Shown: in pieces, positions 1-64,000 of the stretch | How positions within the stretch are numbered: the first letter of the stretch is position 1 | How the letters are laid out: each line of letters begins with the position of its first letter | From: Elsinoe ampelina | Taxonomy: Eukaryota | Direction: 5' to 3' | Length of the DNA stretch: 64,000 nucleotides | NCBI GenBank assembly: GCA_010093995.1 | Contig: ML992502.1 | Coordinates: forward strand, 2,426,728 to 2,490,727 | Translations under genes and position numbers: made by a program | Notes under the pieces: model-generated | Database searches by the model: none | The model's input: the letters and a program-made list of their open reading frames with translations, nothing else | What the model was told of the DNA's origin: nothing

Positions 1-690
1 TAACCTTTTCTCTCCTCTCTATCTAACCTTAATAATAGCTAGCTATCTATTATAGCAGATCCCCTACCTAGTATACTATAATTATCTATTGCTATATATA
101 TAATAGCGACTCTAATATTTACTCCTGCTTTACCGTCGCTACTACTTCTAATAGTATTCTCTATACTAGCTATATTATATTTATAGAATTAACTACTGCT
201 AGTACCTAGTAGTTACGCCGGAGCAAATCTATTATAGTATACCTCTCTATCTTGCCTACTACGCCGCTATAGGCTTAAGAGTGTATAAGGAGACTCCGAT
301 ACCTCTTTCTCTCTCCCCGCTACTACTACCCTCTATAGCTTCCTTTACACTAGCTATGTATTATTAGTAGAATTAGCTACTATCTTTACCTAGTAGCTAC
401 GACTAAGCGAATCTATCGTAGAGCATCTCCTAATCTTATAGATAGCGCTACTAGGGGTTTTAGCGTATATAAAGAGAGTAGAGAAGCTAGCGTCTACTAG
501 GAATTACCTACCTTATAGTATAAGAATATTAAGGGGAGAATTGCGGAGGAATAACTAGTATAACAAAGAGGAAGAGATAGAGGTATATTGTAGGCAAAGA
601 TACGTCTACTACCTCCTACTAGATAGTAGCTTACTATAGAGAGCGTTATAGGCGAAGCTATATTAGTAGTATTCTCTTTTATAATTACTT
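1..690 (+). repeat. Direct repeat A, copy 1 (may begin before the window)
   Basis: Position 1 'taaccttttctctcctctctatctaacc' matches 7263. Colinear at offset 7262 to about 690, differing mostly by transitions. Contains an internal ~184-bp duplication (about 165-292 vs 350-476). Confidence 0.9.
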
Positions 691-3600
691 TTATAGCGGA
701 GTTTTATTATTAGTAGCGCTTTATTATAACTTTCTTACGTTAGTAATGTACTTCTTTCTATATAGATTATATACCTATCGCTTTAATCCCTCTCCTCTAA
801 CTAGTAAACAAAATCTCCTTGTCTAATATATATAAGTATACTATATATCTTTCTTTATTCCTTGTTATTTGTCTTGTCTTCTATCTACTATAAAGACATT
901 AAGGTTGTTACTTTATATAATAATACTCTTTGTTAAATAGTCTACTAGCTGTTTAGAGCATATATAACTTTATATATAGTACTAATATATAAGTGTTTAG
1001 TATAGTTAATTACTTTAATACTAATTTTCTACAATAATTAGTACTTATAACATCCTCCGATAGCTATGTTTTGTTTGCTTATCTAATTTATACTCTATAA
1101 TATTTGTTAGTAGTAAACTAACTTATTTACTTTTAGTTCTAGCATCGACCTAATATTAGTAATTATTACATGTTACTATTAGCACGTACGAAATATAGAC
1201 TTAGTTAACCTAGTTTACTTTTAAGTTAAGGCCCGAACTAGATCTTAGTTATAAGTATACTACTTACTTTAGTATACTATCTTAAATACAAATTTTATTA
1301 TATTTAAGAAGTTACTACCTACTTTCCGTATAGCATTTTAATATTATACTAGGTAGTAGGTATTTATAATTGCTACTATTTACTCTATAGTACTTAACTT
1401 ACTACGCTTAGTTCCTAGCTATATAATCTTAACTCCTCTAACCTTACCTACCTTATATAACACCTTTACTAGTAGATATTCTTACACTTATTAAATATAT
1501 ATAATAGTACTATGCTACTAAAGACGAAGAAGCTAAAGGTCGCTACTAAACCTATAGAAAAGATTCTACTTAATAACCTTATACTAGCTCTTATTAAGAA
1601 TATATTTTATAATAATAATATTAGTAAGAAATCTATCTAATTCTTCTTTAATTAAGACAACTAGTAATACTCTACTATATTTACAAGGATAAAGGAAATA
1701 ATCTTAAAAGTCTTTATAGAATCTAATATTAAAATTGAGAAACAAGATAAGAGTAAGTTATATAATCCTAAGGTACTTAAAGCACGCCTTAAAATTGAAA
1801 CTAGACTACTAAATAGCACGCCTAACGATTTCTAGCTCTTTGTCGACTAACTAGATTAGAAAGATCTAGACTAGTTTAAGGAGAACTTATAGACTATAGT
1901 TAATATTAATAAGATAAAAGCTATATAGCAATTATTCCGAAATACTATATAATTAATAAGAGCAAATCTTCTATTAGTTAAAAGAGAAAAGACAATATTA
2001 CTAGGTAAAGGAGGCATCTAGAGTTTACATTCTTTAGCTACCTTGTCCGTATAGACACTAATACTCTCCTAAGTAAGAACACTGTCCTCGGAGAGATATA
2101 TAACTCGTATAAAGACAGGTAATAAGAGATTAGATTTACATATATAGCCTCGTTATAGAATGTTTAGCTTTAACTAGAGGCTAGCGTCTAATTATGTCTA
2201 GATCGATATTAAATTTGCTATAATCTAGATTATAGAGGTTATTAAAGTAAATACTATCCCGTATCTAATATTAAGAAAGAATATCTACATCTATGACTTA
2301 ATAAAGCCTAGTGCTAGTAAGGACAAGAATTGTTACGTTAATTACTATATTAGTAAGCTTAGGCAAATCCTTAATATTAGAGGTAATTACCTCTAACTCT
2401 ACTAGCTTAACATATATAACTCCGTATAAGTCTTCGCTATTAAAGACTCTTTTAATCTAGACACTACTATTACTAAGCATGTTATAACTCTTATCTCTAG
2501 TACCTATAAGATCTTTCTCTATTTTACTTCTTCTATAGTATCTATTAAAGATCTTTCTAACTTTATATAAAGTAAGTTTACCTCTTCTCTATTTATCTAT
2601 ATATACTAATACTTATAGATAACTCTTATTAATATTGTAGTAGCTAGCGACTACTTCCTATAGCTAAGGCTACTATAGAAGAAAACTTAGAAGTGTTTCT
2701 TACTCCTAAGAAGCTTTACTTTATAGACATTAATACTAATAAGAAGCGTAAAGAAGATTAGTAGAAAGAGAATATTATAATATAGAATATTTAATACCTA
2801 TAATAGCGACTAAACTACTAAAGGCAAGAGTAGTAATACTACTATATTTTATTTGCTATTATGTTATTTACGAAACTATTTAGTTCTTAACTAATAAAGT
2901 TTTATTTAGCTCGTTCTACCTCTAAGAGGCTATAGCCCCTATAAATCCTATAATTTCTATTATTATTATTAGAAGTAAACTTGCTTAATAGTCCTATAAC
3001 TATAGCTAGACGGATTTTAACTAACCTAGCGACTTAGTTTAGAGTATAGTCTTACTTTATATAGTTTTAGGAGAATATAGCTCCTTCTCCTCTACTAGAA
3101 GAACATAGCCTATTTAGACTATAGTATATACTACCGAAGCACTATCTATGTTCCTACTACTTTAACAGCTTAAAGGATATTATATAAGCTACTATACACC
3201 TAAGGCCGGCTATCTATCTAGATAAACGTAATCTCTTAGAGCTCTCTAATACCTCTTCTAAGTTCTACTTTGTTACTAGTGACTTTCTATAGCTCGCCTA
3301 GTATACTATAACATATTAGAGTAAAGAGAGTAAGTTCGAGAAGATAATAACTTACTTCTACTAACACAAGATTAATATTAGTATTAAAAAAGTAATATGT
3401 TCTTAATATTATTAACAATAGAAACGAAGTAATACTACTATAGATATAATAGACTAGAGCGTTTAATAATAAGTAAAACATGTTAGCGGGATAGAATCTC
3501 GTTCCCTATTATAGTAGAAGCAATAGTACAAGTTTTAGTTCTATACTAAACTTAGAGTTAACTAAATTAAATAAGAATAGTATAGTACTATAAAGGAGCG

Positions 3601-5454
3601 CGTAGGCGTTACTATTAACACAGTTATTAGGCTTTACCCTTATATACTAGCGAGGTTTATATATAGTATACTTAAAAGTTAATAAAGAATTTCCGCTAAC
3701 TATTATTAGTTCTAGCTACTACCTCCTAATAAATAGTAGAGACGCTTTAGGTTAGGTCGCGCCTCCTAACTAAGTACAAACTTAAGTTAGTTTAGTTAGC
3801 CTAAAACTAGAGATAAACTTATTTTATATTAGGGTAGATAAGTCCTTTAAAGGAATACTATAACGCCTAGCTATCTTATACCTCTCCTCGTTAGATAATT
3901 ACTACTCGGCATTAGTATAGCTCTACTAACTATATACATAGGTTTAGTATTAAGCTTAACATTTGATATAAGGTTAATTATACTAAGAGAAAGGAATTAG
4001 ATGCCTACTACTTAATAAAGACAGCTTCGACATAGTAGAGCTAGTCTCTATCTATAGGCGGTAAAGACATATCTATCGTAAAGAACAAGAGAGAATAAAC
4101 TAGACACGATTTAACTTAATATTACTATATAATATAATAAGAGGTAGCTCTCTACCTATACGAAGGTAACATAAGAATAGTTAAAGCCTATTATAGCTCT
4201 CTTTTCGTAAATATAATAGTTACTTCTCGTTTCTAGTTTAAAATCTTCGTATTAGTCTTTATATAGATAGCTAGACTTCTATTTATTCCTCTTAATATGT
4301 ATCTTAACCTAATTATAAAACATCTAGTAGCTACGCTTACTTTTATATCTTATTAGATTCGAGATATTTCTAACTAGGACTCTAAAGTTTTAATCGAGGA
4401 CAGATATCTTATTTCTTTAGTAGTACTATATATATAAATCGCTTTACGTATAGGGGAGTATACCTTAACTACGATTATAGAGACGCTATATAGGAGAGAG
4501 TAGTATAGAATAATATCTATATTCGACAAGCAAAAGGAACCTAGAGGTAATTATACTAGATATTGTTATAAGCTTACTTTATTTACTCTACTACTCTACT
4601 AGTATAGGAAGAGTAATAACATTAACTAATATTATAGTAGGGGCTATAGACACTTCTTAGACTTTGTACTTCGAGCTAAAGTAGTAGACAAGTATATAGC
4701 TAGCGCTATACTAGATTAGAAATATAAGGCCTTTATATTATTATCCTTAAGATTATAGAATAGAAAGCCTATAGTTAGAAGACTAAGAGGCAGTAAGGGA
4801 TTATTTGTACGTATAACTCTATAGCGCTAGTAGTAGCTACAGTAGTTAGTTTAACTTAGTTAGTCTAGTTCGGTTGTTACTAATAAGAGAGCTATATCTA
4901 TAATAACTTAAGAGAATTCCGAATAGCTAAGCTATTAGGATTAGTAAGAGCAATAAAATTATTATTGTCGATTATAGAGAGAAGTCTATAGTAAGCTACG
5001 TAGGTATTATTAAGGTAGCTATATTAAAGTAAACTTACTTCGAGAAGGCTACGCTAGTTAGTTCGTAACTAGGAATAGCATATAGTTCTATAATAAGTAA
5101 AGTACTAGTGCTTCTACCTTAATAGTATAACTTTACTTAACACAAAGTTAGTGTATAGATCTAATTATTATAGTAGGCTTCCGATAGTGCCTTAGAGAAT
5201 ATAACATTCGCTAGCGTAGATATAATAATAGTATTTACGCTTAAGCTAACTATACTATCTTATCGGCTAAAGAAGTAGATTAACTATAGCTATAATACAC
5301 TAACAATAATATAGAAGGTTATATAAGATAATATAGCGAAGCGAATAAACTAAAAGTATAGTTGTTTAAACTAATAGAGAAGTAATAGCAAATTATTAGT
5401 TTATCCTTGTTAAGATTAGTTAAGGGAACGCCTACAATTTTCACCTAAAAAGTA

Positions 5455-6374
5455 CTAGTTTTAGTTTAGCAAACTAATTAACTACCCCTAATAGATTAAC
5501 TATAGGCATAAACGACCTAATATTATATAGCTAAGGCGTCTTTATATACTACTATTACTATTTTTTCGTAGAGGCTATTTATAACTAACTTATTATAATA
5601 CTAGCGACAAGTTAAGACATAAGATAGTAAGAGCTATAAATCGTTTACTAGCTAAAATTATTATACCTACGCGGTACTCTCTGTTTTATAATTGCTATAA
5701 AAGCCTCTACTAAGGACAATAGCGTAACAATAGCTAATTAAGTATAGTATTTAATATTGTTCTTAAGTAAGAGATAGCTAATAAACTCTATCGCCTAGAT
5801 ATATTAGAGCAAACTCTATCTTAATATATCTAGTACTATAGCGTAGATACAATTTTAGCTTTAGTCTATTAATACTATATAATAGCTTAGTCCTATTAGC
5901 TCTACTACGAATTATAGTAAATAAGAACTAAACTAAGTAACGAGGTAGAAATAATAGCCTATAGCTAGTATAGAGTGTTCTTTCTCCTTTGCCTACTATA
6001 TAGTATAGCATAGTAGATAATCCTCTTAGTCTCTTTACTAACCTTAACTCTCGACCTCTAGCACGTAGAACGGATAGTAATAGTAATAGTAGGCTTAATA
6101 GTAACATACACAAGAAAGAGAAAGATATAGATAAGGTTATAATAGGAGATATATACAAGGAAGAGTAAGTAATTATAGTAAGTATAACTAGTAGTACATC
6201 TATAGAGCGGAGTACTAGGAGGTTATCCTTATCTAGTAGAGCTATATCCGATTATACTACGTTCGAGATAGTAACTAGTATACTAGCTAGTAGCAAGGAG
6301 TTAGTAATAGATATAGTTTATTCTTAGTTTACGTTAACTAATCTTGTCTAGATCTCCCTAAGTCTATAATATAT
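5455..6374 (+). repeat. Direct repeat B, copy 1
   Basis: ~5890-6374 is colinear with ~13330-13816 (e.g. 'tatagagcggagtactag', 'gagctatatccgattatactacgttcgagatag'). Weaker similarity extends back to 'ttagtttagc(a/g)aactaatt' at 5461/12891. Confidence 0.85.
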
Positions 6375-6740
6375 CCTTCGCCCTAAGCGATTAATAAGAT
6401 ATAGCTTAGCTAGGGACCCTTAGCTCGGCGCTCTAATGTTTAATAAAAGGTAAGCTACTAACTTAGATAAATAATTTTAATTCGAGTTAGGTCGTTATAG
6501 TAGAAGCGCCTTCTAGTAGAATATACTTACTAGCCTCTATATAATGTTCTAACAAATCTACTTCTACCTATATAAGAGTACTAAAGATATGTCTAAGTTA
6601 TATACGTAAAGGCTATAGTAGTCTAACTAATAGTAAAATAGTGTTTACTAGTAGAAAGCTTACTTAGCTTAAATTTAGTAGTGTAAATTGTTGCTTTACT
6701 CTATCTCTAGCATGTTATATATAGCAGTAGTAGAGGGCGG

Positions 6741-7037
6741 CTAGCAGGGGATAGCTAGTAGTTTATTACATCGAACTAATAATTTCTTAGTTCTTTCTCT
6801 TAAAGTTTAAAGATAACTTAAAATTTCGACCTAACTATAGCTAGTAGGGGATAGCTAGTAGTTTATCGCGTTAAACTAACAATTTCTTAGTTCTCTCTCT
6901 TAAAGTTTAAAGATAACTTAAAATTTTAACCTAACTATAGCTAGTAGGGAACAGCTAGTAGTTTATTACGTCGAACTAACAATTTCTTAGTCCTCTCTCT
7001 TAAAGTTTAAGAATGACCTAAAATTTCGACCTAACTA
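6741..7037 (+). repeat. Tandem repeat, 100-bp unit x3
   Basis: Units start 'ctag(c/t)aggg' at 6741, 6841 and 6941. Each contains 'aatttcttag...ctcttaaagtttaa...aaattt(cg/ta)acctaact'. Confidence 0.92.
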
Positions 7038-7262
7038 GATTAAGCACTCCTCGGAACTTAATTATATAATACTATCTAATTATGTTCTTCTCTAAAGTTA
7101 AGTATTATATATTTAGAGACTTATAATCTTTATAGTATTATAAACATATTATAAACCCTATTTATAGCGACATAACTATATTATAGATATAATTTACTAT
7201 AACGCCTTAGTTTATGCTCTCTACTTATACTAATCTAAATATAGATATTAGCGTCTCTAGTA

Positions 7263-7950
7263 TAACCTTTTCTCTCCTCTCTATCTAACCTTAATAATAG
7301 CTAGCTATCTATTATAGCGGATCCCCTACCTAGTATACTATAATTATCTATTGCTATATATATAATAGCGACTCTAATATTTACTCTTACCTTGCTATCG
7401 CTACTACTTCTAATAGTATTCTCTATACCGGCTATGTCGTATTTATAGAATTAACTACTACTAGTACCTAGTAGTTACGCTAGAGCAAATCTATTATAGT
7501 ATATCTCTCTATCTTACCTACTACGCTACTATAGGCTTAAGAGTATATAAGGAGACTCCGACACCTCTTTCTCTCTCCCTACTACTACTGCCCTCTATAG
7601 CTTCCTTTATACTAGCTATGTATTATTAGTAGAACTAGCTACTATCTCTACCTAGTAGCTACGACTAAGTAAATCTATTACGGAGCATCTCTTAATCTTA
7701 TAGATAGCGCTACTAGGAGTTCTAGCGTATATAAAGAGAGTAGAGAAGCTAGCGTCTACTAGGAATTACCTGCCTTATAGTATAAGAATGTTAAGGAGAG
7801 AATTACGGAGGAATAACTAGTATAACAAAGAGGAAGAGATAGAGGAATATTGCGGGTAAAGATACATCTACTATCTTCTAATAGATAGTAGCTTACTATA
7901 AAGGGCATTATAGGCGGAGCTATACTAGTAGTGTCCTCTCTCGCTATTAC
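7263..7950 (+). repeat. Direct repeat A, copy 2
   Basis: Colinear with 1-690. The left limit is unknown because copy 1 is cut by the window edge. Confidence 0.9.
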
Positions 7951-10429
7951 CTTCCTAGTAGAGCTAGGCGAGGAATAAAGCGTATTTATAATTATATAGA
8001 ATATACTATTAACTGCCTGTTCTATGGAATATATAGCCTTTACTCTACTCTACTACTTAATTCCGCATATGGCAATTATAAAGTCTAGATAATTAGATAG
8101 TAGTATATTACTTTCTTTATTCCTTTACTAGTATCTATAAGCTATACTATATGCTATATATACTATGCCCTTTATTCCGCTATAGGCTACTAACTACCTT
8201 CTATTTATGTTCTATTACTATTGTCCTTTATATATAAATACTAGTTTTGCTATTAAAATATTATTTAATTATTTTATATTAACTACTACTATATTCCCTC
8301 TATTTATTAGACTATTATCCCTTAAGATCTACCCTAAACACGACGATAGTATCCTTAGTGCATATAGCATATAAAATAAAAGGTAACTAAGTGTATAGAC
8401 TATAGTTACTCTTAGTTTAGTGTCTAAACTAAGTAATTTACTATTATATATATGCTATATCTAGTATACTACTACGTGCTTAGTTCGGAGCCTAACCTAA
8501 GTTAACTAAATTTAGGTTACTTCTCTCCTTAATTGCTTTAGTTTACCTTTGTTTATACTCTCTTATATATAAATAAATAACTTATATAGCTCTCTAGTAT
8601 TTCTTTAACCTCTTTAACCTCTCTTTTAAGTGCTTTTTACTTAAATATCTCCTCTTTAGTTAAGTCTTAGTTAGGCATATATTACGAAGTATATAGACCT
8701 ACTACGTTAATAAATCCTCTCCTTAATTCTTCTAAACTTATAAATATATAACACCTTTATAGAATCTTTTCTTTAATATTTACTACACCTACTTAACCTA
8801 TTTACTAGATATTATTCTAAGCTTTATTTATAGTATATACTAAGCTTATAGACGTATATAATATATCTAAGAATTAGCCTAATAGCGCTAGTATAGCTAC
8901 TAATAATATTCTACTCTACGAAAGACCTCCTATAGAAATTTAAGCATAGCTTAATAAAAACCTTAAGATTAAGAGATTCTTCCTTAAATTCTTTAACTAG
9001 AATAATAACTAGTATACTACTATATACGTAAGAGCATAGGAAAAATATAAGAATACCTATATAGTTCTAGGACTTAAATATAAGAAACCTTAGAATAGTA
9101 ATATTAATATAACTATAATTATAAATAACATTAAAACTTCCCTACGATACTCTTAGGATAACTATACGAAGATCTTCTTTTAAAGACTATACTATTAAGA
9201 CTAAGACTAGTTTAAGAGGAATATTAGAAACTATAACGATATATCTAGTTATAATATTATTAAAGATTTTGTTCTTACTATTAAGGTATAAGAGCTTAGG
9301 AATAAGAAGAATTAGACTAAAGTAGATAAGAAGGCTTATCCTAAGAAGCATATTAGAAAGCGCCCCTCCGCTACCTAGTCTAATAGTAGACTCTCTAAAA
9401 GATTAAAGACTTTTATACTTAGTAGTAGACTTATAAGTATAAATATTAATTACTACACTAGTTAGCCTATACGTTAGTAGTAAATGCTAGAGGACATGTC
9501 TTGTCTAGTCTAGAGCATTATTAATAAAACTATTATTAACTTTATAATTGTTAAGTAATTAGACATTAGCCTAGGTATAATTATAAAGAGAGGATATTTA
9601 TGTTGTTTATAGGCGTTTAGTCTAAGAATTTTAAGGTTACATCTAGGGGATTATAATCTAAACGTATATAGCCTTAACAATATTAGGCTATTCCTAAAGG
9701 AGAAGAAGTTAGTTAGTAATAACATTATTCTTATATAAATAAATTATATAGAGCTATATAACATCCTATCTATCTTAGACAACTACGACCTATATGCTGC
9801 TATAATTAACTATATTAACTCCCTAGTTAAAGGTAGTAATATAATCTTCGTCTATCTTATACCTAGTATAGATCTAGTTAAGAAGCTTCCTAAAGAAGTA
9901 CTTTATAAGTTTAATACTTAGTTCGACTTAGGTGTATACTAATATACTTAGTTAACTCTCTTTAGTATTATAATAGTTAGAAGCTATTAACTCTAGTCTA
10001 GGAGGAAGAGGAAGAGGAACCTCTAGCCCCTCTATCTCTAGCTAAGCGCCTACTACTATATAAACCTATCCCTAAGAAGTAACCTAGCTCTCTACTACCT
10101 AACAAGGATAATACTACTATTAATTATTATTCTACTCGGGTAATAGAAGACAAATACTATAAGTAATACTAAGATAGTAATTAGTATCCCTTTATAATTA
10201 TACCTAGTAAGGAGTAAGTAAGGTACTATATTCCGTTAGTCCCTAAGACGCTATCTATACCTATTCTAGCGCTTATAACTTACATATTTAATAAGACTCT
10301 TAGTAGCTTAGACTTTGTTAAACTTTATACTATAAACAATAATAATAACAAGTAAACTAGTAATAATCTAGCTAACTAAAGCTTTATCTCTATAGGCACT
10401 AGAATCGATTACTAGTCCAAAGAGTTCTA

Positions 10430-12800
10430 GGAGAGAGTCTATAACTTTATAGGCTTTAAGAAAGACATCTACTTACTAAACGCTAGTATATAGTATTTTA
10501 GTTAGAATAAGAAGTATCTAGTCGAGGTAGTATAGATATACTTAGCGCTTATTACACTTAAGAAATACCTCGAAGGCTATCTAGTATTTATATTTATATA
10601 TAAGATAGAATTTAGAAAGACTTTAATAGGACTCTTCTTTCTCTTACTAATTTAAAACTTAAATAAAAAGGTTATCTAGGATACTAACTATGCTACTATA
10701 CCTAAGAACAAGTAGAGTAAGTACTAGAAGGTAAAGACACTAGTTAATAAGCTATAGCTAGATATCGCTTCTATAGATACTATTAGCTATAATCTAATTG
10801 TTAGCGAATTAAACGTAATAAAATAGTAGGCGTAGGAGATACGGAAGTTTATACCTAATATAAAGGTTATTCTATGCTAGGGGAGGATATTCTAAGCTAT
10901 ATAAGAAGATAAGTATAGTAACGTATATAACATAGACACTTTAATTTACAAAGAGAATCTACCTATAGACTACTACTAATAGGAGTCTTAGCCGATAGAT
11001 AAGTCTAGTAAGTCTATTAATACTATTATAGTCTTATAACTAGTCGATATACGTAAGTAACACCCCTAGACCTTATAGATAAATAATTAGTTCTTCTTTA
11101 CTACTTGTAATACTATAATCTACTACTTCCTTAGTAAGAACAACATAAATGCTAAGGATTAGAACTTTGTTCCTAAGAGATAAGAGAGAAAGCCGAGGTC
11201 TATACCTATAAACTAGACCGCTATTATCTTTAATAAGTTCTATTAGGTTACTAGCTAGAAGACGTAGACTTAGTTTTATCTAGGAATGCTACCGGGGAGG
11301 CCTTTTATACTAGATATAAGCGGGATACTATTTGTTAAGTACTTAAACGTAGTAGCGTTCTTAATAGTAGCTATATATAAGAACTTTAGATTAGAAAAGC
11401 TTAATGTAAATAGAAGTAGAATAGAAGAATTTAACAAGAACTATATCTATAAATCTAAATAGGAGCTAACTAAGGCTAAGAATAACAAATGTTAAGCAAT
11501 ACTAAAGATAACACTAGATAAAACTTAATAAGCTATTACTAATAAGCTTAACTTCTAAATAGTATTAGACTATGCCTTCGTAATTAACAAATAGTATAAG
11601 GCAAACAACAACTCTAGTAAGTTTAATAAAAAGAGAAGTATATAGTTTATAGAAGAGATTGTAGTAATAGTTAGTAAATAGAGTACTATCCTTATAAATA
11701 TTCTTATTAAGATAAACATAGACTATATCTAGAAACCTTTTAATACTACTCCTAGTCTACTAGCTATTAGAGTTCTACTATATTCTACCTTCGACCTAGA
11801 GATTACTATCGAAGATAAGTATCTTTATAGTCTTATAAATACATAGAAGAAGATTAAATAGAATATAGATAAGAGTGTATAAGAGGTAATTAACAGGTAA
11901 AAGAACAAATCTAACAAGCCCGAAGTAACATTAGAGACAATCCTTAATAAGAAGACTAAGGAGCAAATACTAAGCCTAGTTACGCTACTACTACTTTTCT
12001 CTATATTCCTCGCTCTTATAGATATATTCTAGGACAATCCTGTAGTTATAGAAGAGTTTAGCGACTTTACTATTAAGTTTGCCTACGAAATTATATATGA
12101 CCTCTTAGAGATAGTACTATAGTAGTATATAGATAAGATCTATACTAGTTCTTAGATAAAGGTCCTTTATAGTGTTATTTCTAAGATTATTAAGTAGAAC
12201 GTCTCCTATTCGAAGGAGCTAAAGAGGCGAGTAATTGTCTATATATTTACACTATTAGTGCTAGTAGTTGCTATAATAGTTAGTTTAGTCTATTTAGTCT
12301 ATTTAGGTTATTACTAATAAAGGTATAGTATCTAAAATAGCTCGAGAAGCACCTAGACAGCAAAGTAATTAGAATCGATAAGGATACTAATATAGTTGTT
12401 GTCTACTATAGAATAACATCTATACCTACCTATATAGACATTATTAACGTAGCTATGTCTAACGATATGTTTATTAAACCTAATAGGCTAGAAGGCTTAA
12501 GGATCTTAATTGCCTAGGGTAGAGCTATTAAGACTAGTCTTAATCTAAACTACTTCGATACTATAATCTTGCTCGATATAGCATTAGTGTTATAATTTGT
12601 TCTTTAGTGTCTAGCTTAGGTCCGTAGGAACATTAAGTCTTAGAAAGCTAACTATATAGAGGCGTTTATAATAAAGCCGATAGCTCTATTCTATAGGCCT
12701 CTAGAATAGCTTAATAGTAGATAGGGTAGGCTATTAATAATATAGAAAGTTATCTACGAGGAAATAGAGAAGTAGAGAGTAAAGATCTAGAAACTTTAAT
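10430..12800 (+). pseudogene. RIP-inactivated SNF2-type (SF2) helicase relic
   Basis: With RIP reversed (restored residues in brackets): motif I F(A)(H)(E)(M)(G)F(G)KT at ~10595-10625; motif II IIF(D)(E)F(H) at ~11223-11245; motif III SG(T)(P) at ~11317-11328; helicase-C RILIA...T(G)LNLN...ILLD...(Q)CLA(R)VRR at ~12500-12630. Order and spacing fit the family. Ends are approximate. Confidence 0.7.
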
Positions 12801-12884
12801 AAGCTACAGTAAAGAAGAATATAATTGTTATAGATAATAATTAAGATTACTAGATAATAGTCTAACTATATTACCTAAAAATGT

Positions 12885-13816
12885 AATTCTTTAGTTTAGC
12901 GAACTAATTTAGTTCCCTATATATATTAAACTATCTTTTAGGTTACTTAATATAATATAGTATCTAAACGTTTTCTACTTTCTACTATCGCTAAAATTTA
13001 GCTAGCTAACTCTAACTACGAATTTAGATCTTAAGTAATAAACATAGATATACTAAGGTAAATTAGTAAATACTTAGCCTACGGGAAGATTATACAATCT
13101 AGTAGAGGCCTTGTCTAATATCTACTATATTACTAGAGGAGAGAGCTACTAATAAGTAACATAGCGTAAGTCTTACTAGAGTAATATAGTAATAGACATC
13201 TACGTAGAGATAACGCTAGTAACAATCCTTACTTATTTAATAAGGGAGAGCGCTTACTATCTAATAAAGGCCGACAAGGTAGCATTACTAGTAATATACG
13301 ACATAGTCCGCTAATGCTAAATAACCTACTAGTCTACTTTACTCCGCTACAAATAATAGTAACTAAGAATTAAACTAAACACTAGAGTAGAAACGAAAGT
13401 CTATAGCTAGTAGAGAGTGTCCTTTCCCCTTTGTCTACTATATAGTATAGTATAGTAGATAATTCTCTTAGTCTCTTTACTAACCTCGACTCTTAATCTC
13501 TAGCACGTAGAATAGATAGTAATAGTAATAGTAGGCTCGATAGCGACGTACACGAGGAAGAGAAGAGCATAGACAAGATTATAATAGAAGGCATATACAA
13601 GGAAGAGTAAGTAATTATAGTAAGTATAACTAGTAGTACGTCTATAGAGCGGAGTACTAGAAGGTTATTCTTATCTAGTAGAGCTATATCCGATTATACT
13701 ACGTTCGAGATAGCTACTAGTATACTAGCTAGCAGCGAAGAGTTAGTTATAGATATAGTTTATCCTTAGTTCGTATTAACTAATCTTGTCTAGATCTCTC
13801 TAAGTCTATAATATAT
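12885..13816 (+). repeat. Direct repeat B, copy 2
   Basis: Colinear with 5455-6374 at offset ~7430-7442. Similarity ends at 'agtctataatatat'. Confidence 0.85.
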
Positions 13817-13849
13817 ATACTAACACTAACGATAAACTAAATTACAATT

Positions 13850-16590
13850 AGTTAGGCGAGACTTAACTAAAGGAAGCCTTTATTAGTAGCATAGATGTAG
13901 GTCTTACCTAGTAGCTTATAAAGGAGAAACTTAGTAGAGCTATAATTACGTAATTGCTTAAAGACCTACGTATATAACCTCTAGTAGAGAGCCTTAGTTA
14001 GCGAACTACAAATAAACTAATAGAGAAGATAGAGAATTTAGATACGGGCGGGGGTATTAACGGCTAGTAGACCTCGAGCTTTATACTAAACACTAATTAT
14101 AGGCCTAAAAGATACACGTTCTAGCATCTAGATATTCTTATAGCGATACGCTTCTTGCTTAGCTATTACAGTTTCGTAGTAGATATAGACTATAGCCTAT
14201 ATAGAGTCTTTATAGAAGCTATCGAGAGTAAGCTACTACGACAAGTATACACCGAAATAGTAAGCGGCAACTAGTAGTAGGATATACAAAAGTAACTTAG
14301 AATACTAGGGGCTACTATTATTCTATTAATTGTTATAAGTAATTAGACCTAGGTAATAAACTATTAAGGAGATCTTATAGCATATACTATCTATCTATTA
14401 TTAGGCAACCTAAAGGTAGAAGCATATAATAGTAACTACTAGCTAGAGTAGTTACTAATTAGCTTACTTTCTATTATTAAAGATAGTAGTAATATTATTA
14501 AGGAGAAGACCTACTACGCTTGTATAAAGAAAATCTTTAACACTATTATTAATTACTACTTAAGAGAGAGTAAAATAATCTTCTATACGGATAGAAAGAG
14601 GTAGAGGTACTTCCCTATACTTACTACTATACCTACGAATTACGCCGAATAGGTTACTATAACTAGTATAAAGTTACTATATTATTATATAAGTTGCCTA
14701 ATTAGTAAGGACAAAAGGGAGAACCTAGTAGTTACTATGCCGCTCCGAACTTACTACTCTATATAGTAATAATAGCACTTATAAAGAGAAGCACGTAAGA
14801 GTTAGTAGTAGAGTAAGAAGATAGATATAAGCTCTTAGGTTTATATAGTTAGTTACTTTATATAGGATCTTCTATATACTAATATTTACTACGCGATAGT
14901 ACTAGATATTCTATACTAACTTCTTAAAGGCGTTTTAATACACGTCTTATACTAGACTCGAAAATTACTCTAGGATTTAATACCTATATAGAGATTACTA
15001 TAGTATATAAAGGCTAGAGAGACTATATAGTAAATAGGCTACTAGCGCTTAGTAAAGGAGATTATACTTAATATTATTAATAAGCGTTTTAATAGTATAC
15101 TAGTGTTTCCTAGCATCTAACACTTCTTATACTACTTAGCTATTAAGCAATAGACAGGTTAAGAGTAGAAGAGTATCGTACGCTAGATGCTTCTAGTATT
15201 TATACTACTACTCGAGGAGGTTAAGGCACCTTAAGCTATTAAGTTTATACGCGCACTAGTCGACTTTATATTACTAGTAAACTATAAGACCTATAACGAC
15301 GACATACTCTAGTATATTAACCTTGCGCTTTTTAGGATAAACAAGTATAAAGAAACCTTCTAAGCCTATTATAGTAACAGAAAAGAAGAGAGCAACTTTA
15401 ACTTTCTAAAATAGTACTTAATAATATATTTTTTAAAGGCTATCTATAATTTCGAAGTAGTTACTAGCCTCGATTCTAATTATTTAAAGCATAATTATAT
15501 ATACTTTATTAAGGACGCCTTTAAACTTACAAATAAGAAGGCTAGATAGGAAGACTAGGTTACTACTTATAACACTAAACTAGTAAATATATTAGTAGTA
15601 TTCGATAACCTCTCGAAGTTAGTTAGGCTATCGGCTACTAAACTAATTAAGATCTAAAGTACGCTAGTTAGCGTAAGTAATATAATAAACATTACTTCTT
15701 AGTTTAGCTAGCCTAGCGCTAAGAGGGGAGCTATATAGCGTATAGTAAGAGAACTAGAGGCGCTTATTAATATACTACCTAGGCTATTACTATAGTAAGT
15801 AATAGCAGTATTTATCCGCGAGGCTTATTAAGGTATAGCCGAGATAGGCTCTAACTTAAGAACTAAATACTCTAATTAGTTTAACACTAAACTAGATCCT
15901 AACAAACTTAAACTAGATTCTTCCTAGGTAAGTAACCTCTACGTTAAGTTCTACTATTCTTTAAAGTATAGGAAACTATCCGACTATAATCCTAATAATC
16001 CTAATATAGACAAATAAGACTTTATCCGGTGTATAACTAAATAGTAGAAGATATATAGCAATAAGAGGCAAGACTAGCTCTAGGTATAAGAATAGATAAT
16101 AAACAACAAAGGTACTAATAGAGCATTACCTAATAGCCTATAAGGTAAGTTACTAGCTCGTATTATGTTTATAATAACTATAGAGAATAGCTTCTAGTCT
16201 AGTAGATTAAGCCGGCGTTAACGCCTATACTATATAGAAGCGCTAGTAGATCTATATTAGCCTACTTAGCCGAATAGAGCAGCTAATCGAGAGCATAGTA
16301 TAACACTAATTAAGCCTTAGATAAATCGACGCGCACGAGCTAGATAGAACACTCTTACTAGTAAGCGTATCTACTTTACCTTATAAATCTACTATAGTAT
16401 CTACGTCGTGCTAGTAGATAAAACAAAGCTATACGGCCGGATATACATTAATAACATAGCCGACTTTAACATATATAACATGCTATAGAATAAGTTATAG
16501 AAGTCTAAATAGCTCTACCTAGCTAAGGCTTTAAAACGAGAGAGGTTAAGATCCCTAGGCGTAGTTAGTAAGCGTAGTAGGCATTAACGA
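13850..16590 (+). mobile_element. RIP-inactivated Plavaka-family transposase relic
   Basis: De-RIPed motifs in family order: DIL.AIRFLL(G)(H) ~14130; VYTE(M).SG(D)(W)(W)(W)D.QK ~14245; (P)LIV.S(D)(Q)T(Q)...YL.LGNL ~14325-14415; (D)YAE(Q) ~14638; (P)DIL(H)(Q)LLKGV ~14902; KRF..I(P)VFP(G)I(R)HF...KQ(W)TG ~15082-15160; FIRALVDFI ~15244; NFNF(P)K(W)(H) ~15393. Confidence 0.82.
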
Positions 16591-17115
16591 AGCTAGAGTA
16601 CTTCTTTCGTAGCTAGAACAATTATCTCTTATATTAACGGCCTAACGCTTAGGTATACTTAGGTTAACTACTAGACTATATTAGGTAGGCGAGTTATAAT
16701 AACTTCCGTAGGTATTACCCTAACTAGTTAGTTTACACCTGTGTATTATTAGGTTAGTCCCTAAACTATATAGAGTTTGTAGCCTAAGGTGCCTTATATA
16801 GTTTTTACGCTAAAGAGTTAGTCTATTCCTTTACTAATTATAATAGCTTAGGAAATTATAGCGAGGCGTTATAGAAGTTAGTCTTTAAGATACTTAAGAC
16901 ATACCCTAAGTATTTAGTAATAGTAGTAAAAGGCTTAGGTTAGTAAGTTATCTTTAGGTTAGTTTTACTAACGGAGTTAGTAGTCTAAGAGGAAAGTTTA
17001 TTCTCTATAATAAGTTTACTAATAAGACTCCAATATAGATAATAGTACTTTGCTCTATTTACTATTATATTGTAGGGATCTACTCGATGCTACTAGAGTA
17101 GTTACTAAGGACTTA

Positions 17116-18780
17116 TTCCTTTCTATCTAATAGATAAGATCTATAATAACACTAGCTTAGAAGACCCGCTAGGGAACATTCTTATTAATCTCTATATATA
17201 TACTATACGTAGGAAATAAGTCGAGGAAGAAGCTACTCTTTAGTTTAGTAAGTAGCCTCTTCCTTATCCTCTAAAGTCTCCTCTATATCTATGTAGGTTA
17301 TAAGTATTTCCTTATAAGATTATTAGTATATAATATATGTGTAACAAATCCTGTCTATAAGATTATATACTAGATTATCCTATATACGCTATTACTACAA
17401 CTACTACTTAGTAGTAGTAATAGTAGAGTAGCGGGATATAGTAGGAAAAAGTGTTATTATATCTACCTCCGAGAGGGGGATACTCCCTTTCTCCCCTATA
17501 TCTTCCTTCTCGCTCTCTACTATAGTAAGGTATACTATAACTAAAGCTACTACTACTGCTTCCTCCGTAACTACTATTACTTATATATAGCTACGACTAT
17601 AGATTATTGCCGGAAGCTTAGTACGTATCGAGGTAACCTTATCTTTAATATATAGTAATAAAGTGCTATAATCTTAACCTAGATACTACCTCTATTACCT
17701 CTCCGACGACTGCTGTAACTAGCGCCGAGAGCTAGTAAGGTAAGAAGCGTACTACCTCTACCTTTGCTAGTGTCTATAGCTATACTAGTATTAAGCTCGG
17801 CAAGGCAAAGGAGAAGAGTAAGAAGCGGAAGGAGCCTCTTATTATTACTAATTACCTCCTTACCGATAACCGTATAGATAGGTAGTTAGAGTAGATCTTA
17901 AACTTCCTAGAAAGAGTATTTACTTCTCTACTATAACTGCCTTTAAGCTGTTATTTAGACTACTATATCCTTAGTACTATCTCCGGAGCTACTTAGACAC
18001 TATACTAATGTCTATTAGACCTTACTTTTCTAGGTAGTCTTTCGTAGCTTTAGAATTATCCTTCTAGTAGGTATACTATTCCGTGTTAGTAGACAAGGAA
18101 TTAGCTTAGCCTAAACTAAATATCTATTACATTTCTCGTACCTGTCCGTATTAGTATTAATCTTCTTAGAATAGGCTATAGCCTCGCTACTATAGCTACT
18201 ATTAATGTAGTATATCTAGCTTCTATTATTATTCTCTTCCTACGTTACTAACGACTTCTAAGTACTAGAATAGGTCTATAGGTATTTATACTTAATATTA
18301 TAACTATACTTAGCTATAATAATTAAGTTCTTCTTAGGAAAAGCTTCCTTACATCTATAAGTCTAAGTTATAAATACTTCTCTATAAGCTTATTTTATAT
18401 TGTCGACGATATAGGCTACTAGATAGTAGAACTTATAGGCTATAGAGCAATAGAGGCGCTTTTTGTTAGTATTAACCTTTGTTACTAGCTATATAGTTAT
18501 ACGAAAGTACTTGTCTTTAGAGACATCTAACACCTTAATAGACAACTAAGTAGAGACGATAAAATAGAGTTAGAATAAGTATATATTAGTTTAGAGTTTT
18601 ATATTATAAGCTAGAGAACAAGGCGTATAATGTCTACTTTCCTATTATAGTAAAAGCGCTTCTATACTAAGCTCCGATAATATAGAGTATATACTTCCTC
18701 TCTATCTAGTAGATAAGATCTATAATAACACTAGCTTAGAGAGCTCTCTCTAGAAGATGCTTATTAATTTCTATATCTAT
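17116..18780 (+). repeat. Pair of ~85-bp direct repeats (17116-17200 and 18695-18780)
   Basis: Both contain 'tctatcta(a/g)tagataagatctataataacactagcttaga' followed by 'cttattaat(c/t)tctatat'. Confidence 0.8.
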
Positions 18781-19049
18781 TCTAGTCGCGGCAAGTAGAG
18801 TGTTTATCTAATCTAAGGCACATACGGTGCATTTAACTAAAATTAGGTAGGTATAGTACGTTTAACTAAATTTAGGTAGGTATAGTGCGTTTATAGCGAC
18901 CTAACGTAGTTAAACTTAGTTTAATACGGAGAAACCTAATATTCTAACTCCCTACACTTAGGACTTTCGTGACGTAGTTCTTACTTACTAAGAAGTACAC
19001 TAACTATAGTATATATTACACTACTAAAGTTGCTAGAGCTACTATTTAT

Positions 19050-19950
19050 TAAATCTATCTATCTCTTAAGTTCTTTAGCACTTCTTATCTACTAGTTAAT
19101 ACTTATACCTTATAGCCTTATACTCTCTTATAATAGGAAGAAGATATAAGCTCTATCTAGCTAAGCTCTTTCTCTACTAACCTTATTAAGGACGTAATAG
19201 CCTACCTTAATAATATTTCTACTATCTATATTAACAAAATTTAAGACTTCTTACTAGAGATTTATAACTACTAGGTATCGATAAGCACTATCTAGAGAAC
19301 GATTTACTACTAGTAGTAGAGTTAGAAGGTAGCTAAGAAGGTAGTAGTAGAGAGAGATATAGTACTAAGGGAGAACTAGAGCTATCGGTGTAAGCTATAG
19401 CTAGTAGAGTATATCGTCTATATCGATAAGTTAGCTTATAATAAATAGATAGCATAGAGAAGATATAGCTAGTTACTAGTAGGTAAAGAGTATATAGATA
19501 TCTAGCTAAAGTAGTATAGTAAGAGGTAGAGTGTTTTACTAGCTATATCTATTAATAGCTATCTTCCTAGCACCTTAATCTACTATAGATCGATTACTAG
19601 TAATATCTTTATTAGCTAGCTAAGGGATATAATATTACTAGAGTTACTAGCTAGTATAATTCTAGTAATAGATAATGCGTTAATCTACTAGTATAACGAG
19701 GTAAAAGAGCTAGTATAAGAGTATAGAAGTTACCTTAAATACCTACTACTATATTTACTAGATTTTAATCTAATTAAGTAGTCGTTTATAGTGTTAAAAG
19801 CGTAGGTAAAGCGACACTATAATCTTATTAATAGCTACAATAATTACGCTAATTTCTTAGAGCTAGTAGTAGTAGCGTATAGTAGATAGTATACTAAGAT
19901 ACACTTTAAGAGCTATAGATATAGTATAAGGTTATAGGAGATCTATATTA
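19050..19950 (+). mobile_element. RIP-inactivated Tc1/mariner (IS630-like DDE) transposase relic
   Basis: De-RIPed: HTH-like VS.STI(W)RTI....(W)S(R)KV ~19275-19335; IVYID(E)(S)A(C)N(E) ~19413; KR(W)SVL(P)AISI(D)(G)YL ~19521; ILV(M)DNA(S)I(H) ~19659; YL(P)(P)Y(S)(P)DFN(P)I(E)(Q)SF.VLKA(W) ~19740-19806. Confidence 0.88.
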
Positions 19951-20090
19951 GCTTATAAGAGATTACTTATATTAAACAATTTAATACTAAGAAATAGTAA
20001 AAACTCTTTATAGCTATCTCTCTCCTCTCTATACTACCTTTATACCTCTCTAAGTTAGATTAATTAATCTACCTTAGTAGCCGAACTAGA

Positions 20091-20209
20091 TTAATGCCTA
20101 ATTCGCTAGCTAGTAGAGATAAGCTACCTATCTTAGCTAGCGAAATAGCTATTTAGCTAAGCTACGAGATAGGTAGCTTATTTAGTTTAGCTACTAAGAT
20201 AGGCACTAA
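20091..20209. repeat. ~120-bp imperfect inverted repeat (hairpin or MITE-like relic)
   Basis: 'ataagctacctatct' (20119-20133) is the reverse complement of 'agataggtagcttat' (20167-20181). Outer arms are 'ttaatgccta' and 'taggcactaa', with a central palindrome 'aaatagctattt'. Confidence 0.65.
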
Positions 20210-22369
20210 TATTACCTATATTAATCTACCCTAGCTCTTTTAAGTATCTTAGCGTAGTACTAGCGCTTAAAGAGGCTTATCTAGTATTAAATCTAGTAAA
20301 GGAGGCCTTTATTAAAGGCCTAGGTATCTCTTTATCTATCTATATAAATACCTCTTACTTTATTAAGATTATAGTTCTCCTTTTTTAGCTTAAATTTAAC
20401 CTAAGATAATAGCTTAATATTGTCTCTAAAGCTTTCTTTACTCTTTAACTAGTTAAAAAATTTAGTTAATACCTTATAGAGATTAGTCTCTAAAGTAATA
20501 GATAAGGATCTTATATTAGTAGAAGAAGGTATAGAGTATATATAAGAGCTTAGAGCAATTATATTAGTAATATTAATATAGTTAATAGGGGTCGTCGAAG
20601 GCGCTAGTAGTACTAGTAGTACTAGTGTTAGTATTAGAGGTGTTAGAGAAGTACTTAAAGAGACACTTCTTATACTATATAGCTTACTCTAATTAAGTAA
20701 TAGAGTAAGGCCTAGAGGGGGTTACTTAAGTAAGACTCTACTATTACGAATAGTACTAAACTAAGTAAGCTTATCTACTATAGAGACTCGTTAGTACTTA
20801 CTAGTTATAGTACGCTAGTAAAGGCCTTAATAGTTAGTATAGCTACGATTACTATAACTCTATAAGCTCTCTAAGTCTAGCTCCTTATTGCTATTTACGC
20901 CTTTAAGCGCTCCTTATAACTAGCTCGTTACTAACTCTTAGCCTTATAAAGATTATAACTATAGTAGTACTAATATAACTAGAGGTATAGTCTACCTTAC
21001 TAGAGCTAGTCTAAGGCTTAAAAACTATAAAGGCCTTAGTAGAGGTACTATTAAAGAGCTTAGAACTAGTATAGTTAGTGCTAGCTACACTACTTAAAGA
21101 GGTAGTATAGAGTTTATAGTAGCTATAGATTTTTTTACCTTAGCTATAAGGCTAACTCTAAGTAACTAGTAGCCTTCTTTAAGCTACTCTATAAGCTTAT
21201 TAACTAGCCTTTATATCTTAGCTAGCTAGAAGAAGGCTAATTTCTATACATTACTATAACTAAGGCCTTTATAGATAGTAGAGCACTTAATAATAAGTAG
21301 CTTAAGTTAAGCTTAAGTAATAAGGCTAGCCTTCTCTAGTAACTACTCTAAGATTAATAACTAGCTAATATCGATAGCCTTCTCGAATATACACTTATTA
21401 TTAAATAGCGTCTTACTACCTTACTTTATTACTAACTTTATCTCTATCTTATAATTATAATATAGAGTATCTAAGTTGTTTAGATTACTCTCTAGTAGCT
21501 CTAGTATCTATAACGACTCTAGTACTTATATAGCCTTCTCTTATGTTATATCTACCTCTTTAACTAACTACCTTAGCTAGTCTCTTACTAGTGTTAATCT
21601 AATCTAGAAGTGTACTAGTTATACTATAGCTTAGGAGGTATAGTGTCTAGCTTACTTAGTAAGTTACTTAAGAGCTTAGTTAGCATTTAGAACACTTAGA
21701 TAAGCTACTACTAGAGGTGCTTAAGGTGCTAGGGTATATAGCCTAATTATTAGTCCTTAGTAGAGGTACTTCTCTACCTTATCTAGAGAGCTTAAGGAGA
21801 AAGTTAGTAACTATAATAATTGTCTCGCTAGTAGCGACAATAGTAGTAACAACGCTAGAAGGCTAGAGCCTATCTCTATCGCCTCCTACGCCGCTCTAGA
21901 GAGTCTCTTTATATAGCTAGTATAATAGCTAGTCTATATAGTAGTACACTTACAAGCTATAACTACTAGCTTAATCTATACTAGTGCTCTATTATACCTT
22001 ATTTCAGCTTCAATTTTTGCTTAATTCGGCGTCAGTGACGAGCAATTACTATCTATATTTTCTCTCGACCTCTGGCCACCAAATTTTGGTGATGCGAAGT
22101 CGGCACAAACTATCGCCAAGCCCGGGGGTGGCTCGTTTGAAGCGAATTCGACTGTATCGACTGCCGTTGCGGGGCACCGGGGCGCATTTTGCGGGGAGTG
22201 ACAACCTTGAAGCTCGGTTCGAGGTTGCTCAGGAACTAAATGCTTATCCACCTCTTGTTGACACCCTGCATTTCCGGCATTTTGGATGGACTATGAAGCG
22301 ATCGGCCATTTATTAAGCTGCCTTGCCCTGGCCACAAATGCTTCGTGGTCAGCGGTCAAAGGCTTAGCC

Positions 22370-23953
22370 ATGTCTCCCCCACACTTTAACTCCAAGGCCT
22401 TGGGGCTATTGCTATTCCAGTCAGGCACAGCAGTGCTTGGCTATGCTACAGCAAATGCGAGTTGTTCGGACCTAGCGACCTCGCTGCAGATACCGGATGT
22501 TCAGGTCCTCATTGCAGAGTCAGTTCCTGCAGGTACCAACCTGACCTTCCCAACAGTCCCAGCGGATTGCACCCGGAGCCAGGTCACCCTTGTTGATATC
22601 TGCCGGGTTCGCATGCTGCTTACCACTGGACCAACCAGCAATGTCACACTTGAGCATTGGCTGCCTGCCGACTGGAACGGACGGTTTCTCGCCACCGGCA
22701 ATGGAGGCACGAACGGCTGCGTCGACTTCAACGCCATCAACTACGGCACTGTCCAGGGATTCGCCGCCATTGGGACCAACAACGGGCACGACGGCTTCTC
22801 AGGTGTACCCTTCCTGAACAACCCAGGGGTAATCGAGGACTTTGTCTACAGAGCTGTGCATAGTTCTGCATCCATCGGCAAGCAAGTCATTCAGACGTAC
22901 TATAAACAACCTGCATGCAAATCCTATTACCTGGGCTGTTCTACTGGAGGCAGGCAGGGCTTCAAGGAAGCCCAGTCGTTCCCTGATGACTTTGACGGCA
23001 TCGTAGCAGGCGCTCCTGCTATCGCATACAACGACCTGAACTATCAGAGCGGTAGCGTCTTCATCGCCACCGGGCCCCCCGGATCGCCATCGTTCCTGTC
23101 CACAGCTCAGTGGTCTGCTGTCGTCAATGCTTCCATCGCCCAATGCGATCTTCTCGACAACGTAGCCGATGGAATTCTCGAAGACCCCGACCTCTGCCAG
23201 CCCCGATTCGAAGCCCTGCTCTGTGCTGCCAATCAGACCAACTCGACCACCTGTCTCACCCCAACCCAAGTCGAGACTGCCCGCCGCATCTACAGTCCCA
23301 TCTACGGCCCACAAGGTCAGCTCATCTTCCCCCGCATTCAACCCGGCGTCGGCTCCGCCCTCGTCTACGGCGGTCCCTTCTCCTACTCCACCGACTGGTG
23401 GCGCTACGTTGTCTACAACGACACCACCTGGGACCCCAGCACCCTCGGCCTGGACGACTGGGTCGCCGAAACCGCCGTCAACCCCTTCAACATCCAGACC
23501 TTCCTCGGCGACCTCTCCGCCGTCCGCGACCGCGGCACCAAAGTCCTGCACTACCACGGCCTGCAAGACGGCCTAATCAGCTCCGAGAACTCGCGCCGCT
23601 ACTACGAAAACGTCCAGCGCGCCATGGGCGCCACCTACGACGAACTAGACGACTTCTACCGCTACTTCCGCATTTCCGGCATGGGTCATTGCAGCGGCGG
23701 GTCGGGCGCGAGTGTCATTGGGAATGGCAAGACGAACACGTGGACGGATGACGCGGATGGAAACGTGTTGCAAGCGATGGTGAGGTGGGTCGAGGAGGGT
23801 GTGGCGCCCGAGACGATCGAAGGGGCCAAGTTTAAGACGGGTGGGAATGGGACTGAGGTTGAGTATACGAGGAGGCATTGTAGGTGGCCCAGGAGGAATG
23901 TGTGGGATGGTGAGGGGGATGTGGCGGATCCTGATAGTTGGAACTGCGAGTAG
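22370..23953 (+). CDS. Tannase / feruloyl esterase family secreted hydrolase
   Basis: WNGRFLATGNGG, SYYLGCSTGGRQG (catalytic Ser), FDGIVAGAPA, KVLHYHGLQDGLI, GMGHCSGG, WVEEGVAPETI. Intronless. ATG 22370 precedes a signal-peptide-like stretch; an alternative in-frame ATG lies at 22286. Confidence 0.95.
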   Translation: MSPPHFNSKALGLLLFQSGTAVLGYATANASCSDLATSLQIPDVQVLIAESVPAGTNLTFPTVPADCTRSQVTLVDICRVRMLLTTGPTSNVTLEHWLPADWNGRFLATGNGGTNGCVDFNAINYGTVQGFAAIGTNNGHDGFSGVPFLNNPGVIEDFVYRAVHSSASIGKQVIQTYYKQPACKSYYLGCSTGGRQGFKEAQSFPDDFDGIVAGAPAIAYNDLNYQSGSVFIATGPPGSPSFLSTAQWSAVVNASIAQCDLLDNVADGILEDPDLCQPRFEALLCAANQTNSTTCLTPTQVETARRIYSPIYGPQGQLIFPRIQPGVGSALVYGGPFSYSTDWWRYVVYNDTTWDPSTLGLDDWVAETAVNPFNIQTFLGDLSAVRDRGTKVLHYHGLQDGLISSENSRRYYENVQRAMGATYDELDDFYRYFRISGMGHCSGGSGASVIGNGKTNTWTDDADGNVLQAMVRWVEEGVAPETIEGAKFKTGGNGTEVEYTRRHCRWPRRNVWDGEGDVADPDSWNCE

Positions 23954-24333
23954 ATGTCGAGCAGATTTTCAAGGCCATATAGGGCGAGATCTCATCACTG
24001 CTGTCGAATGCAAATTTGTATCGTATGATCTATGAATACCAACGAGCTCGAGTCTTCCTTTTGGGGACTTTATTCTGGCTTTTCAATCGTGCCGATCGTC
24101 ATGCAGAGCTCGGTGCTTCCAAGAAAGACCCAGTCAAATCTACTGAGGACAAGTGGCTGAAGCAGGTCGGGAATGTGAATTCGGAATATGACATCCTGGC
24201 AGTCAACGACCATTCGATTGTGACAAGGAACCATCAGAAGAATATACCCACTGTCATGATGTTGTTGATGTCTTATGTAATTTTTAGCTGTAGGCTGCTT
24301 TCTCCTCTATCCACATTTCAACTCCCTGCGAGC

Positions 24334-25063
24334 TCATTTCTTCGAATCAAGTCTCGCCTTTCTCCCCCTTGCAGACCTAGCGGACCTTCGTAACGTCACC
24401 TTTTCAAAAGCTGTCGGTGCAATCGCCACAGATACAATTTTAGAAAACTCCAAGCGCCTGCTGCTGCCGCGCTGGGAAGCCCCCGAGCTTTCGGAATTTC
24501 GGCATCTTCGCGATCATTCTCGCTCGCCGTCTTTCATCCCTTTCCTTCATCTTAGCCTGGATGAATGGCAGTGCCACGCTGGAAAGACGCCAAAGAGACG
24601 CGCAATCTGTGCCATGCGTCATCCCAGAGATGTATCCCTCCTCTCCACGCCCGTGGATCTCAATCGTCATCATGCGGTCCGAATGCGCACTCTCCAGAGC
24701 TCGACTCTCCTCCTTCAGAGCGAGGAGAAATCCCGTGACCCTTTCGTGGAGTGGTCTCGAGGTGTCGGCCTTCAAGGCGTCTCTGAAGCGGAACATGAAT
24801 TCATGGTCGCGGTAGACGTTGATGGTCCGGCGGTTGTTCTCGCGGATCATCTTGTTGATCTCGACTTGACTGACGCCCATATTGACTATTTCGGCGCTGA
24901 CGCCAGGACCTCTGTTGTACTTCTGGCGGAACCGTTGACTGGTCTGGTAATTGTCAATATTGGTCGCGGTATCTGGGCTCCGAGCGGCACGACTTATGGT
25001 TGGTTCCTCGCCGGACTGAGGTGCTGGGGATACGCTCGTTCTTGTTGGCTCGAAGCTTGCCAT
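24334..25063 (-). pseudogene. Orphan partner gene copy P1 (NRR/RRSAR family), apparently frameshifted near the 3' end
   Basis: ORF from MASFEP (25063) has MGVSQVEINKMIRENNRRTINVYRDHEF...LWRLS and stops at 24440. The family tail VTLRRSARSARGRKAR continues in the adjacent frame (RRSAR at 24390-24376, stop 24336-24334). Confidence 0.7.
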
Positions 25064-25674
25064 GGCTGGAAAAATGTTGCTAGCTTGTTTCGACGAGAAG
25101 TCCGTTGGAGATATGTCGAGTGTCGCTGATGTTCTTGAGCAGACGATCGACAGTCGTCGTCGGCGGGGCCGGGGCAAATCAACTGAAGTTCACGTTGAAA
25201 CTTCAATGCAACCATCCGGCTCTGTGTGGCTGCACAGCTTAATGACTGGCTAGACATGAAGGACCTGTCCTACAGCAGCAAGATTTTTCCCTGGCTCGCG
25301 AGACTCGTCTCTTCCCCTTCTACTTTCATTCTGCTTTTCCTCGAGATTCCCATCGATCTCATCACTCTTCTGCCAACATGTCTGACAACATATCTAACGA
25401 TATGTCTGCCCGCATCCAAGCCCCGCCAGTCATACAGCTTGTTGCTGACGACTTTTACACCGGTGCCAAAGCACTCCTGGATCGCCTGCCGGAAGCCAGA
25501 ATCTGTCTCTCGCCCCTCGACCCCCGTCTGCAAAGCAGAATGACGGCTTGGACGGTCTCATCACTCAAGAACTTGTACGAGGGGATGAGTGTCCGATCAG
25601 CAACATGTCCTGCTCATCAGAAGGTGCGAGACCTAGACCATTAGATCGTCCACAAGCACTGATTCTACCAGGTT

Positions 25675-27034
25675 TTGTTTGCTCTCTGCGCCCGGCAAGA
25701 ATCAGAGTGCTATACTGTCGGCTCGGGTGAACATTGCAGCATCCGAGTTTGCAACGCCGCTGACATGAATCCGCTGACGAGCTCTTACTGGATGCATCTG
25801 GCGCAGATAACCTTTGTGGTTCCCCCTTCAGGACCGTGCTACGTTCAATCTCAGGGACAACGGGGATTCGGCCTGAGACACGCCTCAAAAGACAAGTCCA
25901 TTCTCCCGGGCAAAGACTTGCAGTGGTACGAATTGTCGCCAGGGGACTACGTGATGACATTCAGCCACGGTCTCGAGATGTCTATGAAGGTCTTGTCCCC
26001 CTCGCACGAGACGGACTCATTGCAATCAGACCCAGCCCGTCCGACAAAGAGGAGCTTCGCCTTGCCAAGGACACGCACTTGACGAAGATGGGCCTGTCGG
26101 ATGCTGCCCAAACTACCATTATTCGAGCTACGCGCTGTCCGAAAGAGGAATTGTCATTATTCGGCGGCGAGACGTCTGCAGAAGCAGTGAGGACCATCGG
26201 AGGCGTGGTCATCTTCCGCAAGTACGGTGACAAAGACGACCTTGAGAAAAAACAAGCAATCCAACAAGAGATCGACATCATGCGGAATCTCTCCCATGTA
26301 AGTGTGAATGACTCTTGGACGATGAAGATCACTAACGTTGCGACTAGCCCAACATCGTTTCCTTGTTCGAAGGCCCCGTTCCAGAGGACATTGAAGCCCC
26401 CGTCCTTGCTCTTGAGTTCCTCGATGGCATGTCTCTCGATAAGTTCTCCACGGACAAGGTCTCGACGCTGCCACCCCTGCTTGTTCATCGTCTTCTCCGA
26501 ACCGTACCGTCGGTGTTGGTATACATGCTCGAGCAAGAGATCGAGCATAATGACATCCGTATTGAGAATATCGTCCTGTGCACCCAGGGATTTAAACTTA
26601 TCGACTTTGGTCTGGCTAGACGTGGTGCCGACCGGTACGTTTGGAGGGACGGGGTTTCTCGTTATGCTCCGCCTGAGCTTCAGAAAAGGAGCGAGGCGCT
26701 CGTGTATGGAGCAAGAGACGTCATGGCCTTTGGCATCATTATCTTCTGGGCTTTGCGCTGGATGAATACACCGATGGGGGAGTCTTGGATTGTGTCTCAA
26801 GCCATTGACCCAGGCCCGGAGCACGATGACATGGCCACGTGGTTAGCGCATGTCCGCTCGAGCAGCATTGAGCTACCGTCGAGTCTGAACCAGCTGACGG
26901 GTCTCTTCGAGGAGAAGCCAGAGCTGCGCATGACGGCAGTGACTCTTGACCAGATCGCCCAAAAAGTGGAGAAGGCATGCATTCCGGCTGCTATCGAGAT
27001 GGGCGAGCTGGTGCGTGCCAATTACGAGTGGTAA
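25675..27034 (+). CDS. Kinase-like gene copy K1 (Ser/Thr kinase fold; 5' end uncertain, possibly frameshifted from an FHA-like N-terminal region)
   Basis: EIDIMRNLSH|PNIVSL joined across intron 26298-26347; LALEFLDG, HNDIRIENIV, KLIDFGLA, RYAPPE, RDVMAFG. The catalytic-loop Lys is replaced by Arg and the Gly-rich loop is degenerate. Confidence 0.75.
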
Positions 27035-27162
27035 CGAGAGTGATGACGAGTTCATAGGGTAGCATGTTCAACTGATTTGCAATTCCGAGACTGAGCAGCA
27101 GAAGACAACCGGTCAGAAGACGGTCCATCCGCTCTGGTGAAGCGAAAAGGTCCGGCGCTGTC

Positions 27163-28366
27163 GTGCCATTTGCCATCATGTGGCAATCCGGATCTGTTGT
27201 CGTGACACAGAGCATTGACTGGACGATGCAAGCGCCGGTGCGACCTCGGTCGTCATTAGCAGCTGACAGGGATTTGTATTTTTCTTCGATGGCAATCGCT
27301 CCGGACTCGACCACGCATATATCTATCGACATGCCCCTCCCCCTCACTGTCGAAAGCAGCGTTGCCGGACTGTCTTTCCATGAGCATACTGGAAGGTGGC
27401 ATGCCATACTCCGACCTTCTCGACAGGGTACCGAAGATGGCGCTTCGCCATGTCATCGGGATCACCTCTTCGGCCGGAAGTATAGTCGGATGTGGCTCTC
27501 TTTGCACCGGTGTATCGTTGGGCGCTCAATACAAGATGATACACGAGGTTTCAGCGTCGGTCAACAAGTACGTCTCATATGGCCATGCTGTGCACCTTCT
27601 GACGTCAAAGGCCATTCTTGCACTATATCACTGGGTCCGGAGGACGGATTCTCAAAGAAAGAATCAGGCGAATTTGATGGCGAGACAGTCGCAGAGGCTG
27701 TGGTGAGGACAGGAGGGGCTATCATGTTCCGGAAGTACGGCACTGTGAACAAGATCAAACTTGCAGTTCGGGACGAAATCGAAATACTGAAGTCAATGAG
27801 CCATGTAAGTTGCATCTATTGATGCTAGACGACGACGGTAGCTGACATTGGCAGCCCAATATAACCTCGCGCTTCGCTGGTCCTCCGCAGGATGATCTCG
27901 ATCTGGACACTAACGGACCTGTCCTCGAGCTGGAGTATCTCAACGGCGCGGGTCTTGGAAGGTTCTCGGGCTCCGGCATCTCCACCATGCCGGTTAGCCT
28001 CGTGCTGCATCTCATACTGTCGATGCTTCCAGCGCAAGTATACCTGATTGAACAGAACATCGAACGCAATGATGCCAAAATCGGGAACATCATTGTGTCT
28101 GCTTTAGTGTCAAGCCCATCGATTTCGATAGAGCGACCAAAGGTGATGGCAGGAAAGTCTGGCGAGACGGCACCTCGCGGTACATTGCACCCGAAGTCAT
28201 GGACCCAAGCGAAGACCTGGTCTACGGCTCGAGGGATGTAATGGTCTTTGGCGTCGTGCTCTTCTGGGCAGTCAGGTGGATCTTCGCGCCGGCCGGAAAC
28301 TCCTTCAAGGTCAAGAAAGCCATCGACCCTGGGAAGCACCGAGACAATGAAGAAGTCAGCACATAG
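27163..28366 (+). pseudogene. Kinase-like gene copy K2, degenerate tandem paralog of K1
   Basis: GETVAEAVVRTGGAIMFRKYG resembles K1 GETSAEAVRTIGGVVIFRKYG. EIEILKSMSH|PNI spans intron 27805-27854. Catalytic loop is RNDAKIGNII. A frameshift at ~28105 precedes IDFD...WRDGTSRYIAPE...RDVMVFG, and there is an early stop at 28366. Confidence 0.8.
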
Positions 28367-28451
28367 AATATCATAGAATTTGTACACAAGACCCATTCAT
28401 ATCATCACAACCCTCATCCCCACCCCACACACCATCCCTCCCACTCCTACC

Positions 28452-29183
28452 TCACGACAAAGCCCTCAAATCCATCACCACCCTCCCCTCGGCCTCATCA
28501 ATCTCCTTCTGGATCGCCTCCTTGACAATCGCCCCACACATCTTCGCATACGGATTCGTCTTGACCGACAACTGCTGCGCGATCTTATTCCCATACCGCC
28601 CACCCTGATAGAAGTCCCTACTCGCCAGACCCTCGATATCCTGCGCCTCCATCTTCGTGATGCTCTCGCCGACGCCGAAGACGGGCAGGCCTTGCTTCCG
28701 CATATCAGCTACTCTGAGGAGGAGCAGCCCGCGGTGTGTGTGCGCGGAGGCGAGCAGGCGGCTTTGCAGGCCAGAGACGGGGGCTTGGGGCGATGGAGGG
28801 GAGGCGAGGTCGATGCCCTTTTGCAGGTCGCGGAGGAGAGATTGGCTGGCTTCGGAGCTGGGTTGGGTGAAGAGGTCGGTCATGGGGAGGGACATGCGTT
28901 TGATTTGAGCTCGGTCGATGTATGCAGGGGCGTAGTCTGGATGGCGCTGGATGAGGGATGTCATGGCGGTGTGTGCGGTGGAGATCTGTTCGGGGGAAGG
29001 CTCGGGGACATTGAGTGGCTTGAGAATGGCTGCTGATTCGTTCTTGAGCAGTTTGCAGTCTTCCGCTGATATCCCGGGGAGGTCCTCGACTTCGTGGTTG
29101 ATTTGAGCTGCTCCGGATGGGGATGATTCGGGGTCGAAGAGGGCACCGAGGACTCGGCTGTCGTTCTGGGAGAGTGCGGCCAT
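28452..29183 (-). CDS. hmgX: TPR protein, TTC36-like / HmgX-like HppD accessory factor
   Basis: PDYAPAYIDRAQ, AHTHRGLL, and C-terminal IAQQLSVKTNPYAKMCGAIV resembling the TTC36 family. Divergently adjacent to hppD. The symbol rests partly on gene context. Confidence 0.7.
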   Translation of the reverse strand: MAALSQNDSRVLGALFDPESSPSGAAQINHEVEDLPGISAEDCKLLKNESAAILKPLNVPEPSPEQISTAHTAMTSLIQRHPDYAPAYIDRAQIKRMSLPMTDLFTQPSSEASQSLLRDLQKGIDLASPPSPQAPVSGLQSRLLASAHTHRGLLLLRVADMRKQGLPVFGVGESITKMEAQDIEGLASRDFYQGGRYGNKIAQQLSVKTNPYAKMCGAIVKEAIQKEIDEAEGRVVMDLRALS

Positions 29184-29575
29184 GCTTCCAGGCTTGATCG
29201 ATGATGTTCAGATGTTTGTGGTTCTGCATGCATACCAAGGAAAATCCGAGCACGTGAGCGGCGAAGCATAGTCACGGCGATGGGACAAGGGGGGAACAAA
29301 GCGGCTCCTCGACCGGGACATCGGGTTTGCGGAACGGCTGGCGACCGAGATCTCGGGTCGCCGTGAACATTTCGGCGTCATCAGCCTCAACAAGCCGCGC
29401 AAAGCCGAGCATCACTGTTGTATCGCCAGATAACATGGAACCAGGCTACGGGTTTTTGTCAGAGGTTGAATCTTACATATCTTCGCCTTGTCTGACATTT
29501 GAATCCTCATCCACTAATCAACACTCTTGAACTACACTCTTCTTGACGATCATCAAGCAATACATCATCGACAAT

Positions 29576-30833
<1,258 letters not shown>

Positions 30834-30874
30834 ATAGATACATAATGTAATGACCGTGACGACAAAGAAATCCT

Positions 30875-31178
30875 GGGGATTGCTATTTACCCCTACCATA
30901 TTTGCTATTTACCCACCCGCCAAGACGCTAAGCTTAAAGACTGAGCTTAATGTTTTATGCCCCTACTTACGGTATATACTAAACACCTGCCTAGCGGCGA
31001 GCGACCTAGCTAAGAATATGTCCGGCTCGCACGAGCGAAGCGAGTAAGAGCTATTACTATTTACTATAGAAAATATCTAAGATATATAAGGATATAGAGA
31101 GCGTACGGAAGCTCCCGGAGCCTAGCGTCTTGGCGGGTGGGTAAATAGCAAATATGGTAGGGGTAAATAGCAATCCCC
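30875..31178. mobile_element. 304-bp non-autonomous Mutator-like MITE
   Basis: Perfect 56-bp terminal inverted repeats (ggggattgctatttacccctaccatatttgctatttacccacccgccaagacgcta). 9-bp target-site duplication agaaatcct at 30866-30874 and 31179-31187. TpA-rich interior. Confidence 0.93.
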
Positions 31179-31373
31179 AGAAATCCTGCCCTGCCTGTCA
31201 TTTCCAGAGCTGTGATTGGTCAGTGTACAGTCAGCAGGTGAGCCGCGGCTATCCGCGCCTTCCCTTCCGTGAACCGTCTTGCTCCGATCTGAACGCGGCT
31301 TTGTACAACCACAACCGACCGCTTTCCGGCTTGTAACGAGTACCATCGCGCTCAGGCGCTCACGCGTCACAAC

Positions 31374-33748
31374 ATGCGCCTGAAAGCGTTCGTTGAATCT
31401 GCATGTCAATATGATGATAGCTAACACAATGGCAAAGGAATATGGCCTGTGATCGATGCCGGCATGTAGTCCAGAGCAAGCTTCTGTGATGCAGAAACTG
31501 ACCGGGACAGGCGTATGAAAACAAAATGCGACGATGCCAGACCGGTTTGTGGCACATGTAAGCAACGCCGTAAGGAGCATCAATGCACCTACTTCGGCGG
31601 TGGCGGAATCGCCAGAGGCAGACCTCGCAAGGATGCCGTCCTACAAAGGCCATCCACATTCATGGGCTTTGATCCAGCCGGGACACCCCGGTCGGTCGGT
31701 GTCAGCTCACGTCCTACAACAACGCCAAAACCTCCTCCAACTTCGGCCCTGGCAGCTTCAGCGACCGATGATCGGCATACCGCCGATAGCATAGAGCGTC
31801 TTGTCGAGGCTAAGATCCAGCAAATGCAAGTCAGCAAAGACATTTGACTTTCGGGCAGACCTGACACCTCGTAGGCTCGGGGGATCTCTGAATCCGGCTG
31901 CCACCACCGTTGGTCGAGATGTTTCCCTAGCAAGACAAGACTCCCCTCCACAGGTCGCCGCAAGCATTGAGAGACCCCCGGCGACGTCCGAAGAAGTATG
32001 GGTGACCTACAGGCAGACCTGGTGAGCAGGATCTAGTCATGTCTAGAAAACGCCTCTGACCAAGGTAGCCAGCTACAGGAAGAGGATGAGGCCAAGTCGG
32101 ATCTTACGGAAACCTACTCTCAACAGCTGCACTGTCAACCACTGCCTCTCCTAAATATTGACCTCTTGCGGGACACCCTAGATACATGTCCAGACTACTT
32201 ATTCTTTGCTGTCTACCTCGTTATCGGCTGCAGCATCGCCAGGTCTGATGACTACCCGCACGTGTCGTTCAAAGCGCTGGCACGCATGTTGACACAAGTT
32301 CTTTCTTCCGTCGAAAACCCTTCCCTGGCAACCGTCCAAGCATACTGTCTCCTTTCATGGACATGGATCTATGGTGAGCTATAGCTTGCCTATAAAGGGC
32401 TTTTCTAATATCAAACAGTGGGTGATCGCACAGCTGCGCAGATCAGCTTCACTAGCGCAAGCATCATCTTCGACGAGATCACAGATCGCAGTGTTAGGCA
32501 TCGGCATGGCCCAGACAGTGACGATGATCTGCTTCGCTGCTGTCAAAGCATCTTCATACTCAAATGCATGATGGTCAGAAAGAATTCGACCTTCGAACGT
32601 CGCCCTGCTCTACCTCCCCAATTGGCACCACCCAAGCCACCTGCTTTGGTCGAGACGGAGAACGGAAACCCTCAGCCGGCGGATCTCGGACTTATGGCGT
32701 ATACAGTCAACCTGTTCGGCATCTTCACTCGTGCTCTGGCCTTTGTCCAGTCATTCGGAACTCCTGCGCAAGCGGAGCACTGGCATGCAGACTCGAATTA
32801 TCATTCTATCATCCAGGATCTGAACAATTTCGAGACGACGTTGTCCCAGGAGCACAGAGTGAAGCGGCTTCGATTTGAGCAGCGGACTATTGAGGAGATC
32901 GACCACCAGCGTCTATATTGGGCTCCTTGGTTCACGATGCAGCTCCTGTTCCACGGTATCCAAGCGCTCATCAACCACCCTCTGCTGCATTTAGTGGAGC
33001 AAAGACGGGAGGCTTGCTTTCGGCCGCCTTCCTTCAGTCAGCATACATCGGATCAAGCTCGACTTCATGCCGGCTGGATCATCCACCTGATTCGAGCGGC
33101 AGCAGCGAAGGATTTCGAGCTTCACGATCCTTTCCTGGCGTTCATAGCTGCCACGACTGCTACAGTCTATCTGTTTTGGACATTCGACAAAGACAAAAAA
33201 GCGGCCGAGGATGCTCTGATATCATTCAGAACTTGTGTCGACTTTGTGCGGTCGAAAGCAGAAGGCGAGTCGCACTTGCGCTTCACAGTATGTTTCAGCA
33301 AGAACAAATAGACTGGGAAAGACTGACCATGTCTTAGCTGGCACGTCTGGAAATGCTAGAGCAGTCAGCAAGTCGCATGTCCGACGGACGAGATCCACGT
33401 CCAAGACCTAGTGCAGCCATCGAGATCCTGCTGCCGATCTTCGAGTACTGTAGGACTGATCCTGTCGATCAGATTCTGGACGGTGACGGAGCCGTGCCAC
33501 TTCCTATCACATCTGAGTTCCTGACCTCACCGCATGCTATCTCGGCGGGAGCTACACCGAACCCGAACAATGGTACACAACAAGACACTGGAGCAACAGA
33601 ATCTGGATCAAGGGGTAACAGCATGATTGACGAGAGCACGAATTTCTTTACTGGAGGTAGTGAGTTTGGCAACATTAATATCTTCGATACGTCAGACATT
33701 CTGAACACGGCTCTGCTTGATGGGAGTCTCTGGCCTGGTCAGTTGTGA
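31374..33748 (+). CDS. Zn(II)2Cys6 fungal transcription factor (multi-exon)
   Basis: Splicing 31388-31437 and 31462-31510 gives MRLKANMACDRCRRMKTKCDDARPVCGTCKQRRKEHQCTY. The middle region is fungal-TF-like (HCQPLPL, SLATVQAYCLLS, WFTMQLLFHGIQALINHPLL). Further short introns lie near 31830, 32022, 32373 and 33288. Confidence 0.85.
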
Positions 33749-34044
33749 TGAAGAGATCTGAAAGTCTAGAAGCTCTTGCGGCGACGCTTCAGATATACGA
33801 TGCATCGGGAATTGCTCGAGGGTTTACATTTATCAATTCGAGGCATGGGACAGAGCATGACTACAAGATATAGATACGCATGTGTATCATTGAAACGATT
33901 GACTTCTATCCAGCACTCAGACTACATCTGGTACTATTTCTCTACAAATTGCCTCTTCTGTGCAGGCTGTCTGAAGCCTACGGTCAGCAACGGCTTCAGC
34001 CTGAAAGAGTCTAGGTTTCGAGCTATTCTTCAGCTCAAACCCAT

Positions 34045-35413
34045 CTATAGCGATACAGACGACTTCATCAGTACCTTCTTCCTCGCAAACGACGCCCTGA
34101 TGTTCGGCGCCATCTCGACAGCCTGTCGCACCGACCCGAGCGCTGTCTTCTTCGCGGCCACCAACAACTCATTCGGACTCATTCTGTTCACGGCCTTCGC
34201 AGCCGCAGCCTGCTTGATATGAATATCAAACATCCCCAAGCTCTCGCACTGCCACACAGTCTCTTCCACAGTGGCTTGATGCAGATCTCTCTGGTCGTCC
34301 TCAGTACGCAGCAGCCCGAGATCAAAAGGATGATGGCGTGGCAATGCCTTCCAGCCCAAAGCGAAGAGAAACGTGGGCATGAAAGCATACGTATCGCGCT
34401 TCCCAGCGTGCAAAAGTGGGTCCACGGGATCCAGCACATCGAGCGCGACATAGGCCGCTGTGCCCGAGAAGCGAGGCCCCGTCCGACGTCCTCGAGTGGC
34501 GAGGCCGAAGTCGATGAGCTTGACCTGGGTGTCATTGATGAGGATGTTCTCGGGTTTGACATCGTTGTGCTCGACGCGTTGCTCCACGAGATAGCACAGG
34601 ACTTCTGGGAAGGCTTGTAAGAGGGCGAAGACTCGATCGGCGGGGAGGGTGCAGAAGTTTTGGGGGTCGCGGTAGGCGGAGAGGTCTTTTTGGCCGAGGA
34701 ATTCGGTGTAGAGAGCGGTTGAGATGGGGTCGATGGCTGGCCAGGGGGTCATGAGCTGGACGATGTTCTTCTGGGTTGTATGTGTCAGTCTTTCCTACTC
34801 TGAGGGTGCATTATGGTATACTGACGTGCGACAGCTTCGTCAGCATCTTTTTCTCCTCCTGAATGTACTCTTTGGCTTTCGTATTCCGACCTTCCTTCTC
34901 GACGATCGTTCTGTCGCCTTCTCGGAACACTCGGACGATAGCATTAGAGTTGATTGCGATGATGGAATTGCTGACTCGAGGCCGATCAGAGCTGTCGGAC
35001 TTCTCAACTTCTGCTGGGAAGCCAGTCGTGGAGATTGTTCGAGGTGGAAGTGCAGGAAGTCCTGCCTTTAGTCGATCTTGCTCTCCCGCCCCCTCGACTT
35101 TATCTCCTTCTGCTGATACAGACGACTTTTCTTGCTCATCATGTGTTTCCTGAGGTGCTTGGGATGTTTGAGCCTCTGCAGTCGAATTATCTTTTGCATC
35201 TACTGCCGCGCCAATGGCGTGAATGGTCGAGGCTTCGGAGCTGCCAGCAGATTGTGAAAGACCCCGAGTCGTCTGGCCCTCTCTGACCGAGGACACTTCT
35301 TCCAAGGATCTTGATAGATGGGTTTCTGTTCTTGCGAGAGCCATGGTGGTTGAGTTTGAAAATCGGATGTGAAAGCCGTCGTGGCAGAATGTGCAACCAT
35401 GGAACTTATTCAA
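34045..35413 (-). CDS. Kinase-like gene copy K3 (start uncertain)
   Basis: EEKKMLTKLSH|KNIVQL across intron 34771-34825; LYTEFLG, HNDVKPENILI, KLIDFGLA, GTAAYVALD, KRDTYAF. Confidence 0.82.
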
Positions 35414-35653
35414 GGGAAGACATCGTGTTGTTTTGTCTCGTGCTACACCTTCCTTGTGGTCGGCTCCATTCGTTCAGAAAAGATCTTTGGGCAATCTAGC
35501 CGCTGGTGTCACCGACGAGGAGCCCGGCCACAGTTTGGCCAGTGTCGAGGTGGCGTTGAGCTTGTACGACCTGAACACCGCAATCCTTCATGGCCTTGTC
35601 TTGTCTCGAAGAACCGCTCACTTCATTTCATACAAGCTATCGAGTAAGACGAG

Positions 35654-36290
35654 ATGTCAGGTACCAAGATTCATGCAGTTCGGCATCCCTGGGAGGTCCC
35701 AGAGGTGACTCCAGAGCCCGACTTCTTCGATGACGACCGGCCCGTTCGTGCGCTCAGTCCCACGAGTCGGTCTAACAGCTGATTCTGAACAGGACCTCGC
35801 ACGGCCTACGACAAGATTGCTGTTGTCCAGGATGGGCATCGACAAAGCTCGTCAACAGCAGCTGTCACTCACCCACAACCGCCGCGTCGTCAAGATCCGC
35901 AGCGACGGCGAATTTCTCTACGAACTCCACAAATACATCGCCCGTCATCGATGCAAGAACATCGAGCGCCTCATAGGCCGCTACTTGATGCGACAAGAGC
36001 AAAGAGACAAAGAACTAGAGGCACAGCACAAAGAAAGCATGATCCCCGTCATGGTGCTCGGGGTAAGAGAGCCGAGTGGTCGAGTCTTCTTCAATGCTGC
36101 AACGCATTGTCGGACGATGTGGTTCTTGTCGAAGCTTGCGGAAGATTTGTTGGAGGAGAAGAAGGCGGTGAGGGTGGCGGAGATGCATGCCACGATCAGG
36201 GAGGAGATTGCGAAGTTCAAGGAGCCGCAATTACGGAGGTCGGCCCGGATCAGGGGGAGGATGGAGAGGAGCGGAAGGCAGGGGCGGTGA
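35654..36290 (+). CDS. Orphan partner gene copy P2 (NRR/RRSAR family)
   Basis: Exon 1 35654-35743 (MSGTKIHAVRHPWEVPEVTPEP...), intron 35744-35792, exon 2 with MGIDKARQQQLSLTHNRRVVKIRSDGEF...MWFLS...LRRSARIR. Confidence 0.82.
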
Positions 36291-36398
36291 AGACTGCAGC
36301 ATCATCTTCTGATATCGTCTGTTGAGCCTCGTACATGATCTGTTTACAACCAAGTCCGGGCTGATGATAGAGATTGATATACCTTCCCAACCAGCCTG

Positions 36399-37616
36399 TT
36401 ACTCCCCCTGCTGGGAGCCAAAGAGCTCCGACTCGTCCAGCTTCAATTTCTTTCTGATCTTGTGTGCAGCGTTCATAGCCTCATCAACTGCATCGAGTGT
36501 CCGCTCCCCAAGCCTATACACATCACAGCAAATGTCAAACGGTTTGGATCTCTTCGCAGGGTCCATGCGTAGGGTCTTGGTGATTACGGAGCAGCTCGGT
36601 GGCATTTCAAAACCAATACGCTCGGCAGTGTGGGTGTACTCCAGCATTTTCTGCCTCTCGATCTCATTGCCGGTGCACGCGTCGGCAGCAAGAAACTCAT
36701 CACCTTCCGGGAATCGAATGATCCGACACGCCACGGTCATGACCACACCAAAGGCATAGCTATCTCGAGCGCCTGGATAAGCCATCGGATCCTGGTTCCG
36801 AAGCGTCTCTGCAGGCATGTACGGTGCGGTGTCGCACATCATCGCTCCAGTTTGTGATCCGACTGTCGCGCAACCGAAGTCGATCAAAATTGGCTTGCCC
36901 TTCGAGATGAGAATGTTGTCCGGCTTAATATCATTGTGAGTGATACCTTGCTTGAATAGCTCAAAAAGGACGTCGGGGAACTCTCCCAGAAGCGCGGCAA
37001 CCACGTGTCTCTCGAGCGTCGAGAATTTGTCCTCGTCGACATAGTAGCTCATGTCGCAAGCATCGTCAAACAGTTCGAGTACCACTGAGTCGCCCCTTGG
37101 ATCTGGTTCCTGACCAATGAAGACCTTGATGATAGATTTCTGCGCTTCTCAACATAATCATCCGCAGTGGGATGCATGACATATGCTTACATGGTCCAAT
37201 CTTACCAGAGCCTCCCTTTCGCGCCTGAGAGCCGCAAGACCTTCTTTCCCAGCACAGAACTTCACCGCTCGGACGTGATTGTCCAGCTTCACCTTGACGA
37301 TCATGGAGTTCTGCGTGTTGGCCACCACCTGCGGATATGCACGAGCTAGATCCCTCCACCTCGGCTCCATGTCGTCTTCGGAAGAACTTGCACTCTGGCC
37401 AGGCGAGGCCGAAGACCGTGTACTTGTCAATTGTCCAGATCCATCTTTAGCCCAACAGATGTCCGCTCCAGAAGATTCGAATGGACTTGGGAGCCGCTGT
37501 CGGCGTCTTTTGGACAGTGTCTCGGTGTCGCGGACTCGTTCGTCATGGGTCGGCGAGTTGCGTATGTCCAAGAGCCATGGATCGACATAGAGAGTCTTTT
37601 CTGAGGAGCTCTGCAT
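36399..37616 (-). CDS. Kinase-like gene copy K4
   Basis: VRAVKF...REREALVRLDH|KSIIKV across intron 37140-37190; VVLELFD, HNDIKPDNILI, LIDFGCA, TAPYMPAE, RDSYAFG, DPAKR. Confidence 0.85.
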
Positions 37617-37962
37617 CTCTCAATTCCTTTCACTGTCTTCGATGTAGCGTATGAATATTTCGTGGTCGTTTCCCTCGACTATGCTCCGTTATCAAAAGAA
37701 GGAGTCACGATTTGATGGAATGAGTGCGTGACTCTGCATCCATCTCGAGTTCAAATACTGTCCCCATCGTGCCCACAGGATCACTTTTCATGGTGTACAC
37801 GAGCTGAGGCGAGTGGCTGAGAAACATCCATGTAGCCGCTTGTGTAACCACAACACAATACCCCACCAGCAATCTCATCTTTGTGCTCAACTGGAGAATC
37901 AAGAACCTCGTCCGCATGAGTGAATCCCATAATGCCTGCAAGGTTTGAAACCTTTCGCAAAG

Positions 37963-38657
37963 ATGAACATACGAATTGCTGGTACAGCTTTTGTACTGCC
38001 ACGTCCAAGTCCAGAGCTGTGGATGGGGATAAGTCGGTCAGATGTAAGGGACAACTGGGCCAAAAATATGGCAAGTACTAAATTTCTGAACAGAATGGCC
38101 GTCGATCAGGGCGAACTACGTTGCGAAGCAGTCTTGAAGAGATTGGTCTGTCTGGAAGCCGCCTGGACGAGCTACTTCTTAGTCACAATCGCCGTGTGGT
38201 AAAAAACCAGTCTGATCGCAGATTTTCAAGACGTCTGCTTGCTCATCTTCGAATGAGGGACGGTAATCTCGAGCAGCATATCGGAGAGTTTCTCATGCAG
38301 CAAGAGCAGCAGCACGCCACAGCTGAGAAATTACACGAGAACAGAATTCTGAGTGTGATGGCTTATGGACGCTCGTACAAGCCGGAGATATCCAACACAG
38401 ATCTATCCACAACTACCACGGCATTATGGGAAGTCTCAGATTTGGCCGATGCTATTCTTCGGGAGAAGGAGGAAGAAAGTGTCCGAGCATTTCGCGAGGA
38501 GATGTACCCCGAGGAGGATGCCGTCGCTACCGTGGAGGTGGAGCCTGAAGCTGTACCTACGCGACCGAGACACAAGGTCAAGAGACGTCGGAGGTGCAAA
38601 CAACCGCCAATCAGAAGGTCTGCTCGTCTTCGTGAGCAGGCGAGGAAGAAGAGTTGA
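37963..38657 (+). CDS. Orphan partner gene copy P3 (NRR/RRSAR family)
   Basis: Exon 1 37963-38043 (MNIRIAGTAFVLPRPSPELWMGISRSD), intron 38044-38093, exon 2 with IGLSGSRLDELLLSHNRRVVKNQSDRRF...LWEVS...PIRRSARLR. Confidence 0.85.
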
Positions 38658-39192
38658 CAGCGAGTGCACCAGATGTATCGAGGATCTCATTCAGCGTTGC
38701 GCCAAAGCTTGCTATTCAGGAGTTGTATAGTCCTCGTAGAGCCATTTGAGGCGTAGAATCGCTCTACTATAGGAGTCGTAGGAGTTCACGAAAAAGTCCT
38801 CGAGCACCATAACTGTGCAGCACCCTTTTTCTTGTTGACTTGGTCTGCATCTTGTGTCTTTGAGAAGCTCCAGGTCAGGTCTATCGCAAGAAGTATGTAT
38901 TTTGTGGATTCTGAAGTAATGTAGCAAGCTGAGCGAGGGATCTGTCGATTTTGCAGCATCGTGCTTGACCGGCGCCAGCCTGAAATACGTCGATACCATC
39001 GTTTACTTCTTCGCAAGAGTAATAGCACAAGGATATCCCGACTGGCTGAGAGCATCCCAGAAGCGCTTGTGTAACACCAGCCGCCTTGTGACACCGCGCC
39101 CAGGAAAGCAGCTTGGGTACAAGAACACAGTCCCGCCACATTTCCTTGAGCGTCGCCATTCCAACCTCATGATCAAGCTGAGCCATTGAGCT

Positions 39193-39894
39193 ATGCCCGA
39201 AATGAGTATAAAAATTGCAGGTGCTACATTGGAAGTTCCGCGGCCTAGCCCGGAGGCCAAACTAGGCATCTTAAAGGCGGTTGTAAGTGTATCAAATCCC
39301 ACGTAGTAATTAGTCCGTAACACAGTGTAGCATCATGGTCGAGTTGCAAAGCGACCGACTTTGCGAGAACGATTGGAGGCGCGAGGAGTGACCAGGGCTC
39401 GTCTGAAGGAACTTGTTCTTGGTCAAAATCGCAGGGTAGTGAAAAAGCAGTCAGACCGTCAATTCAGCTGGCAGTTGTTGAGGTACCTCGAGGCCAGAGA
39501 CGGCAATCTTGAGCAACATATCAACGGCTACCTCATGCAGCTGGAGAGAAGCCAGGCCGAAGCAGAACGAAAACATGAAGAAAGGACTCTCATCGTATCG
39601 ATATATGGAGGCCAGATCGTCCCGGAATGTACAGCCGTGAATTGTCAGACCACCACAAGTGCGCTCTGGGCGGTGTCTAAGATAGCATACATCATGCTGA
39701 AAGAGAGACACGAGGAAGAGGTCAGGCAGGGTAGAATGAGACTGTACCCAGAAGAATTTGCGGTGCCGACAGTTGAGACGGAAATTGCTCCACAGACTCT
39801 GGCCAAGCAGCCGAAGGTCCGAAAAATCGAGAGGCAATCTCCGGTCAGAAGATCACTTCGGTTGCGAGAGAAGCAACAAAAACGACAGAATTGA
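39193..39894 (+). CDS. Orphan partner gene copy P4 (NRR/RRSAR family)
   Basis: Exon 1 39193/39202-39282 (MSIKIAGATLEVPRPSPEAKLGILKAV), intron 39283-39330, exon 2 with RGVTRARLKELVLGQNRRVVKKQSDRQF...LWAVS...PVRRSLRLR. Confidence 0.85.
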
Positions 39895-40011
39895 TTAAGA
39901 GAAAGCGTCTAGTAGCAATGCTAGGACGGGATGGTTCTTCCATCAGCCATCGTCTCGAGCCGGAGATATTTCGCTGCGGCTTATCAGTGCTGCTGGAACG
40001 TGGCGTATGGT

Positions 40012-40803
40012 TTAGTCGTCTCCGGAAGCAGCGACTGTAACACGTATGGTCGCCGCCATCGCTTGGGCTTTCTTGATGTTGCTGACTCGGATAGACTTGA
40101 CAGCCTCGCAAAGCTCCTCTGGGCTCATCCTGTCTTTAGCTTCTATCTCGAATGCATCCTGAAGAGGGATGTTGAAAATTGCCAAGTTTTCGGCTTCGTT
40201 CCAGCCGTCTTGTACAAACTTGAGCAATTTCTCGCCTTCCGGGCCACTGGAACCAAGTGAGAGAACATCGTAGGGCGGGTGTTCGGGGTCCTTCCTCCAT
40301 CCCAGCGCAAAGAGAAACGTGTAAGTCAAGGCGAAGATGTCGCGATGGTCAGGGTATAGAAGCGGATCTCTATTCTGCAGGATCTCAAGAGGCACATAGC
40401 CTGGTGTTCCGCCGTGATATGGTCCCTTCTGGTGGCCCTTGGCAGACAAGCCGAAGTCAGTCAGCTTGATGGAGTTCGGACCGATGATGATGTTGGCTGG
40501 CTTAATATCATTATGCTCAATTCCATGCTTGACTGGATACTTGATAACATCAGGCATCTCATCTACCATAGTGTGGACCCGTTCTGGATCTGCGTTGCAG
40601 TACCCCTTGGAGTCGACATGCCGGGAGAGATCCAGACCGTCTAGATGCTCCAGTAGCAGCGAGAATGCATTTCTGTCAAGCGCTCCTTCCCAGGACGGTC
40701 GGCCGAGTACTACCAAAGCAGGAATCACGTGACCAGAGCTGGTTGTGGGGGCTGTACGACTTGAGCACGAAGCTCGATTTGCGAATGGCTCCTCGACAGC
40801 CAT
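40012..40803 (-). pseudogene. Kinase-like gene copy K5, open C-lobe but N-lobe apparently missing
   Basis: LLLEHLDG, HNDIKPANIII, KLTDFGLS, GGTPGYVPLE, RDIFAL, DRMSPEEL. There is no alphaC/LxH|xNI exon or conserved intron, and the first ATG is only ~35 bp from the upstream-most ATG of the divergent P5 gene. Confidence 0.7.
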
Positions 40804-40838
40804 TATACCGACAAGAGCTTAGCCTGCTGTACCTACCC

Positions 40839-41511
40839 ATGGGCAGCGTTAGGACGATGGAGACGATGGCTGTTCGTTCACCGTGGCCGGTCCCAAAGAT
40901 GAGCCCGGAGCCGCGAAGTCGCAGATCGCAAGCGGAGGTGAGAGCGAAGCACACCTGCTACCGGACAGTCAATACTGACAGCTCAGCAGTATCCAGGGTG
41001 TGAAGGTGGCGACCCGAATCTAGAACAGCTTCTGTCAACACTTGGGGTGGATGAGGGTCGCCGACGTCAGCTCTGCATGACGCACAATCGCCGTGTCGTA
41101 AAGATCCAAGAGGACAGGCATTTCTACTATGGACTATATCAGCATCTTACCAGGCATCCGCGAGTCCAACTAGAGCAAGGCATATCGAGATTTCTGATGG
41201 ACAAGGAGGAGGAAAACAGGAGAATGGAGACCGCTTTCGAGCAGAGGATAAGCAAGGTTCTTGCGCTGAGCGCTGTGTCCCACAAAGGCAACGGCATGAG
41301 CGGATTCGATACGCAATGTCGGCTGCTATGGGCGATGTCAGAGGTGTTGCATTCGCTACTGAAGGTCGAGAGCGAGAAGAAGCAGAGCGCCTGGAGGAGC
41401 AGGATCGAGCGAGAATTGGCAAAGCATGAAGCTAAGGCAGCGGCAGAAAAGCATGTTGGGGTCAGGCGATCTGCTCGTATCAGAGCACGGAAGATCGCAA
41501 ACAAGAGATAA
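40839..41511 (+). CDS. Orphan partner gene copy P5 (NRR/RRSAR family)
   Basis: Exon 1 to 40937 (..MAVRSPWPVPKMSPEPRSRRSQAE; possible ATGs at 40839, 40857, 40866), intron 40938-40986/40989, exon 2 with LGVDEGRRRQLCMTHNRRVVKIQEDRHF...LWAMS...VRRSARIR. Confidence 0.82.
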
Positions 41512-42342
41512 ATCAATGGTGTCGCTGTAGAGGAAAAGTTGAAGATTCACACATTCTGAAGTTGCGCAACCGGAGCAACTCAGCGAGTACGTCATAGACA
41601 CTTGCTTGAATGTCACGTGATTTCTGATGACCTAGCGCCGGCTCTGTCGCCCTTGACTCCATCATGCTTCGAGGGATAGTTTAATCATCCACGACTCTTC
41701 AGCTCCAGCCCATCTCTTCATAAATCCCATCGATCGCCACACCTCCCGCCTCGTCCGTCTTCCAGACCGACCCTGTCTCACCATCCGCCGAATCCGAGAC
41801 CTCCCACCCCACTCTGCAACCGGTGACCGACCTGTCCAACCCACCACATGGCATGTTTCAAGCCTACCACGGTCATGACCTGTCCATCTTGAGATCCAGA
41901 CGACCAAGACGTCACGACTCTGTTTGACATAGAACATGCATCGAAAGGAAGAGGTTGCTCCCTCCCAAACAGGTCCGGAGCGCCACGTGCTTCAGGGGAG
42001 TCGCAGGAGACGACTTGGGGTCTTGGGATTGGGATGGAAAGTAGACCTCGGCTTACGATTATGAGTCTACGAACGAGGTATTGATGCTGTAGCAATGATG
42101 CCCATGAGATCTAAAGTGTGATTATGGGGGATTATGTATTAGCAATTGAAGCATTAACGGAATTAAGTGGTATCTAGCATCTGTACAGCAATTCAGTGAC
42201 AGGAATTTTGCCCTCTCCATCCTTCCCGCAGACCAGGGGTGAGCATCTCTTGAGAGTGCATACAGTCTATATCCCTCCAACCCAACCATGCAATGCAATT
42301 GAATGCCCATCACCACCCTCAAGCACAAGCAGAGACTCAACC

Positions 42343-43470
42343 TCATGCCTCCTCCACAGCCTTCACCACCTCTCCCCACCCCACACCCCACCCCTCATAC
42401 CCCCTCTCCACCGTAACAAACACGCCCTCGACACCCTCCTCCTTCGCCCTCCTCACCACCTCGGCCTCCTCCCCCCTCCCTCTCGGACAAGAATGCACCA
42501 TCACGGTACTCTTCCTCCTGACCTCCCTCCCGCCCTCAAACCCATCCAAGCCCCTATCCACCCACGCCCCGTACCCATCCTCAAAACACGTCACCTTGTC
42601 CGCAAACTCATAATACCTCTCGGCAACCGGACACCCAGGATTCGTCCACACCAAACACCCCCGGCTCAGACTCCGTCGGATATAAGCGTGCAAACTCGAC
42701 ATGTACCCCAAGTGCCTCTCATGATGGGGCGCCTCGTCGACGAAAATCCCGGAGATGTGGATGTCGACTGCGCCCTCGTCCAGGTCCCTCCTCCGCTGGG
42801 CGCCCGCGAGCGTCACTCCGCTATCCATCGGCCGTAGTGGGGAAGACACCTTCATCGCCGACGCGGACGTGGGCGGGATGGTGGGCGAGGGAGGCAGGGA
42901 TTGCTTGTTCCAGCGCTCGTACCGGCGGACGTCTTCGAAGACGTCTTCGAGAGAACGCTCTGCCCACTTGACGTGCACGTACCCGAAGAGCGTGGCGTTG
43001 GGGTACGTGTTCAGCCGCGTGACTTGGCGGACGTAGTTGGCATCCGGGGTGTCGCCGCCTGGCCCATTGGCGGGATTGATGATGATGTCGAATTGTACGG
43101 TGGGGTGTTGGGAGAGGGCGGTGAAGAGGGGGTCCCAGGAGGTGGAGGTCGGGTAGATGTACAGCGGCACCTGGAGGCGGAGTTTGCGGAGGGGTTTGGG
43201 GGAGCGGGATGTGCGGGACGCCATGGAAGAGGAGGTGTCGGAGGGAGGGGAGAGGCGGGAGGTGGAGCTGGGGGATTTTTGGCGTAAGTTGTCGCGGGAT
43301 TTGGTGCGGCGTTGGTAGGTAGGGGAGTAGAAGCCTGAGACGGTGGTTGTGGTTGTGGTTTTGGGTTTGTAGCCTTGGGGACCGTCGAAGGCGGATTGTT
43401 TGGTGGGCACCGGTGGGGGACAGCCGGAGAGGCGGTCGTGGAGGTCGCGGAAGAAGGCGCGGACAGGCAT
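42343..43470 (-). CDS. sph3: Spherulin-4 family (GH135) glycoside hydrolase, Sph3-like
   Basis: VPLYIYP...WDPL...FDIIINPANGPG...PDANY, FGYVH, ISGIFVDEAP, VWTNPG, VTCFE. Adjacent to the GAG synthase. Confidence 0.85.
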   Translation of the reverse strand: MPVRAFFRDLHDRLSGCPPPVPTKQSAFDGPQGYKPKTTTTTTVSGFYSPTYQRRTKSRDNLRQKSPSSTSRLSPPSDTSSSMASRTSRSPKPLRKLRLQVPLYIYPTSTSWDPLFTALSQHPTVQFDIIINPANGPGGDTPDANYVRQVTRLNTYPNATLFGYVHVKWAERSLEDVFEDVRRYERWNKQSLPPSPTIPPTSASAMKVSSPLRPMDSGVTLAGAQRRRDLDEGAVDIHISGIFVDEAPHHERHLGYMSSLHAYIRRSLSRGCLVWTNPGCPVAERYYEFADKVTCFEDGYGAWVDRGLDGFEGGREVRRKSTVMVHSCPRGRGEEAEVVRRAKEEGVEGVFVTVERGYEGWGVGWGEVVKAVEEA

Positions 43471-45329
43471 GGCTGGAAGTTGGCCGCCGAGAAGAGTAAT
43501 GTATGTATCCAGGGTTGATGACGGTCAGTAGTGGAAGCAGGGACGGGGCCACGTGTTGGGCGTCACTGGCGGGCGATCAGCGTCACTACTTTGTGGCTAG
43601 TAATAATAAGAAATATAGATGGCAAGTCCCAAGTGGCAGGCGACAGAAGTATATACAGAAACATGTCAAGCTGAGTTCGTGGAAGAGAAGGCGCACGGGT
43701 CAGACGGTGCGTGGTCAGAGGGGCAGGGCCAAAAGGCAAAGCTTGATCTCGGGTTTCGGATTCAATACAAGAACTGAGAAGGGGTAAGGATAGACAGTTC
43801 AGTGGAGCACGAGCAGGAGCAGAGCAGGAGCACGAGCGTCGGGAGCGTCAGGAGCGGGCTTCAGCTCGGAATGGGCCCGTGGTGCATGACAGTGGTTACT
43901 AGGTATGACACCAGACCGAGTAGAAGCAAAGTCAGACTGGACTACTAAGTTACTGTCTGTGACCAGCCAAGTAGTGTCGAGGATGATGTTTCTTTTCACA
44001 GTGCTCGAGCTTTGAAACGGTGCCGCTCTTGGGTTCGGCTGGCTTTGAAACGCACCCAAACAGAGGCCAGCTCGTCGTGTTTCTGCCTCGCTTCCTCCAT
44101 CTTTTGCCTATCTTTGTCTCGCATCATTTTACCCAGAATTCACCCACGATGGAGCTCTGTAGCCCGGTTTTCCTCATCCACCATGCCATGCAAATGCCAC
44201 GCCACGCCTCACACATGCTCAATCCATTCTTTCGTCTTCCCATTCCATGCCACGACGATCTACCGCATCTATCGAAAACCCCCCATCCTTCCTGCCCATA
44301 ACATCCACCGCCTCTCGCTTCCCTTCCTTCCCGCCCCTTGCCCTGCGCGACACATCTTCTCTGTTTTCGGTTCCCCTCTGTCCCAAAGTGTAGAGTTCGC
44401 GGGAAAAAATACGACATTGCTTCTGACTTGTCTCCCGAACGAGATGATCACCATTTCCCTCTTTGCATTTATTTCGCGATTGAATTCCGCTGTATCTGCT
44501 GCCCTCGCCCTATTATCCTGTCATTTGCACCGCCTCTGGTGCCACGTGTGGACCACAATTCCATCATTCATTATTGCCTCCGTACAGACCGCTGCCCATC
44601 ATCATCTCACCCTTCCCCTCCCTCCCTCTCCCTTCCTCACCCCTCTCACCCTCCGTCCATCCCGCAACCAAGCACCACTCCCACCCGCCCTGCACGCGCG
44701 ACCTTGCCCGCCCGGCCGCGTAAAAACCACGTTGAGAAAGGGCACATCCCAAACCCACAAACCACGCCCCCCACCGTGCGCATTCTCTTCGCGGGACGGA
44801 AATAGAACACACGCGCCTGCAATAGACTTTTTTTTTTATTTTCTGCCCACGACCCGCTCCACGCTGACGATGGCTGACCCGCTGACGCTGTCTCTCGTCC
44901 AACGGGTCCTACAGTAGTACGGGTGTCGTCCCGCAGATGGCCCGCAGGACGCGAACTGAACTTGCCGGGAGCGTCATTTGCGTCGTACCGCTGGCGACGG
45001 AGGGGGGATTCCTTCCGTCTACTCTTAGGTGGGAGATGAACCTTCCATGGGCTGTCCAAAGAATCTAGTGTGAGTGAACTCGGACAAGGCGCGCAGAGTT
45101 GCTACGAGACAGATCACGATGCACAATGTAAAGTGTGAAGTGTAAACATAATCAAATTACCCTCTACGCTATGCACCTCCCCTGTACAACGCGCGCGTGT
45201 ATTCCACGGCCTCCCCTTTTTAGTGACAAGTAAACCACAACAACAAAGCGACAACTACATGGGATATCAAGCCTGTTCCTTTTTCCCTCCCCTCTATACC
45301 AATACCAATACCAATACTGCACAAACATT

Positions 45330-48300
45330 CTACTTCTCCCCCCCTCCGACCTCAATGTACTCCCCCCTCTCCTCCTCCCCCTGCACCTGCTTCCTCTCCC
45401 TCTTCCCCCTCAACTTCCTCTCGTCAAAATCCTGCCATCTCGGACGCACGGCCTGCTCTTCTTCCGCCGCGACGTCGTAGGCGTACAGTCCGTCGCCGCC
45501 GAACACGCCGCTCGCGCCGGGGTGGGTCTTGCCCGTGAGACCCTTGCGACGGGCCTCGGCCCACTTGCGCTGGATCCAATACATTTGCTCGTGCTCGCGG
45601 AGGTAGCGCTTGCCGTGGAAGCTGCGAAGCACGACGTCGCGCAGCTTGAGCCCGAGGGCTTTGCGGTCCTCGACCTTCTCGTACATGCGCTTGGTGATCC
45701 AGGCTACGTCTTCTGGGGTGAAAGTTTCCGGGAGAGGAGGTGGCTTAACTTCGTCGTGGGTGTAGGCTGTCCAGGGACCCAGCATGGCGAGGAGCGAGAT
45801 CTGGGCACGAGCGAGGGCCTCTGGGTCGTTGGGTGGAACAACTTCGCCGTAGCGCTTGCTTGGGTCGTCTGGGTCGGTGAGCACGAGGGCGGTGGCGCCG
45901 ACTTCGGTGGCTACGATGGGGATACCGGACAGAGCAGCTTCGCCGATAGCCAAGGGAAGACCTTCGGACAGAGACGAATTCATGAACAGCCAGGCATCCT
46001 TAAGCACTTCCTTCGGTGAGCCGAAACCAGCCAGGGTGACCTTGCCAGACATGCCACGAGTGTTGATGAGCGTGGTAGTCTCGAGTGCGTACGAAGGTTG
46101 ACGATCCTGAGCACCATAGACGGTAAGACGGTAGTCAGTGAAGCCAAACTTGTTGATGATGACATCCGCAGCAAGCACAGCATTCTTGACATCCTTGATG
46201 AACTGCACATTCGACAACATGACTGTCGTCGGGAACTTGGTGCGAGTCTCCTTGACTGGCTGGAAGGCGTCCATGTTACCGATACCGTTGACGATGGGAT
46301 CGATCTTGCGAGCGAATTGCTTCTTGCTGACACGCATGCCCTGATCAGTTCCGAGATCCATCTCCCAGTCGGGGTTGAATACGGACGTGCAAGGAAGGAT
46401 GATATCTGCGTGGGTGTATGCCAGATGGCAAGCGAGCTTGACACCAGACAGAAGCATACCCTGCACTGGAACTGGGAGGAGACACTGAGCTGGAGAGATA
46501 TTGAGACACATCTCACGCCAGAGGATGGCGTGATCCCAGATACCCCAAGTCGTGTTGCGGCGGTACTTGAGAAGGATACCGTAAAGTGAAGAGATACCGT
46601 GGTGGGTGGTCTGGAACACCTTGGGGCAGTCTGCTGGAATTTCCACCGAGTAGATGAAGAAGTAGCAGATGTACAAGTTGAGTGCGTCCCTGAAGTCAGT
46701 CATGCTCGGCGTTTCGATCTCTAGCATATCCTTGATGTTGATGACGTTCTCATCACCATAGTCAATCAGCCACGACTCGATCCATGCTTCCCAGACGGCT
46801 TCGCACTTCCATGTCTTATTGAAGTCGCGAGTCTCAAAGTACCTGTTCATCTTGAGAATGGCGTTGCTGTAGGTCACCAGATCCTCGCGAGTGTAGCGGC
46901 GAGACCGAGCACCCTTGACGAAGCTCTTGAGAAGAGGAATGAAGATGTCCTTGATGTCTTGCTCGATGCGCGTGTCGCTGATGCGCTCGTCGATCTGAGT
47001 CTGGAGAAGATTGTCAAGCAGACCGTGATAAGGCGTCTTACCATCAAGACCCCATAGAGGCAGGACCTTAAGCGAGTTGATGTTGCGTTCGATCTGGTAT
47101 CTGGGGACACCATAATCGTTGGCGCCTTCAGCAAGACAGTGACCACGGATGGTGGTGTGGCCATTGACCAAGTCACGACGACAGTTGGAGACACCACCTG
47201 GGTTGTCGGGCCAGCAGCCATTGTCAGAGAAGATGACTGAGGTGGAAGTGGCGGTATCGCGGTAAGTATCCTCAGGACGAGCAGTGAGACGAGTAGAATC
47301 CTTTGCAAGACCCATCTCGAAGAGATCAGCGGCCTTGATGAGCAGTGGGCAGGTGGCAGAAGTTTCGAGACTCGGTTCGATGGCAGAAATGATCTGCTCC
47401 AGGTTCTCATCGAGAGCATGAGCAGCGCGGAGCAAGTGACCAGCATCGCGAAGGTGCCAGTAGCGCTTGAGGAGTGGCTCCTGCCGCAGAATCATTTCAT
47501 CGAGGAAACAAGCGGAGACGGCGTCAAGGTACGGTGGCTTGGCCCAGGACTTCCAGAGCATGGTTCGCAGTTGAGAAGTTGGCATGCTACGGTAGACGAC
47601 CTTCTTGTCGGTCGACGACCATCCAGATGGCATCGCCTTGATGAGCTTGTGCGAGTTGCGAGAGGAGAGAGAGCTACCAGATGACGGATCAGTCCGGCAA
47701 AGACGTTCGAGCCATGCAATGCGGTGATGAATCAGAAGATCCTCATCCTCAAAGCTGACGTTCTTGGGCTTCTTCATGAACCCGAATTCATCATTGGTGA
47801 TGTGGTCCGGAGCACCCATGAAGGTCTCTGAACCATTCTTTCCCATGATGGTAGTTTCCATCTGTGGATTCTGCGCATGCTTGTAGATCCATCTGACATC
47901 AAAGGTCTGGCCATCTTGAGTAAGGATGACACGCTGCACCTTTTCGGAAGGAGTCCAGTTCTTGACATCCTCAGATCCAGCACGAGGCTTGACAGACCAG
48001 AATACAGACATGGTCATTGGGAAGGAGCTGGTGACACTGGTGATGTTGGCTTGCAGGACCTCAGAGTTACCCTTGGGACGCTTGGAGAAGACATATTCGA
48101 AGGAGAACTCGTGGTTGCCACGGAAGATACGTCCAGATTTGATGCGGCCATACTTGTCGTACAAGCACCGGTACTCGACTCCGTTCTCGACAGTGGTTCT
48201 CGAAGCAGGCCATCTCTTGTGGGACAGCTGCTCGTAGTGGTAGGTCGAAACAGCACCAGAGGCCTCCTCACGACCGTGAAGTCTGTGAGAAGATCCGTAG

Positions 48301-51300
48301 AATGCACGAGCGAGAGGCTTCTTTCCATTAGGCTGTTGCTGAAGATCGCCGTCGAATATGGAGACAACCAAGTTCCTGGCGTTGGTGCGAGAGATAAAAC
48401 CAGTGCGTACATAAAGTGCGGTCTCAACAAGGATGCGGTGACCCTCAAGAGTACGAGGCGCACCATGACGGAGCAAGCTAAGGAAGCGCCCATATGGCTT
48501 CTTCCCGCCAATGACGAAAGTGTAAATCATCAAGTTCTTCATCCACCAGCAGAGCTTCCAGCATTTGAGCAGAGTCCAGAGAATGATCTTGCGGAATGGG
48601 TTGGCTCGGAGTGAATACCAAAGTTCCTTGGGAACATCTGGTCCAGCACCGGAAATGATTGCCACCCACTTTGCAACATCATAGCAGCCACGGACGATCG
48701 AGTTGCCAATCTTGACCAGTATGCTCACGCCCTTCAGGGAACGAGGGAGAGCAGCGCTGAGCTCTGGCTCAACCTCTGGGATCGAAACCATAGAGGGTGT
48801 GCGTGAAGCGATGGCAGGGCGTTCCTTCTGAACGGCAAGAGAAGATCGAAGCTGGTTGATGGCAAGGCCAAGACCGCTGTTGAAACGCTCGACATTGACG
48901 CCATTGTCTACGAGCCATGCGCGGACGATCCAAGTTTGAGGGACTGGCATGCCGAGCACGCGGTAGACAATCATCTTGCGAACATCTTCGGGAAGAGCAG
49001 ACCACTTGGTATTGACGTCGATGTTGAGGGTGAGATTCTTGAGCATCTCTCGGATTGCTCGATGGGTCGTGCTGCACGAGATACCCTGCGAGCCGGCATG
49101 GGAACCGCGAGAGGGTGGAGCAGACTTGAGCTGAACGACACTGTCAATGGAGCTCTTGTTGCGGACATGTCCGTAAGCAGCATTTTTGCGCTTTGGTGCA
49201 CGATGGAAGTAGCCAGTGAGCAAGAAAGTGCCAACAGCAGCTGAGACTGTCGCAGTGTTTAGTGCGATAGCGTAATCGTAGAAGAAGCCGGCGGTCGCAT
49301 CGAGACTGCGAAGGACGATACCAACAGTGAAACCAGCAACGCAGCAGAGGAGAACGGTCAGAACGTGGGCGCGCGCATCCTTTGTGAAGCAGCGGTTGAA
49401 CTGGAAGAAGAGCGCACCAGTGTATCCAGAGATGTAGGTGAAGAAGAGGATGATGGCTTGCTTATCGATGACGAATCCCCAAAGGAGCAAGACTGTGGCA
49501 CCGAGTGTCATTGATAGCAGAGTGACGAGCTCCAGCAAAGCATTGCGGTAATGCTTGCGGCGAACCTGAGCCTCGTTCTCCTTGACTCTATCAAAGTCGG
49601 CCATCTCAGCGATTCTCTCGTTGGACATCTGCGCTAACTTGGGCCAATACTTCTGAAGAACGATATCGACAGAGACGGCGCCGAAGAGGAAGTACAGAAG
49701 ACCAAAGCAGAGTGCGTATTTCGACCGCTGGTCGTAGTAGAGTCCAGCCTGAGGGAAGCGGGCACTCATGACGAGGGATACCCAACGATCCATGAGAGCA
49801 CCGAGGAAGAGACCGACGTTCTGTCCAAGATCATACTTGGAATAGCGGAAAGTGATGAACGGGCTGTGTTCGCGAAGACCGCGAACAAGTTGGCGCTGGT
49901 TACCGAGAGCAAGCTCGAGCTGTACGAACCAAGTGGCAGTGTACATCTCAGGCAGCTCCTGCTCACCAGCCTCCTTCTCCAACAGCCACATTGCGTATGG
50001 ATGACCGACAGCCATCTTCTTGACAAAGTCATCAGCAACCCTGTAGAAGATCTTGACATAGAGCGAACGGCTGTGGTACCGGCTGACTTCAGCCTTGAGG
50101 AGATCTCTGGCTTCCACCGCGAGGAGATTGTCGTCTGTATCTTCATCATCTTCCTCGTCGTCTTCATCGGCGACCTTGGCCTTGAACCAAGCGATGAGAT
50201 CCTTCTCTTTGATGGTGGGCACCTTTGCTTGCCAGGTAGTCCACTCGTGGCAGAGATTGCGGAAAGAAACAATGAGGCAAAACAAGAAGAGGTAAATAAC
50301 AAGCATGTAAATCAGAAGATCGTGGCCGTTAACAAATGTCGTTACAATTGGTGAGATTAAAAGGACTGGCATGCACTTCCACATGGCAATACGTCCAGAT
50401 GTAAGCGGGCTTCCAGGCCTGTGCATGGTGGCGAAGATCCCGAGAACATTGAGGAAAGTGGTAAGTGCGAATAAGTACAAGACGAAGATGAAGCCAGCGA
50501 ACCAGCTATATTGAATGCCAAATGCGATGAAGCCGCAGAATGCGACCACAGACGTGAGCATGAAGGCACCGGAGAATCGCTGGACGAAGAAGTGTGTCAT
50601 GTTGTCGAAGGCATAGTTGAAGAGGTAGAAGCCGCCAGTGCTGCCTACCCATCCAGTGATACCGCCAGTCATGAGTAGGGAGGTCAGAATAGCGTAATTT
50701 GCCATTTCACGGACTTCACGGTCCATGAAGGCTGTGAGGTAGAAACCACGACCAAGGAAGGTGAGAAGAACAACGTCAAAGACGGCAGGGAAGCAGAAGA
50801 TGGAAAGTGCTCCCAGCTTCTGCATCGTGTCGTCGTTGGAGCTCTTCTTCTCCTTGTCGGGTTCGTTGAGCTTGTGACCAGGAATGTCGCCAGGCAGTTC
50901 CTTCATTCTACCGGCTTTGGCCATTGGGTCGTAGCCCTCCTGTTTGTACTTGGGCGAGACGTTGGAGTAAGCCGTGAAGACATCCTTGCCATTGAATGAG
51001 GATGTTGGAGGAGGATTTGCGTCCAGATACTGCCTGTACTTCTCGTAGATGATTTCACCGAGAGTACGTGGGAGCACGCCAAAGTAGATCTGGCATTGCG
51101 ATCCCAACACCCACAGCTCTGCGAAGACACCAGCTTGATCGTGCTGCGACAAGAAGAGCGGACAGCGATCCGTGGTCTCGAGGTAGACATCCTCGAAAGC
51201 GTACTTGCGAAGGGCGCAGAAGAATACGAGCGAGAAAAGATCAGTCGTGGTATCAATCTTCTTGCCGTCGACAGCAGTAGAGTAGACCTGAAGAAGGACT

Positions 51301-53804
51301 CCGAGGAGACGGTTGAGAGTGGATCGATTACACTCGAAAAGGCACTGACCAATCTTCTGATCAAGCAGGTTGTAGAGAGTCAGAAGATTATTGACATCTG
51401 GCAAAGCCTGAGCGCCCTTCTCTTTGAGATCATCAAGTCTCATCTGGAAGAGAGTCTTGAGAGAGATGGAGCCATCCAAGCAGGCCTTGGAGTGAATATC
51501 TGCCCAGGTCCCGCGACTTGACTTGTCAACCAAAAGCTTGAAAACAACCACCTTGATGGCTTCTGCAAGCGGGTGACGTATAGATGAGAGCTTGATTTGC
51601 TGGAGAAGATACAGCATTTCGGACTCTGTGGATTCCTCGAGCTCCTTTTGGATGCTCTTAGGGATTTCGACACCGTACTCGTTGGGTTTGCCCTTGACGA
51701 AGTGCAATTCCTCGAGGAATCGTATTGATCGAGGAATGCCGTTGTGTGCGAGGAAGGTGTGCCAAATAGTTGAAGCGTCCATGGGGTTCTTTTGCGAGAG
51801 GTAGATATCAACAACTGTGGAGCCACCAAACATGATCTCGTCGGACAGACCCCAGAAGTGGCCACCATTGTCCGGAAGCTGGAAGCCGCTGTCAAGACCC
51901 TTGAACACTCGGACCTTGCCCAATTTAAGGCCGTCTCTCAGCTCGCGAAGCAGGACAGGATGCGAAGTCAGCTCCGCGATCTTGTTGAGCGCTTCCAGTG
52001 TGGCTGTCAGCTCGACAATGCTCACTTGGTGAAGCATGTTGAGGTCCTTGTAGTGGCGTTGCGACTTGATGATCTCGTCGTACTGATCCCGGACGACTTC
52101 TTCACGCAAGTTGAAGCATCCCACGGGGCAGAGCGTTGCGCCACAACTCGAGGTGTTCCAGAAGTCTGATAACCGTGGTGCCATGTGCGAGTAATCAAGG
52201 GCGGAGATTTCCTTGCTGCTGCGATCGGTGCTTGACCACATATCGAGAGGTAGAGGTCTTGCGGTAAGCAGCTTGTCGGCAGATGGAATAATGTCGTTGA
52301 TCTTGTTGACTTCCATCTTGACTACATTCGAGTCCTTGTTTGGAGAGTACTCGACAGCGGCTTCTTTGGACCACTGTTTCTGCACCCAAACGACGTCCAT
52401 TTTCTTGAGATAGTCGAAACCACTCAGAGGCATTTCCTTCTTCTGACGATCTGGGAGAGATGTTGAAGCGGGTCTTCCTTCCACGACAGCTCCAAAGAAG
52501 TCAGCAAGCTTGTATGCGCGTCGCAGAACCGCTGCTGTTGGTTGTTGATTCCAGAGCTCGAGGAAACCAAGGAAGAAGCCTGGTCGGGTGGTCTGCTGGC
52601 GCTTGACGCGGGCAATTTGATCTCGTAACCGGGCAGCCTTGAAATAGTCTCTTCGCTGACCGTTGCGGAGAATGTGTGCGTTTTGCAGAATGACACCATC
52701 GATGTAATGAAAGTTCAGCGAATCCATCAGGAAAGCGTCAGTCTCGGCCATGAAGATGACTGGAATGCCATTCTTCTGCAGCAGCTGGAGAAGATAGTTG
52801 ATCGTCGTGGCCTTGTGCGTGTCGTCGAACAAGAGCACGAGACCATCGAATCCCTGATGAAGACAAGTTTCGCTCAAGGTTTCCGACAGCTCCTCGGGGT
52901 TGATTGGGGCATCACATTTGTCATGGGTGAAGCTTTGGTAGCCGAAGAACAAGCTTGAAGCTGAAGGCCTTGATGACCCACCCTTGCCTTCGTGGATGGA
53001 TGTTGCGGCGGAAATGGGACGAGCAACATGAGCCTCATTCGACATGAAATTGATGGGAGCAAATGAGTGGCGATTGGCCGATGGAGATGCAGGTGATCGA
53101 AGAGGTCCAAGAGATTCGGTATCTGACATTGAAGAGTCCCGCGAGTGATTCCTTGCAGCAAGAGTTGGCGTGGTGCTGCCATCTCCTCGTCTTCGGGGGG
53201 TCATGGCGCCGCGAGGAGTACGATCACCTCTTGGGGACAGAGCACCGCCAGGAGTGAAGTCGCCACGAGGAGTCATGCCGCCTCCAGGAGTAAAATCACC
53301 TGGACTCCTTGGGGTCCAATCGCCCTTCCAGGATGGCGTATAGCTGCCATCCCAGTACTTTTGTGGCGAAGGACCAGTAATGGGCAAGATGCACAGACTT
53401 GAGTCCGGGGTCGAGGCCGGCATGGTGCCCGTGTGTGCAAGCATGCGGAAAGTGGTCATGGTACTGAGAGGACGTGAAGTCCTCGCGCTGGGAGACTCGG
53501 CTCGCTGGTCCTTGCGGCGGATCTGAACGGCTTTCCATGTCTTCTTCGCTCCCCGAGCCAGCCGCGAGAAGAAGAGACTATAGATGCCAGGTTTGTCTTC
53601 ATCTTTACGATTAAAATGGTATTGTAAGTAGAGGATGGAAATTCCGGCGAGTAAGAATCCGGATCCCACTGTCACTAGTAGATATTGATACCAGTGTGTG
53701 AAGAGTTGGTCAGTTGGCAAAACTGCATTCCAGTAGATCTCGAATTGAGTAGTATTCGACACATCATATGGCTGAATGTCTGCCGGCTGAAAGAATGAGG
53801 CCAT
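45330..53804 (-). CDS. gtb3: Large multi-pass GT4 glycosyltransferase, galactosaminogalactan synthase
   Basis: 2824-aa ORF with a central transmembrane bundle and a C-terminal PelF/GT4-like domain (IWDHAILWRE, PIVNGI, FIKDVKNAVLAA, LFMNSSLSEGLPLAIGEAALSGIPIVATEVG). Cluster context agrees. Confidence 0.92.
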   Translation of the reverse strand: MASFFQPADIQPYDVSNTTQFEIYWNAVLPTDQLFTHWYQYLLVTVGSGFLLAGISILYLQYHFNRKDEDKPGIYSLFFSRLARGAKKTWKAVQIRRKDQRAESPSARTSRPLSTMTTFRMLAHTGTMPASTPDSSLCILPITGPSPQKYWDGSYTPSWKGDWTPRSPGDFTPGGGMTPRGDFTPGGALSPRGDRTPRGAMTPRRRGDGSTTPTLAARNHSRDSSMSDTESLGPLRSPASPSANRHSFAPINFMSNEAHVARPISAATSIHEGKGGSSRPSASSLFFGYQSFTHDKCDAPINPEELSETLSETCLHQGFDGLVLLFDDTHKATTINYLLQLLQKNGIPVIFMAETDAFLMDSLNFHYIDGVILQNAHILRNGQRRDYFKAARLRDQIARVKRQQTTRPGFFLGFLELWNQQPTAAVLRRAYKLADFFGAVVEGRPASTSLPDRQKKEMPLSGFDYLKKMDVVWVQKQWSKEAAVEYSPNKDSNVVKMEVNKINDIIPSADKLLTARPLPLDMWSSTDRSSKEISALDYSHMAPRLSDFWNTSSCGATLCPVGCFNLREEVVRDQYDEIIKSQRHYKDLNMLHQVSIVELTATLEALNKIAELTSHPVLLRELRDGLKLGKVRVFKGLDSGFQLPDNGGHFWGLSDEIMFGGSTVVDIYLSQKNPMDASTIWHTFLAHNGIPRSIRFLEELHFVKGKPNEYGVEIPKSIQKELEESTESEMLYLLQQIKLSSIRHPLAEAIKVVVFKLLVDKSSRGTWADIHSKACLDGSISLKTLFQMRLDDLKEKGAQALPDVNNLLTLYNLLDQKIGQCLFECNRSTLNRLLGVLLQVYSTAVDGKKIDTTTDLFSLVFFCALRKYAFEDVYLETTDRCPLFLSQHDQAGVFAELWVLGSQCQIYFGVLPRTLGEIIYEKYRQYLDANPPPTSSFNGKDVFTAYSNVSPKYKQEGYDPMAKAGRMKELPGDIPGHKLNEPDKEKKSSNDDTMQKLGALSIFCFPAVFDVVLLTFLGRGFYLTAFMDREVREMANYAILTSLLMTGGITGWVGSTGGFYLFNYAFDNMTHFFVQRFSGAFMLTSVVAFCGFIAFGIQYSWFAGFIFVLYLFALTTFLNVLGIFATMHRPGSPLTSGRIAMWKCMPVLLISPIVTTFVNGHDLLIYMLVIYLFLFCLIVSFRNLCHEWTTWQAKVPTIKEKDLIAWFKAKVADEDDEEDDEDTDDNLLAVEARDLLKAEVSRYHSRSLYVKIFYRVADDFVKKMAVGHPYAMWLLEKEAGEQELPEMYTATWFVQLELALGNQRQLVRGLREHSPFITFRYSKYDLGQNVGLFLGALMDRWVSLVMSARFPQAGLYYDQRSKYALCFGLLYFLFGAVSVDIVLQKYWPKLAQMSNERIAEMADFDRVKENEAQVRRKHYRNALLELVTLLSMTLGATVLLLWGFVIDKQAIILFFTYISGYTGALFFQFNRCFTKDARAHVLTVLLCCVAGFTVGIVLRSLDATAGFFYDYAIALNTATVSAAVGTFLLTGYFHRAPKRKNAAYGHVRNKSSIDSVVQLKSAPPSRGSHAGSQGISCSTTHRAIREMLKNLTLNIDVNTKWSALPEDVRKMIVYRVLGMPVPQTWIVRAWLVDNGVNVERFNSGLGLAINQLRSSLAVQKERPAIASRTPSMVSIPEVEPELSAALPRSLKGVSILVKIGNSIVRGCYDVAKWVAIISGAGPDVPKELWYSLRANPFRKIILWTLLKCWKLCWWMKNLMIYTFVIGGKKPYGRFLSLLRHGAPRTLEGHRILVETALYVRTGFISRTNARNLVVSIFDGDLQQQPNGKKPLARAFYGSSHRLHGREEASGAVSTYHYEQLSHKRWPASRTTVENGVEYRCLYDKYGRIKSGRIFRGNHEFSFEYVFSKRPKGNSEVLQANITSVTSSFPMTMSVFWSVKPRAGSEDVKNWTPSEKVQRVILTQDGQTFDVRWIYKHAQNPQMETTIMGKNGSETFMGAPDHITNDEFGFMKKPKNVSFEDEDLLIHHRIAWLERLCRTDPSSGSSLSSRNSHKLIKAMPSGWSSTDKKVVYRSMPTSQLRTMLWKSWAKPPYLDAVSACFLDEMILRQEPLLKRYWHLRDAGHLLRAAHALDENLEQIISAIEPSLETSATCPLLIKAADLFEMGLAKDSTRLTARPEDTYRDTATSTSVIFSDNGCWPDNPGGVSNCRRDLVNGHTTIRGHCLAEGANDYGVPRYQIERNINSLKVLPLWGLDGKTPYHGLLDNLLQTQIDERISDTRIEQDIKDIFIPLLKSFVKGARSRRYTREDLVTYSNAILKMNRYFETRDFNKTWKCEAVWEAWIESWLIDYGDENVINIKDMLEIETPSMTDFRDALNLYICYFFIYSVEIPADCPKVFQTTHHGISSLYGILLKYRRNTTWGIWDHAILWREMCLNISPAQCLLPVPVQGMLLSGVKLACHLAYTHADIILPCTSVFNPDWEMDLGTDQGMRVSKKQFARKIDPIVNGIGNMDAFQPVKETRTKFPTTVMLSNVQFIKDVKNAVLAADVIINKFGFTDYRLTVYGAQDRQPSYALETTTLINTRGMSGKVTLAGFGSPKEVLKDAWLFMNSSLSEGLPLAIGEAALSGIPIVATEVGATALVLTDPDDPSKRYGEVVPPNDPEALARAQISLLAMLGPWTAYTHDEVKPPPLPETFTPEDVAWITKRMYEKVEDRKALGLKLRDVVLRSFHGKRYLREHEQMYWIQRKWAEARRKGLTGKTHPGASGVFGGDGLYAYDVAAEEEQAVRPRWQDFDERKLRGKRERKQVQGEEERGEYIEVGGGEK

Positions 53805-56800
53805 GGTGAACGAATGTGCGTATGCGCGTGCCTGCAGGAGGCCGTAACGGTCACAACGTCACACGTGGTGGGGTTCAATACATTATATCTAAATTGAAAG
53901 AGTGGTCCGGGAGGAAATGAGAGTCGTCTGGCGTGTAGACTCTCTCAGTGTATCGCGTCGTCGTCTGTGTCGCCGCCGGTCGAAGAAGTGGTCGCAGGGT
54001 GGAAGGGGAGAAACAGTGCTCTCTGACGTTGTGTAGGAGAAAAGAAAAGTCAGTGTCGTATTTGCGGTCGATGCGTGAGCAGCGGGCGAGCCTGGCGGAA
54101 GGCAAGGGTAGCGCTGTGTGAGCCAGTTCGGGTCGTCGGTTACAAAAGAGGAAACGGACTAGCGGTACCTGAGGAGAGCGAGTCGGTGGCTACAGAGTGC
54201 ACACACAAGGGCCAAAAGTGACCGACGCAATGGTGCATGAGACGGCCGTTTACTTTCAGCAGGCGCCGTCGGTCGCAAATGCACGTGGCAAGTCTCAGAA
54301 GGGCAAGATGGATGGCCGCCATGATTGCTCGATGCAGGCTCGGCCGTTTCGTGTTCGGAACGGAGCGCTGGAGACGGTGTGGACGACCGTTTCCCTTAGG
54401 TTCTGCTTAGGTTTACCAGTGGCGTGCACGGCGCAGGGGTGTGACCGTCGCCTCGGGCCCTGTGGGATTGCTCCACCATTTCTCGGGCAGCAGGGATTGT
54501 TGAGGGTCATCGCAGCAGCCAAGACGAGTCAATCTATTCAGCTGTAACCCGTGTGCGAACAGCAGATCTGTTGCGGATGCGGCTCGTCGACCGAGCTGGC
54601 CTTGTCCGAATCGAGAAGCGAAGCCATGTCTTGGACGTCTTCGTTTTTATGGTCCTATACGTTGACGAAACGCTGGCACCACTGGAACCCGCTGAACTGA
54701 CCGATCAGTCGACAGCATGTATCGCGGTACCCATGCAGGGTGGAGAACAGAAGATGACTGTCATTTTGTTGAGTTGGCAGTCAGGCAAATTGTCCGGTAG
54801 AGGATCGCCAGGTCCCGACCGAAGGCGCAGCGCAGACAGTGCATGATTTTGACTGCGTGTGAAAAATAGCAAAATAGCAATTAGAGGCGCGAATAGGGTC
54901 AAGCCTCCCATGACGGGACCAGCAAACCATGTTTTCTTGTTCATCTTCCTCCCGCAATATTGTTAGGACCATGCAGTATTGTGCCTTTGTGCCATCCCTC
55001 AGGCGTGCTGCCTCGGCCGTGGCGCCTGGCAGTAGCAGGAAACTCTGCCATCAAGGAAATTTGCAACCCTTTTTCTCCGCCGGCAAATGTTGCTCTATAC
55101 CGCAAGCTGACTTTCATAATTTACCTTGCTTCTGCCGTGCTTACCGACTTGATTCTCGCAAAGCAAGTATGAGACTTTGCATCTACAATTGGCACCAATC
55201 CCTGCACCCACGCTCCCTTGAGTGCTCCTTGCTTCGATCAATTCGATCTGACCGGCCCTGACTCGTATCCTCTTAGCAGAAGCTTGTATGAGAATCGTGA
55301 AACAGCCCTGGACAATATCGCCATCGTCACACTATAGTAGACACTCGAAGTGGAATGTGCCGCGAGGAAACACCTCGGTAGCTGCAACAAACGAGTGTAA
55401 CAGAACACGAGGTTTCTTCTGATACCCATGCCCATCAGATCGACCTTGCAGAACGCCGCTCGCCTGTTCTCTTGTCGCTCCCCCGCGCTGGGCGAAGATC
55501 AACCGAGGGAGGTTAGATTAGGAAGGATCATGGATGGACGGAAATACTATACCGCGCAGGAGTAGCCAGCAGTAGCGAACCCCGCCATCGCCATCGCCGC
55601 CCGCCACAAGATGCAGCATTTCCTGGAAAACCTGGTGGAGAAGTCAAGCCAGCGACATCGAGACAGCGGGGACGAACATTCTTCGCTCGCTTCCACACGT
55701 CAAGCAGGGCAAAGATGTGCACTCCACGTACGCATGTACAGTATCCACTCGCTTCTCGCCGGGCATCAGCGCCTACAGCGGAAATCCAATATTGTCACGA
55801 CAATGGCACCATCCCTGATTCCCTGCCCTGCGCTGCCCTATCCTACCTTTCCGAAAAGTGACTCCCACCACGAACGCGTTCCTATCAGCATCACGAGATC
55901 TGTGGTCAGCGAGTGCTATTCTCGTCCCCCGACCCATCGCAAAGGTAACGTCGCACTTGAACACCACACAAAGCTTCCGTCCTCGTGGGTTGCCCGGCGC
56001 CTCATGCCCTCAGCCTCTTTCATCTCAACAGGGCCAACTACCCACGCAACTTAATGCTTGGTACCCATTTCCCGACTGGAAAAACAAGATGAAGATCCTC
56101 GTCACGATGAGAAAACTCCTCTGTCCCAATAATGCCCACTCCAACAACCCCCTCCCGCGGACGACTCGCAGGCGGCGCACCACTAGCCCCGCCGCCCTCG
56201 GTGTTGCCCGTCCGAGAAGGGTAAACGAGGCACAGCAAAGGTGCACGGAAGAGGAAAGTCGTACAAGCACTGCTGCATGGAAATTTTTCTTCCACCCGAA
56301 GAATCATCGAAGCCCTGCATATGGGCGTACTACTGCATCTGCCACTTCGCAATCTGGCCTTCGGTTCTTCGTCTCTGCCTAGTTAGTGAATGTTGTACCA
56401 AAACCCTTTTGCATGACCAGACTCCGTGCCGATAGGGGTGGTGATCTGCCCATTCTAGATGCAGGGTATACCGAGCATGCATGACATGCCACGACGACCC
56501 AGCTTCGCTTGTGAAACCTCGTCGGCGTCATGCCCTTTGAGCCTAAACGTGTCGCGGATTTGCAATGCCGTCGCAAGCCTGTATGTCTGGATCTGATGAT
56601 GGCAGGTGGATCATGTCAACGGGCTGGGCCAAGCTGTCTGAGGTAGCCGGAAGTTTCGTTTGAGGGATCAAGGTTCGGGGAATGTCACTATTGCGAGAGA
56701 CAAGGATTGGCAGCGCGATGGATGGAAGCGTGTCACTGTAGCGAGAGATCAGGTCACGATGGATGCAATGGTAGATAATTGGTAAGACATTAGAAATTTT

Positions 56801-57030
56801 CTGGGAGTGTGATCACTACGAGAGATGCCTGCCGACGTTTCTTTGGAAGCTGTTTCGGACCCTGAAGTGTGCTACCGATAATGATGCTTTTGTTGTGTGC
56901 CCGATGGCTGGTGTGCTATGCCGAAAAGACGGTGGTCGTGACAATGAGATGGAAAAAAGTGAGAGGCCCCATCTAGGAGGATGAAAAGTGTTCGTGATAC
57001 AGGCCGTTATTGTGTCGTGATGCGTCGAGA

Positions 57031-58389
57031 TTACTCCATCGTGATGCCCAAACCCTGGCTCTCCTGCTGTGCCATCTGAATGGCGTTCCAACAATCCCGA
57101 GCGCATTGCTCCATGCTGAGCTCAGTCTTCCACCCCAATTCCTCGGTCGCACGTTTTGTGCCGGCAACGCAGAAGCCAACGTCTCCAGGACGGCGATGCG
57201 TCATGTTGACCGGCAGTTTCACGCCAGACGCCTTCTCAAAGTAAGTCACAACCTCCGCAACGGTGGTGCCGTTGCCGGTGCCAAGATTGTAGGACCTGAA
57301 CGCCTCAGTGTTCTTGGGGCTGATGGCTGCGCTCATGGCGGCAATGTGACCCTTTGCGAGATCCATGACGTGGATAAAGTCGCGGACTGCAGTTCCGTCA
57401 CGGGTCTCCCAGTCAGAGCCAAAGACATTGAGCACCGGTCGTGCACCTGTCAGAACCTGGGCAATGACGGGGAAGAGGTTGGTTGGCACTTGACGAGGGT
57501 CCTCGCGGAGATTACCAGATGGGTGGCAGCCGACTGGGTTGAAGTAACGGAGTGCTGTGATTCGCATGCTAGGATCTGAGCGAGCCATGTCTGCGAGAAT
57601 TGCTTCGGCGAAGTACTTGGTCCTGCCGTATGGTGATGTGAGGCCAGTTGCACCTGGAACAAGCTCCTCGCCGTCGACAGTCTCCGGGAAGTGAACAAGA
57701 TCGTGCTCCTTCAATGGCTTGCCGGCGTTTGCGCGAGTGCCGTAAACTGTGGCGGAAGATGAAAAAACAAAGTTCTTGATGCCAAACTCCTGGAGGAGAG
57801 CCAAAAGATCTACAAGACCGCAGATGTTGTTCTGGTAGTACTGAAGGGGCTTTGAGATTGACTCCTCAACCGACTTGAAAGCGGCAAAGTGGATGACACC
57901 AGCAATGCGGGATGCCGGCTCAGCGTTCTCTCCACTTGGTCGAGGAGCGTAGCGAGACACGAGATGCCGCATCCATTGGCTGCGGTAGTCGAACTGGTGG
58001 AGCTTGAGGACTGGGACCTGAAGACCTTGCTTGCTGCACCATTCGGATGCGAGCTGACGAACATTGTCGAGGACGTTCTCGAATGAGTTGCTGAGGTCGT
58101 CTACTACAATGACGTTGTAGCCCTCCTTGAGAAGCTCGAGAGTGGTGTGCGATCCGATGTAGCCGAGGCCTCCAATGACCATGACATGCTTGGAGCTGTT
58201 GCGAATGAAGTTGCGTCTGCTGGCGTCAAGGGAGAAGAACCCGTTGCTGTCCTCGTATACCGAGCTCTCCGGTGAGAACTCTGGGGAAGACGGTGGTGAG
58301 TTGAGTGCGGGTGACCATAGTGGAGACCTGGGGGCGGGCGAGTTGGTGGCCGATGAGGCCTCTGAGGGCGAGTATGATTGAATGTGCAT
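57031..58389 (-). CDS. uge3: UDP-glucose/UDP-GlcNAc 4-epimerase
   Basis: VMVIGGLGYIGSHT, VIHFAAFKSVEES, FSSSATVYG, SPYGRTK, LRYFNPVG, DGTAVRDFIHVMDLAKGH. Has a Ser/Pro-rich N-terminal extension and sits in the GAG cluster. Confidence 0.93.
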   Translation of the reverse strand: MHIQSYSPSEASSATNSPAPRSPLWSPALNSPPSSPEFSPESSVYEDSNGFFSLDASRRNFIRNSSKHVMVIGGLGYIGSHTTLELLKEGYNVIVVDDLSNSFENVLDNVRQLASEWCSKQGLQVPVLKLHQFDYRSQWMRHLVSRYAPRPSGENAEPASRIAGVIHFAAFKSVEESISKPLQYYQNNICGLVDLLALLQEFGIKNFVFSSSATVYGTRANAGKPLKEHDLVHFPETVDGEELVPGATGLTSPYGRTKYFAEAILADMARSDPSMRITALRYFNPVGCHPSGNLREDPRQVPTNLFPVIAQVLTGARPVLNVFGSDWETRDGTAVRDFIHVMDLAKGHIAAMSAAISPKNTEAFRSYNLGTGNGTTVAEVVTYFEKASGVKLPVNMTHRRPGDVGFCVAGTKRATEELGWKTELSMEQCARDCWNAIQMAQQESQGLGITME

Positions 58390-60940
58390 GTTTGATGGCC
58401 TGCAGACTATTGACCGTTGAAGGTGATTGATATAAGCGAGGGAATCAACCTGGTTCTACGATCTCGGTGTGCAAGTAGGGAAAGACAGTATACCGTCGAC
58501 GTTGTAGCTTGTTTGCCGTGAACGAGTCAACGGGTGGGAAGGGCCTTTATAGATGATCCACGGAGGCAACGGGCAGTGGGCCTGATGAGCTTGGTTTCTC
58601 AGCGGGACAATGTTCTAAATTGGCGAAGGGGACGGGAGAGTGACAACTCACCGGAAGCTAGAAGTGCGTCAAACTATGGTTTCGAGGAGAGCCAGGGCCA
58701 AGCGTGGTGAGTTCAGGTTGCAGCGAGGACTTTGCCGGAATGGTAGACATGAGGTAGGCAGGGAGCCAGACGATTCGTTCGGCAAGAGCATCTCTGCAGT
58801 CCACTGGTGACACTGGCCGGTGCTTGTCCTTGCCCTTTGCACGCAGGGTGAAAGCACGTTTCCTGTAGCGCCGATGAGAGCATCCAAGGGAGATCGACTG
58901 ACGAGCCGGATGGTAATTTCCTCCAATCCTGCCTAAAGACGACCCGCCGGCGCAGCGATTTGGGAAGATGCACGAGCCAAACATTCGCCTGTAGTGGTGA
59001 GGTGTACGCCCGTGCTCGGGTGAGCTTGTCCAAGGTGGTGAGTCGCGCTTGCGGAAGGTGAGCACTGTGCCACCGCGACCACCCCTCTGCAGCCTTTGCT
59101 TGGGCGATAAACAGCTGCAGGACCACTACCAATCTAGGGTTCAGGCGAAATTGACAGCTAGACTCCGTTCCACGTTTGTCTAAGCTGACCTCACGTCGCT
59201 CACGATAATTCAGAACCTGCAGGAATTCCTATATTGCGATATTGCGTGCCTCGCCAGACGGTCAGCTCAGCATACCGCACGACACCGATGGAGCGCCCTT
59301 GCCGATCACCACGGCAAAAGGGGAAACACAGGAGCTCGTATTTGGCATCATGGCTACTCAACATGAGGACAAGCGTGAATGGTTTGAGGCGCAAGTGCAA
59401 TCTACAGAGGGCCCAAGGCGCCGGTTCTGCGTTACCTGGCTTGTTACCACTTCCAGACCATCTCGCAACGTTAGGCATGAGCAGGATGTGCGTCAAGGAT
59501 CATGGAGATCGTATTGAGCCCGCAAGCACGGTTCGAAGACATCATGGAGGGGCGTCTCCTCAAACAATAGACGACCTCACCTTGAGTGGTAGAGCCACGG
59601 GAGGCTCCTCCCACGCAATTACAGACACACAGGGCTGTCGCTCGTTTACCGGCCCGAGTGCCAAGGGCAGAGACGGTGGTGCAGCAAAGACAGACAGGCC
59701 GCAACCCGCAAAAACCCTTCTGCGAGACGGCGCAAGACATGGTCAAATCCACTTGTCATCCCAATTGGGTATACGGCCAAGTCAATTGCAAATTGCATCT
59801 GTCCCTTTCCGATCGCACATCATGTCTTGTTTCACACTCACGTCCAGCCACGCAACTCTAGCTTACAAGCTTCTCGCAAATACATGGTTTGGCCATGAAC
59901 TGTGTCAGTATACGCGAATGCTGGCAAAAGCATCTTGTACAGTATACGATCCAACGACAAACGCCTGCCTACGGCGGGATCGCGAGGCTCGACGTTTACG
60001 AGTGCCGTCATGCTGCATAGTGTGGGTCAATAGAACGTCTATTCTGGGGTGCATTTCTGCAGGCAATTCTTTTTCTTCCGCCCGCATCCTGCGGCCCTTG
60101 GGCCAAACAGGCAACATGGCAAGCCCCGGAACAATCTGTCATTCAGCCGCAACGAAAGACTCCTTCATTCAACCTTGCCAATAGCGCTTCGCTTCTGACC
60201 AGTAGCGGCTGACCAGCATGACGACTGCCCCTGGTTGGGCTGGCTCTGAACCAGAGGTCGGTCCGAACTCAAAGGCACGCACCTTCCGTGCCAAGGTGCA
60301 CTCAACGAGGTCGTGGCCACAAAACCTTGGATCGCTCCCGCTTCTACGCGAGTCGTGGGACGCCGAGGAGGATTCGTCGGGAACGCATGCTAGCATTTGT
60401 GGGAACGAGAAGCCAAGACGACGGCGCACGGGTAGTACACTTCGATCGATATTGCAGGGATTTCAACGCGGAGGGACCTGCGCGCTAAGGACCCGCCGAC
60501 GAAGATCATACCCCATGAATGGATTTTTTTTTGCTGACCGGCTATATCCAAGACTGTGATTCTCGCCTGTGGAAAAGGCTTGTTTGGGATCCACAATAAT
60601 TTATGCATGGAAGCTCACTGGGCAGGTCTATAGTAGCTGAACTCCGGAGATGCGGCGACCAATATCCTGCAGCCAACATATGGCCGACCCGCGCTACCCA
60701 ACTCGCTGGCACTGCCGAGTTTCAATAGTTCGGGTGATCACAGGCTTGGTCGAGCTTCCAGATCACATCCATGTGGCGAGTCTGTGCTGGTAAGGCAGAG
60801 ATCTCCGGCCCTCGTGGGCCTTCGTGGGGTGGATGACACGATATGATGCCATGAAACTATTCATTAAAAATCTTGGTATGATCCAGATTGAGTGGTGGAG
60901 AAATCCCACCTCGGCCGCAGCGCCGCCAGATCGGTAGCTT

Positions 60941-62096
60941 CTACGACGAAGACGAAGAAGTGCCCAGAGTGGATGTCGTGGCCGTCGACCCGTCGCAGTA
61001 CTCTACCCAACCGTCCAGATTCATCTTCTTGATCACCGTGCTAAACCCCTCGCTGCCGGCTGATTTCCCACTCCGGGAACAAACGCCACTCACTGCCTCG
61101 GCCGAAACCGACGGTGCGTCGCTGGGGTACTCGATGTGGTAGACGGGCTTGCCGGCATCCACAAAGGGCGAGAAGGTGGAGCATTCGCCGTACTGGGCAC
61201 ATTGCTCGTTGACGGAGAAATGGGTAAATGACAGCACATCGTCAATGACGTCGCCGGCATTCTTCAGTCCGGTCGACATGTTGTACCGGTTGGCCTCGTC
61301 CGAGAGGAATTGCATGAAGCCGACCGTGTCATTTGCGGTGAGCCCGAGGCCGTTGTCGTTTTGCTGTGGAGTCAAAAGTCAGCACTTGTCCAGCTGCAAA
61401 TCTCACGGGATGGAGATTTTCGTCTCAAATCGGGGGGGGGGGGAGGTGCCTTACGAAGCCGTCGACATTGTCAGGGTCAATTGCATCACAGCCTTTGTCG
61501 CTCGCCAACTTGATTCTGGAAGCCATGATTTTCCGGACATTGTCGCTGTTGGTCTGGAGCCACACTTCGCCCGGCCAGCCATCGAGACCCTTGCCTTTGT
61601 CGCTGTCGGTGAATTGGCTCGAGTCTGGTCGATTGGGCTCGTAGGATCCGGCGGAAAAGTAGCAGATGACTTTCTTGTTGAGAGAGTGGAGCTTGGTGAT
61701 GGTGCTCTGATTGTTGGTGAACAGATCGATATCGAACACTTCGACATTTGGATCTGTTGTGGTTGCATCATCGGCAATAGTGATTGGGTTGAGGAGGACG
61801 ATTTGCCACGAACTGTTCACCGCAGGTTGCCAGAACGTGCGGTTGGTAACGGTCCCCGTGGGTGATGGCGCTGAAGGGGGACTGCTGCCTCCATTGTCGC
61901 TATCATCGTCGTCGCCGCCATTGTTCAGACCCAAGCCGAGACCTACACCAAGGCCTATAGCGAGAGCAACGACAATGATCACCGCAACGATGATCCAGAG
62001 CAGACGACGAGAGCGTCTGGCGCGCGGGAATTTCTCTCCCTCCATCGGACCGAGTGGTTGTGAGGCTCTTGCCTCGGAGACGAAAGGGTTCTTCAT
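60941..62096 (-). CDS. ega3: GH114 endo-alpha-1,4-galactosaminidase, type II membrane protein
   Basis: N-terminal TM helix; WQPAVNSSWQIVL, VFDIDLF, KVICYFSAGSYE, GWPGEVWL; GCDAIDPDNVDGF|QNDNG across intron 61364-61454; GLKNAG, SVNEQC, GKPVYHIEY. Confidence 0.93.
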
Positions 62097-63488
62097 GGGC
62101 GGTGCAATTTGTTATTCGGGCGGGACTGGTTTGTTGTGACGATGACAAGACGCCGAGAAGTGATATCCACTCTGGTTCCGCGCTCAGCATCTCATTATGT
62201 TGTCGGCGACGCTATTCTGGACTCTCGACAGAGTTCGAGGGCTGAAGTGGCTCAGCACAAACACTTGCACAGGCCTGAAACCCCTCGATGCAGTTCGCAG
62301 CTGGCCGGCTCAAAACGGTCTAGGTCGATTCGTGTCGCGGGAAGCGGAAAGGCAGGCAAAAGGTTCACAAATTCTCACATTCCGCGACTTCTCCTTGACC
62401 GTTTCTCGGTTTCTCATCGGAGAAAGACTACAGCCCGTTTTGACTTTGCTTCTGACATCAACGGCATTCTCACATCTCACTCATATGGTTGTTTCGATCC
62501 TTCACGGCCGTTGAGCGTCGATAGTTCACGGCCACACCCTAGAGCGCCACTCGTGGTCACCTGGGATTCGTACGAGACCTGTCTGACCGACCACATTCCC
62601 GACCCGTCCAGGTGTTGTTGAATCCTTGCATACGACTCGTGATCGACCCATGGGCCATGGCGCCTTTGCGTTGTCCACGCACTCCCTCATTCAATGAGCC
62701 AGCCAGTCATTCGCTCCTTTCGGCACATGGCTGCGAGGGATTGGGAATATGCTCTCAAGCCCCCAGGGCCAAGCTCCTGCGACCCTGCGTTGTGATCGCC
62801 TACGCTATCGTTTTAGCTCGGCGTGGCGCCACGCCCCCGTCCCACGCGCCATCCAAACCCCGTCAGTTTCACTCTCCCTCGCTGTCGTTGACCTGTCGAG
62901 CCCCTTGACGCTGCCGCTGCGATTCCTGGAATGCTGTATCACGTCGGCAACCCGGCTCGACAGGAACCTCGCACTGGCTCCGAAATGACCGACTCGTCAT
63001 GCGTGTCAGCGTGCTTCGTATTCGATGTGCCCGACTTGGGCCTCGTTCGCTCCACAGGCATCCACAATCCTGCCCAGAGCGCCCACTTTGATCTCAAAAC
63101 AGCGATCAACACTTCGATATTGGTCCAGCTGCGGCTCGTCGTCCCCTACCTTTGGGCCTGCCGCCTTCAATTTAGGCTTAGTCGAGTCCGGCGAGAACAT
63201 CCGTGCTGTCTTTTTCTGTCCCATCCTTCGTAAACCTTCTCGCGTGGCGGGACCCGATACCAATTTTCACTCTGAAGGGCAACGCCTTTTTAATCTCAGA
63301 CATCGCTTTACTGGAAACCTCGCTCTTCCACAACGCTCGAGCTTGAAACACGCCTTCCTTGGTACGTCGTCAGTGCCAGAATACACTTTCGCTTTTTTCT
63401 ATAATACTTCAAGGGTAAGTTCCACCTCTCCTTGTCCCATCATCAGCTTCACATTACGACAACAACCCAAGTCATTCGCTATATAATC

Positions 63489-64000
63489 ATGGGTAACAGT
63501 ATCTCATCCTCAATCCTTGCAGGTCTTGGAGTCGCCGCTCGCTCTTCCACTACTACAAGACCAGCCACAACCGCCACCAGACTTCCAACCTCATCTACTA
63601 GTGTAATTCCAACCACCACTAGACTCCCGACGACCACAACGGCCGTCGTTTCCAGCAGCATGACTTCCGTCAGCTCAAGCTCCACCGCTGTGCCGGTCAC
63701 AGGCGGCTCAGTGGCCAACACCATCCTTGTTCTCGCAAAGGACACTGATGGCTTGTACACTTCCACCTCCGGTCTCAACGGCTACGGCATTCCTTTTCAG
63801 TCAATCATTGTTCCTCAGTCCGGCATCCAGCTCCCAGCGCTGAACTCTTCGGCTACTCAGGGTAACTTTGGTGGTATCATTGTTCACGCTGAGGTCTCCT
63901 ACGACTTCGGTAATGGCAACTGGTCCAGCGCTCTTACCCCTGCCCAATGGGCCGACCTCTATAACTACCAGACCGCCTTCGGCGTCCGCATGGTCCGCCT
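63489..64000 (+). CDS. agd3: GAG deacetylase Agd3-like (5' part; runs off the window)
   Basis: Open frame from ATG 63489: a Ser/Thr-rich N-terminus, then NTILVLAKD...TSGLNGYGIPFQSIIVPQSGIQLPALNSSATQGNFGGII...SALTPAQWADLYNYQTAFGVRMVR. Divergent from ega3. Confidence 0.85.
   Translation, partial: MGNSISSSILAGLGVAARSSTTTRPATTATRLPTSSTSVIPTTTRLPTTTTAVVSSSMTSVSSSSTAVPVTGGSVANTILVLAKDTDGLYTSTSGLNGYGIPFQSIIVPQSGIQLPALNSSATQGNFGGIIVHAEVSYDFGNGNWSSALTPAQWADLYNYQTAFGVRMVR

Follow-up and report, generated by a model that had tools for sequence, protein, structure and literature searches.

A 64,000-nucleotide stretch of the genome of the grapevine-pathogen fungus Elsinoe ampelina (hereafter the window) carries, between 24.4 and 41.5 kb, five kinase genes (K1–K5) alongside five orphan-family genes (P1–P5), which we tentatively interpret as an old, genus-restricted module of a kinase and a chromatin-docking partner that has been copied as a unit and whose kinase side is decaying. 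We are confident of the structural and evolutionary description of this array; a functional coupling between K and P seems to us close to an even call, and the specific RRSAR–nucleosome mechanism that we outline below is speculative and rather unlikely to be correct in that form.

Organization of the array

Four units are arranged head to head: P1(−)/K1(+), K3(−)/P2(+), K4(−)/P3(+) and K5(−)/P5(+). These are the orientations given by the initial annotation, which had described a recurring cassette of divergently transcribed kinase and orphan genes. The ten K and P loci are the only ones in the window (tblastn with all K and P models, E≤1e-3). Three of the units have divergent intergenic spacers of 309–346 bp (316, 309 and 346): P1/K1 at 25064..25377 (~315 bp; GC 0.51, measured on 25064–25379), K3/P2 at 35345..35653 (309 bp) and K4/P3 at 37617..37962 (346 bp). 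This arrangement suggests that duplication acted on the pair as a whole, as had been proposed. P4(+) is indeed the unpaired partner that had been reported: it has no kinase upstream, and the 544-bp gap that precedes it (38658–39201) contains no K match even at E≤5. Three genes of no relation to K or P also break the array, at 28.4–33.7 kb; they encode a 251-aa orphan, HPPD and a Zn2Cys6 factor.

The array had been placed just inside a compartment destroyed by RIP; it in fact adjoins one, starting ~2.3 kb past the border of a 22-kb RIP-degraded repeat block (bases 1–22000: GC 0.30, TpA/ApT 1.93, (CpA+TpG)/(ApC+GpT) 0.22). The corresponding values for the array are 0.53, 0.53 and 1.32, and so the array itself has no RIP signature.

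The kinase genes

The kinase-like identity of the five K loci was borne out: C-lobe exons of K1, K3, K4 and K5 match Pfam Pkinase at E values of 5e-13 to 2e-15, exceeding the cut-off of 31.7 bits, and a piece of K2 matches weakly (E 0.021 only). The paralogues are 26–40% identical, with pI values of 4.9–6.3; throughout the K alignment, H-N-D...N of the catalytic loop and DFG do not vary. The best solved relatives are of CDPK/CaMK type (E 5e-12 to 1e-6); for the E. batatas kinase P0011, the top of the best 60 solved relatives comprises CDPK/CaMK, IKK, ULK3, twitchin and PknB. To judge from their sequences, the K proteins are divergent eukaryotic Ser/Thr protein kinases, weakly CAMK-like and perhaps active. 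K1–K4 keep a phase 0 intron immediately behind the His in L[SD]H|[PK]N/S-I, which is RNA-confirmed in K1 (26298–26347) and K2 (27805–27854).

K1 is a kinase gene split by a frame change. Its 5′ ORF (25378..26082, + strand, 219 aa; exons 25378–25623 and 25672–26082) ends at a stop at 26080–26082, and the kinase ORF (26088..27034, + strand, 298 aa; exons 26088–26297 and 26348–27034; Pkinase E 5.3e-13) begins at 26088 in another frame; across this change, from 25670 to 26297, an RNA contig stays colinear with genomic sequence. The 5′ ORF has weak similarity (E 0.028) to the N-terminus of the relative P0129, and RNA contigs from two runs, X1 and X2, show its 48-nt GT..AG intron spliced out. The kinase ORF, whose intron is RNA-confirmed in X1, X2 and X4, is identical to the annotated protein P0009 (KAF2227054.1); its catalytic loop reads HNDIRIEN, and DFG is kept. 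K2 (27076..28366, + strand), correctly called a relic by the initial annotation, is a transcribed pseudogene: its frame breaks near 28100, HND has become RND and DFG has become DFD, and its C-terminus is shortened. Pieces of it match P0011 in tblastn at 57–78% identity over three frames or pieces; its introns (27568–27610 and 27805–27854) are spliced out in RNA contigs that remain colinear through the frame break.

Only K3 and K4 are intact (2 of 5). K3 (34045..35344, − strand, 414 aa; exons 35344–34826 and 34770–34048) and K4 (36399..37616, − strand, 388 aa; exons 37616–37191 and 37139–36402) both have stop-free translations, Pkinase matches (E 1e-14 and 2e-15, respectively) and catalytic motifs (HNDVKPEN and HNDIKPDN, each with DFG). 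Their introns, at 34771–34825 in K3 (by homology) and 37140–37190 in K4, are predicted; an RNA contig over K3 has an antisense (+ strand) intron at 34784–34834, not the predicted sense intron. No annotated protein among the matches of the K profile search is identical to K4. As read from the gene models, the Gly-rich loop of both K3 and K4 has no glycine, which makes their kinase activity uncertain. K5 (40012..40803, − strand, 263 aa), identical to the database protein P0010, is truncated to its C-lobe and matches Pkinase (E 1.2e-14) at HMM positions 70–186 only. Bearing in mind that only 37–96 bp separate this C-lobe ORF from the start of P5, the first (N-lobe) exon and the intron are gone.

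Spliced RNA contigs cover K1, K2 and P2; at K4, P3, P4, K5 and P5, bins of RNA contig depth are 0–9.

The partner genes

All five P genes are intact. They are 19–51% identical to one another, are basic (pI 10.1–10.3) and have the common motifs HNRRVVK, LW..S and RRSAR. P1 (24440..25063, − strand, 207 aa, pI 10.2), the most divergent copy, is a single exon; it is identical to the database protein P0002 and aligns with P2–P5. The other four keep a phase 0 intron after a first exon of 27–33 aa, RNA-confirmed for P2 only. Thus the claim that intron positions are kept holds for K1–K4 and for P2–P5, but not for P1, which is intronless, nor for K5, which has lost its intron.

P2 (35654..36290, + strand, 195 aa; exons 35654–35743 and 35793–36290) ends in QLRRSARIRGR..., and its intron (35744–35792) is spliced in an X1 RNA contig. 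P3 (37963..38657, + strand, 214 aa; exons 37963–38043 and 38094–38657) ends in PIRRSARLREQ... and carries an unspliced 302-nt X2 RNA contig at 38270–38571. P4 (39202..39894, + strand, 214 aa; exons 39202–39282 and 39331–39894), which ends in PVRRSLRLREK..., is 50–51% identical to P3. P5 (40840..41511, + strand; exon 1 end 40937, intron 40938–40989, exon 2 40990–41511), ending in GVRRSARIRAR..., is annotated as 186 aa from 40899 and is identical to P0001 (KAF2227064.1); upstream in-frame ATGs at 40840 and 40858 lengthen its similarity to the N-terminus of E. fawcettii P0003 (57%, 21 aa).

The C-terminal [VIL]RRS[AL]R[LI]R is present in 4 of the 5 window copies and in P0007, in a tail that otherwise varies; P1 and its orthologue are without RRSAR, and E. 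batatas P0005 has RRRAARW at this position. That the family could not be recognised was upheld: P has no Pfam match, a PDB profile search gave none at E≤10, and fold searches found at best a Foldseek E of 3.7 and a VIA Z of 6.5, the latter to generic helical hairpins, with no cyclin match. An AlphaFold2 model of P3 exon 2 is all-helical (pLDDT 71.6). We describe P as a family without annotation, of basic, helical proteins of ~190–215 aa.

Distribution and age

A P profile found 7 matches in 1.84 billion representatives, of which six are real clusters: two from E. ampelina, one from E. fawcettii, two from E. batatas and one from a further assembly. With the K profile, 5 proteins scored as close (E 1e-100 to 2e-33), and the next matches were generic kinases at E 1e-11. 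Both families are thus almost confined to Elsinoe. Four individual copies have an orthologue in another species, with support of 93–100: P1 with E. batatas P0004 (42% identity, clade support 100/100), P2 with E. fawcettii P0003 (55%, sister with 93/96), K2 with P0011, and K3 with E. fawcettii P0128 (49%). Between paralogues, dS is not computable or at least 2.9, i.e., synonymous sites are saturated. With this saturation, and with orthologues present in both E. batatas and E. fawcettii, the copies look more like conserved genes than like young selfish elements. The strong divergence with kept pairing that the initial annotation had noted is evident in these data.

A check suggested by the initial annotation was whether P relatives elsewhere lie beside kinases. 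This is so in E. fawcettii (1 of 1 P orthologue), in which the accessions of the K3-type KAF4554723.1 and the P2-type KAF4554724.1 follow one another on a single 1,318,574-bp contig, but not in E. batatas, in which neither of two P genes (KVT40_003734, KVT40_003875) has a detected kinase neighbour among annotated genes, unannotated ones being possible; these two and the K2-type kinase KVT40_004346 all lie on one contig, separated by 141 to 612 locus tags. As for the proposed comparison of K and P trees, no conflict between them was found: the kinases nearest to each other, K3–K5 (p-distance 0.65), go with P2–P5, the nearest among the partnered P genes (0.63), and a P2+P0003+P5 clade, the mirror of K3+K5+P0128, is not rejected by the P data (p-AU 0.43, in an AU test of low power). 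The correlation of K and P distances is nevertheless weak (r 0.49, matched by 6 of 24 permutations).

A proposed module and its alternatives

In our reading, K and P are transcribed divergently from a ~310–350-bp spacer, and the module was block-copied through tandem segmental duplication that predates the separation of the Elsinoe species; the P1/K1 unit now lies inverted, and the array is eroding on its kinase side. P would be nuclear and would dock on the nucleosome acidic patch via its conserved C-terminal RRSAR[L/I]R, as do HMGN and Dsup, with the neighbouring kinase as its regulator or client: K might phosphorylate P, e.g., on the motif serine, or P might bring K to chromatin. Among the three options offered by the initial annotation, we infer that a kinase/adaptor module is the most plausible. 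The birth-and-death evolution claimed alongside is apparent in the K2 pseudogene, the split K1, the truncated K5 and the kinase-less P4. Bearing in mind that 3 of 5 kinases are damaged, that 5 of 5 P genes are intact and that P4 has no kinase, P needs no cognate kinase next door.

The repeated pairs within one array are not independent: one chance adjacency, block-copied, gives the same picture. Somewhat unlikely, in our estimation, is such a passive co-duplication, in which chance K/P neighbours of unrelated functions were copied in tandem, the short spacer offering few breakpoints, and the kinases are being lost. It would account for the confinement of every unit to one 17-kb array, for the dispersed E. 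batatas members, unpaired as far as detected, for kinase decay that is independent of P, and for the finding that no 8-mer recurs in at least three of the five spacers that were compared. Against it, K and P have the same very narrow range, head-to-head pairing has outlasted divergence to saturation and the inversion of one unit, and the K3/P2 orthologues are still adjacent in E. fawcettii.

We consider a toxin/antidote, meiotic-drive or allorecognition system improbable, and no observation supports it directly. Here the kinase would be the harmful or recognition part that P neutralises or specifies, and antidote-only copies would persist once the toxin was lost; the asymmetric decay, kinases broken and every P intact, is the expected look of antidote retention, and lineage-restricted, fast-diverging, tightly linked families beside a RIP-degraded block also fit. 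However, known drivers are typically young and polymorphic, whereas individual copies here are very old and have orthologues in other species. Furthermore, neither K nor P was found to contain a HET, NACHT or nuclease domain, and a role for sex in E. ampelina is described as poorly understood (PMC8295512).

It is decidedly improbable that P is a cyclin-like or scaffold activator required by K in the manner of CDK and cyclin. P is helical and ~200 aa long, K3 and K4, with their degenerate Gly-loop, might depend on a partner, and P0128 is named 'pef1-like' by its source; yet that name is an automatic annotation, no CDK is among the best 60 solved relatives of P0011, and the fold searches gave P no match to cyclins. 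Finally, it is extremely improbable that a large mobile element carries the array as cargo or that the array is an annotation or assembly artefact: it adjoins the degraded repeat block, but its flanking genes are ordinary (a tannase on the left and, on the right, a cluster of galactosaminogalactan type), scanning parts of the window revealed no transposase or recombinase ORF, and RNA contigs agree with the assembly with 0–1 differences.

Comparison with known systems

RRSAR in P is a five-residue match noticed post hoc, and we regard it as a candidate nucleosome motif. According to a paper on HMGN (PMC12487698), RRSAR (residues 22–26) of HMGN2 lies on the acidic patch of H2A-H2B, a phosphate on the motif serine of the RRSARLSA region is proposed to weaken nucleosome binding, modelling predicted repulsion of the phosphorylated motif from the acidic patch, and HMGN is confined to vertebrates; the abstract of another describes HMGN as intrinsically disordered (PMC3105402). 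Like HMGN and Dsup, P is small and basic, with RRSAR in P2, P3 and P5 (RRSARL in P3) and RRSLR in P4. In contrast, P is fungal, is predicted to be helical over ~130 residues, carries the motif at its extreme C-terminus and has no similarity outside it; nucleosome binding by P is putative.

Two-gene and kinase-bearing loci elsewhere offer partial parallels. The Fusarium effector pairs Avr2-SIX5 and SIX8-PSE1 are head to head on a short bidirectional promoter, and their products are secreted and act together. The K/P units likewise combine two unrelated genes with a short shared intergenic spacer, but K is a kinase, and neither K nor P has, by eye, a hydrophobic signal peptide. In bacterial HipA/HipB, a prokaryotic, co-oriented operon, a kinase toxin is accompanied by a small DNA-binding antidote. 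The likeness lies in a protein kinase gene beside a small partner that could restrain it; operon orientation and kinase fold differ, there is no sequence relation, and P lacks a Pfam match. Spok-type meiotic drivers and other fungal killer or allorecognition loci resemble the array in combining a kinase domain with a repeated locus that is restricted to a lineage and adjoins repeat-rich DNA; the Spok meiotic driver is one gene bearing both activities, whereas K and P are two old genes with orthologues across species.

With CAMK-like kinases (CDPK, DCLK, DAPK, twitchin), K shares the Pkinase match, the catalytic-loop Asp/Asn and DFG. It differs in having no calcium or calmodulin domain, in the glycine-free loop of K3 and K4, and in forming a clade apart, which a wide score gap separates from every other kinase. 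Another distinguishing feature is that K has HND rather than HRD, and in the K1/K2 type R-I replaces K-P in the catalytic loop.

Organization of the array

With the corrections given here, the array of paired genes in Elsinoe ampelina, a Dothideomycete and the grapevine anthracnose fungus, holds up as real and lies well above chance; it most likely represents an old, genus-restricted module of a kinase and a basic partner that was copied as one block and is now eroding on its kinase side. Ten loci were defined by stop-to-stop open reading frames (ORFs), Pfam and tblastn: five are kinase-like (K1–K5, pI 4.9–6.3) and five encode a family of small, basic orphan proteins (P1–P5, pI 10.1–10.3); K1 is identical to the E. 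ampelina database entry KAF2227054.1 and P5 to KAF2227064.1. K1, K2, P2, P3, P4 and P5 lie on the plus strand, and K3, K4, K5 and P1 on the minus strand, so all four of the head-to-head pairs proposed in the initial annotation (P1/K1, K3/P2, K4/P3 and K5/P5) are present. Their spacers measure approximately 315 bp (P1/K1), 309 bp (K3/P2), 346 bp (K4/P3) and only 37–96 bp (K5/P5); no 8-mer occurs in at least three of the five spacers compared, that is, we found no common promoter motif of this kind. We also recovered the unpaired partner that had been described: the 544 bp between P3 and P4 contain no trace of a kinase upstream of P4, even at E<=5. No extra copy of either gene was detected by tblastn in the 64-kb window at E<=1e-3.

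Between K2 and K3 the array is split by three unrelated genes, which encode a 251-aa orphan, an HPPD and a Zn2Cys6 factor. The first of these (28452–29207, minus strand, between K2 and the HPPD gene) has no Pfam match, is covered by RNA contigs and is unrelated to either K or P. The stretch between the HPPD and Zn2Cys6 genes may contain a sixth, degenerate P copy (31112–31397, minus strand): tblastn aligns it to residues 38–93 of P4 at 32% identity, with E 0.025 when the whole window is searched and 2e-4 when the subject is cut to 701 nt, and downstream, in another frame, is PTRQDARLRE, which resembles PIRRSARLRE. Allowing for multiple queries, this is a weak candidate.

Uneven decay of the two gene families

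Kinase decay in the array is wider than was initially noted. Uninterrupted translation is seen for K3 (414 aa) and K4 (388 aa). K1 is split into a 219-aa ORF (25378–25623 joined to 25672–26082) that runs to a stop codon, and a 298-aa kinase ORF that starts at 26088 in another frame; no intron repairs this split, since an RNA contig crosses the break colinearly with the genome. K2 had already been called a relic, and we concur: its reading frame breaks near 28100, RND stands in place of HND and DFD in place of DFG, and its C-terminus is short, yet transcription and splicing persist. K5 is an ORF of the C-lobe only, which abuts P5. The P genes persist as the kinases decay, with open reading frames in all five. 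K4, P3 and P4 (36399–39894) have intact ORFs and may be missing from this genome's public annotation, as our family profile searches returned no annotated protein identical to them; the annotated K3 protein (P0127) is 235 aa long and is restricted to a portion of exon 2.

Gene structures and transcripts

Intron positions had been described as kept across the copies. This holds for K1–K4, the four kinases that bear an N-lobe, which have a common phase-0 intron directly behind the His of L[SD]H and ahead of [PK]N/S-I. It also holds for P2–P5, in which a phase-0 intron follows a short first exon (35654–35743, 37963–38043, 39202–39282 and 40840–40937, respectively) with a P-[ST]-P-E-P-like motif. 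It does not hold for P1, which is a single exon, or for K5, which is without the N-lobe exon. The first exons of P2–P5 and the N-termini of the E. fawcettii and E. batatas relatives P0003 and P0005 read VTPEP, PRPSPE, PRPSPE, KMSPEP, VSPEP and PRPSSPP; this proline-flanked Ser/Thr-Pro site could be a putative proline-directed phosphosite.

Transcript evidence comes from contigs of four public sequencing runs mapped on the region, which we read only where contigs cover, disregarding differences in depth; we take the contigs to be RNA-derived because they contain GT..AG joints, and they differ at only 4 positions. Spliced joints are present for the K1 kinase intron (26298–26347), for the 48-nt K1 5' intron placed by sequence at 25624–25671, for both K2 introns (27568–27610 and 27805–27854) and for the P2 intron (35744–35792), the last of which gives P2 an N-terminus that fits its E. 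fawcettii orthologue. P3 is covered by one 302-nt contig. A contig of run X1 spans 33338–35743 on the plus strand, linking the Zn2Cys6 gene to P2 by way of the antisense strand of K3. Either natural antisense transcription or an extended P2 leader may account for it, bearing in mind that a contig across genes is no proof of a single transcript. The plus-strand GT..AG intron at 34784–34834 overlaps the predicted K3 sense intron (34771–34825); because the RNA joint over K3 is this antisense intron and not the predicted one, a K3 sense transcript is unsupported by the RNA.

A divergent kinase family

The Pkinase profile (PF00069, cut-off 31.7 bits) matches the C-lobe exons of K1, K3, K4 and K5 at 49–57 bits and four relatives from other assemblies or species (P0011, P0012, P0128 and P0129) at 67–85 bits; the K2 piece reaches only 14.6 bits. 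In three K alignments no variation is seen at the catalytic-loop residues H, N, D and N or at the D, F and G of the DFG motif. Judged by these sequence features, K has a true protein-kinase fold. By eye, candidates are present for the β3 Lys (IVEK, AVKF, FRK) and the αC Glu, two features that, like the Gly-rich ATP-binding loop, a kinase requires for activity. The Gly-rich loop position has GG in K1 and is without glycine in K3 and K4, which makes the activity of these two kinases uncertain; K5 is without the whole N-lobe.

With the K family profile we recover five close proteins, of which two are encoded in the window, one is E. batatas KVT40_004346 and two come from other assemblies; beyond these, E rises from 2e-33 to 1e-11. 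Searching with K3 by itself brings in E. fawcettii KAF4554723.1 (49% identity). Relatives with solved structures include CDPK/CaMK, IKK, ULK3, twitchin, DCLK and PknB, all at E 5e-12 or weaker; K is far from any characterised kinase family. The E. fawcettii orthologue is named ‘pef1-like’ (a CDK) in its source; no CDK is among the best 60 PDB sequence matches listed for P0011, the E. batatas K2-type kinase, and no cyclin-like fold is among the fold matches listed for the P model. We rejected assignment of K to FunK1/Pkinase_fungal (PF17667), for which scores of 17.4, 15.4 and 11.2 bits fall below the gathering score of 24.1. An FHA-kinase (Chk2/Rad53-like) architecture gained no support: the K1 5' ORF (25378–26082, plus strand, 219 aa) and the N-terminus of the K relative P0129 are weakly similar (E 0.028) and have an FHA look by eye, but no FHA domain was found in them by Pfam at E<=10 or E<=1 or by PDB sequence search at E<=10. 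For P0129, AlphaFold2 gave a model of too low confidence to use (pLDDT 38).

An orphan partner family

The partner family was not recognised in the initial annotation, nor do we recognise it: P has no match in Pfam, none among PDB sequences at E<=10 and no meaningful fold match. A helical fold is predicted for P, in which a long hairpin comes after three short helices (pLDDT 71.6, pTM 0.46). Foldseek against the PDB gave no meaningful match (best E 3.7), and a wide VIA-align search gave generic helical hairpins at a best Z of 6.5, which is under the level that is meaningful for helical models. In the ESM Atlas the model meets only unnamed Ascomycota clusters (0.92–0.93) with a recognition of 1841, below 2300; a lead at 0.87 points to a cluster with DDE_1 in 15% of its members, and the named-cluster search returned nothing usable.

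An exhaustive search of 1.84 billion representatives with the P profile yielded seven matches, six of them real. Two of the six are proteins of the window, one is E. fawcettii KAF4554724.1, two belong to E. batatas (KAG8627861.1 and KAG8628002.1) and one is from another assembly. The seventh (P0006) is a 675-aa repeat protein whose E of 3e-12 arises from 8 weak repeats, and it is spurious by eye. This protein search returned no P match from JGI or from prokaryotes. A word-indexed collection of 5.8 billion gave 2 matches only, which we read as a sensitivity limit since this is fewer than the exhaustive search found. With so few relatives found by either profile, K and P have in common a very narrow range. 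Among the titles listed for the E. ampelina genome and for divergently transcribed kinases of Elsinoe, we found no description of a K/P pair.

Is the pair a functional unit?

The head-to-head layout is kept in four units, one of them inverted, despite saturated synonymous sites; dS between paralogues (returned as -1, or >=2.9) leaves dN/dS uninformative. Individual copies are matched by orthologues outside E. ampelina (P1 with P0004 of E. batatas, support 100/100; P2 with P0003 of E. fawcettii, 93/96; K2 with P0011 of E. batatas, 93/92; K3 with P0128 of E. fawcettii and K5, 99/98), and therefore the duplications predate speciation. Furthermore, the K3-type and P2-type genes of E. fawcettii have consecutive accessions on one contig, adjacency here being judged by accession order. 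The two E. batatas P genes and the K2-type kinase of that species lie 141–612 locus tags from one another, and we detected no kinase next to either P gene.

In the proposed check on co-divergence of the K and P trees, the closest kinases, K3 and K5 (p-distance 0.65), go with the closest partnered P genes, P2 and P5 (0.63), and a P clade that mirrors the kinase tree is not rejected by the P data (p-AU 0.43); the correlation of K and P distances is weak (r 0.49, matched by 6 of 24 permutations). Units within one array are non-independent evidence for pairing. A complex prediction for K1 (P0009) with P1 (P0002), a score of 0.00 from a run that had no controls, counts neither way.

We put true functional coupling of K and P at a little short of an even chance. 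Its main rival is passive co-duplication, in which the two genes were merely copied together; we consider this somewhat unlikely. Were the pairing passive, the locus would clearly exemplify duplication of a block with subsequent decay of one side only. A toxin/antidote or allorecognition pair would fit the pattern of broken kinase and intact partner; a young selfish element is hard to reconcile with copies that are old and have orthologues, and we regard such a pair as improbable. For tests of how specific a kinase–partner interaction is, the array supplies four cognate pairs that have diverged naturally.

A nucleosome-binding-like motif in P

Another observation to emerge from the P alignment concerns its variable C-terminal tail, in which [VIL]RRS[AL]R[LI]R is the only strongly conserved element. 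It is present in P2–P5 and in a further relative, P0007, and absent from P1 and from P0004 of E. batatas; P0005, also of E. batatas, has RRRAARW. RRSAR is exact in P2, P3, P5 and P0007, and P4 has RRSLR. According to a 2025 structure paper (PMC12487698), the HMGN motif for nucleosome binding, RRSARLSA, has RRSAR as its core, and cryo-EM places HMGN2 residues 22–26 (RRSAR), and likewise a related Dsup segment, on the H2A–H2B acidic patch via arginine anchors. In the same paper, phosphorylation of the RRSARLSA region is proposed to lower nucleosome binding, a modelled pS24 is predicted to be repelled from the acidic patch, AlphaFold 3 models of HMGN2 with the nucleosome are described as low-confidence with the acidic-patch-binding region wrongly oriented, and the authors anticipate that proteins of this kind form an ‘untapped realm’ (PMC12487698).

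P2, P3, P5 and P0007 are like HMGN in this RRSARLSA-type core. In contrast to the HMGN proteins, which are small vertebrate proteins, P is fungal and folded and has no homology beyond the motif (no PDB chain, HMGN entries included, matches P at E<=10), and hence we do not consider it an HMGN member. By analogy, P might dock on nucleosomes in an HMGN-like manner via RRSAR, and the neighbouring kinase would be an obvious candidate regulator of that docking; this mechanism builds on a five-residue match noticed after the fact, and we judge it unlikely. An extended version, to which we assign a distinctly low probability, would make the K/P pair an undescribed fungal chromatin switch, in which P, with a new helical fold, binds the acidic patch in the HMGN manner, the paired kinase controls docking or is delivered to nucleosomes by P, and the diverged cognate pairs act as parallel, insulated channels. 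Were P truly to dock on the acidic patch, it would represent a fungal instance of the HMGN/Dsup binding mode, one in which the protein is folded and has a kinase dedicated to it. In a bolder variant, broken kinases with intact P may be the footprint of a kinase-toxin/chromatin-antidote system.

Genomic setting

Bases 1–22000 are an AT-rich block with the signature of repeat-induced point mutation (RIP): GC is 0.30, TpA/ApT 1.93 and (CpA+TpG)/(ApC+GpT) 0.22. Beyond 22 kb the DNA is gene-rich and without this signature (GC 0.53–0.55, TpA/ApT 0.53–0.61, (CpA+TpG)/(ApC+GpT) 1.24–1.32). The array had been placed just inside the RIP compartment; we place it beside the block, because it starts approximately 2.3 kb past the border, in DNA without a RIP signature. 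For the pathogen, the array would be a genus-specific regulatory module adjoining both a RIP block and a galactosaminogalactan-type cluster. Its left flank is a tannase gene. To its right, the window from 42343 to 64000 has the content of a galactosaminogalactan-type biosynthesis cluster, a name taken from Aspergillus work: a Spherulin4 (Sph3-like) gene (42343–43524, minus strand), an uninterrupted 2842-aa ORF with a GT4 domain (45330–53858, minus strand), a Uge3-like NAD epimerase (57031–58455, minus strand) and an Agd3 CBM87 domain (63405–63998, plus strand).

Follow-up and report, generated by a model that had tools for sequence, protein, structure and literature searches.

HMGN proteins bind the acidic patch of the nucleosome through the short sequence RRSAR, by way of R23 and R26, and are described as a vertebrate-only group (PMC12487698). 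That paper relates that earlier work had proposed lower binding when the serine in RRSARLSA is phosphorylated, and that the authors' own phospho-S24 model predicts repulsion from the acidic patch; it also carries the suggestion that many unrecognised proteins bind chromatin by such a motif (PMC12487698).

Here we describe a family of small basic proteins, P1 to P5, encoded in the window (the whole 64 kb stretch of Elsinoe ampelina DNA that was analysed). Judged by sequence, the tail of P2 to P5 resembles the HMGN nucleosome-binding core. This conserved C-terminal RRSAR motif, the pairing of the genes with kinases and the genomic context of the fifth paralogue are new here relative to a first-pass annotation of the same DNA.

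Gene structure and transcript evidence

P2 to P5 share a two-exon structure with a common motif in exon 1, as the first-pass annotation had proposed; all four peptides that it quoted were found, with slight corrections to the coordinates. P2 consists of exon 1 at 35654..35743 (+; 30 codons, motif AVRHPWEVPEVTPEP at 35675-35719), an intron at 35744..35792 (+; 49 nt, phase 0, GTTCGT..CTAAC..CAG) and exon 2 at 35793..36290 (+; 165 codons plus stop), with an RRSARI tail motif at 36234-36251. In P3, exon 1 at 37963..38043 (+; 27 codons, motif IAGTAFVLPRPSPE at 37975-38016) and exon 2 at 38094..38657 (+; RRSARL tail motif at 38613-38630) are separated by a 50-nt intron at 38044..38093 (+; GTAAGG..ACTAA..CAG). 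The corresponding parts of P4 are exon 1 at 39202..39282 (+; 27 codons, motif IAGATLEVPRPSPE at 39214-39255), a 48-nt intron at 39283..39330 (+; GTAAGT..GTAAC..TAG), retention of which leads to an in-frame stop, and exon 2 at 39331..39894 (+; RRSLRL tail motif at 39847-39864). P5 has exon 1 at 40866..40937 (+; 24 codons, motif AVRSPWPVPKMSPEP at 40869-40913) and exon 2 at 40987..41511 (+; RRSARI tail motif at 41464-41481); its 49-nt intron lies at 40938..40986 (+) and, by way of a CAGCAG tandem acceptor, can reach 52 nt with its end at 40989.

The short exon 1, earlier put at ~27-33 codons, is present in each gene, but its size is corrected to 24-30 codons. The claimed phase-0 intron of 48-52 nt is borne out, since all four introns are phase 0, run from GT to AG and are 48-50 nt long (52 nt in P5 with the alternative acceptor). 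Intron retention in P2 to P5 leads to a stop or a frameshift, and a Met upstream of the conserved N-terminal part is absent from every exon 2. Because exon 2 of P3 and P4 has no Met before the LM motif, an upstream exon is required in these two genes.

Exon 1 had also been called hidden, which holds in part. For P2, P3 and P4 the collections searched contain no protein record at all, but exon 1 is already included in the public P5 model P0001 (99% identity to P5 exon 2), and P0003, the E. fawcettii orthologue of P2, has the exon-1 motif AIRHPWLVPEVSPEP. P0001 uses the acceptor at 40989 and begins with codon 12, the second Met; a longer start is suggested for it. The present work thus adds gene models for P2, P3 and P4 to the genome of this grapevine pathogen.

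Transcript-like contigs bear on the predicted junctions in part. The X1 contig skips exactly 35744-35792, the GT..AG intron of P2, whereas the sole contig over the P5 intron (40823-41549) is unspliced. No contig spans the P3 or the P4 junction, the X2 contigs reaching only into exon 2 of each gene (38270-38571 and 39450-39639, respectively), and X4 contributed no contig. What kind of data runs X1-X4 represent is assumed; X1 is taken as RNA-derived because of the 49-nt GT..AG skip and a cover that varies from 0 to 390 across 6 kb. Since contigs drop rare variants, a missing splice joint proves nothing.

Conservation and selection

Within the P3/P4 and P2/P5 pairs, exon-1 conservation exceeds chance. 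Nucleotide alignment of exon 1 gave 48/77 identical positions for P3/P4 (z 8.0 against 200 shuffles) and 46/70 for P2/P5 (z 8.3), whereas the same shuffle test gave z values of -0.1 and 0.7 for the introns of the two pairs, and of -0.8 and 0.9 for the 120 nt upstream. A comparison of paralogues alone can reveal a conserved micro-exon.

Because pS is above 0.75 in eight of the ten pairs among the five paralogues, dS is undefined and dN/dS cannot be computed; selection was measured by pN against pS only, in place of dN/dS. pN ranges from 0.35 to 0.60 and pS from 0.73 to 0.86, with pN below pS in every pair, and reading frames are open in all five paralogues despite saturated synonymous sites. 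Together with the P2 junction seen in a contig, these values uphold the earlier view that the genes are real and under selection.

The proposed core pattern (G/R/L/NRRVVK/D/F/L/E/I/LM/E/W/S) is present as quoted in P2 to P5. Alignment A1 has 30 invariant columns, among them G20, R25, L29, NRRVVK34-39, D43, F46, L50, E63, I66, LM70-71, E74, W115 and S118. Of the two subfamilies suggested at first, P3/P4 stands at 51% identity with tree support of 93/98; P2/P5 is favoured by exon 1 and by 35% identity, but its grouping is left unresolved by the tree.

Family range

The fifth paralogue, P1 (24440..25063, -; P0002), is distant at ~20% identity and consists of a single 207-codon ORF with neither intron nor RRSAR tail. 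A 50-nt candidate intron in P1 (GTCGTG..CAG), read from the sequence, was rejected because it would break the frame.

Among 1.84 billion proteins, a search with the family profile gave seven matches at E <= 0.001, six of them true and none of them HMGN, and the relatives are limited to E. ampelina, E. fawcettii, E. batatas and one further assembly. P2 and E. fawcettii P0003 share 96/166 residues (58%) from residue 1 across the junction; the E. batatas genes are KVT40_003734 and KVT40_003875. No Pfam-A family scored above the gathering cut-off for P2 to P5, nor did any Pfam family at E <= 10 exceed its cut-off for the nine family members (best E 0.059), and hmmsearch of PDB sequences with the nine-member profile gave no match at E <= 10. 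The description as an orphan family thus stands, neither Pfam nor the PDB sequences nor the fold searches having given a match. A literature search on Elsinoe species-specific genes and kinases had nothing on the P family among the entries listed. P1 to P5 are very probably real protein-coding genes, of a family known so far only from Elsinoe. The P cluster starts ~2.4 kb from a 22-kb block with 27-34% GC.

Protein architecture and fold

P proteins are ~200 aa long and basic (pI 10.1-10.3), with 1-3 Cys and with 9-15 K+R among the last 30 residues. Their N-termini (MSGTKIHAVRHPW.., MNIRIAGTAF.., MAVRSPWPVP..), read by eye, have no hydrophobic core. As the proteins are neither secreted-looking nor cysteine-rich (1-3 Cys, pI ~10), the family is no classical effector candidate.

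AF2 modelling predicts a disordered exon-1 peptide, a four-helix domain, two long helices and a disordered basic tail. The four-helix domain, modelled at pLDDT 84.8 and pTM 0.75, surrounds the invariant NRR motif (HNRRVVK in P2 to P5), whereas pLDDT in the full model is ~50 or lower both for the part encoded by exon 1 and for the tail. The exon-1 peptide has a conserved hydrophobic-P-x-x-S/T-P-E site, which holds the sole S/T-P in P2 and P3; P4 and P5 have one more each.

The fold search called for by the first-pass annotation returned no confident match to a characterised domain, Foldseek on predicted models giving none at E <= 0.001. The best VIA Z scores in two fold searches were 6.0 and 5.9, against a noise level of 8 to 13 for helical models with this tool, and no cyclin-like or known kinase-regulator fold was among the best 50 matches listed per search. 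SAP/HeH-like or HTH DNA-binding motifs were considered on the strength of the L..L...G(V/I)S..R...L pattern; no SAP entry was among the best 50 matches listed, and MerR stayed below noise at Z 5.6 and 4.0, as did sigma factors at Z 4.3. The N-terminal domain of the DNA polymerase alpha p68 subunit (PDB 2keb, 4e2i), which is likewise small, has four helices and equals the P domain in size, was present in both fold searches (VIA-align Z 5.6 and 5.1, rmsd 3.2, 66/75 residues aligned) with its full 78-residue target covered. Identity is 8%, however, and Z lies under the noise level of 8 to 13, so that the modelled resemblance is a lead only, with no basis for homology or function. In the ESM Atlas, P0003 scored at best 0.85, with phage and bacterial clusters, and P3 exon 2 at best 0.87, with Ascomycota clusters, two of which have the transposase domain DDE_1 in 15% and 63% of members. 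A transposase origin is an unsupported lead, given scores below 0.9 and the lack of a Pfam DDE_1 match at E <= 10.

Kinase partners

Four of the five P genes lie head-to-head with a member of one kinase family at distances of 62-1024 bp; P4 has no partner. K0 (26088..27034, +; P0009) is paired with P1 (1024 bp between ATGs), K3 (34045..35344, -; P0036) with P2 (309 bp between ATGs), K1 (36399..37616, -) with P3 (346 bp) and K2 (40012..40803, -; P0010) with P5 (62 bp); K1 is also tail-to-tail with P2. In E. fawcettii the accession of the family kinase, KAF4554723.1, is directly followed by that of the P2 orthologue, KAF4554724.1. The family kinase found in E. batatas, KVT40_004346, adjoins neither of the two P genes there.

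By sequence criteria, K0 to K3 can be classed as eukaryotic protein kinases, having a Pkinase domain with HxD..N and DFG. PF00069 was matched at 57.3 and 54.8 bits (E 2e-15 and 1.2e-14) against a cut-off of 31.7, and H223, N224, D225, N230, D242, F243 and G244 are invariant in all six kinase sequences. In contrast to other PF00069 kinases, they are non-RD (HND; HNDIRIEN in K0) with a glycine loop that appears degenerate: K3, K1 and E. fawcettii P0011 have a VEK/VKV stretch and no GxGxxG. K2 (263 aa) begins at about position 70 of the Pkinase profile and, having no N-lobe, may be inactive. Since scores fall from at least 216 to at most 86 bits outside Elsinoe, the kinases belong to no named family; among PDB sequences they match generic kinases best (TSSK6, 8.7e-11; CDK2, 2.2e-10), and K3 orthologues of two congeners share 47% identity.

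The kinase tree sets {K2, K3} apart from {K1, K0} with support of 99/96. In the P tree, P2, P5 and (P3, P4) form a polytomy, which offers no topology to set against that of the kinases. Shared k-mers of 8-10 nt were absent from any three or more of the five upstream regions, and blastp between P and K proteins gave a best E-value of 0.15.

The RRSAR tail

The tails read RRSARL in P3, RRSARI in P2 and P5, and RRSLRL in P4, and R160, R161, S162, R164 and R166 are invariant in P2 to P5 against 30-34% overall identity. The pattern RR[SA][AL]R[ILW] occurs in 6/9 aligned family members; six-frame translation of the window has it five times, four of them in the P2 to P5 tails. The tail of E. batatas P0004 is RRAARW, without the serine, and neither P1 nor P0005 nor the public model of P0003 has the motif. 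No fungal example of an RRSAR acidic-patch motif was found in the literature searched.

Possible functions

Our best guess, and a tentative one, is that the P protein is a nuclear chromatin-binding protein under the control of its paired kinase. The P gene and a lineage-specific non-RD kinase, transcribed divergently from it, would have originated as one unit, and this pair would then have been duplicated. P proteins would be nuclear and, like HMGN and Dsup, could dock on the acidic patch of the nucleosome by their RRSAR arginine anchors, with phosphorylation as a possible switch of docking or of P protein stability. Candidate phosphosites are the RRS serine, which has a counterpart in HMGN, and the exon-1 S/T-P site, and the most likely writer would be the kinase encoded next door. 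A stricter version, in which the genus evolved an HMGN-like module with helical P proteins anchored to the nucleosome acidic patch by the C-terminal RRSAR(L/I) and a dedicated atypical kinase, encoded head-to-head, switching binding through phosphorylation of the motif serine or of the exon-1 S/T-P site, strikes us as unlikely; it would amount to a lineage-specific writer-plus-reader gene pair, duplicated and diversified. Against the chromatin reading, RRSAR is 5-6 residues long and does not have HMGN's trailing SA; it is altered in P4 and E. batatas P0004 and missing from three other family sequences; P4 has no kinase, K2 no N-lobe, and adjacency in E. batatas is 0/2; the P tree gives no topology for comparison with the kinases, and the sole contig over the P5 intron is unspliced; and segmental duplication by itself could have left the genes side by side.

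That last thought can be carried further. It is about as probable as our best guess that the family is real and its link to the kinases only historical, one K-P segment having been duplicated and the neighbours having stayed together; P would act independently, with the tail as an NLS or nucleic-acid-binding basic patch. The unpaired P4, the truncated K2, the E. batatas genes away from the family kinase found there, the lack of any k-mer of at least 8 nt common to at least three of five upstream regions and an unresolved P tree, which leaves co-phylogeny undemonstrated, are all in keeping with this. Retention of both partners in four copies despite saturated synonymous sites speaks against it, however, as do their adjacency in E. 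fawcettii, going by consecutive accessions, and the equally narrow taxonomic range of the two families. The pairing could instead be functional but cytoplasmic, with P serving its kinase as substrate, pseudosubstrate or regulatory subunit, the RRS-A-R tail or S/T-P in the active site and no chromatin role. RRxS/A is a basophilic-kinase type site; the head-to-head arrangement in 4/5 copies and the sole S/T-P of P2 and P3 in exon 1 also agree with such signalling. We nevertheless find it rather improbable, the best PDB sequence matches of the kinases (TSSK6, CDK2) being generic.

Two further explanations carry much less weight than signalling or chromatin binding. Lineage restriction and fast divergence of both families (58% identity for P2 orthologues, 47% for K3 orthologues), tandem copies and a position ~2.4 kb from the 22-kb block of 27-34% GC would suit K-P units that form a fast-evolving conflict module (allorecognition, killer/antidote) on the border of an AT-rich, repeat-degraded block. 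We regard this as very unlikely: similarity to known incompatibility or drive proteins and a toxin-like domain were both absent, Pfam gave the kinase domain only, and the TCAD9 match (E 0.0023) was below cut-off. It is about as improbable, or slightly more so, that some copies, chiefly P5, P3 and P4, have become relics, either without function or with hardly any expression, from which the introns are not spliced out any more. Such decay might explain why the sole P5 contig is unspliced with no spliced P5 joint listed, why contigs are missing at the junctions of P3 and P4 and why P2 to P4 have no public protein record, but the frames are intact, splice signals canonical, pN well under a saturated pS and exon 1 conserved beside randomised intron and upstream DNA, and an absent joint proves nothing where contigs drop rare variants.

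Comparison with known systems

If the chromatin-binding reading were true, an acidic-patch motif of the HMGN/Dsup type would exist outside animals, genetically coupled to its own kinase. This would fit the suggestion of many unrecognised chromatin binders of this kind, as made in PMC12487698.

Lineage-specific hypothetical families of plant-pathogenic Dothideomycetes are like the P family in genus restriction, tandem duplication and fast evolution, as well as in lying beside an AT-rich block and being annotated as hypothetical; P proteins differ from them by their pairing with kinases and in being neither secreted-looking nor cysteine-rich. With HMGN (RRSARLSA) and tardigrade Dsup (RRSSRL), the P tail P-x-(I/L/V)-RRSAR(L/I) is similar in sequence, including a serine inside the motif (motif as given in PMC12487698). 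As in both, the P motif lies in a basic segment predicted to be disordered, with a proline 2-3 residues ahead of RR. P2 to P5 match the first 6/8 residues of the HMGN core and then continue with R/K-E/A/G rather than SA. Beyond the motif there is no sequence homology to HMGN or Dsup, and the P motif is placed at the extreme C-terminus. Finally, whereas HMGN is wholly disordered, AF2 models of P proteins show a core of folded helices, and their host is a fungus.

Gene models and transcripts

Four neighbouring two-exon paralogues of an orphan family (P2 to P5) are clustered on the forward strand between 35.6 and 41.5 kb. P2 comprises exon 1 at 35654-35743, an intron of 49 nt and exon 2 at 35793-36290; P3 comprises exon 1 at 37963-38043, an intron of 50 nt and exon 2 at 38094-38657; P4 comprises exon 1 at 39202-39282, an intron of 48 nt and exon 2 at 39331-39894; and P5 comprises exon 1 at 40866-40937, an intron of 49 nt or 52 nt (CAGCAG tandem acceptor) and exon 2 at 40987-41511. 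All introns are in phase 0, with GT donors, AG acceptors and a CTAAC/CTGAC-type branch site. These models bear out the four-gene, two-exon, phase-0 structure put forward in the first-pass annotation, and the exon-1 peptides and core pattern quoted there were both found, with 30 invariant columns in an alignment of the four second exons. No second exon has a methionine ahead of the conserved N-terminal part, P3 and P4 exon 2 have none before the LM motif, and intron retention leads to a stop or a frameshift.

Assembled contigs of four sequencing runs, whose RNA nature is a guess, were aligned to 35600-41600; the very uneven cover of run X1 along this stretch fits RNA. Of the four predicted junctions, that of P2 was confirmed, as one 4914-nt X1 contig omits exactly 35744-35792 (GT..AG). 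P5 was seen unspliced only, in the sole contig across its intron (40823-41549), with no spliced joint among those listed, and the P3 and P4 junctions had no contig cover. Short contigs of run X2 lie inside exon 2 of P3 (38270-38571) and of P4 (39450-39639).

The X1 contig with the P2 splice reaches 3846 nt upstream of 35600 and extends to 36716, 425 nt beyond the P2 stop and into the 3′ end of the kinase gene K1. In that assembly, therefore, P2 transcripts overlap or abut those of the kinase genes on either side, K3 and K1. The X2 pieces, from a different study, are its only ones on the 6-kb stretch; X1 cover is absent over 38012-38413 (most of P3) and 39218-39820 (most of P4). This difference may reflect condition-specific expression, which contigs cannot decide.

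Conservation and distribution

Exon-1 DNA is conserved within two subfamilies: 48 of 77 positions are identical between P3 and P4 (z 8.0 against shuffled sequence) and 46 of 70 between P2 and P5 (z 8.3). Within the same pairs, neither the introns (z -0.1 and 0.7) nor the 120 nt upstream (z -0.8 and 0.9) can be aligned, and exon-1 DNA is not alignable between subfamilies (z 0.9 and 2.8). Spliced P2 matches its independently annotated Elsinoe fawcettii orthologue, P0003, from residue 1 and across the junction (96 of 166 residues identical); P0003 contains AIRHPWLVPEVSPEP. The N-terminus of the E. batatas member P0004, ..LVCPRPSSPPD, is similar to P3/P4 exon 1.

Synonymous differences are saturated in all ten paralogue pairs (pS 0.73-0.86; pN 0.35-0.60), including P3/P4 (pS 0.84 vs pN 0.35) and P2/P5 (pS 0.75 vs pN 0.46), so that dN/dS cannot be given. 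Five frames have stayed intact after so much divergence, which indicates purifying selection and agrees with the earlier claim of genes under selection. The P genes are thus in all probability real, forming a constrained, genus-restricted family in which a micro-exon is conserved.

A profile built from the five paralogues was searched against 1.84 billion representative proteins (E <= 0.001). Six of the seven matches are true members: P0001 (the public P5 model), P0002 (P1, a distant fifth paralogue), P0003, the E. batatas proteins P0004 and P0005, and P0007 from one further assembly. No fused form occurs among the matches from these 1.84 billion proteins. The seventh, a Termititenax repeat protein covering profile positions 2-31 only, was judged spurious. 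P2, P3 and P4 were returned neither by this search nor by a word-indexed protein search that also failed to return P0003-P0005; all three thus appear to be absent from public protein records.

P0001 begins at the second methionine, losing AVRSPWPVPK, and the 11 residues that it omits are conserved with P2; its acceptor is 40989, 3 nt downstream (NAGNAG), giving one glutamine fewer. Exon 1, which the first-pass annotation had called hidden, is already modelled in P0001 and the orthologues and hence is not hidden everywhere. Since two members from the window are already public and fungal pathogens commonly carry hypothetical families specific to a lineage, the core finding is modest.

P1 (25063-24440, reverse strand) is ~20% identical and consists of a single 207-codon frame without an intron. 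At 24930-25000 (reverse strand) it has ~21 residues more than its E. batatas orthologue P0005, roughly at the P2-P5 intron site, with TTGAC..CAG at the end of the extra stretch. No GT..AG intron there keeps the frame. Either an exonised intron or a discrepancy between the P1 and P0005 models could explain the stretch.

Predicted fold and composition

The orphan status of the family was upheld, as neither a Pfam family nor a solved fold matches: Pfam gave no match, PDB sequences gave none at E <= 10, and Foldseek returned nothing at E <= 0.001. AlphaFold2 predicts P0003 (9 family rows) to be all-helical, with a mean pLDDT of 70.6, ~48-53 in the exon-1 part and < 50 in the last residues; for P2 exon 2, a four-helix domain is predicted over the first 75 residues (pLDDT 84.8, pTM 0.75). 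The best VIA-align scores (Z 6.0 and 5.9) fall short of the noise level that the tool gives for helical models, and the recurring polymerase alpha p68 N-domain (Z 5.1-5.6) is a lead only. P1-P5 are basic (pI 10.1-10.3), have few cysteines and lack a hydrophobic N-terminus, and thus are not classical secreted effectors.

Kinase neighbours and genomic setting

Four of the five P genes adjoin a protein kinase paralogue on the opposite strand, head-to-head: K0 (26088-27034, forward) with P1, K3 (35344-34045, reverse) with P2, K1 (37616-36399, reverse) with P3 and K2 (40803-40012, reverse) with P5, at ATG-to-ATG distances of 1024, 309, 346 and 62 bp, respectively. P4 has no head-to-head kinase in the window. 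HND, N and DFG are kept in K0-K3, which identifies them as non-RD kinases, and they lack a GxGxxG loop. The public K2 model (263 aa) starts about where position 70 of the Pkinase profile aligns and therefore lacks the N-lobe, glycine loop and beta-3 lysine; judged by sequence, K2 may be a pseudokinase. Strong kinase matches are limited to E. ampelina, E. fawcettii and E. batatas, the next reaching <= 86 bits, and the kinase family is Elsinoe-specific, with the same narrow range as the P family. PDB matches of the kinases were generic.

A tannase/feruloyl esterase gene (22262-23950) and a glyoxalase/dioxygenase-superfamily gene (29799-30830) flank the P1-K0 pair, and Pfam gave no match for several frames lying at 27-34 kb. 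The window is fungal DNA, and Elsinoe ampelina is the species named in the public record that matches one of its proteins. Its first 22 kb are a block of low GC content (27-34%), beyond which the DNA is gene-dense at 51-57% GC. This AT-rich block (1-22000) has an abrupt end near 22 kb, has only 6 stop-to-stop frames of at least 70 aa and looks like repeat-degraded (RIP-like) DNA. Beyond the P cluster lies a reverse-strand gene group that resembles the fungal galactosaminogalactan cluster. It consists of Spherulin4 (42346-43524), a frame of 2842 aa that includes a GT4 glycosyltransferase domain (45333-53858), NAD epimerase/dehydratase (57034-58455) and GH114 (61428-62111).

Candidate mechanism and comparison with HMGN proteins

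Two short motifs stand out. Exon 1 carries hydrophobic-P-x-x-S/T-P-E, whose S/T-P is the only one in the P2 and P3 proteins. A tail motif – LRRSARIR in P2, IRRSARLR in P3, VRRSLRLR in P4 and VRRSARIR in P5 – had been missed by the first-pass annotation and is an addition to it. Five of its residues are invariant in P2-P5, against an overall identity of 30-34%, and it occurs in six of nine members, including P0004 (RRAARW) and P0007 (RRSARI).

According to PMC12487698, HMGN2 engages the nucleosome acidic patch through its RRSAR segment, which inserts R23 and R26. The authors mention weaker binding, proposed in earlier work, upon serine phosphorylation of RRSARLSA, present a phospho-S24 model that predicts repulsion from the acidic patch, and state that further proteins of the RRSAR acidic-patch type are expected (PMC12487698).

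By analogy, P proteins would reside in the nucleus, could dock on the acidic patch and might be controlled by the neighbouring kinase; as a whole, this mechanism is tentative and we consider it rather unlikely. The linkage between kinase and P genes could instead be purely historical. Consecutive accessions of the K3 and P2 orthologues in E. fawcettii are read as adjacency; the one family kinase found in E. batatas lies 471 and 612 locus tags from the two P genes there, so the linkage does not hold throughout. Because only the kinase tree, and not the P tree, is resolved, topology gives no test of co-duplication. Other readings would make each pair a cytoplasmic kinase with its regulator or substrate, or a conflict module, or would have some copies decaying. 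Pairing with kinases and a tail that carries a nucleosome motif give the family a testable, moderately interesting angle.

If the nuclear docking mechanism holds, the P family would comprise acidic-patch-motif proteins; if it does not, the family counts as an uncharacterised orphan. Its likeness to HMGN proteins lies in the conserved RRSAR-type tail motif shared by P2-P5, whereas the P proteins have neither the complete octamer nor the disordered architecture, and homology is lacking; the P family is therefore not HMGN, and the relationship proposed is only that it works like HMGN.
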